A stretch of 64,000 bases of DNA from Acidimicrobiia bacterium (lineage in GTDB: Bacteria; Actinomycetota; Acidimicrobiia; Spongiisociales; Spongiisociaceae): contig JBFGLM010000010.1 of assembly GCA_041576165.1 (NCBI GenBank), positions 1-64,000 on the forward strand. The letters are read 5' to 3'. Positions 1-64,000 of this stretch are shown piece by piece (position 1 is the first letter of the stretch; every line of letters begins with the position of its first letter). The position numbers were made by a program, and so were the translations under genes. The notes under the pieces were generated by a model that saw only the letters and a list, made by a program, of their open reading frames with translations, made no database searches and was not told the DNA's origin.

Positions 1-549
1 CATCCTTGGTCCCTCCGCCGAGGAAAGCACGAGGTCAACCGAGTGACCGCGGCTCGCGAGTCCCCCGGCCAGCTGGACGGCGGCGCGTTCTGCCCCGCCC
101 CCGGCCATGTTTGGTGCAAATACTGCATAGCGGGCGGAGCCATCAGCCATGCGGCCCACCCGAGCTGGTCGTGTTCGATTTCGTGGCTCGATCCCGGCCA
201 CCATTCAGGCCACTTCTGACGAGGAGAGATCTCTCCGAACCCCCGTCCGGCGTTACTGCGTATGTCATGTCCCCTGGCCGCTCTCGCCACAGTGTTCGCG
301 GTCGTAATGATGCTAGCCCGGCGCCTGCACTGGGTCGGGGCGACCTCGAGAATCTACGACGGTCTGATGCGTGGTTCCACGCCGGGGTGGTGGGCGGGGT
401 GACCCATCAGTCCAGCGATGGCGCGACGCTGTGCCTGACCACCCAATCGCCCGCAGGACTGGACCGTTAACCGCAGGCACCGCAGTAGTTTGGGGCAGGG
501 GAGGAGCGATCGAGTTGACTATCAGCCAGTGGGATGAGGCTCACCGCCC

Positions 550-1248
550 ATGATTGCGAAAGGCGCGGCGCGCCCGTATCTGGTCGAGGTCGCCGGCGTG
601 GCCGGGTCGGGCAAATCGACCCTCGCCAAGGCGCTGCTGGCCGGGGATGGCTATGTGCAGGGTGAATTCATCCACACTCGCTCGCCGGTGCACCTTGCGT
701 ACGTCGCTCGCAGCATCCCCCGGCTGCTCCCGATTCTGATTGCAGGGGGCATGCGCAAACCGCGCGTGAGCTGGCGCGAATTCAAGCTGATGGCGTACGT
801 CACCGAATGGCGTCGGTTCCTGTACAACCGGCAGCGTTATCGGAACCGGACCGTGGTCCTCGATCAAGGTCCGATCTATGCGCTTGTGCGGTTGAAGGCG
901 CTCGACAGTGGTATCGCGAACACCCGGTCATTCCATCGCTGGTGGAACGAAATGATGAGGTCGTGGTCGGATGCGCTCGATGACCTGATTTGGCTGGACG
1001 CGCCCGACCACCTGCTCTTGCAGCGGATCGATGGCCGCCAGCAAGCGCACGTGGTCAAAGGAGAGCGTGCCGACGTGAGCCTCCGCTTCATCACTCGCTA
1101 TCGCAGCATGTTCGAGGATGCGATCCGCACCCTCGAAGACCTGGGGGGTCCACCGGTAATACGCTTCAACACCGCCCGTGATGCGCCGGACCGAATCGCG
1201 GCCGTGGTGAACTCGGCCGTCTCTGCGCGGGACAGATCGTCCAAATAG
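550..1248 (+). CDS. P-loop NMP-kinase-fold protein (thymidylate kinase-like)
   Basis: Walker A GVAGSGKST, VVLDQG, DDLIWLDAP...LLQRIDGR lid motif. Confidence 0.7.
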   Translation: MIAKGAARPYLVEVAGVAGSGKSTLAKALLAGDGYVQGEFIHTRSPVHLAYVARSIPRLLPILIAGGMRKPRVSWREFKLMAYVTEWRRFLYNRQRYRNRTVVLDQGPIYALVRLKALDSGIANTRSFHRWWNEMMRSWSDALDDLIWLDAPDHLLLQRIDGRQQAHVVKGERADVSLRFITRYRSMFEDAIRTLEDLGGPPVIRFNTARDAPDRIAAVVNSAVSARDRSSK

Positions 1249-1337
1249 CGACGCCGGTCGCCGTAAATTGCGGATCAGTGTTCGCCAGGTGAGCAGTGTG
1301 AACCAAAGCTATGGGAGAAACATGTGGGGAGACAGTG

Positions 1338-2468
1338 ATGGATGATGTGAGTTCGCTGAGTCGCTTGCGCGTGCTGCATCTGATTGTGACGCTCGGTGAG
1401 GGAAATGGTCAGTACAACGAGCATTGCCTACCGCTGATAGGGGTACGTGATCTATCGATCTGCACGTACTTCGAACCGCAGCTCACCCCACCGGCGGAGA
1501 TATCACTTTTTCCGGGCAACGGGTCGATTCTCGGCTTCTTTCGCGCCCTCCGGCGGGCGCTCGACGCAACGGAATACGACGTCATCCACGCCCATGCGCC
1601 CCACACCGGTGCGTTCATCGTGCTGGCCACGCTCGCCTGGTTGCGGTTCGGACGCTTGCGGTCGCGCATGGTCTACACGGTGCAAGACTCCTTCTACGAC
1701 TACAAGCCGCGCAATCAGGCGATGATGCTCGTCGCCCTGGCCGCCTTCAAACAGATCGTTTTCTGTAGCCGGGCCGCATACGACAGCTTGCCCCGGCCGT
1801 GGAAATGGCTCGTGCGGGGACGCTGGCAGGTCGTCCAGAACGCAGCCGACATGGACAGGATCGATCGGGCATTGGAAACGACAAGTCCGACCCGGGGGGA
1901 GGGGCCGTTCACGGTCGTTGCGGTGGGCCGGCTCGAGGCTGTGAAGGACCCCGCGAGCATGCTGCGGGCCTTCGACCGGGTCACTGACCGCGACAGTCAA
2001 CTCGTGATCGTCGGCGCCGGCTCCCGGGAAGCCGAGGTGCGTGATGAGATCGCAGCTCTCGGTCTGAGCGAGCGGGTAACGCTCACCGGGCTCGTTCCGC
2101 GCGACGAGGTGTTCGTGCGCTGCGCTGACGCGGACCTCATGGTGTCGACGTCCCGGGGCGAAGGATTGCCGGTTGCCGTCATCGAGGCGATGGCGTCCGG
2201 ATGCCCCGTTGTCCTGTCAGACATACCACCACATAGAGAGCTGGCGGACGGCGCCGACTTCATACCCCTTGTGACGGTGGGCGATGTCGACGGATTCGCC
2301 CGCGAGATCAACCGCGTCCGCGACATGTCGCCCGCCGACCGTTCCGAGCTGGGACACAAATCACGAGAGCATGTCCTCGCGCGCTACTCGCTTCCGATAA
2401 TGCACCAGGGCATCGAGCGGGTGTATCAGAAGATATCCGGCCTGGCGGACACCAGCGCCCGGAGCTGA
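1338..2468 (+). CDS. Glycosyltransferase family 4
   Basis: DVIHAH, AVGRLEAVKD, SRGEGLPVAVIEAMASGCPVVLSD; start may be 1311 or 1338. Confidence 0.9.
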   Translation: MDDVSSLSRLRVLHLIVTLGEGNGQYNEHCLPLIGVRDLSICTYFEPQLTPPAEISLFPGNGSILGFFRALRRALDATEYDVIHAHAPHTGAFIVLATLAWLRFGRLRSRMVYTVQDSFYDYKPRNQAMMLVALAAFKQIVFCSRAAYDSLPRPWKWLVRGRWQVVQNAADMDRIDRALETTSPTRGEGPFTVVAVGRLEAVKDPASMLRAFDRVTDRDSQLVIVGAGSREAEVRDEIAALGLSERVTLTGLVPRDEVFVRCADADLMVSTSRGEGLPVAVIEAMASGCPVVLSDIPPHRELADGADFIPLVTVGDVDGFAREINRVRDMSPADRSELGHKSREHVLARYSLPIMHQGIERVYQKISGLADTSARS

Positions 2469-2598
2469 CAATGGGTCCGCTCCGTACCTGCGCCCGCCCC
2501 GCGACTGTTCCGAGCGCCGGAACCAGAGGACGGCATGCGCGACGCTCGTCGGCGACGGGTGTTGCACGGCGGCGCCCGCTGGACTCATTGGATCACGA

Positions 2599-4125
2599 AT
2601 GAACACCGAACAGACGAACCAGACGCTTCATGCCTTCGACCCCGGTTCCGAGGACGCGGCTTCCCTCAAGCCCCTGCGAAAGATCGAACGCATCCTCCAG
2701 CGATTTGAGACCGATGGCCTCTCGTACTGCCACTGGAAGAGCAACTACCACGTGGCGTACGCGCTGGCCGGACGCGAGGATGTCGACTTGCTCGTCGCGG
2801 AGTCCGACAACCCCCGGCTCGTCCAGATCTTGCTGGCAGAGGGGTTCAAACAGGCGGACAGCGCGGCCAACCGGCGGCAACCGGGCGTCTTTCACTATCT
2901 AGGAAACGACGAGGACACCGGGACGCTGATCAACTTTCACACGTACACCCGCATCCTGACCGGTGACCACTTCACCAAATGCTGGGCCCTGCCGTTCGAG
3001 CGTCTCCTCCTGGCTGAGACCCGACTCGAGCACGGAATGCGTGTTCCACCCAAAGCACACGACCTGATCGTCTACGTCGTCCGGAACATGATCAAGCAGA
3101 CGACCCCCTACGACCTGTGGCAGCTCGCTCGAGCTGGAGAAGCGACCATTGCGGAATACGAGTGGTTGACGGAGGGCGGCGAGGCGCACGAATGGCATAC
3201 TCCGCTCGCCCGTCACTTTCCCGAGCTCACGACCGCCGACTTCGAACGGGCGATCCGCATGCTCACCGGCCCGGCCGGCTTGACCGGGCGGATCAGGCAG
3301 GGACGTCGCTTCACGCGCGCACTGCGAAAGTACCGCCGTTATGGCTGGTGGCGTCAGACCGCCACCTCGGCCTATCTGCTGGCGCAGATGGCGATCAACA
3401 AGTTCGGCCGCAACGAGAAGCACATGAACCCGGTGCACGGCGGGAAACTGATCGCATTCGTGGGTCCCCAGGCCACTGGGAAGTCGACGCTCGCCGGCGC
3501 CGTACGCGAGTGGCTGGGCGCCGAATTGGCGGTACGGTCGATTCACGTCGGGAAACCCCCCAGCACGTGGTACACCTGGTTGCCGTCCAGGCTGATTCCG
3601 CTTGCGCGGATGCTGCGGCCCGACCAACGCACCACGACGATCGAGTTGACGCAAAGCGAGGATTTTCCGCTGATCTTCATTGTGCGCAAGGTCATGCTGG
3701 CGCTGGAGCGGAGACGGCTGCTGCGTCGGGCCTTTCGTCAGAGCCGCAACGGACGGATCGTGCTGTGCGACCGGTATCCATCCGACGTAGCAGGCGCCGT
3801 CGACGGGGTGAGCTTCACGGACACGGCAATCGAGTGCGAAACGTCGCCGCTGAAGACTGCGCTCATGCGATGGGAGCAGCAGATCTACGACGAGATCCAT
3901 CCGCCGGATCTCGTCATTCAGCTCGTGGTGCCGGAGGAGGAGGCCGTGCGGCGCAACCTGGTCCGCATCAAGGAGGACAATCAAACGACGGACTACGTGC
4001 GCGCCCGTCACAGCCAGGAGATCGTGCCGGAGTTTCATCGGTGCCCGGTGATCGAGCTCTCCACCCTGCGAGATCTGGAAGAAACGGTCTTGGACTTGAA
4101 AAGACGGATATGGGCACGCTTATAG
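2599..4125 (+). CDS. Nucleotidyltransferase-like N-terminal domain fused to thymidylate-kinase-like P-loop domain
   Basis: YCHWKSN...GREDVDLLV (DxD) at the N-terminus; AFVGPQATGKST and VLCDRYP at the C-terminus. Confidence 0.65.
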   Translation: MNTEQTNQTLHAFDPGSEDAASLKPLRKIERILQRFETDGLSYCHWKSNYHVAYALAGREDVDLLVAESDNPRLVQILLAEGFKQADSAANRRQPGVFHYLGNDEDTGTLINFHTYTRILTGDHFTKCWALPFERLLLAETRLEHGMRVPPKAHDLIVYVVRNMIKQTTPYDLWQLARAGEATIAEYEWLTEGGEAHEWHTPLARHFPELTTADFERAIRMLTGPAGLTGRIRQGRRFTRALRKYRRYGWWRQTATSAYLLAQMAINKFGRNEKHMNPVHGGKLIAFVGPQATGKSTLAGAVREWLGAELAVRSIHVGKPPSTWYTWLPSRLIPLARMLRPDQRTTTIELTQSEDFPLIFIVRKVMLALERRRLLRRAFRQSRNGRIVLCDRYPSDVAGAVDGVSFTDTAIECETSPLKTALMRWEQQIYDEIHPPDLVIQLVVPEEEAVRRNLVRIKEDNQTTDYVRARHSQEIVPEFHRCPVIELSTLRDLEETVLDLKRRIWARL

Positions 4126-4204
4126 ACAATCGGACCACCCGCGTGTCGGCAGGTCAGATGCTCGATCCGGCTTGCCATGTCGCTTGGTTGGATTGCAGGC
4201 ACTC

Positions 4205-5113
4205 ATGAAGCATCCCCGCGTATCCGACTCAGCTATCGCTCGCCTTACGGAGGGCACCGCCATATCGATGGCGCTGTCTCCGGCCGGGCCGAATCTGCGG
4301 TTCACCTGCACCTCGGTGGAGCAACGAAACTGGTCGCGGGTGGCGTTCGGAGTCGCGGTCGACGGTGGTTCCGCCCAGGAGCTCTTCCTCAAGCAGTTCA
4401 TCGACCGCGGCGGCCGACCACTGAGCCAGCAATACGAGTCTGAGCTCATCGCACATCCACTGGCCACGGGCGTGCTGGGCGGGGTGGCCTCCGTGCCCGG
4501 TATCCTGGCGGTGAACGGGCCGGCGTTGACCATCGGATACGAGCCGGTATCGATGATGCCGATGGACACACTCCTGCGGTCAGATTCCGCCCGCTTCACC
4601 CGAGAGTTTCCCGGAATGCTCGAGACGGTGGAAGCAGTGCTCACTGCACTCGCGGGCGTCGGCCGGCAGCAGTTAGACCCGGCCGTTATCGAGGGCCAAG
4701 CCAACACGGATGGTGTGCTGACCTTCAAGGGGCTCGACTTCCGCAACCTCGGTGTAGGGACCCGTGCGGACGGACCATTCATTTTCGACTTTGGCAAGGC
4801 GTATCTGGCGCCGATAGCCGACGCCGCGGCCCGCTACCTCGTCTCGATAGCGTTGCTGAACTGGGGCCGCCCCCTAGGTCGCTTCGTACGCGGTCCCAAT
4901 CCCGAGCTGATCGAAGCGGCATCTCGCGTGCTGGGCAGGTTCACGAGCCTCGAGGCCGTGCTGTACCGGTTGCAGCAGGAGGCGGCCTACCGGCAGGCCG
5001 AGGTCCAGTCCGGATCGCTGGTAGAACACGTCGGCAAGGTGGCAGGTATCACGGCCCTCGGTGGCCGGTACGCAGCCGCGACCCGCCGCCTGTTCAGAAG
5101 AGCCCTCGCCTGA
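4205..5113 (+). CDS. Hypothetical protein, possible atypical protein-kinase-like phosphotransferase
   Basis: LFLKQF, KGLDFRNL and FIFDFG in PKL-like order; start uncertain (4172/4205). Confidence 0.45.
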   Translation: MKHPRVSDSAIARLTEGTAISMALSPAGPNLRFTCTSVEQRNWSRVAFGVAVDGGSAQELFLKQFIDRGGRPLSQQYESELIAHPLATGVLGGVASVPGILAVNGPALTIGYEPVSMMPMDTLLRSDSARFTREFPGMLETVEAVLTALAGVGRQQLDPAVIEGQANTDGVLTFKGLDFRNLGVGTRADGPFIFDFGKAYLAPIADAAARYLVSIALLNWGRPLGRFVRGPNPELIEAASRVLGRFTSLEAVLYRLQQEAAYRQAEVQSGSLVEHVGKVAGITALGGRYAAATRRLFRRALA

Positions 5114-5171
5114 ACAATCAATTGGCGAGCTCGCCCCCGGACGAGCCGGGAGTGCGCCCGCCGGTGGGCGG

Positions 5172-7475
5172 CTAGGCGTCCGAACCCGTCAGCTGCTCAT
5201 CTTCTGCGCTGTGGGTGGTCTCCTCCGGAGCTACGAACACCTGCTCACCCTGTTGAACGGCGTCGAGGATGAGTTGAGCGATCTCCGGGCGCATGAACCA
5301 TGTTGGTGGCGCTTCGCCTCGGAGGAACATGGCCCTCGCCTCGGTCCCACTGATGAACCCGTAGAGCTGGTCATCGTCCTCGGTGTGCTCGCTGCGCTCG
5401 ACATACTGGCCGAGCGCATCGGAGTAGACGACCTCGTCGAATTTGACGACCGAGATCCCGAGGTCGGGGAATTGATCGAAGATTTCGTGCGAAGCGTACG
5501 GCCCGTAGTAATCACCGACGCCCGTGTGGTCCCGGCCCACCACGAAATGGCTGCACCCGAAGTTCTTGCGGCACAGCGCCGTGAAGAGGGCCTCGCGCGG
5601 TCCGGCGTATCGCGAGTAAGTGGCGAATGCCGCGCAAACCACTTTGTCCTTGGGGTAGAAGTCCTCGATCATTCGCTCGTAACTGCGGATGATGTAGGAC
5701 GCGCGGTAGTCGCCGAACTTCTTCTTCCCGACGACCGGCTGGACCAACAGGCCGTCGCAATGTGTCTCCTCCATGGCGCGGTACTGGATGTACTCGTGTC
5801 CACGGTGGATGACATTGCGGGTGTGGAACCCAACGACCTTTTCCCAGCCCCGCTCACGGAAAAGCCGGCGGAGCTGAGGGGGCGTGAGCTCGTAGGGCCG
5901 CGTCTCGGAATGCCGGGGCCGCAACAGGCTGATCTGGCCGGCCAGCAGCACCGGACCCATCATCTCCATGGCGAGAACTCCCGGGTGATCCAGATTGCTC
6001 GTGCCAAACAACTTCTGCGCTGACTCCTTCTTGTCGAAGGTGAATTTCTCGCGCAGATCGAGCAGTGCCATGAGGTTTCCGTCTGTACCCGTGAGCCCGA
6101 CCACCTGGCCGATCACCAGCCGGTCCGCTACCTCGGGATCGACATCGAGGACCACCGGCAATGGCCAAACAGTCCCGTCTGACAGCCGCATATCACTCAG
6201 CACCGAATGGAAATCATGTTCGCCCATGAAGCCGTCGAGCGGGCTGTAGGTACCTACGGCTATCTGCTCGACTTCCATCTGCTTGTTTTCGTCGAGGGCT
6301 ATCTTCGGCAAGGATGCGAGGAACCGCTCGTCCGGCATTCGGGTCAGGACCCGGTTGACCAGGCGCCCGCCGTGCGGCGGGGTGAGCGAGGTGGTCACAC
6401 CTTCCAGCAGGTACGGCGAGCGCTCGAGCGACCTGACGAACGTGTCGTGAGCCTCAACGACGTGCCCATCCATCACCACTTCCGCATGGCGAATGAGACG
6501 GCTCAACATGTTGATGCACTCGAGCGGATACCGACCTACGGCCGTCTCAGCAGCCAGCGTCAGACCATCGGCCCCATCGAGCACCGTATTCACAACGTCC
6601 TGAACTTCGGCGCGGGTGGGATTGCGCGTCTCGATCATCGTCTCCAGCAGATTGGTCGCCACGAATACCGGCGTCCGTTGCTGGCGCGCTTTCTGCATGA
6701 TGATCTTCTGCGTGAACGGGATCTTCTCGAGGGGGATCTCCTTGCTGAGGTCGCCCCGATCGATCAGCAACATGTCAGATTGCTGGACGATCTCGTCGAG
6801 GTGTTCGAGTGCATCCACACACTCGATCTTGGAGATTATCTTCATCTTGCCCTGGGTGGCCCGACGCGCTTCACGGATGGATTCGGCGGATCGGACGAAC
6901 GACACCGCGATATGTTCGACACCGGCCTTCAGCCCGATGTTGATCGACTGGTAGTCCTTGGGTGAGAGGGCAGGGAGCCGGAACTTGTTGTCGAAGATCG
7001 GATCGACAACCACCGCTTTGTTGTTTCCGATTTTGCCGCCCGATATGACCCGGGCCGCCACGCGGCCCTCAGAGGACCTCGACACGTCCGTTACCCGCAG
7101 GACCAACGTGTCAAAATCGATGTGGAGCAGATCTCCTTCGGCCAGCTGATCGAGGACGTGGGCGGGCCGCAAAACGATGTTCTGGGCATCGCCGACGATA
7201 TCGCCGCAGCGCAGGGTGACTTCGTCGTTTTCGCCAAAATAGATTGCGTTTCGGTCCAGGCGACCGGTCCTGATCTGCGACCCCTCGGTGTCGAGCACGA
7301 ACGGAATTCCCACGCCCTTGGCCCGCGCAATCGACTCCTCGAGGTATTCCAAGCTCGAGTGCGACATGTTGACTCGAACGAAATTGACCCCTTTGTCCTT
7401 CATGGCCAGGAGATGTGCTTCGGTATCCGAAGCCGGCCCCAGCGTGACGATTATGCTCGTTCTTCTCTCAGCCAC
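5172..7475 (-). CDS. sat: Pyruvate kinase (barrel + B domain) fused to sulfate adenylyltransferase (Sat-type ATP sulfurylase)
   Basis: PK motifs TLGPAS, RVNMSH, SKIE, RGDL, PTRAE, AETAVGRYP. Sat motifs PHGG, YSPLDGFM, HTRNVIHRGHE, YAGPREA, RKNFGCSHFVVGRDH, ISGT. Single open frame; GTG start with GAGGGG RBS. Confidence 0.92.
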   Translation of the reverse strand: MAERRTSIIVTLGPASDTEAHLLAMKDKGVNFVRVNMSHSSLEYLEESIARAKGVGIPFVLDTEGSQIRTGRLDRNAIYFGENDEVTLRCGDIVGDAQNIVLRPAHVLDQLAEGDLLHIDFDTLVLRVTDVSRSSEGRVAARVISGGKIGNNKAVVVDPIFDNKFRLPALSPKDYQSINIGLKAGVEHIAVSFVRSAESIREARRATQGKMKIISKIECVDALEHLDEIVQQSDMLLIDRGDLSKEIPLEKIPFTQKIIMQKARQQRTPVFVATNLLETMIETRNPTRAEVQDVVNTVLDGADGLTLAAETAVGRYPLECINMLSRLIRHAEVVMDGHVVEAHDTFVRSLERSPYLLEGVTTSLTPPHGGRLVNRVLTRMPDERFLASLPKIALDENKQMEVEQIAVGTYSPLDGFMGEHDFHSVLSDMRLSDGTVWPLPVVLDVDPEVADRLVIGQVVGLTGTDGNLMALLDLREKFTFDKKESAQKLFGTSNLDHPGVLAMEMMGPVLLAGQISLLRPRHSETRPYELTPPQLRRLFRERGWEKVVGFHTRNVIHRGHEYIQYRAMEETHCDGLLVQPVVGKKKFGDYRASYIIRSYERMIEDFYPKDKVVCAAFATYSRYAGPREALFTALCRKNFGCSHFVVGRDHTGVGDYYGPYASHEIFDQFPDLGISVVKFDEVVYSDALGQYVERSEHTEDDDQLYGFISGTEARAMFLRGEAPPTWFMRPEIAQLILDAVQQGEQVFVAPEETTHSAEDEQLTGSDA

Positions 7476-7751
7476 ACGTTCCCCTCACATGATGTGGCCC
7501 GGGTGGTCGATTTCCGACGGCCTGGCGCCTGCTATCGCGCGCCAAACGGCCAAATTCCAGAAATCATCACCTTGCGGAAAACCCCCGGCCAAACCTTTCT
7601 CAGGCGAGCGTAGCGTTGCCGCGAACCTAAATGAGGGTCGATGTCTGCCCACCGACATGCACCGTATTGGTCCACTCCAGCCCCGCCGGCGAGGACCGCC
7701 GCCACCGGCGGCGGCGTCCCGGCCGCCGGCTCCGTCCGGGCCGAGCGGCCG

Positions 7752-8645
7752 TCATCGCAAGGGTTCGAGCCAGTGGTCGAGATCGAGACCGGTGAGCCCG
7801 GCGCATTTCGTGATCTGCTCTTCGAGGTGCTCCGTCATCTGTCTCCGCAGCTCGGCGGGCAGCGGCGGCGGCTTGTCCATGTTGGACGTCCGGAGCTTGC
7901 GCAGCCGGTCGGCGAAACCTCTCGGCACGATCGGCTTCAGTGCGGAGCGAAAGAAGCGGTTGGTCAGCAAGCGTTCCAGCCACATGCTGGAGGGGACGCC
8001 GCCCACATTGTGGGGCGTCGAGAGGTCGGGCTCGAAGTCGGGCGCCACGCCCAGAAATCGATATACACCCTGCACAGTTTCGAGCGTGTGCTCCATCAGA
8101 TCCTGGGAGAGGAATATGTGCAATTGCTCCCGCGGAAACAAGTCGAAGTAGCGGGAGAGTTGCTCGTGGTACCGGCCCAAACGCATCCAGTGCGACTCGG
8201 GCTGAACCCATTCGGCAGACAAGGCCAGATCACGGCTTGGTTCGATCCGCCGCCGCCCTTGCTTGCGCAGGTACATCAGGTAGTCGGAGTACGCGCGATC
8301 AACCGGATTGCGAAGACTGCAGATGATCCGGGCCGTTGGCAGCATCTCATGGATCCGGGCGGCCGCGTGCGGCGTCTCCAGGTAGATCGGTGAGACATCG
8401 CCGACGACCTTGGCATCGCCGGCGTCGGTGAACAGCGCCTCGTATTCGGCCAGGGTCGTGATGGGCCAATGGTGCAGCTCGGGGTCGCCGTAGAGCAGCT
8501 CTCCCGACTCGTCGACGGCGTATGCGAAATAGCCGATGTGGTGCCTGGGTCCCATGTAGATCTCGGGATGTTCGTCGAGATACCAAAACAGAGCGGTGGT
8601 GCCGGATTTGGTTCCGCCGATGACGATGGCATTCGGGAGCGCCAT
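7752..8645 (-). CDS. PAPS-dependent sulfotransferase (Sulfotransfer_1/3 type, heparan-sulfate O-sulfotransferase-like motifs)
   Basis: 5'-PSB PNAIVIGGTKSGTTAL; 3'-PB LRNPVDRAYS. Confidence 0.9.
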   Translation of the reverse strand: MALPNAIVIGGTKSGTTALFWYLDEHPEIYMGPRHHIGYFAYAVDESGELLYGDPELHHWPITTLAEYEALFTDAGDAKVVGDVSPIYLETPHAAARIHEMLPTARIICSLRNPVDRAYSDYLMYLRKQGRRRIEPSRDLALSAEWVQPESHWMRLGRYHEQLSRYFDLFPREQLHIFLSQDLMEHTLETVQGVYRFLGVAPDFEPDLSTPHNVGGVPSSMWLERLLTNRFFRSALKPIVPRGFADRLRKLRTSNMDKPPPLPAELRRQMTEHLEEQITKCAGLTGLDLDHWLEPLR

Positions 8646-8690
8646 GATCAGACCTGGTCTCTCGTGTGGAAGTGGATGGGCGCGTTCGGG

Positions 8691-9635
8691 CTAGACAATC
8701 CGCAACCCCTTCCGGGACAGGAAGCGGAGGGGCCGGTACACGAGATGCACTTTGAGCCGGGAGGCCGCGACGTTGAACTCGTTGAACTTGCCGGGAAGCG
8801 TGCGCGTGTACTCCTCGACTGCGGTTTCAAGACTCGGCCCGAACTCCTGTCGGTAGGAGGGAAAGAGCTCGTTGCGGACGTAGTTCCAGAGTTCCAGGTC
8901 GACCTGGTGTGCTTCGTGGAGGATATCCAATGTTCGTTGGGTACTCAGCAAATCGTCAGCGATGGTTCGGCGCGGGGCCACGTTGACCTTGCGATACGAG
9001 ATGTTCAAATCGGGCGCAACCAAAGCCTTCAGCAGTACCAGGGACTCGTCGAAGTGCTCTGTCAAGCCCACGAAGATGTTCTTCTTCTCGATGATCCGGA
9101 TCGCTTCGTTCACGTCCTCTACGCCGGCGATCATTTTCGTCTGGCGATTGCGAGTCCAGTCTTGTTGGATCCACTGGTCGAACTCATCCGGCTTGCCGGA
9201 GATCTGCTTCTTGTGCTGAAAGCTCGAGGCGCTTGCCTTCACCGGGTCGCGGATGAGGCTGAAATACTCGATCTCTTCTCCCCGGGGTTCGAGATCCTGG
9301 TATCCGACCACCCGGTGTCCGGCAATGCTCCGCAGCCGCGGATAGAGCCGACGAATGCGATCGAGGTCATCATTGGTGAAAGGTGGGTCTTCCCATATGT
9401 TCGGGTGCCAGGGCTCGACGGCGCAGTGGCGGGTCCCATAGGAGCTACGCAGAACATGGTTGACGGTTGATCCCCCGGTTTTGTTCTGATGGATGTGAAC
9501 AAGCAACTGGAACCTCCCACCCCAAAGAAAGCCTGGCTGCGCGGCGACCGCCGTCTGACGGTCCCGGCCTGCAAATCCTATCAGTGCTCGTGCTCTTCTC
9601 AGCAGGTGTTTGGCGGTCCCGGCGCTTCGGCTCAA
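8691..9635 (-). CDS. Sulfotransferase family 2-type protein
   Basis: HIHQNKTGGST, IRDPV...S, FVGLTEHFDESL, DLELW; overlaps the flippase stop by 4 bp. Confidence 0.75.
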   Translation of the reverse strand: MSRSAGTAKHLLRRARALIGFAGRDRQTAVAAQPGFLWGGRFQLLVHIHQNKTGGSTVNHVLRSSYGTRHCAVEPWHPNIWEDPPFTNDDLDRIRRLYPRLRSIAGHRVVGYQDLEPRGEEIEYFSLIRDPVKASASSFQHKKQISGKPDEFDQWIQQDWTRNRQTKMIAGVEDVNEAIRIIEKKNIFVGLTEHFDESLVLLKALVAPDLNISYRKVNVAPRRTIADDLLSTQRTLDILHEAHQVDLELWNYVRNELFPSYRQEFGPSLETAVEEYTRTLPGKFNEFNVAASRLKVHLVYRPLRFLSRKGLRIV

Positions 9636-11113
9636 GCAGCTTCGTGCCCGTCGGGCGCGGTGCGGCCCGGCACGCCCGGAAGCGCTACGCGGCCGAGCTG
9701 CATGGCTTCACGCGCAAGGCGAGGGTCGACGAGCAGCAAGGCGGCCCCGTAGCTGACAACACCGGTCGTCGTATAGGCCGTTACCTGCCAGCCGAGGCCG
9801 GCGTCGCCCAGGGGGATCTTGATCATCATCACGGCTCCGACCATCAACAGGCCCGCAAGTGCGGGCGAGACGAACTGGCGAGCCAGAGTGCGGAACCGGA
9901 GCCGCACCAACTTGTGAACTGCGTAGATCCACCCGGGCGCGATCGCCAGCAAGACCGACGTCAGCGCGATCGCCACCGACCGGATGCCAAAGCGGACGAC
10001 GATCGAAAAGACGATGACCTGAGCGGCTGCCGTGATACCCATGATCACGACCCGCCATGACGGCTTGCCCAGCGCCTTGAGGACCGTCGAGTTCAAGAAG
10101 GTCACGGTCGTAACGAGTCCCGCGAAGCCGAGCAGCTGCATCACGGGAACACTGGGACCCCACACCGGGCCGAACAGCAGAGCTGTGACCTCTTCGGCAG
10201 TCACGACCACTCCGAGAAACGCGGGGACCGCAATCACCGCGGCGAGACGCGTGGTGCGGTAATAGAGCTCGCGCACGCGATCAATATCGCCTTGCACGCG
10301 AGAGAACGTTGGAAACGCGACGGCGCCGACGACGGCCGTGGTGACGTTGATCATCAGGCGCAGTACCCGGTAGGCAACGACGTAGAAGCCGAGGGCCGTG
10401 GCACCCAGGAAGGCGCCGATCATCAGGTTGTCTATCTGCGTGTTGCCCAGGCGGAAGGCTCGAAACGCGACGACGCTGGCGCCAAACGGCAGCAACTCTT
10501 TGAAATGTGTCCTCGAGAAGCGCATGCGAGGCCGCCAGTCACTGGCGGCCCAGAGCGTGATGACCGAAACCAGCTCAAATGTCAGAGTCTGCGCTACGAG
10601 GCTCCAGACGCCGGCGCCGGCGATGGCGGCCCCCACCCCAATGACGCCGCCGATGACGACGGCCGCCAGCGATCGGACCGCCAGGCTGGCAAAGGCAAAC
10701 TCTCGCGTCAGGATGGCCTTCTGGACGTTGCTGAATCCGCTGATCGCCAACATGGCTGACATCGCGGCGAGAACCGGAGCCAGCTGCGGCTCGCCCAACA
10801 ACCCGGCGAGGGGCCATGCCGCTGCCGCCAGCAACGCCGTCAGCAATGCGCCGAAACCCACGCTCGACCAAAAGGCAGTATCCAGATGGGCCTCCTCGAG
10901 GTCCGGGCGCTGAACGATGGCGTCCGCCATGCCCTGGTCGGCGATGATCTTCAACAGGCTTGTGAAGACCGTGGCGAGGGCCACCAAACCGAACGCCTCC
11001 GGCACCAGGATGCGGGCCAGGATGGTGAAGATGACCAGCGTGGCGAGCTGGTACCCCACCTTGTCGAGAGCCGTCCAGAAGACGCCCCGAGCTGCCACCC
11101 TGCGGAGTGTCAT
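9632..11113 (-). CDS. Polysaccharide flippase (Wzx/MOP, WzxC-like)
   Basis: LARILVPEAFGLVALA, DQGMADAIVQR, LDTAFWS, many TM helices; real start MTLRRVAARG at 11113. Confidence 0.9.
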   Translation of the reverse strand: MTLRRVAARGVFWTALDKVGYQLATLVIFTILARILVPEAFGLVALATVFTSLLKIIADQGMADAIVQRPDLEEAHLDTAFWSSVGFGALLTALLAAAAWPLAGLLGEPQLAPVLAAMSAMLAISGFSNVQKAILTREFAFASLAVRSLAAVVIGGVIGVGAAIAGAGVWSLVAQTLTFELVSVITLWAASDWRPRMRFSRTHFKELLPFGASVVAFRAFRLGNTQIDNLMIGAFLGATALGFYVVAYRVLRLMINVTTAVVGAVAFPTFSRVQGDIDRVRELYYRTTRLAAVIAVPAFLGVVVTAEEVTALLFGPVWGPSVPVMQLLGFAGLVTTVTFLNSTVLKALGKPSWRVVIMGITAAAQVIVFSIVVRFGIRSVAIALTSVLLAIAPGWIYAVHKLVRLRFRTLARQFVSPALAGLLMVGAVMMIKIPLGDAGLGWQVTAYTTTGVVSYGAALLLVDPRLAREAMQLGRVALPGVPGRTAPDGHEAA

Positions 11114-11554
11114 GCTCGGCCCGCTCGCGCGCGGGCCACGGGTGGAACACGCCCAGTCGTGACCTTTTGGCTCGACAGCGCGACAACCCGCGCGAGCCCC
11201 TGTCGGTACCTTCGCCCCAGCATCGAGTCGCACATCTTCGCAGGTCACCCCCGACCGTTCCGCCCCCACTTGCCGATCCGCCCGCGCCCCGGTGAGCGTG
11301 ATCCGGTTCACCGAACAATACCGGGGTCTGTGCGCCACACGCAGAGCGCCCCTGTCGGATTCGCGAGGTCGTTCCGGCCGGACCCCGCCCCGAGGGCGGG
11401 CGCGGATCCGTCTCCCGCGATGGCCGGCCGACTGCTCGATCCACAGCCACAGGTGGTTCGTTTTCACCTAGCTTCGCGACCCCTGGTAAGTTGGCGACTG
11501 TCCTAAATCGGACGTTCGGGCATCCGGTGGTTTTAGGTAGGGAAAGGGAGAACC

Positions 11555-12853
11555 ATGAAGATTGCCGTACTCGGCACCGGGTACGTCGGGCTCGTCATTG
11601 GTGCGTGCTTGGCGGAGACAGGGAATGACGTCGTTTGCGCTGACGTCGACTTCGAGAAGATCGACGCGCTCCGCGCCGGTAAGTTGCCCATCTATGAGCC
11701 AGGTCTCCAGCCACTCGTGGACCGGAACCAGAGCGAGGGACGTCTCCAGTTCACCTCCGAGCCGCCGGCTGCGATCGCCGGAGCCGAGGTCATCTTCATC
11801 GCCGTCGGCACACCCTCGAACGGTGATGGTTCCGCGGATCTGAAACACGTCGTGTCTGCAGCCCAGATGATCGGCCAGAACCTGGACCGCCCGGCCGTCG
11901 TCGTGACCAAGAGCACCGTGCCTATTCGTACGGCCGAGTTGGTACGTCAGGCCATCGCTGCGCAGACCAACGTTCCCTTCCATGTCTGCTCCAATCCCGA
12001 GTTCCTCAAGGAAGGACACGCGGTCGGGGACTTCATGAAGCCGGACCGGGTGGTGATTGGCGTCGATTCGCCGGAGGCCGGGGCGGTGTTGCGCAAGCTG
12101 TACGCTCCATTCGTCCGCACCGGCAACCAGATCATCGAGATGGACAACACCTCCGCCGAGATGACCAAATATGCCGCCAATGCCATGCTGGCCACGCGGA
12201 TCGCGTTCATGAATCAGGTCGCCGAACTGTGCGAGAGTGTGGGAGCGGATGTGAATCTCGTGCGGAAAGGCGTGGGCAGTGATGAGCGGATCGGCCCGGC
12301 ATTCCTCTTTCCCGGTCCGGGCTACGGAGGCTCCTGTTTTCCGAAGGACGTCGACGCTCTGTTGCACAGCGGCGAGAGCCACTCGGTAGACCTCAGCATC
12401 GTCCGTGCGGTTCAAGACGCGAACGTGCGGCAGAAGCGGAGGCTCTTCGCCAAGCTCGAGCGCGCCCTCGGTGACGATATCGAGGGCAAGACGATTGCAG
12501 TCTGGGGCCTCTCGTTCAAGGCTGAGACCGATGACATGCGGGAGAGCCCGGCCATAGATCTCGTTGAAGCGGTGCTGGGCGCAGGCGCATTCGTCCGGGC
12601 GTTCGATCCACAGGCCATGGACACGGCCCGCCGGGTGTTCGGTGATCGGGTGCACTACGCCGCGGACCAGTACGAGGCCCTGGAAGGTGCCGACGCACTC
12701 GTGATCGTCACAGAGTGGCTCGTGTTCCGGAATCCGGACCTGGACAGAATGACAGAAATGATCCGTTCTGGGATCATCGTGGACGGACGCAACCTGTATG
12801 AGCCGGAAACCATGAAGGAACTCGGCTTCACGTACATCTGCATGGGCCGGTAG
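11555..12853 (+). CDS. ugd: UDP-glucose/GDP-mannose 6-dehydrogenase
   Basis: GTGYVG, AVGTP, KSTVP, SNPEFLKEG, GYGGSCFPKD, GLSFKAETDDMRESP; GGGAG RBS. Confidence 0.93.
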   Translation: MKIAVLGTGYVGLVIGACLAETGNDVVCADVDFEKIDALRAGKLPIYEPGLQPLVDRNQSEGRLQFTSEPPAAIAGAEVIFIAVGTPSNGDGSADLKHVVSAAQMIGQNLDRPAVVVTKSTVPIRTAELVRQAIAAQTNVPFHVCSNPEFLKEGHAVGDFMKPDRVVIGVDSPEAGAVLRKLYAPFVRTGNQIIEMDNTSAEMTKYAANAMLATRIAFMNQVAELCESVGADVNLVRKGVGSDERIGPAFLFPGPGYGGSCFPKDVDALLHSGESHSVDLSIVRAVQDANVRQKRRLFAKLERALGDDIEGKTIAVWGLSFKAETDDMRESPAIDLVEAVLGAGAFVRAFDPQAMDTARRVFGDRVHYAADQYEALEGADALVIVTEWLVFRNPDLDRMTEMIRSGIIVDGRNLYEPETMKELGFTYICMGR

Positions 12854-13107
12854 CGACAGCTCCCGGGTCAGCCGCGAACCCGAACCGAGCACGGGCGGAG
12901 GATTGCCGGGTCGGGGCCGCTCGGTTCCGGTGCGACTACGCCATCGACGTGGGGTTTCGACCGCCCGGAGCTCTGGACCAGATCCAATCGCCGGTTGGTG
13001 CCGCGCGCCCTTGACTTGGTCACATGGGTGCCCGCACATGGCGCTCGAAGGGCGGTCGTGTCGCTGGTGACCGGCGATCGCTGCGCTCCGCGCGCAGAAA
13101 TCTCAGT

Positions 13108-13146
13108 TTGTCACAATTTTTACTTGTCAGAAGGTGTCGGTATGGT
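13108..13146 (+). promoter_or_regulatory. AT-rich putative promoter for the priming transferase
   Basis: TTGTCA at 13108 and 13124; TATGGT -10-like hexamer at 13141. Confidence 0.4.
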
Positions 13147-13450
13147 TAATGATACGTAGACGGGACGAGAACAGGCTTGCTGGGTTCGCCGGTGGGGAGA
13201 GCAGATCGCGCTCCCGATCTCAGGCAAGCAGGCCGGTTTCGCTGACTGTTTGGGGACAGGAAGCGTCCCGGGCGGATAACGAAGCATGAACGGGGGGGAC
13301 CAGGGTCCAGCGGCGTTCGCCAGCTCCAGGGAGCCGGACGGCGTCTGGTTTGCCGGGTCTTCAGCTGCGAAAGCCGCCCTTGGCTCGTTGTCCGTCGAAC
13401 AGCTGCTGTGTGGGGCGCACATGCGCTGAAGCGGGAGGGGTTAAAAGGCC

Positions 13451-14383
13451 ATGGGAAGAAGGGTTAGCCGGGGGAGCCGCAGCTCGGTCGCGTTCGATCC
13501 GGCGGGCAAGTCCAGTAGGACATTCGAGAGTCAGGTCACCGCGAGCTCTGACTCGGTAGTGGTGATTCGACCGGCAAGCAATGGTATCGATTTGGGCATC
13601 GATATACGCCGTTCCGGCATGCTGGGTCTGGACGCGACGCTGGCCAGGCCGGGGGGGCTGGGAGTCAGCCTGGCTCCTGGTACGGCGGCGCTCATGCGGC
13701 GTTTCGGACTACACCGAATCACGGCCCGCCCCCGCGAGGAGGGCCCGGTCGTATTCGACCGCATACGGGCGGGCGTGAAGCGAGCAATCGACATCATCGT
13801 CTCCGCCACGGCGATCACAATTCTGGCGCCGGTGTGGCTCGTAATCGCAGCTGCAGTCGCGATGACCTCCGAAGGTCCGATCATTTACCGCCAGATTCGG
13901 GTCGGCCGCGACGGACGGCCTTTCGAGATGTTGAAGTTCCGGTCGATGGTGGCCGACGCCGCTGAGAAGGTGCATGAAATGAATGCGCTGGCCGAGAACG
14001 GAGACGTCGATGTCGTTGACGCCCCGGCGTTCAAGTGTGCAGACGACCCCCGGGTCACCCCGGTCGGGCGCATAATCCGGCGGGCCAGCCTCGACGAGCT
14101 GCCGCAGCTGCTCAACGTGCTCAGAGGCCATATGTCGCTCGTCGGGCCGCGGCCGATAGAGCCGGTGGAGCTCAACACGCTTCCGCCTGATTTGATTGCC
14201 GTGCGCCAAGCCGTCCGTCCCGGGCTGACCTGCCTGTGGCAGGTGCTCCGCTACGACGGGATGTCGTTCGGCGAGCGGATCGAGCTCGATCTGACCTACG
14301 TTCGCCGGCGCTCGCTCGTATTGGACCTGGTGCTGCTAATACTCACCCCGATCGCGATTCTGAGCGGAGAAGGCGCCTTCTGA
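13451..14383 (+). CDS. Priming (undecaprenyl-phosphate) sugar-1-phosphate transferase
   Basis: KRAIDI, YRQIRVG, KFRSM, DPRVTPVGRIIRRASLDELPQLLNVLRGHMSLVGPRP, RPGLT; start uncertain. Confidence 0.9.
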   Translation: MGRRVSRGSRSSVAFDPAGKSSRTFESQVTASSDSVVVIRPASNGIDLGIDIRRSGMLGLDATLARPGGLGVSLAPGTAALMRRFGLHRITARPREEGPVVFDRIRAGVKRAIDIIVSATAITILAPVWLVIAAAVAMTSEGPIIYRQIRVGRDGRPFEMLKFRSMVADAAEKVHEMNALAENGDVDVVDAPAFKCADDPRVTPVGRIIRRASLDELPQLLNVLRGHMSLVGPRPIEPVELNTLPPDLIAVRQAVRPGLTCLWQVLRYDGMSFGERIELDLTYVRRRSLVLDLVLLILTPIAILSGEGAF

Positions 14384-14432
14384 AACTGGATCTCGGCCGT
14401 CCTCCATCGGGGGGACGGAGGGCTCGCCCGAT

Positions 14433-15614
14433 TCAGTGACGGGCGGCCAGCTCTGCCCACACGCCGAGGTTGCGTGCCAGGTTGCTGGCGAGGTCGAATG
14501 ACCGGCTGCGCTCATGGGCGTCATCGCCCAGTTGTTTGCACCGCTCCGGATCTGCCAGCAGCGAATCGATCGCTTCTGCCAGAGCGGAGCTGTCGTCCGG
14601 TTCGATGATCACGCCGGCGCCCTCGAGCGCCTCGCTGCCGGAGACGCGTGTCGCAACCACGGTCGCGCCACACGCCATGGCTTCTAGCAGCACCAGGGAC
14701 AGGCCGTCCCAGCGCGATGGCGCAATGACTACGTCCGCGGCGCGTAGCTCAGGTGCAGTGTCCGTCCTGAGCCCGGCAAACTCGACTCGATCGGCCACGC
14801 CGAGCTCATCGGCGAGCGCCGCCAGCTCGTGGCGGTCTGGGCCGTCGCCGACCAGGCGAAGCACCGCCCTCGTGTTCGCCAGTCTGGCAAGTGCCCGGAT
14901 GGCGACATCCTGTCCCTTCTGGCGACTTAGACGCCCGACACAAACGATGAGCGGCGCGGAATCCTCGCGCGGCGCGACCGGTCCATCAGGTGTGAAGTGG
15001 GTGCGATCGACGCCGTTGTGAATGACGCGCAGCAAGCGGGCCTTCTCACCGAGGATTCGCGCACCCTGCTGCGCCTCATCGTCCGAGACTGCGATGACCA
15101 CATCAGCCGAGCCGGCCAATGCTCGTTCGACCAGCCGGAACAGCCCGGCCGTCTTCCCACCCACGAGCCAGGACCAGGCATGGGGCGTGAACGCAGTGGG
15201 GGGGCGGGTCCGCAGCGTCCGCGTGGCGAGCCGGCCGACCGCACCTGCCTTGGACGAGTGGAGATGGACCACGTCGTGATCCTTGGCCAAACGTCGGAGC
15301 ACCAACAGATCGCGCAGATCGCGGACCGATGGCAGCCTGGACCGGCCGAACACCGCCACGTGGCGTGCGCCGGCTGCCACGATCCGGTCCGCGAGGCTTC
15401 CCAGCTGCGGATCGGGACAGGCGACTGTGACTTCGTGGCCCGCTGCAACTCCGGCTGCCGCCAGTTGCGCGACAGCAACCGCGACACCCCCGTCCACGGG
15501 CTGGCCAACAATGAGCACCTGCAGGGACCGGGCTCCTTCGGCGCCGCCCTCAACGAGTTCAGGGGAGGCCGGGGCGGGTTGCGCTGCCGGTCGGGGTTCG
15601 CTCTGAGGCAGCAT
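14433..15614 (-). CDS. Glycosyltransferase family 4
   Basis: DVVHLHSSKAG, VGRLSRQKG, PSRWDGLSLVLLEAMACG. Confidence 0.9.
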   Translation of the reverse strand: MLPQSEPRPAAQPAPASPELVEGGAEGARSLQVLIVGQPVDGGVAVAVAQLAAAGVAAGHEVTVACPDPQLGSLADRIVAAGARHVAVFGRSRLPSVRDLRDLLVLRRLAKDHDVVHLHSSKAGAVGRLATRTLRTRPPTAFTPHAWSWLVGGKTAGLFRLVERALAGSADVVIAVSDDEAQQGARILGEKARLLRVIHNGVDRTHFTPDGPVAPREDSAPLIVCVGRLSRQKGQDVAIRALARLANTRAVLRLVGDGPDRHELAALADELGVADRVEFAGLRTDTAPELRAADVVIAPSRWDGLSLVLLEAMACGATVVATRVSGSEALEGAGVIIEPDDSSALAEAIDSLLADPERCKQLGDDAHERSRSFDLASNLARNLGVWAELAARH

Positions 15615-15744
15615 CTAGATCAGCCCCTTCAGGCACTGTTGGGCGTGGCCCACTAACTCGACCCCTACTGCTCTGGCGGGCGCTGGTATCAGCTCGAACT
15701 CAGCACCCTCATCCAGGCTCTGCTTCGAGCCACCAATCCGCACG

Positions 15745-17130
15745 TCACCGCAATGCCAGCGAGTCAATTCCGTCCTCCTCATCCTGCTCCTCCAGGTACT
15801 CCGGGGGAGAGCTGTCTGTCTCGGTTCCTGCGGCAGGCGACTGACGGCTGGCCCGATGGGCCCGGACCGCTTTCGCAAGCAGGACCAGCATCACGAGAAC
15901 TGCAATGATCGCTGCGATCGGCAAGCCCGCCGGTTCTTGTTGGAAATGGCTGCGGGCAGCCGCGACGATGGTGGCCGACGCAATCACCGAGCCATCCGGC
16001 GCAAGGATCTCGACCAGGTGTTCGCCGGACGACACACCGCTCAACTCGTACAGAGCGGATCTTCCAGGTTGGGCTCGAACCACACCAGCCGCCTGGCTGT
16101 CGACCATGATGTAGACCCGCTCATTCTCTGCAGTGGAGTCCGAGAACTCCAGAGTCACGTACAGGAGTGAGGGATTGAGCGCACTGCGAGCTGCGCTCAT
16201 CTCGAGAATCTGAACTCCGTCTACCAACGTGTCGACAACGTCGCCTGCCACCTCAGGCAGGGTCGGCGGGGGACGAGGCGATCGTTCATCCTTCACCTCG
16301 AGCCCCCCTGGATCCAACAAGGAGAAATCGGTCGGCCTGGGAAGGTGGCTCTTGGCGTCATCCAGCGAGCGGCGTGGCGGCGAGAGGGCCGCCGTCGCGT
16401 CGTCCGTTCGGTCTGGTGCCGACAATGAGAGTGATTCGATGTCGGAGGACGCCGCCGTCACCGGCGTAGCGGGTGCCGATTGCGGACTGGGCTTGGCGCC
16501 CGTGGCCGGCGGAGAGGTGACCGTGGTCGTTACTGCGGTGGTGGTGGTCGCAGCAGTTGTGGTCGGCGCCGTGCTCGTCGGCGGGGGGATCGTCGATGTG
16601 GTCGAAGTCGGGGGGGTCGTCGTAGTCGGAATGGGCTGGCTGGTGGTTGTGGTCCGAGGCAATGACGTCGTCGTTGGAAACGGTCGAGTCGTGGTCGTGG
16701 TCGACAGCATGCCTGTGGTTGTGGTCCCCGGTTGAGAAGTGGTGGTGGTCGGCTGGGTGGTCGTGCTCGGGGCGGCCACGACCACGACGTCAGCCCGTTC
16801 GACGTGACCGGAAGCGTCGATGGCCGATAGCCGGTACGTGGCCGCTGCGGTGGTAGACGCCACATCGAAATCAACCACGAAATCGCCTCGCTGGTTGGCG
16901 GTGACAAACACGGGCGACGCAGCGAGCTGCCAACGCACCTCCACCGTGCTGTTGGGCGGCCACCCCCGACCCACCGCGCTGAACGAAGCGCCGGCCGCCA
17001 CCGTCGACGGGACCGCAGTCACGGATGCGCTCTGGGCGTTCGCGATCGGCGACATCGCTGCCATGAATCCCCCGACGACGGTCAGAGCGGCCGTCGCGCG
17101 CAGGATCGGTTCTCGAACGAAGCCCATCAC
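15745..17130 (-). CDS. Secreted, membrane-anchored protein with Ig-like domain and Thr/Pro-rich linker
   Basis: Signal peptide ending ANA, long (T)n/P tract, C-terminal TM LPIAAIIAVLVMLVLL followed by basic residues. Confidence 0.7.
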   Translation of the reverse strand: MMGFVREPILRATAALTVVGGFMAAMSPIANAQSASVTAVPSTVAAGASFSAVGRGWPPNSTVEVRWQLAASPVFVTANQRGDFVVDFDVASTTAAATYRLSAIDASGHVERADVVVVAAPSTTTQPTTTTSQPGTTTTGMLSTTTTTRPFPTTTSLPRTTTTSQPIPTTTTPPTSTTSTIPPPTSTAPTTTAATTTTAVTTTVTSPPATGAKPSPQSAPATPVTAASSDIESLSLSAPDRTDDATAALSPPRRSLDDAKSHLPRPTDFSLLDPGGLEVKDERSPRPPPTLPEVAGDVVDTLVDGVQILEMSAARSALNPSLLYVTLEFSDSTAENERVYIMVDSQAAGVVRAQPGRSALYELSGVSSGEHLVEILAPDGSVIASATIVAAARSHFQQEPAGLPIAAIIAVLVMLVLLAKAVRAHRASRQSPAAGTETDSSPPEYLEEQDEEDGIDSLALR

Positions 17131-17345
17131 CTACCCCACCCAACCAGTGACAGAATGGCTCATATCGTACACTCTACGACACCCGGGTTTCTGCGCAACC
17201 GGCCGGCGGACGCCGCGTGTGCCCGGCTCACCACCGCAGCCGACCCTCCAGCCGGGTCGCGCGGCACGTCTGGAACAGGAACGGGGCCGGGCTACGATTC
17301 TTGTCTCGCGATATCCGGCGAATTAAGCATCCCAGAAGGTTCCAA

Positions 17346-19433
17346 TTGACACAGACGTTCGAGCAATCGACAGCCTCCGACACCGATCCGATCCGCGCTC
17401 TCCGCCAATACCCACTGATAGTGGTCGTGTTTGCGGTGGCGTTTGGAATACTGGGTGCTGGGTTCGCTTCCAGCCAGCCCCCGACGTTTGTCGCCACTGC
17501 GGGGCTCGTTGTTGAGGATGCGCGGACATCCGGGCTGTTTGACAGCCGCGCGGGCGACGCCGAACGCTATGTGGCCGATCAGGTAGCGATCTTGCGTTCC
17601 GCCGCGGTTGCGGAGCGAGCCAGTGCGCTGGCTCTCACCCTCGAGCCGCCGGCGGAAATATCCGCGTCCGAATTCGAAGCCAACCTGGCGCTCAGCTCCA
17701 GCGTCGACACCAGCTTCATCGAAATCAGCTTCAGTGCCGACGACCCCACCACTGCCCAGAGCGGCGCCGACGCCATCGGGATGTCGTACCAGGAGGTCAT
17801 CAGTGCGGCTTTGGCGGAGGACGCGCAGACCGCCATCGCCCGGCTGGATCAAGCAATCGACGAAACCGTGGCCGAGATCGGCCTGATCCAGGCCGAAGTG
17901 GAGGCCGTGCGTGCCGACAACGAGGACCGGGTGCTGCTGGACGACCAGCTGGCTGAAATCGTTGCCGAGTTGGTCGAGCTGCGCAACGTCGCCGGCGGAA
18001 ACCCAACGGGAGCCAACGATCTTGCGACCGTCGGAGAAATCGACCGGGTCACCGCCCGGGCCGAGCAGCTGAGTGCCGAGCTCAGCGCCCGGCTGCTCGT
18101 GTCCGACGTGGAAGCGCGGCTCCCCAAGACGTCGGTGCTCTTGCGTCAGCAGCAGGATGCGGCGGCACTGCTCAGTGAGCTCACCTTGCAGCGCAGCCAG
18201 ATCGAGGTCGACTCGCAGCTGGCCGGCAACGGCGTCGCGTTCTTCGCGCCCGCCGGGCCCGGGCAGCGGGCGGGCATCGCATCGAGATCGGCCGTCCTCG
18301 TGTCGGTGGTGCTGGGCGGGTTCGTCGGATCGGGCGTCGCCTACTGGCTCAGCCAGCGGCGCCAGCGGGTGGAAGACCGGTTGACGCCACGCAATATCCT
18401 CGGTGTGCCGCTGCTGGTCGACATTCCCGGCCCCCGGGCCGGTTCGGCTCTGCTGGCGCGGTCGCGGCTCCAGGAGCCGGTGAGCAGCGTGCCCGTACTG
18501 GAAGACCCCACCTCGCCGCAGGCCAACGCGTTTCGGATACTTGCGGGTGCTCTGCATCGCCAGCTGCGCGAATGGCGAGTCGAGCCGGAACCCGTCGACG
18601 ACGAGGGCGCATGGTCACAGCATGGCATGATCGTCGCCTGTCTTGCGGCCGAGGCCAGGGAATCCAACCCGCCCGTTGCGTTGAACCTGGCACTCGCGGC
18701 CGGGCAAACGGGTCTGCGGGTGGCGCTCGTCGAGGCCGACCTGGTGCCGCGCGACCTGTCCCGGTTGGTGCGTCGGGCGTACGTCCGTCCGTCGACCGCC
18801 GGCCTCGCCGAGATCATCCAAGGCACGGCCACGCTGGAAGGCTCACTGGGGCGGATTGAGCTGGGCGACGGAGGCGAAATCTCAGTGCTCGGGCTGGGCA
18901 GCGGTTCGAACTCCCCTGAGCTCTTCGGCTCACAAGCGTTTGGCTCCATCATGTGGAAGCTGGCCGAAGGGCACGATCTCGTGGTCCTGAGCCTGCCGCC
19001 GGTCATGGAGGTTCCGCACGCCGCCGCCATCCAGCAGGCGGACAAGGCGTTGCTGGTGGTCCAGCACGGCACCGGTGCCAGTCACCTGGAGGAGGCCCGT
19101 CACCGGATGGACATAATGGGCGTACCGATGGCGGGCTACGCGTACATAAACACTCCCACCCGGGCCCCGGCTCGGCCGCGGCGGCCGGTCCGGCCGGTTA
19201 CCGACGGCAACGGCGATCTCTATGACGACTTCACGCGGATCAAAGGGATCGGCCCGCGCATTCAGGATCTGCTACACGATGAGGGGATCACGACCCTCGA
19301 GGAGCTCGCAGCCACTACCCCTGCGCGTCTCCGACAAATCCTCGAGGCGGCCGGCCCCGGCTACGCCATCCATGATCCGGCAAACTGGCCGCATCTGGCC
19401 AGCCTCAGCCGGTACGGACCGCGCCGGAGATGA
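17346..19433 (+). CDS. Wzz/Wzc-like polysaccharide co-polymerase with degenerate kinase domain and C-terminal helix-hairpin-helix domain
   Basis: TM-coiled coil-TM layout, LGVPLL, AFRIL, LNLA...RVALVEADL; C-terminal DDFTRIKGIGPRIQDLL; probable TTG start at 17346. Confidence 0.78.
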   Translation: MTQTFEQSTASDTDPIRALRQYPLIVVVFAVAFGILGAGFASSQPPTFVATAGLVVEDARTSGLFDSRAGDAERYVADQVAILRSAAVAERASALALTLEPPAEISASEFEANLALSSSVDTSFIEISFSADDPTTAQSGADAIGMSYQEVISAALAEDAQTAIARLDQAIDETVAEIGLIQAEVEAVRADNEDRVLLDDQLAEIVAELVELRNVAGGNPTGANDLATVGEIDRVTARAEQLSAELSARLLVSDVEARLPKTSVLLRQQQDAAALLSELTLQRSQIEVDSQLAGNGVAFFAPAGPGQRAGIASRSAVLVSVVLGGFVGSGVAYWLSQRRQRVEDRLTPRNILGVPLLVDIPGPRAGSALLARSRLQEPVSSVPVLEDPTSPQANAFRILAGALHRQLREWRVEPEPVDDEGAWSQHGMIVACLAAEARESNPPVALNLALAAGQTGLRVALVEADLVPRDLSRLVRRAYVRPSTAGLAEIIQGTATLEGSLGRIELGDGGEISVLGLGSGSNSPELFGSQAFGSIMWKLAEGHDLVVLSLPPVMEVPHAAAIQQADKALLVVQHGTGASHLEEARHRMDIMGVPMAGYAYINTPTRAPARPRRPVRPVTDGNGDLYDDFTRIKGIGPRIQDLLHDEGITTLEELAATTPARLRQILEAAGPGYAIHDPANWPHLASLSRYGPRRR

Positions 19434-19520
19434 GCGGGAGGGCGCCGGCGGCGGCCGGCAGCAACGGCTTGCATCCCGACGGCTTTCTTCACGGGCCCCT
19501 ATGACGGCCGCAAGGCCACG

Positions 19521-20615
19521 TCAGGCGAGATCGGCCGCCAGTTCCGGTCCGATCGATGCCACCAGTGCCTCGTGCATGTCGTCGGCCTCCATCGGAAGGT
19601 GGACGGCCTCGCCCCGCTCCGCCGAAAGGTCGGCTGCCAGGTAGATGTCCATCGTCAGCCGGGCCAGGCGCGGCTCGACCATCACCGGACGGTCGTATGC
19701 CACAGCCTCCAGGAAATGTGTGGTTTCGCGTTCCATCGGGCCCGCGTATGTTTCTCCCACGGGTTCACCCGGCATGCTCGACATCGGGAACAGCACGCCA
19801 TCGTCGACCGTGTTGAAGATCACATCTTTGTGGCTGTCGTCCATCAGGAGGGCGCCGTCGGTGCCGATCACCTCGATCTGGGTCGTAGAGAAGTTCGGCC
19901 AGCCCGGAGGGAGCGACCATCCCGCCCCGATCGTCACCATCACACCGTCGTCCATGGTGATCAACATCGTTTGACCGTCGGCGATGCCCCACGTGTCCCG
20001 CAGCACGCCCCAGGCCAGCTGGCTGTATACCCGCACCGGTCGGCGTGGCTCGAGCAACCACATTGCGAAGTCGATGTCGTGGGTGGCTTCCATCGCCGCG
20101 GGTGTCATCTTCACGCGGCCCCCGATCTTGTTGCCCAGGCGACGCGTCACATGACGGCTCACCAGGATCGAGACGGGATCCCCCAGCTTCCCGTCTGAGA
20201 GGGCTTTTTTGGCGAAGGCCTGTTTCGAGTTGAAGCGCTGCGAATAGCCGATGGTGAACTTCAGGCCGCCGTCCTCGGCCAGCTGGATGAGCTCGTCCGC
20301 CTCGCCCGGCGTCATGGCGATGGGTTTTTCCAGGAGCACGTGCTTGCCTGCCACGAGCGCAGCCCGGCACATCGGGTAATGCAGCGTCTCGGGCGTGGCG
20401 GAGATGTACACGATGTCAACGTCTGGGTGGTCGACGATCTCTTCCCAATTGGTCGTGGCGACGGTTGCCTGGGTGAGCTCACGGACCTCATCCAGGCGAG
20501 CCTCATCGATCTCCGCGATGTGTAGCGCATCAACCAGTGGATGGTTGGCAGCCGCAACGGAGCGTATGCCCCCGCACCATCCGGTCCCGATCACGCCGAC
20601 CGTGTATTGCTTCAT
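19521..20615 (-). CDS. Gfo/Idh/MocA family oxidoreductase
   Basis: GVIGTGWCG, HVLLEKP, GYSQRF. Confidence 0.88.
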   Translation of the reverse strand: MKQYTVGVIGTGWCGGIRSVAAANHPLVDALHIAEIDEARLDEVRELTQATVATTNWEEIVDHPDVDIVYISATPETLHYPMCRAALVAGKHVLLEKPIAMTPGEADELIQLAEDGGLKFTIGYSQRFNSKQAFAKKALSDGKLGDPVSILVSRHVTRRLGNKIGGRVKMTPAAMEATHDIDFAMWLLEPRRPVRVYSQLAWGVLRDTWGIADGQTMLITMDDGVMVTIGAGWSLPPGWPNFSTTQIEVIGTDGALLMDDSHKDVIFNTVDDGVLFPMSSMPGEPVGETYAGPMERETTHFLEAVAYDRPVMVEPRLARLTMDIYLAADLSAERGEAVHLPMEADDMHEALVASIGPELAADLA

Positions 20616-20688
20616 TGTCTCTCCTTGTGTCGAGGTGCCGGGCGTCCAGGGGGCCCAGGCAGGGCCTCTCTCGGCCGGCTGATACGCA

Positions 20689-20728
20689 TCAGTCGTTCAA
20701 TAGATCTTCAGTCGTTCAATAGATCTTC
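20689..20728. repeat. 19-bp tandem duplication TCAGTCGTTCAATAGATCT x2
   Basis: Two exact adjacent copies at 20689-20707 and 20708-20726, plus a further TC. Confidence 0.9.
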
Positions 20729-21820
20729 GGGCGCGATAGGAAGTGCGATCGGCCGGCCAAGGCGGGCCGACTTGTCCATCGCCATGGTCAGGATCAGGTT
20801 GCGGTGCCCGTCGGCCGCGGTGGCGTGGGGCGTCTTGACGCCCGTGCTGAGGCGGGAATACCAGGTGGTGGTCTCCTCCCGCATGGGGCCCCACAGCAAC
20901 CCATCGGAGACGTCTCCCGGTGGATAGCTGCCGATGAAGTCGACATGTCGCTGGACCTCAGCGTCATACCCCTTCGTCTTGTAGCCGGCGCCCTGCGGAA
21001 TCTCAGACGCAATGATCACGTCTCGATGCGTGTCCTCGATGTCGATGACTCCCTTGGTTCCCACGATGCCGATCTCGATGCCGTACACCGCCCCCGGCCA
21101 CACGGGGGGGAGCGCCCAGGAGATGTTCATGGACCACAGCGTGCCGTCGTCCATTGTGAAGATGCCGAACGTAGCGTCTTTGGTGCCCCACTCGCCGAGG
21201 ATCTGGTCGTTGGAGCGGGCGTAAACCTCGACGGGTGTTTTGCCTTCCATCAGCCACATACACATGTCGAGTGAGTGGGTGCCGGACACAACCATCGGGG
21301 TCAGGGTCGCTCGATCTTCGGTCTTCATCAGCGTTGCGATCGGCACCATCTGGTTCATGAAGGCCCGCGTGACAACCGCGGTCACCTCGCCGATCTGCCG
21401 ATCCCGGAGCCGCTGCTTCACGGTCTGGAACCGGCGCCGGAAGCGCTGCGTGTAGCCGATGACTGCGTCGACTCCCCTGTCCTCGATGGCCTTGAGAACT
21501 GCGGCCGACTCGACCGGGTCGCTGGCCAGCGGCTTCTCGATGAACATCGGGAAGCCATACTCGACCGCCTGCATGATCGGATCAACGTGTTCGTTCTCGG
21601 CGGTGGCGACGATCACGGCGTTGACCTGGGGCTGGGCCAACAACTCGGAGATATCGGTAGTGACGAAATCGGCATCCGTGTCGGCCGCGAGCTGTTTGGC
21701 AGTGGGTTCGTGGATGTCGGCCAGCCCCAGCCAGGTCACCGCCGGATATTCGCGGGCCAGCACCGCCCGGACGCGACCAATCGTTCCACAGCCGATGATT
21801 GCGAGCCCGATCTCGTTCAT
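20708..21820 (-). CDS. Gfo/Idh/MocA family oxidoreductase
   Basis: IIGCGTIG, FIEKP, GYTQRFR; ATG at 21820 with GAGGAG RBS. Confidence 0.88.
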   Translation of the reverse strand: MNEIGLAIIGCGTIGRVRAVLAREYPAVTWLGLADIHEPTAKQLAADTDADFVTTDISELLAQPQVNAVIVATAENEHVDPIMQAVEYGFPMFIEKPLASDPVESAAVLKAIEDRGVDAVIGYTQRFRRRFQTVKQRLRDRQIGEVTAVVTRAFMNQMVPIATLMKTEDRATLTPMVVSGTHSLDMCMWLMEGKTPVEVYARSNDQILGEWGTKDATFGIFTMDDGTLWSMNISWALPPVWPGAVYGIEIGIVGTKGVIDIEDTHRDVIIASEIPQGAGYKTKGYDAEVQRHVDFIGSYPPGDVSDGLLWGPMREETTTWYSRLSTGVKTPHATAADGHRNLILTMAMDKSARLGRPIALPIAPEDLLND

Positions 21821-21830
21821 ACCTCTCCTC

Positions 21831-22844
21831 TCATTCCCAGCCCAGCAATCGAGCGGCATTGCCCCCGGCGATCAAATTGATGTCCTCTTGTCTGAGACCC
21901 TCAACCCGGCCCAGCAGCGCAAGGGGGTCGTCCTCGCCCATGTCGTAGGGATAGTCGGTACCGAGGACAACGTGGTCGGACCCGAACCGCTTCACCAAAT
22001 ATTCGATCTGGTCAGGCTGGAACACCATCGTGTCGAAGTACATCCGCTCCAGGTAGGTGGTCGGAGGTTGGGGCACCCCTTCGGCCACGTCGGCGCGGGC
22101 CCGCCAGCCATGATCCATCCTGGCCGAATAAGCCGGCAGATAGCCGCCACCGTGGACTACGACAACCTTGAGGTCCGGGTGTCGTTCCATGACGCCGTTC
22201 CAGATGAGGTGCCCGATGGCGAGCGTCGAGTCGAATGCGTGCCCCAGGATGTTGACGAAGTTGTGCTGCAGCAGTCGCTGTCGCTCAGGGATACCATAGG
22301 TGTGGATGATCACTGCCACCCCGGCACGTTCGATCGCCTGCCACAGCGGGTCGAGCCGGCTGGCGGAGATCTCCTCGCCTTCCACATGTGCGCCCACCTC
22401 GATACCCCGGAAGCCCAGATCGTCGACCGCGTAACGGAGTTCGGCCAGCGCGGCGTCGGTGTCCTGCAGGGGCAGCGTGCCCAGTGGGGAGAAACGACCG
22501 TCGTACGAGGCAGTCGCCTCCGCCAGTTCGTCGTTGATCACGCGGGCCGCCTGGGCCCCAACGTTCGGATCGGCCCAGTAGTAGTACTGGTATGGGGCGA
22601 CTGCGACCGCCTGCACATCGATTCCCATTCGGTCCATGTCTTCCAGCCGCACCTCCAAGAAGTCCATCTTGGGCCGGATGTGTTCGAGCTGCTTGCGGTT
22701 GACCTCTTTGGTCAGATCGCCGCCGTATTGGAGCGGTATGCGGCCGATCCTCTGTTCCTCGGCCTTCATCAGTTCTCGGACGGCCCCGCACTCCCTGTGA
22801 CAGTGGATGTCGATGACCGGCCCGTCGGTGCGGTGCGCCCTCAT
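21831..22844 (-). CDS. Amidohydrolase_2 family protein (ACMSD-like decarboxylase/hydratase)
   Basis: IDIHCH, HGGGYLP, YFDT, LGTDYPYDM; start uncertain. Confidence 0.87.
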   Translation of the reverse strand: MRAHRTDGPVIDIHCHRECGAVRELMKAEEQRIGRIPLQYGGDLTKEVNRKQLEHIRPKMDFLEVRLEDMDRMGIDVQAVAVAPYQYYYWADPNVGAQAARVINDELAEATASYDGRFSPLGTLPLQDTDAALAELRYAVDDLGFRGIEVGAHVEGEEISASRLDPLWQAIERAGVAVIIHTYGIPERQRLLQHNFVNILGHAFDSTLAIGHLIWNGVMERHPDLKVVVVHGGGYLPAYSARMDHGWRARADVAEGVPQPPTTYLERMYFDTMVFQPDQIEYLVKRFGSDHVVLGTDYPYDMGEDDPLALLGRVEGLRQEDINLIAGGNAARLLGWE

Positions 22845-22929
22845 ATGTGGTGTCTCACAGCGGCCCAGACCTCCCTTGTCACGGCGCCGGGACGAGCCAC
22901 ACACCGTCGCTGGTACTGTTCGCCCGGCC

Positions 22930-22948
22930 AGAATGCATCATATACGAT
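22930..22948. promoter_or_regulatory. Shared operator site 1 (AGAA-TGCATCATATA-CGAT)
   Basis: Lies in a divergent promoter region; matches the motif at five other intergenic sites. Confidence 0.65.
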
Positions 22949-22989
22949 CTGAACGCAGAGCCCATCAGACGGATGCCTTGGAGGAAACA

Positions 22990-23877
22990 GTGACAACGAC
23001 CGAAATCCGCGACTGCGTGCCTCCCGACCGTGATCCTCGCCCGCCCAGTTTCGAACTCCCGGCCGGTTCGGTCGACACCCATGTCCACGTCTTCGAGGAC
23101 CGCTATGCGCTTTCACCAGCTCGGGGGTACAACCCGCCCGAGTCGACTCTCGATGACCTTGCGCATCTCCACGCCACTCTCGGCATCGATCGGGTGGTCT
23201 TCACTCAGCCGTCCGTCTACGGCACGGACAACTCAGCCATCCTGGATGGCATGGCCGCTCTGAATGCGGAGACGACCGATCGGGCCCGGGCGGTGGTGGC
23301 CCTGACGATGGACGTCGACGACAACCAACTGGCTGCGTGGGACGCAATCGGCGTGCGTGGTGTCCGGCTCAACACCGACAACAAGGGGGGAATGCCCATC
23401 GGCTGGGACGAACTCGGCTACTTGGCGGCTCGACTTCGCCAGTTCGACTGGCACATCGAGTTTCTGTTCCCGGGAAGAGATATCCTCGATTTGATGCCGC
23501 GCCTGACCGCCGTCGAAGTCCCGATCTCAATCGGCCACTTCGCCTATCAGCCGGCCGCCGCCGGCGTAGCGGCTCCGGGGTTTCAAGCTTTGTTGGAGCT
23601 CGCACGGCAGGGCAACACCTGGATCAAGATCTCAGGCGCCAACCGCGTGAGCGCAACCGACCTGCCGCCGTATGACGACGTCGAGCCGATGGCCCGGGCA
23701 CTCATCGAGGCAGCCCCGGACCGAATCATGTGGGGAACCGACTGGCCACACCCCAACAAATACGAAGTGAATCCGAACGACGGTGATCTCGTCGACGCTC
23801 TCGGCCAGTGGGTGCCCGACGATGAGATGCGCCGGCGAGTCCTGGTCGATACACCCGCTGCCTTCTATCGGTTCTGA
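22990..23877 (+). CDS. Amidohydrolase, LigI-like lactonase family
   Basis: DTHVHVF, TQPSVYGTDN, GVRGVRLN, WIKISG, WGTDWPHP; GTG start with GGAGG. Confidence 0.85.
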   Translation: MTTTEIRDCVPPDRDPRPPSFELPAGSVDTHVHVFEDRYALSPARGYNPPESTLDDLAHLHATLGIDRVVFTQPSVYGTDNSAILDGMAALNAETTDRARAVVALTMDVDDNQLAAWDAIGVRGVRLNTDNKGGMPIGWDELGYLAARLRQFDWHIEFLFPGRDILDLMPRLTAVEVPISIGHFAYQPAAAGVAAPGFQALLELARQGNTWIKISGANRVSATDLPPYDDVEPMARALIEAAPDRIMWGTDWPHPNKYEVNPNDGDLVDALGQWVPDDEMRRRVLVDTPAAFYRF

Positions 23878-24764
23878 TGATGAACGTCGCCGTCATCGGG
23901 CTCGGTCTCATGGGTGGCACATTCGCAGGGCACCTGCTGGACGACGGCCACACCGTCTTCGGTTTCGATCCGGACTCCGACCGCATGGAGGAGCACGTGG
24001 CGAAAGGGGGCCGCGACTCCGGCTCGGCCGGTGAGGCGGCTGCGGCTGCGGATTTGATCGTCCTTTCGCTGCCGAACAGCGACATCATGCTGGATGTGGT
24101 CAGCGACATCGTCCGGCGGGGCCGGGCTGGGTCGCTGGTGCTGGATACAACGACCGGGGAGCCCGACCGGGCGGTGCGAGCCGCCGAAATGCTCGAAGCA
24201 CGCGAGATCGGTTTTGTCGATTGCACAGTGTCGGGCAACGCCGCCATGACGGCGGACAAGGACATCATCTTCATGATCGGAGGCACCGGAGACCAGGTCG
24301 CCCGGGCCCGGGCGATCCTCGAGCCGCTCAGCCGGACCGTGTATCACGTCGGGCCGGTGGGAGCGGGCGCCACCGCCAAGATCGTAGTGAATCACATCCT
24401 CAGTGTGAACCGCGTGGCGGTGGCTGAAGGTTTAGCGGTTGCCGAGGTGGCCGGGGTGGATCTGGTCAGGATGCTGCAGGTGCTGCGCGATTCAGCGGCG
24501 TATTCCAAGGCGATGGACATATGGGGCGACCGCATGGTGACAGGCGACCACTACCCGCCCGCGTCGCGAGTGCGCCAGAGTCATAAGGATTCGCGGTTGA
24601 TCAACGCGTTTGCCGAGAGCATCGGGGCTTCGCACGAACTCACGGAGGTAGTCCGGCGAGCGCTGGTCGAAGCCGAGGAAACCAGTCTGTCCGACGCGGA
24701 CAACTCATCGGTGATGGAGGTCATGCGGCGTCGGGCGGGCATCGGCCGGCTGCCGATCGAGTGA
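23877..24764 (+). CDS. NAD(P)-dependent oxidoreductase, beta-hydroxyacid dehydrogenase family
   Basis: GLGLMG, DCTVSGN, GAGATAKIVVN, KD. Confidence 0.87.
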   Translation: MMNVAVIGLGLMGGTFAGHLLDDGHTVFGFDPDSDRMEEHVAKGGRDSGSAGEAAAAADLIVLSLPNSDIMLDVVSDIVRRGRAGSLVLDTTTGEPDRAVRAAEMLEAREIGFVDCTVSGNAAMTADKDIIFMIGGTGDQVARARAILEPLSRTVYHVGPVGAGATAKIVVNHILSVNRVAVAEGLAVAEVAGVDLVRMLQVLRDSAAYSKAMDIWGDRMVTGDHYPPASRVRQSHKDSRLINAFAESIGASHELTEVVRRALVEAEETSLSDADNSSVMEVMRRRAGIGRLPIE

Positions 24765-24842
24765 GGGTCGCGTAGGCTCCAGACAGATATCGGTATTCAT
24801 GCGGGCGGGGGCGGATCTCGTGCCCACGGAGAAGGGGCAGCC

Positions 24843-26468
24843 ATGAAGTCGGCAACGGTGAGTCCGGGACGTCATATCAGGTTGATCGTCGTGATCCTCA
24901 TGGTGGCGCTGGTGGTTATCACCGCCCACCCAGCCCCCGCCGGAGCGGGCGTGCCGCCGGGCGGTACGTTCGTGGACGACGACGGCAACGTGCACGAGGG
25001 AATGATCGAGGCGCTCGCCGCCCTTGACATCACGCTGGGCTGTGACGTCCAGTTGTACTGTCCCGCACCTTCGCTGACCCGGGGTCAGGTCGCCTCGCTT
25101 ATCGCTCGTGCCTTTTCCCTGCCGCCACCCACGGCGGACCACTTTGCCGACGATGACGGCAGCGTCCACGAGGACAGCATCAACCGCCTCTATGAAGCGG
25201 GGATCACGAGCGGATTCGGCGACGGCACCTTCCGGCCTCTGCTCCCGATCTCACGGGCCCAGATCGCGTCACTCCTGGCTCGAGCACGGGGACTGGCTCC
25301 TGTCGCCACCGGTCCATTCGTAGACGTCGCCGGCGTTCACGCCGGTGCCATCAACGCAATCTACGCCGCCGGAATAACCCAAGGATGCGCCCTCGGCGCC
25401 ACCTACTACTGTCCTACGGACCTGGTGCGGCGCGACCAGGCAGCTTCGTTCCTCGGCCGGGCCTTGTCCCTCATCCCTGCGCTGGTCCCGGCCCGGGACT
25501 GGAACATCGCAGTTTCGGCGCTGAGCGCAGCCGACATTCCGATCGGCATCCACGTCGTCAACGGCAACACGGGCGGAGCCGTGATTCTCACGACCGACGT
25601 TGATGTGGCACCCGAGTGGAACCCGAGCAAGTCTCGCATCGCATTCCACCGGGTGTTGGCCGCACTGTTCACCGATCCAACGCTGGGGGAGGACTTCGTG
25701 CCGCCCGTGCATGCCGTTGAGGCAGACGGCTCGGCTGAGTATGACGTGAATGCCTGGCTCGCAGCCGCCGGTGAATTGCTGGGGAGCTTTGGTTTCTCGT
25801 TCAGCGCCGATGGCCGGTTGGCTCTCGATGGCGGTGACAGCTTCGTCGGTACCGACCGCGACTTGTGGATCGGGGACATCGATGCTGCTTCCGTCACGGA
25901 GCTCGCGAGCGACCCGGCGTGGTGGTTGACCGACCCAAAGTGGAGCACCGGCGGCGACTACATCGCGGTGTACGCCGGGGACGGTCTCGGTGCCGAATCC
26001 ACGCGTGTTTTCGACGCCGTGACCGGGATGGAGGTCGTCGATTTCCCCGAGCCGGCTTCGTTCACCAGTTTCGTGTGGTCGCCGGTCGGCGAAGTCATCC
26101 TGATCCACCTCAGCGATGCTGTCCTGCCGGCGGGCAATGAGCTGCTGCTGTGGGATGTGGCGCTTGCCGATGGGACGCCGGTCATCCTTCCAGGGGCCGC
26201 GTTCATCACCGACTTCGCGTGGTCGCCCGATGGTTCCCAGGTTGCATACTCCAGCAACGCCGATGGAGACTTTGACATTCACGTGGTGGATCTCGCAACG
26301 GAGACGGTCGAGGTGTTGACGTTTAGCTCCACCGACGAACGAGCGCCGGTCTGGTCACCGGGTGGGGCCATGCTTGCTTTCGAATCCAATGGTGGTGTCC
26401 GAATCGTGGTGGCAGCCACCGGCGTCGAGGTTGGCTTCATTCCCAACGCGGCCGACCCGGATTGGTAG
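24843..26468 (+). CDS. S-layer homology domain protein with TolB/PD40-like beta-propeller
   Basis: Signal peptide; three SLH-like repeats (FVDDDGNVHE, TRGQVAS, SRAQIAS, RRDQAAS); WSPDG repeats. Confidence 0.82.
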   Translation: MKSATVSPGRHIRLIVVILMVALVVITAHPAPAGAGVPPGGTFVDDDGNVHEGMIEALAALDITLGCDVQLYCPAPSLTRGQVASLIARAFSLPPPTADHFADDDGSVHEDSINRLYEAGITSGFGDGTFRPLLPISRAQIASLLARARGLAPVATGPFVDVAGVHAGAINAIYAAGITQGCALGATYYCPTDLVRRDQAASFLGRALSLIPALVPARDWNIAVSALSAADIPIGIHVVNGNTGGAVILTTDVDVAPEWNPSKSRIAFHRVLAALFTDPTLGEDFVPPVHAVEADGSAEYDVNAWLAAAGELLGSFGFSFSADGRLALDGGDSFVGTDRDLWIGDIDAASVTELASDPAWWLTDPKWSTGGDYIAVYAGDGLGAESTRVFDAVTGMEVVDFPEPASFTSFVWSPVGEVILIHLSDAVLPAGNELLLWDVALADGTPVILPGAAFITDFAWSPDGSQVAYSSNADGDFDIHVVDLATETVEVLTFSSTDERAPVWSPGGAMLAFESNGGVRIVVAATGVEVGFIPNAADPDW

Positions 26469-26584
26469 CGATCGCCACGCGGACGCATACGGGTTGACGG
26501 ATCTTCGGGAGGGCGGACGACGTCACCCATGTCGGAGGGGTGGGGTCGCTCAAGCCTTTGTTGCGTCACACCGATACGTGAATA

Positions 26585-27988
26585 GTGTCAAGGGGGAGAG
26601 CTCGAGGTCGGTTTGACTGGCGTGCAGTGGCAGCGTGGCTGCCCCGCGGCGACCAGCTCTCACCGGCCGTATGGCGCAGGCGCCACCGATTCATGCAGGC
26701 TGTTCTATGGCTCCATGTCGCGGGGCTGCCGATCACCGGTTTCGTCAACGGCGAGTCGCCTTCCCACCTGCTGGGTGACGGGGCGGGTCTGCTGTTCGTT
26801 GCGGTCGCCGCTCACGTCGTTCGTCATCGCCCACTCCAGGCAACCTTCACCGCATCAGGGCTGTTGGCCAGTTCGGGCTTGCTCGTTCATTTCACGGACG
26901 GGCTGATCGAATCGCATTTCCATTTCTTCGTGATGATCCCCCTCGTGGCGCTCTATCAGGACTGGCGGCCATTCCTCTTGAGCGTTGGTTTCGTCGTGCT
27001 TCACCATGCGGTCATGGGCGTAATCAACCCAGCCTCTGTCTACAACCATGCGGCTGCCCAGGAACGGCCGGTGTTGTGGGCGGTGGTTCACGGCGTCTAC
27101 GTATTGGGGGTCGTGGCGGTGATGACGGTGCATTGGGCGTTTTCGGAGAGCGCACAGGCCGAAGCCGACCGCCACCGGCGACTGCTCGAAGTCGCAGACC
27201 GGCAGATGCGTGAGTCGGAGCGCCAACGATTGGCGGATCTCATCCTGGCCAAGGATCAGTTCATCGCGGCTGTCAGCCACGAGTTGCGAACGCCCCTCTC
27301 AGTCGTGATGGGTCTGGCTTTGGAGCTGCGCGACGGAGGCGCCGGCTTCGACGCCCAAGACAGATGGGAGCTCACGAACCTCATCGCGGACCAAGCGGTC
27401 GAGGTAGCGGCCATAGTCGAGGACCTGCTGGTGGCGGCCCGGGCCGAAATCGACCAGCTCACCTTGCTCCCGGCCGACATCGACTTGCGGCATGAGGTCG
27501 ACCGCGTCATCGATCACCTGCTGTCGGATGTCGACAGGATCATGCACGTCGGTGGCGGTCCGGTCCGGGCGGTGGGAGATCCGATCCGGGTCCGCCAGGT
27601 CATCCGCAACCTCATAAAGAACGCGATCCGGCACGGCGGCAACAACGTTCAGATCGTGGTGAGTCAGGCCGGCGGGATGGCGGTAGTCGAAGTGCGGGAC
27701 GACGGTGCCGAGATCCCCGCAGACCAGCAGGCCGTGATGTTCCAGCCGTATGAGACCAGGGGCGGGGCCGCCGAGGGGCTGGATTCGGTCGGTCTGGGCC
27801 TCACGATCTCCCGGACACTCGCTCGTCTGATGGACGGTGACCTGGCATACGTGCATGAATCGGGCGAGAGCATTTTCCGACTCACGCTGCCCGCGCTTGC
27901 CCCACCCACGGGTGAGGCGGAGCCATCGGATCTGCCACCGGAGGCCAACCGACCGCCGGCTCATCCGGTCCCGATCGCCGGATCCTGA
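26585..27988 (+). CDS. Membrane sensor histidine kinase
   Basis: H-box AVSHELRTPL, N-box QVIRNLIKNAIRHG, DDG, GLGL; N-terminal multi-TM domain with ESHFHFF. Confidence 0.9.
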   Translation: MSRGRARGRFDWRAVAAWLPRGDQLSPAVWRRRHRFMQAVLWLHVAGLPITGFVNGESPSHLLGDGAGLLFVAVAAHVVRHRPLQATFTASGLLASSGLLVHFTDGLIESHFHFFVMIPLVALYQDWRPFLLSVGFVVLHHAVMGVINPASVYNHAAAQERPVLWAVVHGVYVLGVVAVMTVHWAFSESAQAEADRHRRLLEVADRQMRESERQRLADLILAKDQFIAAVSHELRTPLSVVMGLALELRDGGAGFDAQDRWELTNLIADQAVEVAAIVEDLLVAARAEIDQLTLLPADIDLRHEVDRVIDHLLSDVDRIMHVGGGPVRAVGDPIRVRQVIRNLIKNAIRHGGNNVQIVVSQAGGMAVVEVRDDGAEIPADQQAVMFQPYETRGGAAEGLDSVGLGLTISRTLARLMDGDLAYVHESGESIFRLTLPALAPPTGEAEPSDLPPEANRPPAHPVPIAGS

Positions 27989-28016
27989 CCGCCGGCACAG
28001 TACCTCGGGCGGGTGG

Positions 28017-28991
28017 TCACCGGCCGCGGCGGCGGGCAAGACGACCGAGATCGGCGACGCTCGTCCATCGGCGGATGTAAGCCATTCGCCGGGCAAACTG
28101 GAGAGGTTTGAGCTCAGGGCTGAGTTCGAGTGCCCGGTCGTACGCCGCGACCGCCTGTTTGTGCTCGCCTAGCTGGCTGAGGATCCCGCCGTGCATCCAG
28201 TGGACCATCACGTTGTCGGGTTGGAGGGCGACGGCTTGTTCGATGGCGGTCAGGGCGTCCCGGGTCCGCTTCAAGCCGACCAGCGCGGCGGCTCGGTTGC
28301 CGTGGCCATGACCGTTCTTGGGATCGATGGCGATGGCCCGATTCGAGGCTGTGAGCGCCGCCGCCCAATCTCCCTGGCCGATGAGGATGGCGGCCCGGTT
28401 CACGACGGCAGGGAGGAAATCGGGCGCAGTTTCGAGTGCCTCCTCCAGGACAGCGAGCGCTTCGCCCGGCCGCAGCTGGGCGGCAAGCTCACCGGCCTGC
28501 GAAGTCAGTTCGGCAGCTCGCTGCGTTTCCGGCGAAGTGATGTAGTCGGCGTAGCGTTCGATGCGTGATCCGAGATCGAAGCCGGGCTCAGCATCGTGCG
28601 GCGCACTATGCCCTAACGCATCCTCGAGCGCAGCGATGAACGGGGGACCAGGCAAGATGGCGCCACTGACGTCAACGTGTTCCACGTCTATCAGCAAATC
28701 CAGTGGTTTGCCCGAGAGAAGCAACGGAAGGATGGGCCGGTCAGGTGCTTCTCGCGCTACGTGGATTTCGCGCTTCACGTGCCGCGACTTCGCCGCCGAC
28801 TTCGACATGACGACGACGACGGCCGCAGCGGATCGAATCTGAGCCATCAGCTCGTCGTCCCAACTACTGCCGGGTGGGATATCTTGATCCCAATACACCG
28901 CGAAACCGGCACCGCGCAGATGCTCAACGAGTCCGGTGGTGTAACTGCGATCTGCGCTGCTGTATGACACAAATACGTGCCCGGCTTCCAT
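28017..28991 (-). CDS. TIR domain + TPR repeat protein
   Basis: HVFVSYSSAD, WDQDIPPG, VVVMS...SRHVKREI; about four TPR units after a linker. Confidence 0.88.
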   Translation of the reverse strand: MEAGHVFVSYSSADRSYTTGLVEHLRGAGFAVYWDQDIPPGSSWDDELMAQIRSAAAVVVVMSKSAAKSRHVKREIHVAREAPDRPILPLLLSGKPLDLLIDVEHVDVSGAILPGPPFIAALEDALGHSAPHDAEPGFDLGSRIERYADYITSPETQRAAELTSQAGELAAQLRPGEALAVLEEALETAPDFLPAVVNRAAILIGQGDWAAALTASNRAIAIDPKNGHGHGNRAAALVGLKRTRDALTAIEQAVALQPDNVMVHWMHGGILSQLGEHKQAVAAYDRALELSPELKPLQFARRMAYIRRWTSVADLGRLARRRGR

Positions 28992-29214
28992 GGCCCCCGC
29001 CCCCTAGGCGTGCCCTGGAGGCTAGAGGTTCGCCGTCCTCGCGTGCAGCAGCCGGGTGGGTCGGACCACCCGGCCAAGGCATACGACCAAGACCGGTTGG
29101 GAGCCATGGGTGCAGGCGGACCTGAGCGGACGAAGAACACGACCGAAAGCCACATGGAGCCCCGAGGTCGGTTGCGCCGACTTCCTGCGGGAAACTCTGG
29201 GCCTCTCCAACTGA

Positions 29215-30438
29215 TCAGCTGCCGGCCGGGGCCCGGCGGTTGAACACCCGGCGGACCCGGACCCACGTTGCTGCCACCAGCGCCATGCCGAACGCAGCCA
29301 CGCCGAACGCCACCCGCGGGCCGGGACCATCGGCGATGAACGAACCGGTGGGTGGACCGACCACCTGGGCCACCCGCACCACCGTCACCCAGGTCAGCAC
29401 GGTGACGCCCCGGTAGAGGTCGGTGCCGACCTCGGCCGCGAACGACTGGGCCACCGGGACGTACAGGCCGAACCCGAGTCCGGTCACGGCCAGGCCGGCA
29501 CCCACCGCCCAGGCGGCCGGAGCGGTGGCGGCGATGGCGGTCCCCGCCGCCATCAAAGAGAACGCCGTGGTCATGGTCGTGGTGGCGCCCAGCCGCGCCC
29601 GTATCTGAGCGATGCGGGCGGCCACGAGGATGACACCGAGCTGAAATGTGCCGACGATCACGCCTCGGATGCTCACCGGAACTCCGAACTCTTCGTCGAG
29701 GAAAAGGGGGGTGGCGGTCAATCCGAGCCCGTGCAGGATGAAGACTGCGGCCAGGGTGATCATCAGCAGGCCGACGAAATCCACCAGGGTGCCCGCTCGC
29801 CGCATGGTCGACACCGCGGTTCGCACATGGAGCGAAGGAGGGGCGGCGGCTACGGCGGGTGCGTCGCCCGGCATCCGGCTGGCCCACAGGGCCAACGGAT
29901 ATCCGACCAGGAAGATCAGGAAAGGGCGGAAGGTGCCGCCGGTCGCCAGCAGCCCGGCCGCTATCGGAGCGGCGACCCCAACTGCGGTGATCCCGGTGAT
30001 GTTGATGCCCATCGCCCGGGTCCTGGCTTCCCCCGTGAAGACATCTCCAATCAACACGATGCCCACGCCCAAGATCCCAGATGTCCCGATCCCCTGGAGG
30101 AAACGCACGACGACCAGCGCCCAATAGCTGCGCGTGAAGAACCCGGCCACGCCGAACGTGGCGAACAGCAGCAGGGCAATCAGGATGATCCGGCGCCGGC
30201 CGGACCGATCGGCCAGATATCCGATGTAGGCCGAGAACAGGACGCCCGGAATCGACACTGCCGCTTGCACCAGCCCGATCGATCCCCGGGACACTCCGAG
30301 AGCATCGGCCAGGTCCGGCAGGATCGGTGAGGTGGCGGCGAACCCGACGCTGCCCATTGCTCCCACCGCGATCGCGATCGCCAGTTGCTCGCTGGGTGAG
30401 CGGGCGGTGCCCAAAGGTCGGGTGACGTTAGAGGTCAC
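29215..30438 (-). CDS. MFS transporter
   Basis: GYLADRSGRR motif A, RFLQGIG, about 12 TM helices. Confidence 0.9.
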   Translation of the reverse strand: MTSNVTRPLGTARSPSEQLAIAIAVGAMGSVGFAATSPILPDLADALGVSRGSIGLVQAAVSIPGVLFSAYIGYLADRSGRRRIILIALLLFATFGVAGFFTRSYWALVVVRFLQGIGTSGILGVGIVLIGDVFTGEARTRAMGINITGITAVGVAAPIAAGLLATGGTFRPFLIFLVGYPLALWASRMPGDAPAVAAAPPSLHVRTAVSTMRRAGTLVDFVGLLMITLAAVFILHGLGLTATPLFLDEEFGVPVSIRGVIVGTFQLGVILVAARIAQIRARLGATTTMTTAFSLMAAGTAIAATAPAAWAVGAGLAVTGLGFGLYVPVAQSFAAEVGTDLYRGVTVLTWVTVVRVAQVVGPPTGSFIADGPGPRVAFGVAAFGMALVAATWVRVRRVFNRRAPAGS

Positions 30439-30496
30439 GTCAGCCCGACACCGTCGAGCCGGCCCTGGCGAACCTCACCTGAGGGCGGGGGCAGAA

Positions 30497-30515
30497 CTTC
30501 TACACAATGCATTCG
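30497..30515. promoter_or_regulatory. Shared operator site 2 (TACACAATGCA core)
   Basis: Divergent MFS/crotonase intergenic region; reverse complement reads TGCATTGTGTA. Confidence 0.5.
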
Positions 30516-30579
30516 ATATGATCTGGGCTCCCATCATGACACGCAGCGACCTGCGGAGCGACGCGAGGAGGAGAGAGGC

Positions 30580-31470
30580 GTGAGCAGTGACTACGAGGAC
30601 ATTGTCGTCGAACGGCGCAACGATGCGTTGTGGATCGGCATCAACCGGCCCGAGGTGCGGAATGCCTTCAGAGAGCAGACGCTCGATGCGATAGCCGACG
30701 CCTTGAACAGCACCCGGGAAGACCCGACGATCGTCGCGGCGGTCGTGTACGGAGTGGGCGGGCACTTCTCGGCCGGCGGAGATTTCCACGCGATGATGAA
30801 GCTCAACAAGGCAAACTCATACATGTGGAACGACCGCATGATGAAGGTTGCGATGACGTGCCGGAACCTGCCCATCCCGGTGATCGCCATGGTCGACGGC
30901 GCGTGCGTCGGTGGCGGCCACGAGCTGATGCTGTGGTGCGATCTCGTTATCGCTTCGGAGGACTCCATCTTCGGCCAGACCGGCGCCCGGGTCGGTGCCT
31001 GCCCCACGGTCGGGGCCACGCAGTACATCGGCATGCTCATCGGCGAGCGACGGGCCAAGGAGATGATCTTCCTGTGCAAGCGCTATTCGGGCAAGGAAGC
31101 AGCTGAGATCGGCCTCGCCAACATCTCGGTCCCGGCGGACGAGCTCCTCGACAAGACGGAGCAGATCGTCGCCGAGATCAAGGGCTACAGCAGCCAGACC
31201 ATACGTGCCACCAAGGTGTCGCTGAATTTCGGATCGGACATGCTCTATGCGTCGTGGCAGCACGGTATGGAACTGTTGGCGAACATTTGGGGGACCGAAG
31301 AGGCCGACGAGGGCATGACCGCGTTCCTCGAAGGTCGGAAAGCTGATTTTCACCAGTTCCGCGAGCGCAACAAGGAAAAGCTCGACTCGTACATGCACAC
31401 GTATGACGAGGGACTCAATCAGTCCGAGAAATCCCGAGCGGCTCGGTCCAACGAGGCCGCCTCCGCGTGA
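30580..31470 (+). CDS. Crotonase-superfamily enzyme, MenB/BadI-like
   Basis: INRPEVRNAF, FSAGGD, VGGGHEL, FGQTGARVG. Confidence 0.82.
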   Translation: MSSDYEDIVVERRNDALWIGINRPEVRNAFREQTLDAIADALNSTREDPTIVAAVVYGVGGHFSAGGDFHAMMKLNKANSYMWNDRMMKVAMTCRNLPIPVIAMVDGACVGGGHELMLWCDLVIASEDSIFGQTGARVGACPTVGATQYIGMLIGERRAKEMIFLCKRYSGKEAAEIGLANISVPADELLDKTEQIVAEIKGYSSQTIRATKVSLNFGSDMLYASWQHGMELLANIWGTEEADEGMTAFLEGRKADFHQFRERNKEKLDSYMHTYDEGLNQSEKSRAARSNEAASA

Positions 31471-32693
31471 CCACAGGAGCCCTCAGCGGCCTGCGGGTGA
31501 TCGACCTCACTCGGGTTCTGGCGGGCCCGCTGTGCGCGATGTGGTTGGGCGACATGGGGGCCGATGTCATCAAGGTCGAGCGTCCCGGCAAGGGCGACGA
31601 CACCCGGACGTGGGGCCCGCCGTTCGCGGAAGGTGAATCTGCGTACTTCCTGGCGGTCAATCGCAACAAGCGAAGCGTGGCGATAGATCTTCAGGCCGAG
31701 GCCGGCCGCCACCTGTTGCAGCAGCTGATCCTGGAAGCAGACGTCGTGGTCGACAACTTCAAACTCGGGACGCTGGATCGCTGGGGCCTGTCGGAAGCCT
31801 GGTTCGAGGCCAACGCCCCCGGCGTCGTGCGGTGCACCATCGGCGGATACGGATCTTCCGGCCCCAAGGCGGGGATGCCGGGCTACGACTTCATTCTCCA
31901 AGCCGAGAGCGGCCTGATGGCCATCACGGGCGAGGCGGATGGCGAGCCCATGAAGCTCGGTGTAGCGATCGTCGATGTGTGTACCGGCATGCTCGCCACC
32001 ATCTCGATTCTCGGCGCCTTGCAGGCCCGCCAGCGCACTGGTCGGGGCCAGCGCACCGAGGTCACCCTGCACGACACGGGTCTGCAGATGCTGGCGAACG
32101 TGGCGTCCAACACGCTGGTCTCCGGGGAAGATGCCGCCCGGTTCGGCAACGGGCACCCCAACATCGTGCCCTACCGCACCTACCCCACGGCGGACGGCGA
32201 GCTGGCGGTGTCGGTTGGTAACGATGTCCAGTTTGCCCGCTTCGCCGAACTGGTCGGACACCCGGAGTGGGCATCCGACAACCGCTTCGCCCGCAACCGG
32301 GACCGGGTGGCGAACCGCGAGCTCATCGACGACCTGATCGCGGAGGTGATGCGCGCCAAGACCAGGTCCGAATGGCAGGAGCTACTCGCTCCGGCAGGGA
32401 TACCGGCCGGGCCGATCAACTCGGTGTCCGAGGCGCTCGGCAGCGAACAAGCCCGGGCTCGTGACATGGTGACGGAGGTCGAGCACCCGACGGTCGGCAG
32501 GTTGCCGCTGATAGGAATCCCATTCCGTATGTTCGGAACACCGGCAACCATCCGGCGTCCACCGCCGCTGCTCGGCGAGCACACCGACGAAGTACTGGAA
32601 GAGGTTCTGGAGCTGGACGCCGGCGCAATAGCGCAGCTGAACGAGTCGGGCGTAATCGGCTCGCAACCGGCTGTGGCGAGGGGAGGATCATGA
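31467..32693 (+). CDS. Family III CoA transferase (CaiB/BaiF)
   Basis: RVIDLTRVLAGP, GADVIKVE, NRNKRS, GYD, PPLLGEHT. Confidence 0.92.
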   Translation: MTTGALSGLRVIDLTRVLAGPLCAMWLGDMGADVIKVERPGKGDDTRTWGPPFAEGESAYFLAVNRNKRSVAIDLQAEAGRHLLQQLILEADVVVDNFKLGTLDRWGLSEAWFEANAPGVVRCTIGGYGSSGPKAGMPGYDFILQAESGLMAITGEADGEPMKLGVAIVDVCTGMLATISILGALQARQRTGRGQRTEVTLHDTGLQMLANVASNTLVSGEDAARFGNGHPNIVPYRTYPTADGELAVSVGNDVQFARFAELVGHPEWASDNRFARNRDRVANRELIDDLIAEVMRAKTRSEWQELLAPAGIPAGPINSVSEALGSEQARARDMVTEVEHPTVGRLPLIGIPFRMFGTPATIRRPPPLLGEHTDEVLEEVLELDAGAIAQLNESGVIGSQPAVARGGS

Positions 32694-33754
32694 CAAACGA
32701 ATGGTGGCCGGAACTGGGCCCGGTATGGGAGCCGTCGAAGGCCGCAAAGCCCGCATATCCCACCGTCGACGTACACACCCACCTGATTGTGGATGCGAGC
32801 AACGATCTCGCCCAGCCGTTCTTCAAACCGGAGATGGATCCCCGGACCTTCTTCTCTCCGGAAGAAAGCAAGCGCTACAACCAGGAATTCCGCAGCCAGC
32901 CGCACATCGCGGCCAAGTTCCGAGAACCCGAAGCCCGCATCGAGGACATGGATCTCCAGGGCGTCGACATGCAGGTCATCTCGATCGCTCCGCCGCAGTA
33001 CTTCTACTGGCTCGATGCCGAGAACGCCGAGAAGGCCATTCGGGCCCAGCACGAGCGATTCGCAGACATCGTTCGCATGTACCCGGACCGGTTTGTGGCC
33101 GTCGCCAACCTGCCGATGGACCATCCCGATCTGGCGGTCGAGATCATGAAAGAGGCCAAGAACGATTACGGCTTCAACGGTTTCGAGATCAACGGCGACG
33201 TCAACGGCGGCGACTACGACGACCGCCGCTACGACCCGATCTGGGCGGCGGCGGAGGAACTGGAGATGACGATCATCCTCCACCCGCAGGGATTCACCCA
33301 CGGCCAGCGGATGGACGACTACTACCTCATCAACGTGATCTGTATGCCCTTGGCGTCGACTGTCGCCGTCTCACGGATGATCCTCGGTGGCGTTTGGCAT
33401 CGCCACCCCGACCTCAAGATGGTGGTCGTGCACGGCGGTGGCTATCTGCCGTTCTACCATGCCCGCAGTGACCATGCCTACGGTGTGCGCCCCGAGATGC
33501 GTAAGCACATCGACCGCCCTCCGAGCGAGTATCTGCACAAGCTGTATTTCGACACGACGGTGTTCAAACCGGAGATGATCCGCTACCTGGTCGACGAGTT
33601 CGGAGCCGACCACGTACTCATGGGGACGGACTACCCGTTCGACATGGGTCCCACCGATCCGCTCGCCTTCCTGGCGGACGTCCCGCTCACCGAGCACGAG
33701 CGCCGCCTGATCCTGGGCGGCAACGCGGCCCGGCTGTTCAAGATTTCGCTCTGA
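32690..33754 (+). CDS. Amidohydrolase_2 family protein
   Basis: VDVHTH, LHP, HGGGYLP, GTDYPFDM. Confidence 0.88.
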   Translation: MTNEWWPELGPVWEPSKAAKPAYPTVDVHTHLIVDASNDLAQPFFKPEMDPRTFFSPEESKRYNQEFRSQPHIAAKFREPEARIEDMDLQGVDMQVISIAPPQYFYWLDAENAEKAIRAQHERFADIVRMYPDRFVAVANLPMDHPDLAVEIMKEAKNDYGFNGFEINGDVNGGDYDDRRYDPIWAAAEELEMTIILHPQGFTHGQRMDDYYLINVICMPLASTVAVSRMILGGVWHRHPDLKMVVVHGGGYLPFYHARSDHAYGVRPEMRKHIDRPPSEYLHKLYFDTTVFKPEMIRYLVDEFGADHVLMGTDYPFDMGPTDPLAFLADVPLTEHERRLILGGNAARLFKISL

Positions 33755-34269
33755 TGGCCCGGCTGCGACTGATAACCGACAAGGAGGGCCTGGACGTCCG
33801 CCAGACCGAGACCTTCGACTGGATCGTAGAGAGCCGCGGCCGGATGATCCGCCCCTACGAGGTCCTGCTCCATGCCCCGGAGCTGGCCCGTCCCGCCGCC
33901 GAACTCGGCCATCTGATCCGGTTCGAAGGCACACTTTGCGACCGGGACCGGGAACTGGCAATTATCACCGTAGGCAAGGCGCACGACTGCCAGTTCGAGT
34001 GGGACAGCCATATCGATCTGGCACGAGCGGCCGGCGTGAGCCCGGCCGCGGAAACGGTCCTGACGGGCGGGCGAGCTGAGCTGGATGATGAAGAGGCGCT
34101 GATCATCGGCTTCGTCCAGGAACTGTGCTCCCGCAGCCGGGTGTCGGACGAGACCTACGCGTCCGCCGAAGCGGTTCTGGGCACCCCGGCGGTCGTCGAA
34201 CTCACGGCGTTGGTCGGCTACTACACGATGCTCAGCTACGTGATGGCGGTAGCGGACGCCTGCTCGTGA
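33754..34269 (+). CDS. Carboxymuconolactone decarboxylase (CMD/AhpD-like) family protein
   Basis: LLHAPELA, RELAIITV, FEWDSH, VELTALVGYYTM. Confidence 0.82.
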   Translation: MARLRLITDKEGLDVRQTETFDWIVESRGRMIRPYEVLLHAPELARPAAELGHLIRFEGTLCDRDRELAIITVGKAHDCQFEWDSHIDLARAAGVSPAAETVLTGGRAELDDEEALIIGFVQELCSRSRVSDETYASAEAVLGTPAVVELTALVGYYTMLSYVMAVADACS

Positions 34270-35285
34270 GACGGCGGCCGGGTACCACCAGCACCGACAT
34301 TCACGCCCACATCGCGCCGGGTGACGCGTTGGCAGATATGCGCGTCATTCACCCGCCGGCGGTACCGGACATCGGACGAGATGGGGAGTTCGTCTATTTC
34401 CGATTCCCCGACGGTGTCGTGAACGGGCCGGTCCCTCGGGGCATCGTCGACGTGGAGGCCCGGCTCAACGACATGGCCAGGATGGGGGTTGACCACCAGA
34501 TCCTCAGCATCCGTCCCCGGCCCTTCACCTACGATCTGCCCGCGGAGCTGGCGGCCGGGCTTGCGGCGCGGGCCAACGAGAACATCGTGGCGGTCGCGAA
34601 ATCCCGGCCGGATGCGTTCTCGGTGATGATCAGTCTGCCGATGCAGTCCGCTGACGCCTCCATTGCCGAGATCGCGCGGTGGGCTCCCGACCGATTGGTG
34701 CGGGGCGCGCTCTTGGATTCGAACCTCGCCGGACGCGACTTTGCGGACCCGGCCTTCGATCCTGTCTGGGCGGCGCTCGAGGCGGCAGATCTGCCGATCC
34801 TGGTGCATCCCTATCAGGCAGATGTTGTGGGACGGCACCGGCTGAGCCGGCACTACCTGTTCAACCTGATCGGCAATCCGGCCGACACCACGATCGCCAT
34901 TGGCCAGGTGATCTTCGGCGGTCTTCTGGACCGCTACCCCAATCTGCGGTGGGCATTTGTCCACGGCGGCGGTGTGGCGCCCTATCTGCTCGGCCGGTGG
35001 GATCATGGTTGGGCCCGGCGGCCGGTCAGCCGTGAAGATATCCCACACACCCAGCCATCCACGCTCTTCCGGCGGTTGTGGTTCGACTGTCTGGTTCACG
35101 ATCCGCGGAGTTTGCGCTATCTGGCGGAGGTAGTTGGATGGGATCGAATCATGCTCGGGACCGACTACCCCTTTGACATGGGCCTGGATGAGCCTCTCGA
35201 GTTCATCGGCCGGGTTGCGCTTTCCGACATCGAACGAAAAGCATTGCTGAGCAACAACGCCGTTGAGTTTCTGCGACCAAGATGA
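34266..35285 (+). CDS. Amidohydrolase_2 family protein
   Basis: TDIHAH, LVHP, NLIGNP, HGGG, GTDYPFDM; GTGA coupling with the upstream gene. Confidence 0.87.
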   Translation: MRRRPGTTSTDIHAHIAPGDALADMRVIHPPAVPDIGRDGEFVYFRFPDGVVNGPVPRGIVDVEARLNDMARMGVDHQILSIRPRPFTYDLPAELAAGLAARANENIVAVAKSRPDAFSVMISLPMQSADASIAEIARWAPDRLVRGALLDSNLAGRDFADPAFDPVWAALEAADLPILVHPYQADVVGRHRLSRHYLFNLIGNPADTTIAIGQVIFGGLLDRYPNLRWAFVHGGGVAPYLLGRWDHGWARRPVSREDIPHTQPSTLFRRLWFDCLVHDPRSLRYLAEVVGWDRIMLGTDYPFDMGLDEPLEFIGRVALSDIERKALLSNNAVEFLRPR

Positions 35286-36265
35286 CTCCGCTGTCGAACA
35301 TTCGCGCATACCGGAGCGCAGGTTTGCTGCCGGCGCTCTTGGCGGCAGTGGTGGTCGGTGTCGCCTGCTCGTCGCCTCCCGACACGGTGGCGACCATCGA
35401 CGGCATACACATCGAGCGACACCGACTCGAGGCCCTCCACCCGGCCGAATACGAACTGGTCCCCGATGAGACCGCGTCCAGCCTGCTGCTGCTGATGATC
35501 CATGATGTGTTCATCGCGGCCGCGGAGGCTGACCTCGGAATCACCGTTCCCCGGGAGCTCGCCGACTCGGCGTTTGCTGCCCGGACGCAGAGTGCCGGCA
35601 ACATCGGGGAGCTCGACGCTGTTCTCGCCAACCGGGGTGAGACCGTCAGGCGTGTCCGCCTCGAGGCTGACCTCGATGCGCTCCGTGAGCTGGTCGGACC
35701 GGCACTGGTCCGACGCGAGGTTGACGGCTTCGACATCGATGCCGCCTACGAGAGCTACCTGCTGGAGGAAGCGCATGTCTGTGTTCGCCAGATCCAGCTG
35801 GACAGCACAGCCGACATCGGAATGATCATCGAGCGGGCAAACGGCGGCGAATCGTTTTCCGCACTCGCCCGAGAGTTCTCTACGGACCGCCTGGCGCAGC
35901 GTCCGGAAGGTGAATCAGGCGCGGGCGGCGACATGGGATGCAGTTATCCCAATGCCTTCGGACTCGGCCTGGCCCAAGCCGCCCTCGACACGGCTATCCC
36001 GGTGGGCGAGGCGTTCGGGCCGGTGATCGGCAGCCGCGGGTTGCATGTGATGGTTGTGTACGAACGCGAGATCGCCAACCTGGCGGACGTGCGGCAGGCG
36101 GTGATCGCGGCCGCCGAGGGCGTGCAGGGACCGGATCTCTTCATCCAATGGGGCCTGGAGATATTGCGCCAAGCCGACGTTTCGATCCACGAGAACTACG
36201 GGACCTGGGAACCGGCGCCCGGGACGAACGGCGTCCCCACCGTCGTGCCGCCCGAGCAGGATTGA
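35282..36265 (+). CDS. PrsA/SurA-like parvulin peptidyl-prolyl isomerase lipoprotein
   Basis: Lipobox VGVAC, GESFSALAREFSTD, GGDMG, GPV...GLHVM. Confidence 0.78.
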   Translation: MTPLSNIRAYRSAGLLPALLAAVVVGVACSSPPDTVATIDGIHIERHRLEALHPAEYELVPDETASSLLLLMIHDVFIAAAEADLGITVPRELADSAFAARTQSAGNIGELDAVLANRGETVRRVRLEADLDALRELVGPALVRREVDGFDIDAAYESYLLEEAHVCVRQIQLDSTADIGMIIERANGGESFSALAREFSTDRLAQRPEGESGAGGDMGCSYPNAFGLGLAQAALDTAIPVGEAFGPVIGSRGLHVMVVYEREIANLADVRQAVIAAAEGVQGPDLFIQWGLEILRQADVSIHENYGTWEPAPGTNGVPTVVPPEQD

Positions 36266-36312
36266 CAGGTGGCCGTCAGCTGATAGTCAGGTCCCGGAAC
36301 GATCATGCAGAT

Positions 36313-37284
36313 ATGCACGAGCACAACGCAGCAATCGCAGGAGTGGTCTGCGAGGGCCTGACCGTCCGGTACGGGACGCTGGTGGCGGTTGACGCCGTGT
36401 CCCTCCAGGTGCAGCGGGGCGAAGTCTTTGGGCTGCTGGGCCCCAACGGGGCGGGGAAAACGTCCGTCATCAGGGCCCTGACCACGATCATCCAGCCGGC
36501 CGGCGGCACCGCTCTAGTGGCGGGTGCCCGGCTCGACCAGCCGGGGGAAGTCCGGCAGCGGATCGGGGTCCTCCCTGAGAGCAACGGCTATCCCAACAGT
36601 CAAACGGCCGCGGACTATTTGACCTTCTACGCGATGCTCTTTGGGGTTTCCCGGGTTGAAGCGGCTCGGCGCGCCGAAGAAGGGTTGTCCGACGTGGGGC
36701 TGGCTGACCGGGCCCGGCAGCGGATCGCAACGTTCAGCCGGGGGATGCGCCAGCGCCTCGGACTCGCCCGCGCGATGGTCAGCAAACCTCAAGTGATGTT
36801 CTTGGATGAGCCGACGCTCGGACTCGATCCGGCCGGGCGCGAGGACATCCTGCATCACCTGACGTCGATCGCTGCGCGAGGCGAGACCACGATTCTGCTG
36901 TGCAGCCACCTACTGGACGATGTTGAGCGTATCTGCGATCGGGTGGCGATTCTGCACCAAGGTCGCATCGTGAGCGCAGGGTCTGTGGCCGATGTCGTAC
37001 ACCATGCTGCTGTAGGAACCACGGCCCGTTTGACGGTCGACCCCCGTGACGCGCATGCCGCCCAGCAGGCCGCTTCGGCTGCTCCATTCGTCCTGGCTGC
37101 GGACCTGCATCCCACGCGGCGGGATGAGGTCGTCGTTCACCTCCGCGACTCGGCCGGGTCGGCCAACGCGCTGGCATCCGTCATGGTTCGCCACGAAATC
37201 CCGTTTCGCTCGATCGAGCTACGCGGGGCCCGACTCAGTGATGCGTTCCTGGCCTTTACCGGCGGGGCGAAGGAAACGATATGA
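36313..37284 (+). CDS. ABC exporter ATP-binding protein
   Basis: GPNGAGKT, FSRGMRQRL, FLDEPT, H-loop. Confidence 0.92.
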   Translation: MHEHNAAIAGVVCEGLTVRYGTLVAVDAVSLQVQRGEVFGLLGPNGAGKTSVIRALTTIIQPAGGTALVAGARLDQPGEVRQRIGVLPESNGYPNSQTAADYLTFYAMLFGVSRVEAARRAEEGLSDVGLADRARQRIATFSRGMRQRLGLARAMVSKPQVMFLDEPTLGLDPAGREDILHHLTSIAARGETTILLCSHLLDDVERICDRVAILHQGRIVSAGSVADVVHHAAVGTTARLTVDPRDAHAAQQAASAAPFVLAADLHPTRRDEVVVHLRDSAGSANALASVMVRHEIPFRSIELRGARLSDAFLAFTGGAKETI

Positions 37285-38078
37285 CGGTACGGCAGGTCGA
37301 AGGGGCGATGGCCTGGCGAAGCGGCGGGGTCGTATTACGCCAAGAGCTGAAGGAGTTATGGGGGAGCTTGAAGGGCCTCACGGTGCTGCTGGCCTACACG
37401 GTGTTGCTGAGCGTGATGTCCTATGTCGCGGCCAGTGACGCACAGCTCAACTTGCTGGATGCGAGGGAGTCTGTCGGCATCATCGTGCAGGTTGCGCTCG
37501 GACTCGGTGCGCTCGCTGCGCTCGTGGTCGGCGCCGACGCCATCTCGGGGGAGCGGGAGCGGGGGACGCTCGAGGCTCTGCTGGTGACCCCGGTACCTCG
37601 CCGGAGCCTGGTGATCGGCAAGCTCCTGGCCGCCAACACGATGTGGTTCGCGGCGCTGGTAGTGGCGCTGCCGTATGTCTTCGTTCTGGCCTCAGGACCG
37701 GGCGTGGCGGCGGATGCCCTCGCCGTGCTGATCCTGGTCGGATCGCTCGTTTCGGTCGCGCTGGCAGCGCTGGGCTTGGCGGTGAGCGCCATCTCGAAGT
37801 CAAACCGCGTCAGCCTCGCCGCCAGCATCGGGGTGCTGCTGGTGCTGGCCGCCCCCAGCCAGCTGCCGGCCGTGACTGCCAACGGGGTGCTCGGGTCGAT
37901 TCTGATCCGGGCGAATCCGGTCAGCGCCGGTCTGAAGCTGGCAAGCGAGGTGCTCATCTCGCAGAAGTCGTGGGCGTCGCAATGGACGCTGCTGATCTCG
38001 CCTGCGATAGCTGCGGTCGTGCTCACCCTGGTAGCGATCGCCATGTCCCGGCGGGTGGAGCTGGGGGGTGCCCGATGA
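37281..38078 (+). CDS. ABC-2 type permease
   Basis: DAISGERERGTLEALLVTPV; six TM helices. Confidence 0.88.
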   Translation: MTVRQVEGAMAWRSGGVVLRQELKELWGSLKGLTVLLAYTVLLSVMSYVAASDAQLNLLDARESVGIIVQVALGLGALAALVVGADAISGERERGTLEALLVTPVPRRSLVIGKLLAANTMWFAALVVALPYVFVLASGPGVAADALAVLILVGSLVSVALAALGLAVSAISKSNRVSLAASIGVLLVLAAPSQLPAVTANGVLGSILIRANPVSAGLKLASEVLISQKSWASQWTLLISPAIAAVVLTLVAIAMSRRVELGGAR

Positions 38079-38608
38079 AACACGTCGCAGCGATGACGGT
38101 CTGGACGGTCGTGATACTCGGCCTCGCTCCACCCGTTGGAGCACAGAGTGACGACCCGCTGAGCGTGGTCATCAACCCGGCCGGGGTGGAATCGAGGCTG
38201 GGCGACACGATCGAAGTGGAGGTGGTCGTCACCAACCAAACGGCCAGGCCGATCAGCGACGTCGCCGTGCACCTGGACATCACGGATCCCAGCACGGAGG
38301 GCTCGGTCGATCCGGAGGATTGGACTGCGACACTCACACAACCGGCCGGGACAGTGGAGCCGGGCCAGTCCGTCACCCTTCAGTGGTCACTACAGCCGAT
38401 CAGCGGTGGACGGTTCACAGCTTATGCAGTGGCGCTTCATCCGGCGTCGTCAGGGGTCGCGGCATCGAACGCAGCGACGATCACGGTGGCCGAGCAACGC
38501 GCACTCAATCCCGAAGGGGTGCTGCCCATCGCCATCGGCGGTCCCGTGTTGATCGGCGGTTTGCTGGTACTGCGGTGGCGGGCGCGCCGCACTGCCACAG
38601 CGGTCTGA
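38075..38608 (+). CDS. Secreted CARDB/Ig-like membrane-anchored protein
   Basis: Signal peptide, beta-sandwich pattern, C-terminal TM; ATGA coupling. Confidence 0.65.
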   Translation: MKHVAAMTVWTVVILGLAPPVGAQSDDPLSVVINPAGVESRLGDTIEVEVVVTNQTARPISDVAVHLDITDPSTEGSVDPEDWTATLTQPAGTVEPGQSVTLQWSLQPISGGRFTAYAVALHPASSGVAASNAATITVAEQRALNPEGVLPIAIGGPVLIGGLLVLRWRARRTATAV

Positions 38609-38762
38609 GGGCGATTTCTCCAGCCGGCTCAGCTGAGGTGCGGCGACGACCGATCAGCCGTGGGTATCAGCGACCAGTCCTTTCCGTGATCGACGGTGCC
38701 CAAAAGGTTCCATGATGCGGCGCCGGATCGGCGATGATGAGGCCCGGAATCGCGGGTCGGTC

Positions 38763-39755
38763 TCAGCGCCCGGTCAGCAACTCGGCCACGTCCACCGGGC
38801 AGCCACCACCCGCGGCCGATTCCACTATCGCTTCCATCACTGCGACGACGGCCAGTGCAGCTTCGCCGTCGGTCTCGGGTGGTTCGCCGGTGCGGATGCT
38901 GTTCACAAACGCGGCGATGTTGGCGGCCACGCCGTCGACCGGTTCGATGGGACGCTCGACCCAGGTGTCGTCCGGTAGGGACGCCGTGAACAACCGCCGG
39001 CCGTCGTCTTCGCTGCGGGCGGCGGCCATCGTCCCGAATACAGCGACGGTGGCCACGGTTGGGGTGCGCAGCGAGGTTCGCAGCGTGCCCTGGACGTTTG
39101 ATTCGAAGTCCAGCAGCACGCTGGTTGCGTCGTCCAGGCTGGAACCAGGGAGGGTGTTGGTGCTCATCGCCCACAGCCTGCGCAGCGGGCCGGCCAGGTA
39201 CAAGAGATCATCGGCGGTGTGCACTCCCAGCGCAGTCATCGCCCCCGCCGGTGCCTCGTCCGGCTCGTCCCGCCACGGACGATTCGGATCTGGTCCGAAC
39301 GGCTTGGAGAAATGCCCGTCGACTTGGAGCAGCACGCCGAGGTCGCCCGCATCCAGCATGGCCTTGATCCGGCGAATCGGCGCGAATCGGCGCCGGTAGT
39401 GCGCCACCTGGAGCAGCACCTCCGCGGCCGCCGCTGCATCGACCGCCCGGCGGCCCTCCGCCACGGTCAGCGAAAGCGGTTTCTCACACATCACGTGGGT
39501 TCCGGTCGCGGCCGCCGCCTCGACGAGCGCCACGTGCGTTGAGTGCGGCGTGGCGATCAGCACGCCGTCGACCCGGTCGAACAACTCATCGAGAGAGGTG
39601 GCCGGCACACAGCCGGTATGCGCGGCAAAGGCCTCGCGAGTAGCCGGGGTGCGGGCGAAGCACGCACTCAACTCGGCTCCCTCGATCGATTCGATGGCCC
39701 GGGTCAGGCGCTTGGCCCAGTTTCCCAGGCCGACCAGGCCCAGACGGGTGGTCAT
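38763..39755 (-). CDS. Gfo/Idh/MocA family oxidoreductase
   Basis: GLVGLGNW, ATPHSTH, CEKP. Confidence 0.88.
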   Translation of the reverse strand: MTTRLGLVGLGNWAKRLTRAIESIEGAELSACFARTPATREAFAAHTGCVPATSLDELFDRVDGVLIATPHSTHVALVEAAAATGTHVMCEKPLSLTVAEGRRAVDAAAAAEVLLQVAHYRRRFAPIRRIKAMLDAGDLGVLLQVDGHFSKPFGPDPNRPWRDEPDEAPAGAMTALGVHTADDLLYLAGPLRRLWAMSTNTLPGSSLDDATSVLLDFESNVQGTLRTSLRTPTVATVAVFGTMAAARSEDDGRRLFTASLPDDTWVERPIEPVDGVAANIAAFVNSIRTGEPPETDGEAALAVVAVMEAIVESAAGGGCPVDVAELLTGR

Positions 39756-40852
39756 GAATCGGCGCGGTACTGGTCCAGTTTCTCCTCGTCGATCTCAACC
39801 CCTACGCCGGGTGTGTCGGCCGGATGCAGGTGCCCGTCGACAGGAAGGAACGGCTCAGTCACGATGTCATCGGTGATGTAGTGAGGCGAGATGCCGCTGC
39901 CGAACACCAGGTTCGGCACGGCCTTCGCGACATGGGCTGCGTGGGCGGCCCCGATACTGGTCTGCCCGGCCATTCCTGCCAGGTGCACGCCAATCCCGGC
40001 CGCGTCAGCCACGGAGAACAGATCCAGCAATCCCAGCGGTCCGGCCGCTTTCATCATCTTGGCCACGACGGCTCCGCAAGCCTTGGCTTGCAGGTGAGTC
40101 TGCAGGTCGTGGGCGTCGAAGATGCCCTCGTCGCCCGCCACCAGCACCGGGCTCCTGGCTGTCAGCTCGGCCATGCCCATGAGATTCCAGCGAGGAAGCG
40201 GTTGCTCCACGAAGCCTGGTCGGGCGTCTGCGACAGCATGCAGATATCGCAACGCGGTGCCGACATCCCAGCCCTGATTGGCGTCGGGCAGCAGCATGAC
40301 CTCGGGGCCGATCGCATCGCGGGTCAGCCGTGTGGCCTCGATGTTGTGTTCGACCTCGCCGCCTACCTTGACCTTGATCAGCGGGAATCCGTTGGCGACT
40401 GCCTTGGCCGCCTCCTCGGCGATGGCTTGGGGACTGCCGCCGGACACGTGCCAGATGGTGGGCACGGAGTCGCGAGCAGAACCACCGAACCACAGGTACA
40501 AGGGTACGCCGGCCGCCTTGGCGACAACATCGTGCAGCGCCATCTCGACCGCCGCCTTGGCACCGTGATTGAATACTGCCACCCGGCTCATCAAATGGCG
40601 GATCTCGCGCAGCCGCGAAGGGTCCATCCCCACCAGAGCGTCGGTGATCGATCTGATGAAATCGGCGGCAGAGGCGTGACTCTCACCTGAGAAGTAGCGA
40701 GCGAGCACGCTCTCTCCCACCCCGACGACCCCATCATCGGTGGTGATCCGCACCACCAGGCAGGTGCGAACGTGGACCGTGGCGACGGCCATCTTGAGCG
40801 GCCGGTGCAGGGGGATCGAGATGGGAATGGCCTCGAGCTGGGCTATCTGCAT
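39752..40852 (-). CDS. Enolase-superfamily enzyme, muconate cycloisomerase subgroup
   Basis: KVK, DANQGW, EQP, DE, distal K in AKMMK; ATG at 40852. Confidence 0.88.
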   Translation of the reverse strand: MQIAQLEAIPISIPLHRPLKMAVATVHVRTCLVVRITTDDGVVGVGESVLARYFSGESHASAADFIRSITDALVGMDPSRLREIRHLMSRVAVFNHGAKAAVEMALHDVVAKAAGVPLYLWFGGSARDSVPTIWHVSGGSPQAIAEEAAKAVANGFPLIKVKVGGEVEHNIEATRLTRDAIGPEVMLLPDANQGWDVGTALRYLHAVADARPGFVEQPLPRWNLMGMAELTARSPVLVAGDEGIFDAHDLQTHLQAKACGAVVAKMMKAAGPLGLLDLFSVADAAGIGVHLAGMAGQTSIGAAHAAHVAKAVPNLVFGSGISPHYITDDIVTEPFLPVDGHLHPADTPGVGVEIDEEKLDQYRADS

Positions 40853-40888
40853 GGGGGGCTCCTGGGGCGGCGGCTCGACTGATCTCGT

Positions 40889-40907
40889 ATCATGCATCAT
40901 ATAGAAC
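40889..40907. promoter_or_regulatory. Shared operator site 3 (ATCA-TGCATCATATA-GAAC)
   Basis: Divergent promoter region; core identical to site 1. Confidence 0.65.
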
Positions 40908-40954
40908 GATCGAAGGGACGGCCCGGCCGCGCGGCCCGGGCGGCGGAGGGAACG

Positions 40955-42331
40955 ATGGAAATCGCAGAACGTTATGCGGAGTACGCCTCGACGCTGCAGT
41001 ACGACGACCTCCCGGATGCGGTGGTCGACCACGCCAAGAAGCTGATCCTCGACATTGTGGCGAACGACCTCGGGGGTCATGCGTGGATGGAATCCGGTCC
41101 GAAAGTAGTGAAGGGAGTTCGGGCGCTGAACCGGGCCGGGACAGGCGCCACGGTACTGGCCACCGGCGAGCAGATGGCGCCGGAGTGGGCGACGCTCGTC
41201 AACGGGACGTTGGCCCATAGCCTCGACTACGACAATCACCATGCCAAAGGAGTCATCCACGCCGGCAGCTCGGTCGTGAACGCCGCCCTGGCAGCTGGGG
41301 AGGAGAACGGGTCAACGGGTAAGGAGTTCCTGACTGCGGTCGTGATCGGCTATGAGATCGCCACCAGGCTGGCGATGGCGCTGGGCCCTCACAGCTCCCA
41401 CGAGATGGGATTCCATCCGACCGCGACGTGTGCCACGTTCGCCGCATCGGCGCTGATCGGGCGGCTGCGAGGACAGTCCGCCGACGAGATCGTCAATGCC
41501 ATGGGACTCAACGGATCTCAAGCGGCCGGCTCCATGCAATACGTGAAGAACGGGGCCTGGAACAAAAGGGCCCACCCGGGCTGGGCGACCCATTCCGCGT
41601 TCGTGGCGTCCACCCTGGCAGCACACGGGTTCATCGGCGCGGCCGAGGTGTTCGAAGGCGACCAGGGCTTCTTGCAGGGGTACGCGCTGCGCCCCCGGCC
41701 CGCCGAAGCCACTCGAACGCTCGGCGAAAGCCACGAGACGCTCGAGATCGCGATCAAGCCCTTTTCGCTGTGCCGTTACACGCACCAGGCGCTGGACTTG
41801 TTGATCACCCTGACCATCGAGCGGGAGATCGACCCCGACGATGTCAACTCCATCGTGATCGACATGCCCGCCTACGGGGTTCAGCTGTGCGGATCGCCGA
41901 TCGAAGCGAAACGCCAACCCACGTCCCCGGTTGATGCCCAGTTCAGCGGTCCGTTTGCGGCTGCGCTGGCGTTGACCGAGCGCAAGGCGGGGATGGACGT
42001 ATTCGTGGACGTCCTGCAGAACAAGATGGACGACCGGTTCCGGCGGCTGATGAACATCACCGATGTGCGACAGGCGGACGACCTCGACTCCATCCATCCG
42101 GAGTTCTGGCCCGGGCGGGTCACGATCGATGTCGGGGGCGAGATCATCGAGCGGTACAGCAAGCATATGAAGGGCGAGAAGGAGCGGCCGATGTCTTTTG
42201 AGGATGTGGAGGCCAAGCTGGTCGAACTGAGCCCCAATCACACGGATGCGCAGCGCAAGGCGGTCGCCGAAGCGGTCAGGAACATCGAGGACGTGGTTGT
42301 GGACGAGCTCGTAGCGCCGCTGCGGGCGTAG
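40955..42331 (+). CDS. MmgE/PrpD family protein
   Basis: NGTLAHSLDYD, HAGS, GFHPT, KPFSLCRYTH, AQFS. Confidence 0.9.
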   Translation: MEIAERYAEYASTLQYDDLPDAVVDHAKKLILDIVANDLGGHAWMESGPKVVKGVRALNRAGTGATVLATGEQMAPEWATLVNGTLAHSLDYDNHHAKGVIHAGSSVVNAALAAGEENGSTGKEFLTAVVIGYEIATRLAMALGPHSSHEMGFHPTATCATFAASALIGRLRGQSADEIVNAMGLNGSQAAGSMQYVKNGAWNKRAHPGWATHSAFVASTLAAHGFIGAAEVFEGDQGFLQGYALRPRPAEATRTLGESHETLEIAIKPFSLCRYTHQALDLLITLTIEREIDPDDVNSIVIDMPAYGVQLCGSPIEAKRQPTSPVDAQFSGPFAAALALTERKAGMDVFVDVLQNKMDDRFRRLMNITDVRQADDLDSIHPEFWPGRVTIDVGGEIIERYSKHMKGEKERPMSFEDVEAKLVELSPNHTDAQRKAVAEAVRNIEDVVVDELVAPLRA

Positions 42332-42334
42332 GCG

Positions 42335-43363
42335 ATGGTTGTCGACGTATATCAGGACGAGCTCACCGGTCCCGGCACGTGGGTTGGGCTTGAACTGCAG
42401 AACCAGGACACCTGGATCCACCGCATCGGCGGTGAAGAGGTGGCCGAGGTGGAGGAAGCTCTGCGTGGTTTGCAGCAGCAGGGCCGGTCAATCCCGTTCG
42501 ATGCGACCGATTTTCCGCTGCCGGCATTTTCCGAGTTCCTGCACACGATCCCGGCTGTGCTGGAGGAGGGTCCAGGCTTCATGCTGGTTCGCGGGCTGCC
42601 GCGGGATCGGTTCACGGCCGAGGAGTGCGAGCTGATCTACTGGGGAATCGGGGTGCAGTTCGGCACTCCGATCAGCCAGAACACCCGGGGCCATCTGCTG
42701 GGCCACGTGCGCGACGAAGGCAAGTCGTTCGACGACCCGACTGCTCGTGGGTATCAAACGGCGCAGAAGATGGACTTCCACGCCGACCAGCTGCCGGTGG
42801 ACATCCTGGGCCTGTTCTGTGTCCGGGCGGCGAAGTCGGGCGGCGCGTCCACGCTGGTGTCGGCGCTGACCGTGCACAACGTGGTCCGGGCCGAGCGGCC
42901 GGACCTGCTCGAAGTCCTCTATCAGCCCTTCTATCTGGACTGGCGCGGGGAGGAGCCTGCCGGGGAGGACCCGTGGTACCGCTCGCCCATGTTCAGCTAC
43001 CACGACGGCCGGATCACGTCACGGTTCACCAGCCGCCAGTACTTCAACTCGGTAACCCGCTATGACGAGGCGTTCGCGTTGACCGACATCCAGCGAGAGG
43101 CCCTTGACTACGTGCAGGAGGTGGCCAACCGCCCGGAGCTGCGCCTCAACATGATGCTGCAGGAAGGCGACATGCAGTTTCTCAACAACCACGTCATCCT
43201 GCATGCCCGGGAGGCGTTCGAGGATTACGACGATCCCGATTTGAAACGGCACCTGCTGCGGATGTGGATCGCCTATCCGCCGGAGCGGCGCCGGACGCTG
43301 TCACCGTTGCTGGCCGACCGCTACCGCATCGTCGAGATGGGAGGGATCCCCGCCCGGGGGTGA
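42335..43363 (+). CDS. TauD/TfdA family Fe(II)/2-oxoglutarate dioxygenase
   Basis: FHAD (HxD), NNHVILHAR, RHLLRMW. Confidence 0.88.
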   Translation: MVVDVYQDELTGPGTWVGLELQNQDTWIHRIGGEEVAEVEEALRGLQQQGRSIPFDATDFPLPAFSEFLHTIPAVLEEGPGFMLVRGLPRDRFTAEECELIYWGIGVQFGTPISQNTRGHLLGHVRDEGKSFDDPTARGYQTAQKMDFHADQLPVDILGLFCVRAAKSGGASTLVSALTVHNVVRAERPDLLEVLYQPFYLDWRGEEPAGEDPWYRSPMFSYHDGRITSRFTSRQYFNSVTRYDEAFALTDIQREALDYVQEVANRPELRLNMMLQEGDMQFLNNHVILHAREAFEDYDDPDLKRHLLRMWIAYPPERRRTLSPLLADRYRIVEMGGIPARG

Positions 43364-43366
43364 CCC

Positions 43367-45121
43367 CTACTCGGGGAGGCCCGCTTTGCGTAGGCCGTCG
43401 ATGAAGTGGTCGCGGTCTCGGTCGTGGATGTACCCGAGGCGCGTCCTGAACCTGGCGCAACTGAACTCGGGGCGCGCCGCGAGCACGGCTTCGACGTGCT
43501 GTCGCCGCTCGGCGCTCTCTCCTAGTTGTCCGTGAGTGGCGGCGAGCAGGATGTGGGCAATCAGATAGTTCGGTAGCAACCGCAGTGATTGCTCGCCCCA
43601 GGTGCGTGCAGCCTCGTAGTTATCCGTCATGTAGTGGGCGTGCCCCAGATCGTTGGCGATGTCGAAACGGATCGGCTCGTGACTGCCCAGCTGCCACGCC
43701 TTGGTGAACTCGCCAACGGCATCGTGTGGCTTACCCGAAACGTCGAGACTGTGGCCAAGCAGGTGGTACCCCATGGCGGCCAGCGGGTTCAGCTCGATCA
43801 TGCGGCGGGCGAATGCGATGCCATCCTCCGGCCGGCCGGTCTGGCTGCGAGCCATCGAGATGGCGGTGAGCACCATGTGATCGTCTCCGTCGAGGACGTA
43901 GGCGGCTTCGGCATCTGCGTATCCGCGTTCCCAGGCGTTGACGCCTTCCCGTCGCCACCCGAGTGCCGCAAGGATCATCCAAGCGATGGCCGACGAAGCG
44001 ACCGGTGGAGCGAATTGCGGCTCGAGTCTTCTGGCCTGGTCGAACAGCTCAATTGCCTGGTGGGCGCCGTCTATGGAGTTGGTGTTGAGGTGATACCGGC
44101 CGCGAATCGTGAGGTCCCACGCGTCGAAGGACGCAATTCCCGCCGCAGTGTGGCGTTTGCCGGCCGTTTCCCGGAGGAAGGGCCGCAGCTTCGATGCGAT
44201 CGCCGCAACCATCTCGTCCTGGAGCGCGAAAATGTCATCGAGCTTCCCGTCGTAGCGGTCCGCCCAAAGGTGGTGGCCGGTCTCGGCATCGATGAGCTGC
44301 GCCGTCACTCTCACTCGATCTCCCCCCTTGCGCACGCTGCCCTCGACGACGTGGGTGGCATCGAGCTCGCGGGCGACGGTTCTGACGTCGGTGGGAGTGC
44401 CTCTGTACGCGAACGTGGAGTTGCGGGCGACGACCGCGAGGTCGCGGTCGTAGGACAGCGCAGTCAGCAGGTCTTCGGTGATGCCATCGGCGAAGTACTC
44501 CTGGTCTGGATCATCGCTCATATTGTCGAACGGCAGCACCGCCACGGTGGCCAAGGTTCGGGCCGTCGTGACTCTTGGCGTCGGGGTGTGATGATGTGGC
44601 CCGCCGGCGACTTTCCATACCCGCACCGGGCGGGGGATGTTCTTCAAGGCGTGTTCGCCATCGTCGTGGAAAGCCACGTGGATCTTGTCTCTGACGGCCT
44701 CGTAGACAGCGTTGGTGATGGAGATGCCGCCCGGATCGGCGAGGGCTTCGATGCGGGCAGCGATGTTGACCCCGTCCCCGTACACGTCGCCACTGTCATC
44801 GGCCACTACTTCGCTGACGTTGATTCCGACCCGGAACTGCATGCGCCGCGACTCGGGTAGGGCATCGTTGCGGCCCCCCATGATGTCCTGGATCTCTAGA
44901 GCAGCGCGCAACGCGGCAGTCGCGGACGGGAACTCGACGAGGACCCCGTCGCCGGTGGACTTCACTATCCGGCCGCCGTGATTCAGCACCAGCGGATCGA
45001 TGGCTGCCCGATGGGCGTGCAGCGCCGACAGTGTTCCGTCCTCATCTGCGGCCATCATCCGTGAGAAACCGACGACGTCGGCCACCGCGATTGCGGCCAG
45101 TCGCCGAGTCCCGATCTCCAT
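43367..45121 (-). CDS. Class III adenylate cyclase + TolB-N-like + TPR protein
   Basis: ADVVGFS, KSTGDG, DVYGDGVNIAARIE; AVLPFDNMS...YFADGITED; TPR tail. Confidence 0.9.
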   Translation of the reverse strand: MEIGTRRLAAIAVADVVGFSRMMAADEDGTLSALHAHRAAIDPLVLNHGGRIVKSTGDGVLVEFPSATAALRAALEIQDIMGGRNDALPESRRMQFRVGINVSEVVADDSGDVYGDGVNIAARIEALADPGGISITNAVYEAVRDKIHVAFHDDGEHALKNIPRPVRVWKVAGGPHHHTPTPRVTTARTLATVAVLPFDNMSDDPDQEYFADGITEDLLTALSYDRDLAVVARNSTFAYRGTPTDVRTVARELDATHVVEGSVRKGGDRVRVTAQLIDAETGHHLWADRYDGKLDDIFALQDEMVAAIASKLRPFLRETAGKRHTAAGIASFDAWDLTIRGRYHLNTNSIDGAHQAIELFDQARRLEPQFAPPVASSAIAWMILAALGWRREGVNAWERGYADAEAAYVLDGDDHMVLTAISMARSQTGRPEDGIAFARRMIELNPLAAMGYHLLGHSLDVSGKPHDAVGEFTKAWQLGSHEPIRFDIANDLGHAHYMTDNYEAARTWGEQSLRLLPNYLIAHILLAATHGQLGESAERRQHVEAVLAARPEFSCARFRTRLGYIHDRDRDHFIDGLRKAGLPE

Positions 45122-45238
45122 CCCTCGAACGGTACCCCATGAGCGGGGGCCGGGATTCGGCATAGTGTTCGACCTCCGTTACTCGGGGCCGAAGAGATAG
45201 GCGAGTTCGCTCGGGCGGATTGCCCACCGACGTGTGGG

Positions 45239-45299
45239 CCTCCTCTCCCGCGGGGGTGGGTGAGGCGACCAGAGGGAGCCGAGGTCAGAAGGGGAGCGC
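45239..45299 (+). repeat. Conserved structured element upstream of DUF222-HNH copy 1
   Basis: Homologous to 62803-62865; core GGGTGAGGCGACC-N3-GGGAGCCGA. Confidence 0.7.
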
Positions 45300-45378
45300 T
45301 GCCCGACGACTGAAGCTCGGGTCGTCCCCCGAGCCCACTCGAGATTTCTTCTCGGATCGGGGGCCAGGGGTCTAGTAA

Positions 45379-45415
45379 TGTCCCATCCACCTGATACAGT
45401 CGAACATATGTTCGA
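45379..45415 (+). promoter_or_regulatory. DNA-damage promoter: TGTC-N12-TACAGT plus LexA box TCGAACATATGTTCGA
   Basis: Perfect actinobacterial SOS box at 45400-45415; spacing matches the RecA-NDp/PafBC motif. Confidence 0.82.
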
Positions 45416-46556
45416 TACAGTGGAACGGACAACCCACACCTCCCACACAGCCGAACGCACGGTCGATTCGCTCGAACACGAACTTGTCGCCCTCGAAGGC
45501 CTCATCGGGCAAGCGAGAGCCCGCCAAACCGTGCTGGTGGCCGCCCTGGACCAAGCGCAGGTGGCCACCGCGGATGGCTGCCGCAGCCTGCACGAATGGG
45601 TCACTGGCCGCCTCGACGTGTCAGCTGGCACTGCCAAAGACATGATCGCCATCTGCCACACCGCCCCCGGGCTGGTCACCGACGCACTCGCCGGGGGGAC
45701 GATGTCGTTTGATCGAGCGGTGGCGACCACCCGGCTGGCAGCCGAAGACGTGAACGACGCCGTGTTAGACGCATCCCAAGGGTGGGACATCGCCGGGGTG
45801 CGCCGCCTCGCCGCCAAACACCGCCGCCTCACCCCCACCGACGAACACAACCTGCACCAACAGCGGTCGCTGTCGATCCAACCGTCCCTCGACCACCACA
45901 CCGCCACCCTGTGGGCCACCCTCACCGGCCCCGACGCCACCACCGTCCTAGACGGACTGTTGGCCGTGGCCGACCACCTGCCGCGCCTCCCCGACGGCAC
46001 CCGCGACTCCCTGTCCCGCCGCCAAGCCGACGCCCTCGTCGCCCTGTGCGCCCACGCCCTCGCAGGTCATGACGACCAGACCGACAGCGGGGTGGCCGCC
46101 GACCGGGGACCGGCCCTGCTGGTCACCACCGACCTCGACGACTTCCTGACCAGCACCGGCCAGGTCGGCGCCGAAGTGGTCGGCGGCCTCCGGGTCGGCC
46201 TCCAACACCTCGAGGAGATCTTCTGTAACGGCACCATCAACCTCAACCTGCGGCTCACAGACGGCCGCATCCTCGCCATCGACGGGCACCAACCCATCCC
46301 GCCCCGGACCCGCCAACAAGTCCTGGCCCGGGACGGCGCCTGCACCGCCGCGGGCTGCCGATCCCGTCACCGCCTCCAGGTACATCACATTATCCCCCGC
46401 AGCCAGGGCGGCACCCACCATCTGTCAAACCTCACCACCCTCTGCTGGTACCACCATCATGTGGTGGTCCACGGCAGGGGCTATTCGATCGACCCCAATT
46501 CGCCAGCCCACCGCCGCCGCTTCCTCCGCCCCAACACCGGCACCGACCCACCCTGA
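45408..46556 (+). CDS. DUF222 (REP13E12-like) HNH endonuclease, copy 1
   Basis: DGCRSLHEWV, RRQADALV, RDGACTAAGC...HHIIP...GG...NLTTLCWYHH, terminal DPP; probable leaderless ATG at 45408. Confidence 0.9.
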   Translation: MFDTVERTTHTSHTAERTVDSLEHELVALEGLIGQARARQTVLVAALDQAQVATADGCRSLHEWVTGRLDVSAGTAKDMIAICHTAPGLVTDALAGGTMSFDRAVATTRLAAEDVNDAVLDASQGWDIAGVRRLAAKHRRLTPTDEHNLHQQRSLSIQPSLDHHTATLWATLTGPDATTVLDGLLAVADHLPRLPDGTRDSLSRRQADALVALCAHALAGHDDQTDSGVAADRGPALLVTTDLDDFLTSTGQVGAEVVGGLRVGLQHLEEIFCNGTINLNLRLTDGRILAIDGHQPIPPRTRQQVLARDGACTAAGCRSRHRLQVHHIIPRSQGGTHHLSNLTTLCWYHHHVVVHGRGYSIDPNSPAHRRRFLRPNTGTDPP

Positions 46557-46677
46557 CCGCCAGCCGCAACCCAACCCGGACCGGCCAACCCGAACCAACC
46601 CATCCAAACCCCCAACCCGCCCCGAGCGGGACCTCGGCGCGTCTTGGTGCGTGTTCCACGTATCGATGGCACGGCCC

Positions 46678-47109
46678 TCACCCGTAGGCGGCTGCGCAAT
46701 CGATATCGTGCAGGAAGCGCTCGCACTCCGTCACCGTGAAGTTCCGAGATGCCCGGCTCCGCGCAAACTCGGCCAACGCCGGGGGATCGAGCAGAAGGCG
46801 CCGTAGCACTCCGTCCTCATCCGGGTAATACAGAATGCCACCCGTGGGAGACATCGCGGTGAACGCATAGGAGCGAGCGTTGGTCGGGAGGGCAAACCAC
46901 TCATCGCCCGAAGCGAGGTTCCATACACGGATCGTGTCTTCGTTGTGAGTGGTTACGGCAAGGCCGCCGCTGGCCAGAGCCGTACGTGTTGGGCCCCCAT
47001 CCACCCGCGGGCTCGCAACGACCGCTGAGGTCGGAGGCTCTCCTGCAAGAACGCGCTCAACACTGACGACGAACCCCTGGCTATCAGGACCGCCCAGCGA
47101 GACAAACTC
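46678..47109 (-). pseudogene. 3' remnant of a WD40-repeat protein
   Basis: DTIRVWNL, LAEFARSRASRNFTVTECERFLH; frame closes at a TGA at 47110-47112 with no proper start. Confidence 0.6.
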
Positions 47110-47515
47110 TCACGAAGTTCTCGATTGGAGGTGGGTGGCACGGGATTGCTTCCAGACTCCGCAAGCGGCAGCTTCGGAGATTACGTGCACCTATCTCTCG
47201 GAGAACGCATGGTCGCGGGCCTTGGGCGAGGGGTTCGTCTCCGGCCAGATCCGCTTCGCAGTCACTGACGGCATGATCTCTGAGATGTACCACGACTACA
47301 ACGTCGCAGAGTGGGATCAGCGCATCGTCGACCCGTTCAGGGCGTGGCTCCAGACAAATCGCCCTGAACTCGATGATGAGCTCTGGACCTCAGAGGGATT
47401 CTTGCGGCCTGGAGATGCTGATAGCGGTTTGGAGGAACGGGTCGTGCCGCAGCTTACGGATGAGGCTCTGGAGCTGTTCGAAGCACTCACCGCGGAGTTC
47501 GCCGCCGCCAGGTGA
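47110..47515 (+). pseudogene. 3' remnant of a hypothetical protein
   Basis: Protein-like composition only from about 47110; the upstream frame overlaps the opposite-strand remnant; no RBS or start. Confidence 0.45.
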
Positions 47516-47688
47516 GAGTTTCGTGCAAACGCCGCGGGACCTGGTCCGGGCTGGAGCCGACGCTGGCTCGAGCCCGGACCGACTCGCGGGCAAACGCTCG
47601 CCAGGGGGATTGTTGCCATCGCTCCTCGCCAAAGCTCAACGCCCGGCGCAGGCAACTTCTGATCCGACACCCTCACACCTGTTAGGTG

Positions 47689-47957
47689 CGAGCCCGAATC
47701 TCCGCCAGATCCACCACCGTCCCCGTGGCTGCGCTCTCAACGATGCCCTCCAGGATCGCCACCACCTCGAGTGCCTCGGGTCCGCTTGTCTCGGGCGCCC
47801 TGCCGTTGCGCACGTTGACGGCGAACTCCTCCAGTTCGTCCCGGACGGTGTCGAGCGTCTCGACCGGCTGTTCGGTTCGGTCCTTCTCGCCGACCCGTTG
47901 GATGTAGAAGTTCTCACCGTCAACCTCGTTCCAGGCGGCCGCTTCGGTTCCCCACAC
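47689..47957 (-). repeat. 269-bp copy of the 3' end of the Gfo/Idh/MocA gene (49522-49790)
   Basis: Manual alignment gives 6 mismatches in 269 bp, direct orientation, offset 1833 bp. Confidence 0.92.
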
Positions 47958-48199
47958 CTCGAATCGCGGACACGCCCGGATACCGGCCGTCGCAGAATCC
48001 GTGTCCGCCGCGGCCGGCGCCCGCGACTTCGGACCGAGGTGATCACCTGGCGTAGCGCGCGCTGCCGCGTGCAAGTGGGCCAAACGGCTCTAACCCGGAT
48101 TCCCGAAGATCGGTACAACCAAAGATGCAGCGCGCGCTTCCGGCTCGGCTACTGAGCCTTTCTCGTGCGGACGGGTGATGGCGACAAGGAGAGTGGCGG

Positions 48200-49339
48200 A
48201 TGAAGCGGATCGACTCAACTCGCAGCCGGAGGTTCTCCGCAAGCGTCGCGGTGGGCACGGTGCTCGCGCTGCTCCTCGCAGGCGTTGCCTTCGCAGCCGA
48301 GGAGCTCGGCGGGAAACTGCGGACTGGCAACTCCGTGACCGTCGGAGCCGATGAGACCGTAGCCGACAACCTCTACGCATTCGCAGGTACGGTCAGCGTC
48401 GACGGGACGGTCGACGGAGACGTCGTGGCGGCCGGCGGCAACGTCTCCATCGACGGGATCGTCACCGGCGACGTGCTCGCCAGCGGCGGCCAGATCCAGA
48501 TCTCGGGGGAGGTCATGGGTGACGCCCGGTTGTCGGGTGGCCAGGTTTCCGTCACAGGAGATGTGGGCGGGGATGTTGCAGTGGTGGGTGGGGACATCGA
48601 GCTCGCGGGCGCCGTCGGCGCAGACGTTTTGTTTGGAGCGGGACAAGTGCGGCTTACGGGCGAAGTGGCCGGAAACGTGTTCGGCTCGAGTGGTAGCTAC
48701 GAGCGCAGCGGCACGATTGGCGGCACCGAAGACGTCGCCGTTCCGCAGCCGGAACCGACCACGTTCAGCGATCAGGTGATCAGCGTGGTGCAGCGTTTCG
48801 TTGCGTTGTTCCTCGTCGGCCTCGTGGCCGTGTTCGCACTGCGCCGACCGTTGGAGGCGGTGCTCACCCGGGCACGGACCCGGCCGGGCGCGAGCCTGCT
48901 CTACGGCCTGATCTTCACTGCCTTGCTGATGGCGCTGCTGGTGCTCCTGATCCTTGCCGGGATAGTGGTGTCGGTCGTCTTTGGTTTGCTGGGCCTGGGG
49001 TTGCTCGTCGGCACGTTCTGGTTCACATTCGTTGTGTTCTGGATTCTCACCGGGTTCACGGTGTTCGTGCTGGCGGTATATGGGGCTCCCATCGTCGCAG
49101 CGCTGACCGGGGCTCGGCTGCTTCTCCGCAACCAGGAGACGGCCTGGATGCGGATCCTGGCACTGGCCCTTGGTCTGATCGCATTAGTGATCGTCACCGC
49201 CATCCCGGTGGTCGGGTGGGTGGTGGGCCTGCTCGCGTTCCTCTACGCAGCCGGTGCGGCTGTGCTCGCAGTACGCAACTTCGGGGCAGGCGACCGACCC
49301 GAGGTGACGGTCGGCAAAGGCGAGCTCCCGCAGCCATGA
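48200..49339 (+). CDS. Bactofilin/polymer-forming-like beta-helix membrane protein
   Basis: Signal peptide; repeats of GxVxGDVxxxGGxVxI; C-terminal multi-TM domain. Confidence 0.78.
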   Translation: MKRIDSTRSRRFSASVAVGTVLALLLAGVAFAAEELGGKLRTGNSVTVGADETVADNLYAFAGTVSVDGTVDGDVVAAGGNVSIDGIVTGDVLASGGQIQISGEVMGDARLSGGQVSVTGDVGGDVAVVGGDIELAGAVGADVLFGAGQVRLTGEVAGNVFGSSGSYERSGTIGGTEDVAVPQPEPTTFSDQVISVVQRFVALFLVGLVAVFALRRPLEAVLTRARTRPGASLLYGLIFTALLMALLVLLILAGIVVSVVFGLLGLGLLVGTFWFTFVVFWILTGFTVFVLAVYGAPIVAALTGARLLLRNQETAWMRILALALGLIALVIVTAIPVVGWVVGLLAFLYAAGAAVLAVRNFGAGDRPEVTVGKGELPQP

Positions 49340-49514
49340 GCTGCGGGCTCGCTTCAGCGGAGGTATCGCCATACCGCCACCGGCGATGGTGGGTTTGAGC
49401 TAGCGGGCAGGCTTGGAGCCACGGTCCTCGGTGTGCAATGCGACTGTTCGCCGCCTGGACATGGCCGGCGAGCGCAGCCTCAGCCCTGCGAGCTGAGCGC
49501 CTCCGGCGCCATCG

Positions 49515-50510
49515 CTACTCCCGAGCCCGAATCTCCGCCAGATCCACCACCGTCCCCGTGGCTGCGCTCTCAACGATGCCCTCCAGGATCGCCACCACCT
49601 CGAAAGCCTCGGGTCCGCCCGTCTCGGGCGCCCTGCCGTTGCGCACGTTGACGGCGAACTCCTCCAGTTCGTCCCGGACGGTGTCGAGCGTCTCGACCGG
49701 CTGTTCGGTTCGGTCCTTCTCGCCGACCCGTTGGATGTAGAACTTCTCGCCGTCAACCTCGTTCCAGGCGGCCGCTTCGGTTCCCCACACGGCGGTGCGG
49801 GCGATGTCGGGGATCACCATGGCGGTCCCGAGTGATGCCAGGGCGCCGCTTTCGAATTCGAGAGTTGCATGGGTCACGTCGTCGAGGGTGCCGACGCCAA
49901 TCACCTGGCGGCTGAAGGCTGCCAGACGGGCCGGCCGACCCAGGAGATAGATGAGGTTGTCGGCCATGTGTACACCGAGGCCGGTCATCCCGCCGGCCGG
50001 GCTCTCGGCAGGGTCGCCCCGCCAGCCGGTCCGCGGATTGAGGCCTTTGGGATAGGACAGGTTGGCCTCGGCGTAGTGGATCATCCCGAACTCCCCTGCG
50101 TCGACCATCCCCCGGAGGCGACGAGTCGCGGGCTGGCGGCGGCGATTGTGGCCGACCTGCAAGATCACATCGGCGGCGTTGGCTGCCTCGATGGCCCGGC
50201 GGGCCTCGGCCACCGAAAGAGTGAACGGTTTGTCCACAAAGACGTGCTTACCCGCTGCGGCCGCCTCGGCGACGAGGTCGGCATGGGTCGAATGAGGCGT
50301 GGCGATCATCACTGCCTCGACCTCGGGGTCCGAAAGAAGCTCGTCGAGCGACTCGGCCGGGCGCAAGCCGTGGGTGCTGGCGAACTCTTCACGGGTTTCG
50401 CGGGTGCGGGCAAAACAGCTGACGAGATCGAGCCCTGCCATCTTGCCCTTGTCCGCAAGCATGCCGCCCCACCAACCCAATCCAATTGATCCGACGCGCA
50501 AAGGTTCCAC
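49515..50510 (-). CDS. Gfo/Idh/MocA family oxidoreductase
   Basis: GLGWWG, ATPHSTH, FVDKP, VGHNRR; GTG at 50510 with GAGGAG. Confidence 0.88.
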   Translation of the reverse strand: MEPLRVGSIGLGWWGGMLADKGKMAGLDLVSCFARTRETREEFASTHGLRPAESLDELLSDPEVEAVMIATPHSTHADLVAEAAAAGKHVFVDKPFTLSVAEARRAIEAANAADVILQVGHNRRRQPATRRLRGMVDAGEFGMIHYAEANLSYPKGLNPRTGWRGDPAESPAGGMTGLGVHMADNLIYLLGRPARLAAFSRQVIGVGTLDDVTHATLEFESGALASLGTAMVIPDIARTAVWGTEAAAWNEVDGEKFYIQRVGEKDRTEQPVETLDTVRDELEEFAVNVRNGRAPETGGPEAFEVVAILEGIVESAATGTVVDLAEIRARE

Positions 50511-50714
50511 TGATCGCTCCTCGGGCTCTGGGGAATCCAGCTGCGCTCGAGCGCCGACGCGGACGCAGAGCCAGGTGACCATACCTTCTCAGAGCTGCCG
50601 CCTCACATTCCCGTGGCCAGTCTTCGGGGGCCCAGTAGTGCGGGGCATCGTACGATGCCACCTTCACAAACCGTCGGCGCCGGTGGCTGGCGCCCCAACC
50701 ACAGGAGCAGAACC

Positions 50715-51704
50715 GTGCCCATCATTGACATGCATTCCCACTGGACGCCGCGCAGATACAAGGAGGCAGTGGAGGAACGAGGCGAGTGGTACGGCCTCGA
50801 CGGGAACGTGGGCGAGCTCAACCGTGGCGGCTTTGCCAAATCGTTACCCGATCGGTTGGCCGAGATGGACGCGCTCGGAGTGGAGATGCAACTCGTCACG
50901 CCGACTGTCGGGTTCTACCAGTACGACAGGGACGTCGATCTCACCACCCGCATCCACCGCGAATGCAACGCGGAGATCGTCGACTTGATGACCGAGTATC
51001 CGACCCGATTCGCCGGTCTGGCGATGGTGCCGATGCAGGACCCGGCGGCGGCCATCGGCGAGATGGAACGGGCTATGACCGAGCAGGGTTTCTCGGGAGT
51101 TGTGCTGAGCGACCATGTTGGTCCCAAGACATACGACGAACCCGAGTTCCTGCCCTTCTTTGCCGCCGCAGAGGAACTCGGCGCGATTCTCTTCTTCCAC
51201 CAGGGCGCCGACACCTGTGTCGGGGAGCGCATTCAGCGGTACAAGCTGACGAACGCGGTCGGCAATCTAACCGAGCGGACGCTTGTCTACGCGACGCTGG
51301 TGTTCGGTGGCGTGATGGATCGTTTCCCGGACCTGAAGCCGCTGCTCGCACACGGCGGCGGGTACACCGCGTATGGGATCGCCCGCATGGACAAAGTGGC
51401 GGGTGCGCTGGAGGGATCTGACGAGTTGGCGCCGCCCTTCCCCGAGCCCGACGCTTTCGCGCAGCAACTGCCGCCGAGCGAGTACCTGGGTCGTTTCCAC
51501 TATGACTGCTGCACGTACAGCGGACCGGTGCTGCGGTTTCTCATCGACACGGTGGGAATCGACAACGTGGTGCTTGGGACCGACTACCCCGCGCCGATGT
51601 TTCTGCCTGATCCGGTCAACTGGGTCAGAGGGTTGCCGGAGCTGACCGCCGGCGAACAGGAAGCGATCCTCGCCTCGAACCCGTCCACGCTGCTCGGGGT
51701 GTGA
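50715..51704 (+). CDS. Amidohydrolase_2 family protein
   Basis: IDMHSH, FFHQ, HGGGY, GTDYP; AGGAG RBS. Confidence 0.87.
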   Translation: MPIIDMHSHWTPRRYKEAVEERGEWYGLDGNVGELNRGGFAKSLPDRLAEMDALGVEMQLVTPTVGFYQYDRDVDLTTRIHRECNAEIVDLMTEYPTRFAGLAMVPMQDPAAAIGEMERAMTEQGFSGVVLSDHVGPKTYDEPEFLPFFAAAEELGAILFFHQGADTCVGERIQRYKLTNAVGNLTERTLVYATLVFGGVMDRFPDLKPLLAHGGGYTAYGIARMDKVAGALEGSDELAPPFPEPDAFAQQLPPSEYLGRFHYDCCTYSGPVLRFLIDTVGIDNVVLGTDYPAPMFLPDPVNWVRGLPELTAGEQEAILASNPSTLLGV

Positions 51705-51721
51705 CCCGAGCCCCAGCCCGT

Positions 51722-51740
51722 ATCATGCAAAATATATGGT
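51722..51740. promoter_or_regulatory. Shared operator site 4 (ATCA-TGCAAAATATA-TGGT)
   Basis: Short AT-rich intergenic region; shares CGTATCATGCA with site 3. Confidence 0.6.
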
Positions 51741-51780
51741 TTAGCCTGCGGCGCCTGGCCGAATGGTGGAGGAGAGGTGC

Positions 51781-52878
51781 ATGACGAGACAGAGACGAGA
51801 CATCGGACTCGGGGTTGTTGGCACCGGCAAGATCGGAATGCAGCGGGCCCGGCTGGCCGCCCAGCATCCGGCCGTGGATTTTCTCGGCCTGATGGACGCC
51901 GACCACAGCAAGGCTGTCGGGATCGCCGAAGACCTCGATGCTGATCTCGTGACTGAGACGGTGGAGGAACTGGCGGCGGATGAGCGGGTCGACGCCATCG
52001 TCATCTCGACCGACGAACCGCATCACACCGAGCCGGCGCTGGCAGCGCTGGCAGCCGAGAAGCCGGTCTTGATCGAAAAGCCGCTGGCGTTGACGCTGGC
52101 CGACGCCGACAAGATCGTTGCTGCGGCCCGGGCAGCCGGAGTCGACGTCCGGGTGGGATACTCGATGCGCTACCTCCAGAAGTACTCCGTCGGATGGGAC
52201 AACGTCGCCTCGGGCAAGATCGGTGACGTCGTCGGGCTCACGGGGAGGGTGTACAGCTCGCGGGCCCAGGGACTAACCATCCTCAATCGCTCGGCCGAGG
52301 CCACCCCAGTCATCGACGTCGCCACCTATCTGGTGGATGTCGCGTGCTGGTATCTCGCCCCGCAGGTCCCCGTCGAGGTGGTTGCGAGGGGACACGGAAG
52401 TGTGTTCCGGGATCATGGTTTTGACGTCGACGACGCGGCTTGGTCGCTTGTTCGCTTCAGCGATGGAAGCGTGGTCGACGTAGGCGTGTGCTACTCGCTG
52501 CCGGAGCGGTTCCCGACGACGGGCCAGAGCATCCGGCTGGAGGTCTTTGGTACTGAGGGCGCGTTGCTCATCGACGACGACCACCGCGACCAGATCCTCT
52601 ACACGGAACAGGGTTATAGGAACACATACGCCACCCACCAGGTGATGAACCTGGCGTTCCTGGGCAGCCGCAGCACAGGTGAGTGGGTGGGTGAGCAAAT
52701 GTTCGGACGTCTGGCCGACGAAACTCGTGCGTGGATCGATCATGTCGCGACCGGGGCGGGCTGCTATCTAACCACGGTGGACGAAGCCCGCACGGTGCTG
52801 GCCGTGACGCTGGCGATGGAAGAATCGCTCTCCACCGGCGCGGCGGTGGCGGTCGAGCCATCGGGAGGAGAAGCGTGA
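51781..52878 (+). CDS. Gfo/Idh/MocA family oxidoreductase
   Basis: GVVGTGKIG, LIEKP, GYSMRY. Confidence 0.88.
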   Translation: MTRQRRDIGLGVVGTGKIGMQRARLAAQHPAVDFLGLMDADHSKAVGIAEDLDADLVTETVEELAADERVDAIVISTDEPHHTEPALAALAAEKPVLIEKPLALTLADADKIVAAARAAGVDVRVGYSMRYLQKYSVGWDNVASGKIGDVVGLTGRVYSSRAQGLTILNRSAEATPVIDVATYLVDVACWYLAPQVPVEVVARGHGSVFRDHGFDVDDAAWSLVRFSDGSVVDVGVCYSLPERFPTTGQSIRLEVFGTEGALLIDDDHRDQILYTEQGYRNTYATHQVMNLAFLGSRSTGEWVGEQMFGRLADETRAWIDHVATGAGCYLTTVDEARTVLAVTLAMEESLSTGAAVAVEPSGGEA

Positions 52879-53903
52879 CCAGTATCGCCGTGGTCGGCAC
52901 TGGAGCCATCGGCGGCAGCGTCGCCGCCGACCTGACCGCAGCCGGCCACGATGTGACGATGATCGATCAGTGGCCGGCGCATGTGGAGCGGATGCGGGCG
53001 GAAGGCCTGCGGATAGAAATGCCCGACCTCAAGCTGCATGTGGACGTCAACGCCAATCACATTTGTGATTTGGCATCAATGAAGCCCAGCTTCGACATCG
53101 TTCTGGTGTGCGTGAAGTCCTACGACACCAAGTGGGCGGTTCAGCTGATTGAGCCGTACCTGGCCCGCAACGGCGTACTGGTTGGAATACAGAACTCCAT
53201 GAACGATGACGCCCACGGCGAGATCGTCGGTCGCGAGCGGACGGTCGGATGTGCGATCGAGCTCTCGGCGACCTTCACCGAGCCGGGGGTCGTGATCCGT
53301 AACACGACCCGGAAAGGGACGTGGCTCACGGTCGGAGAGCTGGACGGATCCGTCACGGCCAGGGTCGAGATGCTGGCAGGCCTCCTGTCGGAGGTGGCCC
53401 AAACGGAGATCACCACCAACATCTACGGTTCCAAGTGGACGAAGCTGGTTGCCAACAGCATGACCATGGGTCCCAATGGAATGTTCGGCCTCACCAACTG
53501 GGAAGCTGCGCGCTTGCCGGGCATGCGGGACATCTCGGTCAGCCTCGGTGTTGAGACCGTCGAGGTGGGGCGGGCTCTGGGCTATGAGCTGGAGCCGGTA
53601 TTCGGCCTGAGTCGCGAAGAGTTCACCGGCGACATCCACAATGTCCTGGGCAGGGCGATGGACACGCTCAACGCCCATGTCGGCAAAGACGCCGTCACCG
53701 CCGTGATCCAGGATCGGTGGCGGGGTCGGCGCAGCGAGTACGAGTTCATCACGGGGCTGGTGGTGCAAAAGGGTCGCGAGGTAGGCATAGATACGCCGTA
53801 CAACGACGCCGTATTCGAGATCAACGACCAGATCGATCGCGGCCACCTCGAAATGACCCCCGCCAACCTGGATCGCCTCAAGGCCTTGCTGGCAGAGGCG
53901 TGA
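52875..53903 (+). CDS. Ketopantoate reductase (ApbA/PanE) family protein
   Basis: GTGAIGG, VKSYD, IQNS, KWTKLVAN, RRSE. Confidence 0.86.
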   Translation: MTSIAVVGTGAIGGSVAADLTAAGHDVTMIDQWPAHVERMRAEGLRIEMPDLKLHVDVNANHICDLASMKPSFDIVLVCVKSYDTKWAVQLIEPYLARNGVLVGIQNSMNDDAHGEIVGRERTVGCAIELSATFTEPGVVIRNTTRKGTWLTVGELDGSVTARVEMLAGLLSEVAQTEITTNIYGSKWTKLVANSMTMGPNGMFGLTNWEAARLPGMRDISVSLGVETVEVGRALGYELEPVFGLSREEFTGDIHNVLGRAMDTLNAHVGKDAVTAVIQDRWRGRRSEYEFITGLVVQKGREVGIDTPYNDAVFEINDQIDRGHLEMTPANLDRLKALLAEA

Positions 53904-53934
53904 TCGTTCCTTTGCCCGAGCGTGGTCGGTTCGC

Positions 53935-54966
53935 ATGAATGAGTCGGTCGCGTTCGTGGGAGCGGGGGCGGTTGGGGGGAGCGTCGCCGCGGATTTGATC
54001 GACGCCGGGATTGAGCTGACGGTGGTCGATCAATGGCCAGAGCATGTTGAGGCCATGCGTCGGGGCGGATTACACGTGACCATGCCGGGGCGCGACGTTC
54101 ACGTACCGGTCGATGCCGGTCACCTGTGTGACCTGGCGTCCGGCAGACAAACCTTCGACACCGTGTTCACCGCCGTCAACGCGTACGACGCGAAATGGGT
54201 GGCGCGCCTGGTTGAGCCTTACCTGGCTTCGGATGGCGTGCTGGTCGGGATCCAAAACTCGATGACGATCCACGACCACGAGGCGGTGGTCGGGTCGGAC
54301 CGGACCGTGGGTTGCGTGGTCGAGCTGTCGGCCCAGATGTTCGAACCCGCAGTCATCCAGCGCAACACCGACCGCACCGCCACCTGGATAGCGGTCGGCG
54401 AACTCGACGGCTCCGTGACGAGGCGGGTAGAACGTCTGGCCGAGATGCTCTCGCACGCCGCGACCACCGCTGTCACCGCCAACATCTACGGCGCCAAGTG
54501 GACCAAGCTCGTCACGAACTCGATGATGATGGGCCCCTTTTGCCTCTTCGGCCTGCGGGAAAAAGAGGCGTCGCGACTGCCCGGCATGATGGAGATCTCG
54601 ATCAGGCTGGGGCGTGAAGCGGCCGTAGTCGGCGAGGCGCTCGGGTACCAGCTGGAACCGCTGTTCGGACTGACGCCGGAGGATTTCGCGGGTGGGGGCG
54701 ACGACGTGCTGGCCAAAGCGCTCACGACGCTGCTCGACGATGTCGGCGAACAGGCGCTCAACACGATGATCCAGGACCACCTCAAAGGGCGCCGCAGTGA
54801 ATACGAGCTGATCAACGGGCTCGTGGCTCGCCACGGCGCCGAACTGGGCGTACCCACTCCGGCCAACGATGCGGTGGTCGAGCTGTCTCGCCAGATCGAC
54901 CGCGGACAGCTCGAGATGACTCCCGACAACCTAGACCGCCTGAAGTCGCTGATCGCTGAGGGCTGA
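53935..54966 (+). CDS. Ketopantoate reductase family protein, tandem paralogue
   Basis: GAGAVGG, IQNS, KWTKLVTN, RRSEYELING. Confidence 0.86.
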   Translation: MNESVAFVGAGAVGGSVAADLIDAGIELTVVDQWPEHVEAMRRGGLHVTMPGRDVHVPVDAGHLCDLASGRQTFDTVFTAVNAYDAKWVARLVEPYLASDGVLVGIQNSMTIHDHEAVVGSDRTVGCVVELSAQMFEPAVIQRNTDRTATWIAVGELDGSVTRRVERLAEMLSHAATTAVTANIYGAKWTKLVTNSMMMGPFCLFGLREKEASRLPGMMEISIRLGREAAVVGEALGYQLEPLFGLTPEDFAGGGDDVLAKALTTLLDDVGEQALNTMIQDHLKGRRSEYELINGLVARHGAELGVPTPANDAVVELSRQIDRGQLEMTPDNLDRLKSLIAEG

Positions 54967-55022
54967 AGGCTGCAGCACGGAGGATCCGCCTGCGTTTGTT
55001 GACCGGCCGGAGAGCGCCCCGT

Positions 55023-55041
55023 ATTCTGCATTATGTAGGAT
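55023..55041. promoter_or_regulatory. Shared operator site 5 (ATTCTGCATTATGTAGGAT)
   Basis: Most symmetrical instance, 19-bp near palindrome upstream of the ABC operon. Confidence 0.65.
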
Positions 55042-55362
55042 TTGCGATTCTCGCCTGCGAGGACGATTGCGCCGGCCGAGGCAAGGGAGGAGAGGATCAA
55101 GGTGCCTGCTGCTGTCGAGCCCATCCTCTCCAGTGGTCGGACGTGCGGTTGGTGACGACGACGACCCCGGGCTCACCGCCCGGAAGCTTCGATCGGGCGC
55201 TGTCCGCGAGTGGACTGCCAGCACCTCGCCGCGCCGCTGTGGGGCGGGAGGCGCCCTGAGCCACTCGATTGTTTAGAGAGGTCCGGCCAACCGCTGATCT
55301 GCGCTCAGATTCAACGGCTGGCCGACACACAAACACCTAGGAGGGAGACAAAGGTGATCACC

Positions 55363-56709
55363 ATGTCGAGAAGACACTGGTTACTGAAACTCATGGCATT
55401 GCTGGCCGTCCTGGCTCTGGTGGCTGCGGCCTGCGGCGGCGACGACGAGCCTGCGGCGACCACTGCTGCTGAGGCCGACGAGGGCACCACGGAGGAGACC
55501 GCAGCCGCTGGCGAACAGGTCGATCTGTTGATCTGGGCTTCCCGCGACTACTACCGCCCGCCGGATCTCTGGCAGGGCTTCATGGAAGACAACCCGAACA
55601 TCAACGTGACCGTCCAAGTCGAAGCGAACGACGACATCCTCCAACAGATGCAGCGTATGCAGGACGCCGGCCAGCGGTTGCCTGACGTCATCCAGGACGA
55701 CACGTTCCTGATCGAGGCCTACGCCAACGCCGGCCTGCTGATGGATCACACGCCGCTGAAGGAACGGTGGGAGCAGGAGGACCCCGACGCGTACAACGAG
55801 ATCCTCCCGATCGCGTGGGAAGAGAACCTCTTCCCGGCCGATGACCCGACCGGGCTGTACGGCGTGTCGCTGACCGCCAACTTCGACATCATCTACTACA
55901 ACATCCCGGTGTGTGAGGCAGCCGGCGTCAACTGCTCCGAGATCACGACCCTCGACGGCTTCCTCGAGGCGATGCGGGAGGTCAAGGCGGCGAGTCCAGA
56001 CATCATCCCGCTGACGGTCCAGGCGCTGCCCGGCACCGGCGTCACGACGCTCAAGACCATGTTCAGCGCGGCCGGCGCACCGTACGACGGGGCGGTCCCG
56101 GACCTGCAATCAGAGGGTGGGATCTACACGCTGCAATGGTTCCTGGATGCTTCGAATGATGGGCTGCTGCCCCCCGAGGCGATCACCTGGGGTGAGGATC
56201 AGGCGCGTGCGGCCTTTGCCGGCCAACGGGCGGCCTTCATCCTCGACGGGTTCACTGTGGCCGGTGAGTACAACGCAGTCGAGGGCTTCGAACTCGGATC
56301 GGGCTGGGGCGTGGTTCCTTCGCCCACCCGGGGCGACGGCAACCAGATCTCCAACGCGAGGACCTGGGCCGTCACCACCGGCGCCGAGGAGCGGGGCGTC
56401 GAGTGGGAGGCCTTCCAGGCGATCGCCCACGTCGGCACGGTGGATCAGCTGGTTGATGCTGCAGCGGGTGGCTCGGTGCCCATGCGCAACAGCGTTGCGC
56501 TCGCAGATCCGCGGCTCGATGAGATCTGGCCGTTCTTCGACGAGAACCTCCGGGCGGCATATTCCGGGAGCGACTCCGTCCCGGCCGGCCTCAACGGTGG
56601 CGAGGTCGAACTGGTGCTGGAGGAACTCTTCGGCGAGATCGTCGTTGGGACGGACAAAACGGCCCAAGAGCTCGCAGACGAGTACCAGCCCAAGCTCGAT
56701 GCGCTGTAA
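55363..56709 (+). CDS. Carbohydrate ABC transporter substrate-binding lipoprotein
   Basis: Lipobox LVAAAC, LPDV, IYYN; followed by two CUT1 permeases. Confidence 0.87.
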   Translation: MSRRHWLLKLMALLAVLALVAAACGGDDEPAATTAAEADEGTTEETAAAGEQVDLLIWASRDYYRPPDLWQGFMEDNPNINVTVQVEANDDILQQMQRMQDAGQRLPDVIQDDTFLIEAYANAGLLMDHTPLKERWEQEDPDAYNEILPIAWEENLFPADDPTGLYGVSLTANFDIIYYNIPVCEAAGVNCSEITTLDGFLEAMREVKAASPDIIPLTVQALPGTGVTTLKTMFSAAGAPYDGAVPDLQSEGGIYTLQWFLDASNDGLLPPEAITWGEDQARAAFAGQRAAFILDGFTVAGEYNAVEGFELGSGWGVVPSPTRGDGNQISNARTWAVTTGAEERGVEWEAFQAIAHVGTVDQLVDAAAGGSVPMRNSVALADPRLDEIWPFFDENLRAAYSGSDSVPAGLNGGEVELVLEELFGEIVVGTDKTAQELADEYQPKLDAL

Positions 56710-56730
56710 GTCCAACACGCAATGACCCGA

Positions 56731-56778
56731 CGCCTGCGCACGCCGTTTCCGTTCAAGCGGATCCGGCGTGCGCAGGCG
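56731..56778 (+). terminator. Strong intercistronic stem-loop after the SBP gene
   Basis: 15-bp perfect inverted repeat CGCCTGCGCACGCCG / CGGCGTGCGCAGGCG. Confidence 0.75.
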
Positions 56779-56822
56779 GTCGATTTCGGGCATGCTTGCT
56801 TGGACGTCATTGGAACGGGTAG

Positions 56823-57758
56823 ATGACCGCAACCCGTGAACGCACTGGGAGCCCGGAGGCGGTCTCCGTCGAGCCCTCGGCCGGCCCGATCGGCCAGAGC
56901 AAGCTCACGCCGTACCTGTTCTCGTTCCCCGCCATTCTGGCCGTGAGCGCGATGCTGGCGTTCCCGGTCCTATACGGAATCTGGGAGAGCCTGTACCGGG
57001 CGCCTGAGCTGGGCCTGCCGGAGGAGTTCGTCGGTGCCCAGAACTACATCGACATGTTCGGCGATGGCGATTTCTGGAACGCCCTCTACCGGACGGCCAT
57101 CTTCGTAAGCGGTTGCCTCCTGGTCGGCACCTCGCTCGGGTTGTTCTTCGCGTTTGCGTTGTTCCGGGCCGCCGGCCGCCTGCGTTTCATGCGGGCGACG
57201 ACGCTCGCGCCCTATCTCATCTCGAATGTCGCCGCCGCGGTGATGTTCCGTATCCTGTTCCAGTCGGACCTCGGCCTGATCAATGAAACTCTCGCCTGGG
57301 TTGGCATCGACGGGCCGTCATGGTTGTCGGACACGACGTGGGCGATGGCGGTCGTCATCTTCACGCAGGTCTGGACCGACATACCGCTGACGATCTTGCT
57401 GTTGCTCGGGGGCCTGATGACCATCGATCAGTCGTACCTCGATGCCGCCCTCGTCGACGGCGCGTCGGGCTGGCAGCGGGCTCGTCATCTAACCATTCCT
57501 CTGCTGGCTCCCCAGCTCGTGATCACCACAGTCTGGCTGAGCTACTCGACGCTCACCGGGTTGGGCGTGGTCCTGGCGCTCACCGGTGGCGGCCCGCTCG
57601 GCTCCACAACGACGATGGCAATGGAGATGTACAACGTCGCCTTTCGAGCGCTCAAGTTCAACCAGGCACTGGCGCTGGCGACCTTCATCCTGGTGCTGAA
57701 CGCCCTGCTCACGCTGATGTACATCACGGTCGCCCGCAGATACGAGATCGAGCTCTGA
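56823..57758 (+). CDS. Carbohydrate ABC transporter permease
   Basis: FVGAQNY, DAALVDGAS (EAA-like motif). Confidence 0.9.
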   Translation: MTATRERTGSPEAVSVEPSAGPIGQSKLTPYLFSFPAILAVSAMLAFPVLYGIWESLYRAPELGLPEEFVGAQNYIDMFGDGDFWNALYRTAIFVSGCLLVGTSLGLFFAFALFRAAGRLRFMRATTLAPYLISNVAAAVMFRILFQSDLGLINETLAWVGIDGPSWLSDTTWAMAVVIFTQVWTDIPLTILLLLGGLMTIDQSYLDAALVDGASGWQRARHLTIPLLAPQLVITTVWLSYSTLTGLGVVLALTGGGPLGSTTTMAMEMYNVAFRALKFNQALALATFILVLNALLTLMYITVARRYEIEL

Positions 57759-58648
57759 TGGCGACCGCATCTGCCACCCCCGGTATCACGGAACGCCACA
57801 TAGCCGGCACCAGCAGGTCTCCGCTGGCCAGGCTCGGCCGTCGGACGCTCGTTGGGCTGCCCCTGCTGCTGCTGGCGTTGTGGACGTTCATCCCGTTCCT
57901 GATCACGATCTCGATCTCGTTCAAGTCCAAGTTCGAGTCCTATGCCAACCTCGGGCTGATTCCGGCAGATCCGACCCTGGCGGCGTATCGGGAGGTCCTG
58001 GCCGATCCCAACTTCGTATCCGCTTTCATCAACAGCATCATCGTGGGTTTCGGCACGGCCATCCTGACGACGATCATCGGACTCCCGGCCGCGTATGCGT
58101 TCGCCCGGTTCCGGTTCCGGGGACGGCATCTGCTGCTGCTGTTCACCCTGCTGCCCCGCCTCGTGCCGAGCATCGGGATCATGGTCCCCATCTACCGGCT
58201 CGCCGTCGTCACCGGGATGCTCGACCGGCGGCTTACCCTGATCATCGTCTACACCGGGATGCTCGCACCGCTGGCCGTGTGGTTGATGGTGGGCTTCTTC
58301 CAACAGATCCCGCGCGACATCGAAGAGGCCGCGGACGTCGACGGCGCCTCCCTGTGGCAGCGCATGCTGCATATCGTCGTACCCCTCGCCGCTCCGGCGC
58401 TGATCACCATCGCGGTGCTGGCGTTCCGGGAGGCCTGGAACGAGTTCACTCTCGTCCTCGTACTCACGACAACGGCGGAGACCCGAACTCTCCCGTTCGC
58501 ACTGTTCAAGCTCGGTCAGAGCGAGGGACTGACCAACTTCCCGGCGGAGGCGGCGTTCGCGATCATCACGGTGCTGCCCTTCATCCTGGTGTACACGCGG
58601 ATCGAGCGTTACGTGGTTGCCGGCCTAACGGCGGGATCCTCCAAGTAG
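57758..58648 (+). CDS. Carbohydrate ABC transporter permease
   Basis: AAYAFARFRFRG, EEAADVDGAS, AWNEF. Confidence 0.9.
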   Translation: MATASATPGITERHIAGTSRSPLARLGRRTLVGLPLLLLALWTFIPFLITISISFKSKFESYANLGLIPADPTLAAYREVLADPNFVSAFINSIIVGFGTAILTTIIGLPAAYAFARFRFRGRHLLLLFTLLPRLVPSIGIMVPIYRLAVVTGMLDRRLTLIIVYTGMLAPLAVWLMVGFFQQIPRDIEEAADVDGASLWQRMLHIVVPLAAPALITIAVLAFREAWNEFTLVLVLTTTAETRTLPFALFKLGQSEGLTNFPAEAAFAIITVLPFILVYTRIERYVVAGLTAGSSK

Positions 58649-58663
58649 TGGCCGCAGCGGGTG

Positions 58664-59158
58664 TCACTCCTCCGGCGGCAAGATCAGCATTGGGCAGCGG
58701 CACCGCTGTATGCATTGATGCGCCACCGAGCCCAGCAGCATCCCGGCAAATCCGCCCAGCCCCCGCGTTCCGATCACCACCAGGTCGGCGTCACGAGACG
58801 CATCCAACAACGCATCGGCCGGGTCATCGGACGCAATGACCACGAGGCCCGGCTTCGGGCCGGACATCCCCTCGGTGGCGTCGGCGACGAATCGCTCGAG
58901 GGCGGCATAGGCGGTGCCGGCCGCTTGTTCATCGGGATTCGGGCGGGGGTCGTTCGCATCGTCCGGAGATATCGGTCCCATTCCGACACCAATCCCGATC
59001 GGCAAGCTGATCAGGTCATCTGCGAACGCGCGCCGGGGCGGCCGGAACACGTGCACGGCGTCGAGCGTGGCATCCCGGAGAGCGGCCTCTTCAACGGCCC
59101 GGCGGAGCGCCCGCTTCGAATGCTCCGACCCGTCGACGCCAACGACGATCCGTGGCAT
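58664..59158 (-). CDS. Universal stress protein
   Basis: RIVVGVDGSEHS, DLVVIGTRGLGG...LLGSV. Confidence 0.92.
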   Translation of the reverse strand: MPRIVVGVDGSEHSKRALRRAVEEAALRDATLDAVHVFRPPRRAFADDLISLPIGIGVGMGPISPDDANDPRPNPDEQAAGTAYAALERFVADATEGMSGPKPGLVVIASDDPADALLDASRDADLVVIGTRGLGGFAGMLLGSVAHQCIQRCRCPMLILPPEE

Positions 59159-59278
59159 GTTTCTCCGATCTTCGCTTCGGTCTGACCGTGCCGTACGGGG
59201 AGAGTTGCCGCCAGGGGAAGACGACCCGGCTTGGCGTGACAGTCGGAGTTGGCGCCGGTGACGGCCGGCGGCAGCGCG

Positions 59279-59297
59279 CACCTATATGATCCAGGCC
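59279..59297. promoter_or_regulatory. Shared operator site 6 (TATATGATCCA core)
   Basis: Reverse complement TGGATCATATA, one mismatch to sites 1 and 3. Confidence 0.5.
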
Positions 59298-59321
59298 GGC
59301 CCGCACGGAGGGATGGAGCAC

Positions 59322-60323
59322 ATGACGGGCAAAATCATCGACGTCCACAGTCACATCGTCCCGCCGAGACTCGCTGCCGCAGCGCAGCACGGCGGCCGGC
59401 ACTACGGACTGGAGTTCGGCCGAGACGAACAGGGCAAGGTGACCAGCCGCTCGGGTGATGGTCCCGCCTTTGCCCTGCCCTGGCCGACCCCGCTGGAGAC
59501 TCCCGCCGACCGTATCGAGTCGATGGACGCAATGGGCGTCGACGTGCAATTGCTGTCGCTGAGCCCCAGCATGCACTGGTACAACGTGAGTCCTGAGGAC
59601 GGTTTGGCCCTGGCGGTCGATACTAACGACGACATCGCCGCCATCGTCGCTGGAGATCCTGATCGCTACCGAGGGCTGGCCTTTCTGCCGTTGCAGGATG
59701 CTGAAGCCGCGATCGGCGAACTCGAGCGCTGTATGCGCGACCTTGGATTCGCCGGCACACTCGTCGGGACCAACGTGAACGGCGTCGATTGGGACGCACC
59801 CGACTTGTATCCAGTGCTCGAAGCTGCCCGTGATCTCGACGCGCTCGTCTTTGTGCACCCGGCGCGTGGTCGCGGGAATCCATTCTTGACCCGCTACCAC
59901 CTGAAGAACCTCATCGGGAATCCGATGGAGACCTCCGTTGCACTCGCCAGCCTCATTTTCGGCGGTGTGCTGGACAGGCTCGGTGAGGCGAAACTCTGCT
60001 TTGCGCACGGCGGCGGCTACGGGTGCCTCGGCATCGCCCGGATGGACCACGGCCAGCGGGTGCGGGCCGAAGCCCAAGGCATCAGCCGGTTGCCGTCCGA
60101 CTATCTGAAGGGCCTCTATTTCGACTCGCTGGTGCACGGGCACCACGCCCTTGACCACATCATCGGCCTCGCCGGCATCGACCGGATCGTTCTCGGAAGC
60201 GACTACCCCGCCGACATGGGCGAGCCGGACCCGGTGGGCTTCATACGGTCGCATCCCACGCTGTCGGAGGAGGCGCAATGGAAGATCCTGTCCGAGAACC
60301 TCACCGGCCTGCTGGGAGCCTGA
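59322..60323 (+). CDS. Amidohydrolase_2 family protein
   Basis: IDVHSH, FVHP, NLIGNP, HGGGY, GSDYPADM. Confidence 0.88.
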   Translation: MTGKIIDVHSHIVPPRLAAAAQHGGRHYGLEFGRDEQGKVTSRSGDGPAFALPWPTPLETPADRIESMDAMGVDVQLLSLSPSMHWYNVSPEDGLALAVDTNDDIAAIVAGDPDRYRGLAFLPLQDAEAAIGELERCMRDLGFAGTLVGTNVNGVDWDAPDLYPVLEAARDLDALVFVHPARGRGNPFLTRYHLKNLIGNPMETSVALASLIFGGVLDRLGEAKLCFAHGGGYGCLGIARMDHGQRVRAEAQGISRLPSDYLKGLYFDSLVHGHHALDHIIGLAGIDRIVLGSDYPADMGEPDPVGFIRSHPTLSEEAQWKILSENLTGLLGA

Positions 60324-60391
60324 GCCATGCCCGGCCATGCCGTTGGAGATCGACCAGCCACCCGTGATCGCACCTACATGGAGGACGTGGA

Positions 60392-60793
60392 ATGAGTCAA
60401 AGCCTGGCTGAGGAGTTCGCGGCGCGGCGCGGCAGACGCTACCCGGCCCATGCCTGGATCGCCGAGCGTTTTCCGGAGTACGTGGAGACGATGCTCCGAC
60501 TGGACGAGATCATCAGGCGCCGACCCCGGCGGTTTGATGAGAAAGGCCACGAGCTGTTCCATATCGTCGCTTTGGCGGTCATGGGTTCGAACCCACACAA
60601 CCAGCCACATCTCACCCAGCACATCAAGAAGGCGCTGCAGCTCGGCGCTCATCCTGAAGAGATCGCCGAGGCGCTGATGGTGGCTGTGAACCCGGCCGGT
60701 GCCAGAGTGCTCACCTACGGAGTCACCTGCATGCTGGAGGCGATCGAAGAGCTGGAAGCGGAGGGATGGACCCAGGAGGACGCGACCGGATGA
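60392..60793 (+). CDS. Carboxymuconolactone decarboxylase family protein
   Basis: EL...ALAV, HIKKALQLGAHPEEIAEAL; GGAGG RBS. Confidence 0.8.
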   Translation: MSQSLAEEFAARRGRRYPAHAWIAERFPEYVETMLRLDEIIRRRPRRFDEKGHELFHIVALAVMGSNPHNQPHLTQHIKKALQLGAHPEEIAEALMVAVNPAGARVLTYGVTCMLEAIEELEAEGWTQEDATG

Positions 60794-61794
60794 GCCGCCA
60801 TACCAACGTCATCGACGTTCACGCCCACCTGCTGCCGCGGTCGGCGATCGCAGCGGGCGAAGCCGGTGAGATGTGGTACGGATCACGGCTCGAGATCGAT
60901 GGTTCGGGCCGGCCCCACGTCGTCACGGGCGACTATCGAGTGGGGATGGGTGGCAAGGCCCACCTCGAGCCCATGGAACGGCGACTCGAGCAGATGGATG
61001 AGGCCGGCGTCGACATCCAAGTGCTGTCTTTGAATCCAATTCTGTTCCGCTACTACCTCGATCCAGGACTCGCCGCCGACGCGGCGGTAGCCGTGAACGA
61101 TGAGATCGCCGGTTATGCCGCGAAATGGCCGGACCGGTTCCTCGGTTTTGGGGCGCTGCCGCTGCAGAGTCCCGACCGGGCAGTCAAAGAGCTCGAGCGA
61201 GTGATGGCGATCCCGGGGATGGTGGGGGCCGCAGTCGGCAGTCATGTCGACGGTGCCAACTGGGACGAGCCCCACCTCTTTGATGTGCTTGCCGCCGCGC
61301 AAGATTTGAATGCCGCGGTGTTTCTTCACCCGTCGGCCTCCCGACTGAAAGACGCCTTGCCGCGATATCACATGCGGAATTACATCGCGAACCCCACGGA
61401 GACGACCATTGCCATCGGCTCGTTGATCTTCGGCGGCGTGTACGACCGATTGTCCGATCTGAGGATGGTTTTCGCCCATGGGGGAGGCTATGCGTGCTGG
61501 GGCTCATCCCGATTCGACCACGGCTACAAAGTCCGGCCTGAAGCGCGCGAGCACGCCGGCTTGTTCCCGTCCGAGTACTTGCAGCGGATGTGGTTCGACT
61601 CTTTGGTCCATGGGTACCTGAATCTGCGCCACCTCGTCGACGTGGTGGGAATCGACCGAGTGGTGCTGGGCACCGACTTCCCGGCGGATATGGGCCAGCC
61701 CGACCCGGTGGCCTGGATCGAGGGGAGCGACCTCGATGCGGGCGAGCAGGCGGCAGTGCTGGGAGGCAACGCCACCGATTTGCTTAGACTATGA
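60790..61794 (+). CDS. Amidohydrolase_2 family protein
   Basis: IDVHAH, FLHP, HGGGY, GTDFPADM. Confidence 0.88.
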   Translation: MSRHTNVIDVHAHLLPRSAIAAGEAGEMWYGSRLEIDGSGRPHVVTGDYRVGMGGKAHLEPMERRLEQMDEAGVDIQVLSLNPILFRYYLDPGLAADAAVAVNDEIAGYAAKWPDRFLGFGALPLQSPDRAVKELERVMAIPGMVGAAVGSHVDGANWDEPHLFDVLAAAQDLNAAVFLHPSASRLKDALPRYHMRNYIANPTETTIAIGSLIFGGVYDRLSDLRMVFAHGGGYACWGSSRFDHGYKVRPEAREHAGLFPSEYLQRMWFDSLVHGYLNLRHLVDVVGIDRVVLGTDFPADMGQPDPVAWIEGSDLDAGEQAAVLGGNATDLLRL

Positions 61795-62732
61795 CTCCGA
61801 CCACTGGGCCTGCCCGACCTTCGATCGACGCGTATTTGCCGGAATCGGCGGAGCGTTTGCGGCAGCTCTTCGAGCGCCTTGACCGGCACTTTGCGGGCGT
61901 CTGGGCTACTCACCTGTCGCGATTGCTCGCCCGGGACCAGCTCGATGCTCACACTCGATTCTTGGTGCTGACCGCGCAATACACGGTGACCGAACGGACC
62001 GCCCAGTTGGAGGAGAACCTGAATGCGGCGCTGACCGCGGGGGTGCCGGCCTTCGAACTACTCGAGATCATTCTGCAGACGTACGTGTACACCGGGCCGT
62101 GGGTGGTCTCCGGCGCATGCGATGCATTCGAGCGCGTCCTGGCCGGACGGGGCGAGGACGCAGCCAAGCTCTCTCCCGACGTGGGACGTGAGCGCCGGCT
62201 GGACGCCGAGCAGGACACCTGGTCTGACGCCGATCGAGCCGATCCTCGACTGGCTCTACTGCTTGAACGGTATGGCTGGCAGGGCATCTCGAATGGGCTA
62301 CGGCTGCGACCTGGCCATCACATCAACATGCTCGCCACGCTCGACGCACTGGACCCGGAGTTCCTCGAAACCTGGCTAGATGCCGTGTACGAAGGCATGT
62401 ACGGACGGGGAGTGCTGGAGGACCGGATCCGGCTGCTGTGCGTTGTTGGTGCGACGCTGGCACTGGGCGAGACTCACCAATCGCGCCGGCATATGCGCGC
62501 CGCCCTGCGGACCGGCGCCACGCCCAGGGAGGTGTTGGAGGTGATCTTTCTCACAACGGCGTTCTTCGGGCACCCCCACGTCATGCCGGCCGCGTTCGAC
62601 GACCTGGTCTTGATCGCTGACGATGAGGGTCGACTCTCGGAACTGATCGAACCCGGTCGTATTCCCGACGTGATGCGCATCGTTTCCGCCCGGGTGGCCC
62701 GACGCGCCGGGGTCCAGGACGGCATCACGTGA
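61791..62732 (+). CDS. Tandem-domain carboxymuconolactone decarboxylase family protein
   Basis: Two CMD-like units (AALTAGV...ELLEIILQ...YTG and HMRAALRTGATPREVLEVI...FFG). Confidence 0.75.
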   Translation: MTPTTGPARPSIDAYLPESAERLRQLFERLDRHFAGVWATHLSRLLARDQLDAHTRFLVLTAQYTVTERTAQLEENLNAALTAGVPAFELLEIILQTYVYTGPWVVSGACDAFERVLAGRGEDAAKLSPDVGRERRLDAEQDTWSDADRADPRLALLLERYGWQGISNGLRLRPGHHINMLATLDALDPEFLETWLDAVYEGMYGRGVLEDRIRLLCVVGATLALGETHQSRRHMRAALRTGATPREVLEVIFLTTAFFGHPHVMPAAFDDLVLIADDEGRLSELIEPGRIPDVMRIVSARVARRAGVQDGIT

Positions 62733-62802
62733 TCGAGCTCTGAATCCCGGCCCCGCTTGGTGGGTCCAACCGGATGGGTCCTGGACAGGCGCGAGCGTGG
62801 TT

Positions 62803-62865
62803 TCCTCCCTGAGCGGGGGAGGTGGGTGAGGCGACCGTAGGGAGCCGAACCCGGAGGGGGAGCGC
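62803..62865 (+). repeat. Conserved structured element upstream of DUF222-HNH copy 2
   Basis: CCTCCC/GGGAGG hairpin, then GGGT-GA-GGC-GA-CC-GTA-GG-GA-GCC-GA-ACCC. Confidence 0.72.
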
Positions 62866-62930
62866 GGCCTGGCGATCTAGATGCGCCCTTCCTGAGATTT
62901 CTCCCGGATCTGGGGTCAGGGGTCTAGAAA

Positions 62931-62967
62931 TGTCGTGCCGGTCCGGTATGATCGAACACATGTTCGA
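62931..62967 (+). promoter_or_regulatory. DNA-damage promoter: TGTC-N12-TATGAT plus LexA box TCGAACACATGTTCGA
   Basis: Same geometry as 45379-45415; SOS box at 62952-62967. Confidence 0.82.
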
Positions 62968-64000
62968 CATACGGAAACGGCCAACCGAGACCGGCGAACG
63001 CACCCTCGATTCGCTCGAACAGGAACTGGTTGCGCTGGAAGGCCTGATCGGCCAAGCCCGCTCCCGCCAAACCGTGTTGATCGCCGAACTGGACCGGGCG
63101 CAGGTGGCCACCGCCGATGGGTGCCGCAGCCTGCAGGAATGGGTAACCGGCCGCCTCGACGTGTCGGCCGCCACCGCCAAGGAGTTGGTTGCCGTATGCC
63201 ACACCGCCCCGGACATGGTCACCGACGGGCTCCAGGCGGGAACCATGTCGTTTGACCGGGCGGTGGCCACCTCCCACCTCGCCGCCCAGGTGGCGGACGA
63301 CGACGTGCTGGAGGGGTCGCTGGGTTGGGATATCGCCGGGGTGCGCCGCCTGGCCGCCAAACACCGCCGCCTCACCCCCACCGACGAACCCAACGCCCAC
63401 GCCTCCCGCGGTCTGTCGATCCAGCCGTCCTTGGACAACCAGACGGCCACTCTGTGGGCCACCCTGGTCGGCCCTGACGCCACCACCGTGCTCGACGGCC
63501 TCCTGGCGGTGGCCGATGACCTGCCGCTGCTCCCGGACGGCACCCGGGACAGCTTGTCGCGCCGCCAGGCCGACGCTCTCGTCGCGCTCTGCGCCCACGC
63601 CCTCACCACAGACGAAAACGGCCCGTCAGGGGGTGATCGGGGTCCGACGCTGCTGGTCACCACCGACCTCGACCACTTGGTAGCAACCGGCGGTCAGGTC
63701 GGCGCCGAGGTCGTCGGTGGGTTACGTATCGGCCTCCAACGGCTGGAGGAGGTCTTCTGCAACGGGATTGTGAACCTCAACCTGCGGCTCACCGACGGTC
63801 GTATCCTCGCGGCCGATGGGCATCAGCCGATCCCGCCCCGCACCCGCCAACACGTGTTAGCCCGGGACGGGGCCTGCACCGCGGCGGGCTGTCGCAGTCG
63901 GCACCGCCTCCAAGTCCACCACATCACTCCCCGCAGCCAAGGCGGCAGCCACCACCCCGACAATCTCACCACCGTTTGCTGGTATCACCATCATGTTGTC
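62960..64000 (+). CDS. DUF222 HNH endonuclease, copy 2 (runs off the window end; absent from the ORF track)
   Basis: MFDIRKRPTETGERTLDSLEQELVALEG... collinear with copy 1 through RDGACTAAGC and NLTTVCWYHH. Confidence 0.88.
   Translation, partial: MFDIRKRPTETGERTLDSLEQELVALEGLIGQARSRQTVLIAELDRAQVATADGCRSLQEWVTGRLDVSAATAKELVAVCHTAPDMVTDGLQAGTMSFDRAVATSHLAAQVADDDVLEGSLGWDIAGVRRLAAKHRRLTPTDEPNAHASRGLSIQPSLDNQTATLWATLVGPDATTVLDGLLAVADDLPLLPDGTRDSLSRRQADALVALCAHALTTDENGPSGGDRGPTLLVTTDLDHLVATGGQVGAEVVGGLRIGLQRLEEVFCNGIVNLNLRLTDGRILAADGHQPIPPRTRQHVLARDGACTAAGCRSRHRLQVHHITPRSQGGSHHPDNLTTVCWYHHHVV

What the first reader, a model, noticed from the sequence alone, without database searches (positions are those of the whole stretch)
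5172..7475. Pyruvate kinase fused to ATP sulfurylase inside a sulfated-glycan locus
Seen: one 767-aa frame. About aa 1-335 is a pyruvate kinase barrel with the catalytic motifs intact (SKIE, RGDL, AT, PTRAE) but with variant signatures (DTEGSQ for DTKGPE, IDRGDLS, ATNLLE, LAAET). The allosteric C domain is absent and a complete Sat-type ATP sulfurylase takes its place. Known: Sat is usually alone or fused to APS kinase, APS formation is strongly uphill, and CysDN solves this with a GTPase. Inference: this is a PEP-driven sulfate-activation module that regenerates ATP locally for APS/PAPS synthesis serving the two adjacent sulfotransferases. I know of no characterised PK-Sat fusion.
Basis: partly seen in the sequence, partly recalled or inferred. 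Interest (0 to 1): 0.88.

Follow-up and report, generated by a model that had tools for sequence, protein, structure and literature searches.

The report
Pyruvate kinase fused to ATP sulfurylase
This is a real, widespread but apparently unstudied enzyme in which a trimmed pyruvate kinase is welded to the enzyme that activates sulfate, most likely so that the cell can make its sulfate donor for sulfated sugars with ATP regenerated on the spot from phosphoenolpyruvate.

Summary
Window 5172-7475, minus strand, is one 767-aa gene. It carries a complete pyruvate kinase (PK) A+B barrel with no C domain, a linker, and a complete Sat-type ATP sulfurylase.

It is not a chimera. All 120 listed database relatives share the architecture. 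In 80 of 83 fetched loci both halves lie in one frame. Contigs from three runs bridge the junction.

Both halves belong to special subfamilies. The PK half falls in a clade of 123 C-domain-less PKs (support 99). All catalytic residues are kept, but the motifs are DTEGSQ, IDRGDLS and ATNLLE. The Sat half has two of its three sulfate contacts changed: FQTRN to FHTRN and GRDHAG to GRDHTG.

APS kinase is fused to, or lies within 3 kb of, the gene in 41 of 83 loci. PK-APS kinase fusions without Sat also exist. Sulfotransferases are the next commonest neighbours.

Best reading: a PAPS-synthesis module with built-in PEP-driven conversion of ADP to ATP. No biochemistry exists and I found no paper on it. 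New variant of a known kind; interest about 0.6.

The parts
5172..7475 (-). Whole gene: 767-aa PK(A+B)-linker-PUA_2-ATP sulfurylase fusion, GTG start, stop codon at 5172-5174
   Evidence: AF2 mean pLDDT 92.2, pTM 0.90
7481..7486 (-). GAGGGG ribosome-binding site, ending 5 nt before the GTG start
   Evidence: read directly from the sequence
6513..7466 (-). Pyruvate kinase barrel (A domain plus B lid), aa 4-321. R34, N36, S38, D62, T63, R69, K216, E218, D242, T274 and E310 are conserved. Variant residues are E64, S66, Q67, D239, S244, N275 and A308.
6978..7262 (-). PK B (lid) domain, about aa 72-166. It is the predicted contact surface with the Sat half (residues 82-163).
   Evidence: position between DTEGSQIRTG and LPALSPKD; complex prediction interface
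6381..6512 (-). Linker, aa 322-365, including the last PK helix and a helix at 342-352. It stands where the PK C domain would begin. This is the fusion junction.
   Evidence: pLDDT 76-86; contigs of runs X1, X3 and X5 bridge it
5922..6380 (-). PUA_2 N-terminal domain of the ATP sulfurylase, aa 366-518
5265..5894 (-). ATP sulfurylase catalytic domain, aa 528-737. FHTRN is at 550-554, H557xxH560 follows, and GRDHTG is at 647-652. H551 and T651 replace the Gln and Ala that contact sulfate in characterised enzymes.
7752..8645 (-). Sulfotransferase (Sulfotransfer_3 / Sulfotransfer_1), upstream on the same strand and separated from the fusion gene by 276 nt
8691..9635 (-). Second sulfotransferase-like gene (borderline Gal-3-O-sulfotransferase match, 27.2 bits). 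Relatives lie next to fusions in other loci.
9632..11467 (-). Wzx-type polysaccharide flippase (Polysacc_synt_3)
13451..14383 (+). Priming sugar transferase (Bac_transf)
17217..19433 (+). Wzc-like chain-length determinant / tyrosine autokinase. All matches are far below the curated cut-offs (best 42.3 bits vs 108.05).

Best explanation
The gene encodes a two-enzyme module for making the sulfate donor of an exopolysaccharide sulfation pathway.

The C-terminal half is a working ATP sulfurylase: ATP + sulfate -> APS + PPi. The N-terminal half is a working pyruvate kinase that has lost its allosteric/tetramerisation C domain: PEP + ADP -> pyruvate + ATP.

In the full pathway an APS kinase turns APS into PAPS and releases ADP. 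That kinase is fused or adjacent in many relatives. Here it is supplied in trans by the Sat-CysC protein on contig C85.

The PK half converts that ADP back to ATP beside the sulfate-activating sites. This keeps local ATP high and ADP low. It would relieve the ADP-dependent dead-end inhibition of APS kinase and pull the unfavourable Sat equilibrium through the kinase step. The net reaction is sulfate + ATP + PEP -> PAPS + PPi + pyruvate.

Shown here: the architecture, conservation of catalytic residues, a single clade for the PK half, the genomic link to APS kinase and sulfotransferases, and a predicted fixed contact between the PK lid domain and the Sat catalytic domain.

Inferred: that the PK half is catalytically active on ADP, and that there is any kinetic benefit.
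For: 1. Complete domains with high scores. The AF2 model has pLDDT 92.2 and pTM 0.90.

2. In 125 family members, R34, N36, S38, D62, T63, R69, K216, E218, D242, T274 and E310 are invariant. These are the PK cation, PEP and phosphate residues, by alignment to 2e28 and PykF. So the PK half is under purifying selection as an enzyme.

3. Rosetta-stone evidence. Among the 150 nearest cluster representatives of the PK half there are 80 PK-Sat, 3 PK-Sat-CysC and 2 PK-CysC without Sat (Pfam-confirmed). L006 is a 929-aa PK-Sat-APS kinase protein.

4. In 83 loci, APS kinase is fused in 8, directly adjacent on the same strand in 26, within 3 kb in 7, within 10 kb in 1, and not found in the DNA held in 41. 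Thirteen of those 41 have less than 700 nt of downstream DNA. Among the 30 loci with at least 3 kb on both sides, 23 have it fused, adjacent or within 3 kb.

5. Neighbour census. Of 136 products of the first two downstream genes, 23 match APS_kinase, 15 Sulfotransfer_1, 14 Sulfotransfer_3 and 4 Inositol_P (the Pfam family that, by my recall, includes CysQ). Of 120 products of the first two upstream genes, 11 match Sulfotransfer_3, 9 Sulfotransfer_1 and 3 APS_kinase.

6. L109 has Sat and PK as separate adjacent genes in the reverse order.

7. Engineered precedent. In vitro PAPS synthesis nearly fails without a PK/PEP ATP-regeneration system. The authors attribute this to a dead-end APS kinase-ADP-APS complex (PMC9885120, passages read).

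8. Gln at PK position 117 occurs in Crenarchaeota PKs. The characterised members of that branch carry Ser, Arg or Val there and are active without K+ (PMC4374775, passages).

9. Complex prediction with the two halves as separate chains gave a score of 0.70 against a best control of 0.00. That mark was reached by 58 of 80 solved complexes and 2 of 110 mismatched pairs. The runs agree in at least 81% of contacts, and the partner's pLDDT is at least 88. The interface is PK B-domain residues 82-163 on Sat 519-542 and 600-613. No PDB entry covers both halves, so the pass is not from memory of a solved complex.
Against: - No enzyme assay exists for any member.
- The window itself has no APS kinase. 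The only one in the genome is already fused to an ordinary Sat on contig C85, so any coupling here must work in trans.
- 41 of 83 loci show no APS kinase in the DNA held.
- The Pacearchaeota MAG G437 has the fusion but no convincing APS kinase (best 22 bits). Its completeness is unknown.
- The DPANN MAG G627 keeps an intact variant PK (328 aa, all motifs, 58% identical to the L007 and L008 PK halves) in the same glycan locus. That genome has no Sat and no real APS kinase. So the PK may serve something besides Sat and CysC.
- Five residues around the PK active site differ invariantly from canonical PKs: E64, Q67, D239, S244 and N275. Their effect is unknown.
- Sat itself produces no ADP, so the PK-Sat pairing is not explained by stoichiometry alone.
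Confidence: 0.6

Rival explanations
1. The PK half is an active kinase with a broader or different job. It recycles nucleoside diphosphates in general (UDP, GDP, CDP as well as ADP) for the whole glycan-biosynthesis locus. Its fusion to Sat is only one of several attachments.
For: - G627 keeps the variant PK in a glycosyltransferase locus without any Sat or APS kinase in the genome.
- Stand-alone short members (29 of 147 rows), a PK-CBS form and forms with unknown extensions lie scattered through the same clade.
- The loci are rich in nucleotide-sugar enzymes. Cytidylyltransferase occurs in 17 loci, NeuB in 14 and epimerase/dehydratase in 23 (family names).
- Canonical PKs accept several NDPs (my recall, not tested here).
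Against: - The dominant architectures by far join the PK to adenine-nucleotide enzymes: 80 PK-Sat, 3 PK-Sat-CysC and 2 PK-CysC of 150.
- The two halves are predicted to dock specifically.
- G627 is a 0.7-Mb MAG of unknown completeness.
Confidence: 0.15
2. The PK half no longer turns over substrate usefully. Instead it is a PEP- or nucleotide-sensing regulatory or structural domain. Its lid (B domain), docked on the Sat catalytic domain, would switch Sat on when PEP or energy is plentiful.
For: - The predicted interface uses the mobile B domain of PK, whose closure depends on substrate binding.
- pTM 0.90 suggests a rigid assembly.
- The active-site surroundings are invariantly altered at E64, Q67, D239, S244 and N275.
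- The normal regulatory C domain is gone.
Against: - Every residue needed for chemistry is invariant across bacteria and archaea down to about 32% overall identity. A mere sensor would not be expected to keep them all.
- PK-CysC fusions fit a substrate/product relation (ADP) better than a sensor does.
Confidence: 0.12
3. The remodelled Sat half (His and Thr in place of the Gln and Ala that contact sulfate) acts on a different oxyanion, or works mainly in the reverse direction. The module would then not be a PAPS-synthesis device.
For: - H551 is present in 125 of 125 fusions and T651 in 124 of 125.
- The pair is strictly linked: 67 H/T, 47 Q/A and no mixed cases among 120 short Sat hits.
- In A. 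vinosum ATPS the sulfate oxygens of APS bind Gln199, Arg201 and Ala299-NH (PMC3779200 passage).
Against: - APS kinase, sulfotransferases and Inositol_P-family (CysQ-like by my recall) genes are the commonest neighbours. That fits sulfate and the forward direction.
- The Arg, Asn and HxxH residues are kept.
- The Ala contact is through the backbone, which a Thr preserves.
Confidence: 0.06
4. Assembly chimera or mis-joined frame.
For: The genome is a 161-contig MAG with 7.5% estimated contamination.
Against: - 120 of 120 listed relatives have the same three domains.
- 564 of 597 pattern matches in metagenomes encode a relative. In 80 of 83 loci examined both halves lie in one frame.
- Contigs of runs X1, X3 and X5, from two studies, bridge 6380-6470. 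X1 may be the source sample.
Confidence: 0.01

Closest known systems
Bifunctional Sat-APS kinase PAPS synthases (e.g. Aquifex aeolicus 2gks, human PAPSS; NCBIfam NF004040)
   Same: The Sat domain is fused to another enzyme of the same pathway so that intermediates or nucleotides are handled locally. Some relatives of the window protein carry the APS kinase as a third domain (L006, 929 aa; P0127, P0157 and P0200).
   Different: The window protein has no APS kinase domain (NF004040 scores 295 against a cut-off of 669). Its extra domain is N-terminal and is a glycolytic kinase that belongs to no sulfur pathway.
CysDN, the GTPase-coupled sulfate adenylyltransferase
   Same: It is another way of spending an extra high-energy phosphate to get sulfate activated.
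   Different: It is an unrelated fold (CysD is a PAPS_reduct/PP-loop protein; no such domain occurs here or anywhere in the genome). CysN couples GTP hydrolysis allosterically to the adenylyl transfer itself (recalled). A PK can only act through the ATP/ADP pool.
Stand-alone Sat-type ATP sulfurylases (M. thermolithotrophicus 8a8d, T. thermophilus 1v47, A. vinosum 4dnx)
   Same: 42% identity to 8a8d with TM 0.93 on the target. The PUA-like and catalytic domains, the HxxH motif and the Arg/Asn of the RNP loop are all present.
   Different: FQTRN becomes FHTRN and GRDHAG becomes GRDHTG, changing two of the three sulfate contacts. This H/T type also exists unfused.
Canonical pyruvate kinases (PykF 1pky, G. 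stearothermophilus 2e28; TIGR01064)
   Same: A complete A+B barrel with all catalytic residues. The genome also has an ordinary 488-aa-frame PK on contig C4.
   Different: There is no C domain. Residues 113/114/117/120 (rabbit numbering) read T/E/Q/T, which is neither the K+-dependent T/K/E/T set nor the K+-independent L/Q/K/hydrophobic set (abstract of PMC8835810). The motif differences are IDRGDLS for VARGDLG and ATNLLE for ATQMLE. The PK half forms a separate clade (support 99).
Engineered in-vitro PAPS cascades with PK/PEP ATP regeneration (PMC9885120)
   Same: The same set of activities is combined for the same purpose: PK removes the ADP made by APS kinase and restores ATP.
   Different: There the enzymes are separate commercial or recombinant proteins mixed in a tube. 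Here nature has fused them and, by prediction, docked them.

Membership tests
Pyruvate kinase (EC 2.7.1.40) | PK barrel (A+B domains), Pfam PF00224 above cut-off | tested here: met
   245.9 bits against a cut-off of 30; profile positions 2-328 of 328
Pyruvate kinase (EC 2.7.1.40) | C-terminal alpha/beta (allosteric, tetramer-forming) domain; full-length equivalog score | tested here: not met
   No PK_C hit. TIGR01064 scores 295.4, below its cut-off of 306.4, and the matches end at about position 344 of 476.
Pyruvate kinase (EC 2.7.1.40) | Catalytic and metal residues. Rabbit numbering, recalled: R72, N74, S76, D112, T113, R119, K269, E271, D295, T327, E363. | tested here: met
   R34, N36, S38, D62, T63, R69, K216, E218, D242, T274 and E310 align with 2e28 and PykF. 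They are invariant in 125 of 125 family members.
Pyruvate kinase (EC 2.7.1.40) | Position 117 is Glu (K+-dependent class) or Lys (K+-independent class) | tested here: not met
   It is Gln (Q67) in 125 of 125. Other residues at 117, Gln among them, occur in Crenarchaeota PKs; the characterised ones (Ser, Arg, Val) are active (PMC4374775).
Pyruvate kinase (EC 2.7.1.40) | PEP + ADP -> pyruvate + ATP activity | not testable with these tools
   Needs an enzyme assay.
Sat-type ATP sulfurylase (EC 2.7.7.4) | PUA_2 plus ATP-sulfurylase domains; curated NCBIfam cut-offs | tested here: met
   NF003166 425.5 against 387; TIGR00339 349.2 against 322.95; Pfam E 4e-75 and 2e-43
Sat-type ATP sulfurylase (EC 2.7.7.4) | HxxH nucleotidyl-transfer motif and the Arg/Asn of the RNP loop | tested here: met
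   H557-R-G-H560, R553 and N554 are each conserved in 124 of 125.
Sat-type ATP sulfurylase (EC 2.7.7.4) | The Gln of QTRN and the Ala of GRDHAG, which contact the sulfate of APS | tested here: not met
   H551 and T651 stand there instead. All 17 other Sat frames from the phylum have Q and A. The roles of these residues are taken from PMC3779200.
Bifunctional PAPS synthase (Sat-CysC) | APS kinase domain in the same polypeptide | tested here: not met
   No PF01583 hit in the protein or anywhere in the 64-kb window. It is present in relatives.
CysDN sulfate adenylyltransferase | CysD PP-loop domain (PAPS_reduct family) and CysN GTPase | tested here: not met
   No such domains in the protein. No PF01507 match in the genome, which is 96.5% complete.

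The most novel reading that the evidence does not exclude
This would be a third natural solution to the uphill sulfate-activation problem, beside the CysN GTPase and the simple pull by APS kinase and pyrophosphatase. It would be a PEP-powered PAPS synthase. The mobile lid (B domain) of a C-domain-less pyruvate kinase is docked on the ATP sulfurylase catalytic domain. ATP made from PEP would then be handed on, or lid closure mechanically coupled, to a Sat with a redesigned high-affinity sulfate pocket (His/Thr). The three parts (variant PK, H/T-type Sat, APS kinase) would form a mobile toolkit. It has moved between bacteria, CPR bacteria and DPANN archaea, which would use it to sulfate their surface glycans at low energy charge.
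Probability: 0.2. Interest if true: 0.85.

Novelty: new variant of a known kind. Interest (0 to 1): 0.6.

Why it matters
PAPS supply limits biological sulfation and also the enzymatic production of heparin- or chondroitin-like sulfated polysaccharides. Engineers already add pyruvate kinase and PEP to PAPS-making enzymes to get usable yields (PMC9885120).

This family suggests that microbes evolved the same trick as a single polypeptide, sometimes as a three-enzyme PK-Sat-APS kinase chain.

If active, these proteins would be ready-made, self-regenerating PAPS synthases. They would also be a clean system for studying how a glycolytic kinase is stripped of its regulation and rewired to serve one pathway.

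They also mark sulfated-glycan loci in poorly known lineages, including Anaerolineae, Saccharibacteria and DPANN archaea. Many copies are currently annotated as glycolytic 'pyruvate kinase', which can mislead metabolic reconstructions. In two DPANN MAGs the fusion is the only PK-family match.

Tried and rejected
- **Chimera.** Rejected.
- **Degenerate PK.** Rejected, because the catalytic residues are invariant.
- **AAA_33 P-loop gene at 550-1248 as a hidden APS kinase.** No support. My APS kinase HMM finds nothing in the window even at E 10. NCBIfam gives only weak gluconokinase-type P-loop matches.
- **Local iterative search for sulfotransferases from three seeds.** It found only 14 proteins in 11 sources (10 fetched loci plus the window). 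I judged it too insensitive and replaced it with the Pfam census.
- **Greedy gene calling.** It picked wrong-strand ORFs over the two sulfotransferases in the GC-rich window. The neighbour censuses may therefore miss or mis-call genes in GC-rich loci.
- **RNA evidence.** No RNA holder was listed for the stretch.
- **Short PKs in DPANN genomes G565 and G680.** They have canonical motifs and lie in unrelated contexts, so they say nothing about this family.
- **Literature.** Three full-text searches found nothing on a PK-Sat fusion: PK + ATP sulfurylase + fusion; PK + sulfate adenylyltransferase + domain architecture; the same with 'fused'. I read the matching passages of two candidates, PMC10839748 and PMC6775978, and they are unrelated. 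Subscription-journal papers and supplements were not searchable, so a mention there cannot be excluded.
- **Tree limits.** The PK tree is a FastTree tree. Its outgroup is only the 22 canonical-length PKs: 19 of the nearest library representatives plus the genome's own PK and two relatives' PKs, with two short canonical-motif rows falling among them. No AU test was run. No tree of the Sat half was built.
Full report
**What is there**

The finding's coordinates are exact, but the gene lies on the minus strand. It runs 5172..7475 and encodes 767 aa, starting at a GTG. A GAGGGG ribosome-binding site ends 5 nt upstream.

Pfam places three domains:
- a complete pyruvate kinase barrel at aa 4-321 (profile positions 2-328 of 328, E 7.7e-73);
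- a PUA_2 domain at aa 366-518;
- an ATP-sulfurylase domain at aa 528-737 (E 4.2e-75).

NCBIfam passes the protein as a sulfate adenylyltransferase above curated cut-offs. Every pyruvate kinase model stops at about position 342 of roughly 477 and stays below cut-off. The allosteric C domain of PK is therefore missing, and the Sat begins where it would stand.

The AF2 model, built from a 75-sequence alignment, has mean pLDDT 92.2 and pTM 0.90. Only the linker (aa 322-365, pLDDT 76-86) and the last 13 residues are less sure. In the PDB the best match for the Sat half is the Methanothermococcus thermolithotrophicus ATP sulfurylase. The PK half matches ordinary PKs. No entry covers both halves.

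**Surroundings**

The gene sits in a Wzx/Wzy-type exopolysaccharide locus. Upstream on the same strand are:
- a sulfotransferase (7752-8645);
- a second, weaker sulfotransferase-like gene (8691-9635);
- a Wzx-type flippase (9632-11467);
- an unassigned 523-aa gene.

Nearby are two GT4 glycosyltransferases, a priming sugar transferase, and a gene with weak, sub-cut-off Wzc-like tyrosine autokinase matches.

The genome is a 5.1-Mb MAG of 161 contigs, 96.5% complete with 7.5% contamination. It also has an ordinary PK (488-aa frame, contig C4). It has a second, ordinary Sat fused to the genome's only APS kinase (contig C85). No PAPS_reduct-family match (CysD/CysH by my recall) was found. The 64-kb window holds no APS kinase.

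**Not an artefact**

All 120 listed hits of a database search have the same three Pfam domains. One of the 120 is the window's own protein. The others are about 750 aa and 62-71% identical. Sources name them 'pyruvate kinase' or 'sulfate adenylyltransferase', and the NCBI names mention Anaerolineae, Ardenticatenaceae and a Promethearchaeota MAG.

A scan of species-representative genomes found the fusion in three more MAGs: Saccharibacteria, Pacearchaeota and Woesearchaeota.

The 80 loci kept range from 32 to 66% identity, mostly over the full length.

In 80 of the 83 loci I examined, both halves lie in one open frame. The three exceptions are:
- L098, with a frameshift inside the PK;
- L051, with an in-frame TGA in the PK and a TAA exactly at the junction;
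- L109, with separate adjacent genes in the order Sat then PK.

Contigs of three public runs from two studies bridge the junction at 6380-6470. One of those runs may be the source sample.

The ESM Atlas lists ten clusters with this architecture. The three largest have 383, 104 and 76 members, with Chloroflexota, Fidelibacterota and Pseudomonadota as the commonest phyla.

The distribution is patchy:
- 1 of 40 close relatives of the window's genome carries it (two of the 40 are unpublished genomes, and neither has it);
- 1 of 400 genomes sampled from the phylum carries it;
- 13 of 301 genomes sampled from the phylum of the Woesearchaeota MAG carry it, counting that MAG itself.

In that last sample the PK halves are up to 63% identical to the window's. 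Such similarity between a bacterium and DPANN archaea points to transfer between domains.

**The PK half is a distinct, conserved subfamily**

In 125 family members the residues that do PK chemistry are invariant: R34, N36, S38, D62, T63, R69, K216, E218, D242, T274 and E310. I identified them by alignment to 2e28 and E. coli PykF. Their roles are recalled from the PK literature.

Several residues beside them are equally fixed but differ from canonical PKs:
- DTEGSQIR in place of DTKGPEIR;
- IDRGDLS in place of VARGDLG;
- ATNLLE in place of ATQMLE.

LAAETA in place of LSGETA is less telling. Position 308 is Ala in 119 of 125 family members but Ser in the window's nearest relatives, and the genome's own housekeeping PK reads LSAETA.

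In rabbit numbering, positions 113/114/117/120 read T/E/Q/T. That is neither the K+-dependent T/K/E/T set nor the K+-independent L/Q/K/hydrophobic set (abstract of PMC8835810, seen in the listing). Residues other than Glu or Lys at 117, Gln among them, occur in Crenarchaeota PKs. The characterised ones (Ser, Arg, Val) are active without K+ (PMC4374775, passages). So Gln does not argue against activity.

A search of 1.84 billion cluster representatives with the PK half alone returned 150 best hits:
- 80 PK-Sat;
- 3 PK-Sat-APS kinase;
- 2 PK-APS kinase without Sat (P0130 and P0180, confirmed by Pfam);
- 65 with a PK match alone. These include one PK-CBS protein (P0140), stand-alone barrels of about 324-376 aa, forms with unassigned extensions, fragments, and the canonical-length PKs, which begin only at E of about 1e-57.

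I built a FastTree tree of 147 near-complete barrels and rooted it on the genome's housekeeping PK. All 123 rows that lack a canonical C domain fall on one side of a branch (SH-like support 99, length 0.52). The 22 canonical-length PKs and two short rows with canonical motifs lie outside. Within that clade the architectures are interspersed.

All 125 fusions have FHTRN and 124 have GRDHTG. All 17 other Sat frames taken from the window's phylum have FQTRN and GRDHAG (one of the 17 is from an unpublished genome).

In the A. vinosum enzyme the sulfate oxygens of APS are held by Gln199, Arg201 and the backbone NH of Ala299 (PMC3779200, passage). These are exactly the Gln and Ala replaced here.

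Among 120 short Sat proteins nearest to the Sat half, 67 are H/T and 47 are Q/A. None is mixed, and 6 lack one motif. The 59 best hits are all of the H/T kind where the motif can be read. Some are full-length stand-alone Sats such as P0272, 394 aa.

So an 'H/T-type' Sat exists on its own and is the type that fuses to the variant PK. I infer, but did not test, that the change tunes sulfate binding rather than changing the substrate. The inference rests on the sulfation context.

**Functional context across the family**

APS kinase was placed in the 83 loci as follows:

| Position of APS kinase | Loci |
|---|---|
| Fused to the PK-Sat frame | 8 |
| Directly adjacent, same strand (22 downstream, 4 upstream) | 26 |
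| Within 3 kb | 7 |
| Within 10 kb | 1 |
| Not seen in the DNA held | 41 |

Thirteen of the 41 loci without one have less than 700 nt of downstream DNA. Among the 30 loci with at least 3 kb on both sides, 23 have it fused, adjacent or within 3 kb.

A Pfam census gave these counts:
- Products of the first two downstream genes (136 proteins from 72 loci): APS_kinase 23, Sulfotransfer_1 15, Sulfotransfer_3 14, Inositol_P 4. By my recall Inositol_P is the family that includes CysQ.
- Products of the first two upstream genes (120 proteins from 67 loci): Sulfotransfer_3 11, Sulfotransfer_1 9, APS_kinase 3, Inositol_P 2, Sulfatase 2.

The two sulfotransferase families probably overlap on the same proteins. 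The gene calls behind this census are crude and failed on two genes in the GC-rich window.

Clustering of all neighbours shows glycan-building genes as the other recurrent company. Epimerase/dehydratases occur in 23 loci, cytidylyltransferases in 17, GT4 in 15 and NeuB in 14 (family names).

**How it most likely works**

Sat makes APS and PPi. APS kinase then makes PAPS and ADP. PK turns ADP and PEP into ATP and pyruvate. The PK-APS kinase fusions, the triple fusions and the adjacency of APS kinase all point to ADP as the link.

The engineered counterpart is instructive. In an in-vitro PAPS cascade the PAPS peak was practically missing without PK/PEP regeneration. The authors attribute this to a dead-end APS kinase-ADP-APS complex (PMC9885120, passages).

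I therefore read the module as PEP-driven ADP removal and ATP supply at the site of sulfate activation. Loss of the C domain would free the PK from glycolytic regulation.

When the two halves were folded as separate chains, the model placed the PK lid (B domain, residues 82-163) on the Sat catalytic domain (519-542, 600-613). The score was 0.70 against a best control of 0.00. That mark was reached by 58 of 80 solved complexes and 2 of 110 mismatched pairs. The runs agree in at least 81% of contacts, and the partner's pLDDT is at least 88. This supports, but does not show, a fixed contact. It leaves open a mechanical or channelling link. All of this is inference from sequence; no activity has been measured.

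**What speaks against it, or complicates it**

- The window has no APS kinase. The genome's only one is fused to a different Sat on another contig.
- About half of the loci show none in the DNA held.
- The Pacearchaeota MAG with the fusion has no convincing APS kinase.
- One DPANN MAG (G627) keeps an intact variant PK in the syntenic glycan locus but has no Sat and no real APS kinase. Both of these MAGs are small (0.7 Mb) and of unknown completeness.
- Sat itself produces no ADP.

A broader NDP-recycling role for the PK therefore stays possible, and so does a sensing role.

**Comparison and novelty**

The nearest known systems are:
- the bifunctional Sat-APS kinase PAPS synthases (same logic, different partner domain);
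- CysDN (same problem, unrelated solution);
- stand-alone Sats and canonical PKs (same folds, altered pockets, no C domain).

I file it as a new variant of a known kind: multifunctional sulfate-activating enzymes. The architecture is already present in databases under automatic names. I found no description or characterisation in three full-text searches. Subscription journals and supplementary files could not be searched.

**Verdict**

| Question | Verdict |
|---|---|
| Observation | Confirmed |
| Confidence in the ADP-to-ATP recycling reading | About 0.6 |
| Interest | About 0.6 |

The family is real, widespread, conserved and untested, and both active sites are remodelled. It has a clear biotechnological parallel. 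The most likely mechanism, however, is intuitive rather than revolutionary.

Noticed in passing
window 7681-7716 (intergenic, between the sulfotransferase gene and the PK-Sat gene): A GC-rich palindromic stretch. Logan contigs of runs X1 and X3 show a joint and loose ends at 7686-7730 (tables 5c and 7). The repeat finder reports two short palindromes there. It could be a hairpin or terminator, or an assembly-graph turn. The 276-nt gap suggests that the PK-Sat gene may have its own promoter.
   Followed up: partly
L051:3129-5327: The PK-Sat reading frame is interrupted by an in-frame TGA (3390) inside the PK half and a TAA (4224) exactly at the PK/Sat junction. The alignment to the query otherwise runs unbroken at 47% identity over 750 columns, and the locus has 36% GC. 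This could be a split form plus a recoded TGA, or a decaying gene.
   Followed up: partly
L109:2313-4478: Sat (H/T type) and variant PK are separate adjacent genes in the reverse order, Sat then PK. This is a natural split form of the fusion.
   Followed up: partly
L131:3886-4872 (genome G627): A 328-aa stand-alone variant PK with all family motifs. It sits in the same locus type (CDP-alcohol phosphatidyltransferase, GT4, GT2) as the L007 and L008 fusions. The genome has no Sat match.
   Followed up: yes
L132:8697-9716 and L133:8676-9719 (genomes G565, G680): DPANN genomes carry 339-347-aa PKs with fully canonical motifs (DTKGPE, VARGDLG, ATQMLD, LSGETA) but no C domain. Their contexts are unrelated (next to a DNA polymerase beta-like gene and to a dihydrouridine synthase). 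C-domain-less but otherwise ordinary PKs therefore exist.
   Followed up: partly
L006:12766-13041, and homologues directly downstream of the fusion in L033, L034 and two other loci: A small (about 91-98 aa) PQ-loop / SWEET-like membrane protein directly follows the PK-Sat(-CysC) gene in 5 loci. Four members match PQ-loop in the census. It may be a transporter half linked to the module.
   Followed up: no
genomes G437 and G438 (loci L007, L008): In these two 0.7-0.8-Mb DPANN MAGs the PK-Sat fusion is the only match to the PK family in the whole assembly. Automatic annotation would credit them with a glycolytic pyruvate kinase that may not be one.
   Followed up: partly
window 2599-4125 (+), 4172-5113 (+), 11468-13039 (-), 15745-17130 (-): Four sizeable ORFs in the locus have no Pfam or NCBIfam match where tested (15745-17130 was scanned against NCBIfam only). 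Relatives of the 508-aa one lie next to fusions in L031, L032 and two other loci. It may be a polymerase-like membrane protein.
   Followed up: no
window 550-1248 (+): A 232-aa P-loop protein with a borderline AAA_33 match and weak gluconokinase-type matches. My HMM does not recognise it as an APS kinase. Its function is unknown.
   Followed up: partly
P0140 (478 aa), P0186, P0192, P0201, P0226: Members of the variant PK clade that carry other C-terminal extensions: a CBS domain in P0140 and unassigned 150-300-aa tails in the others.
   Followed up: partly
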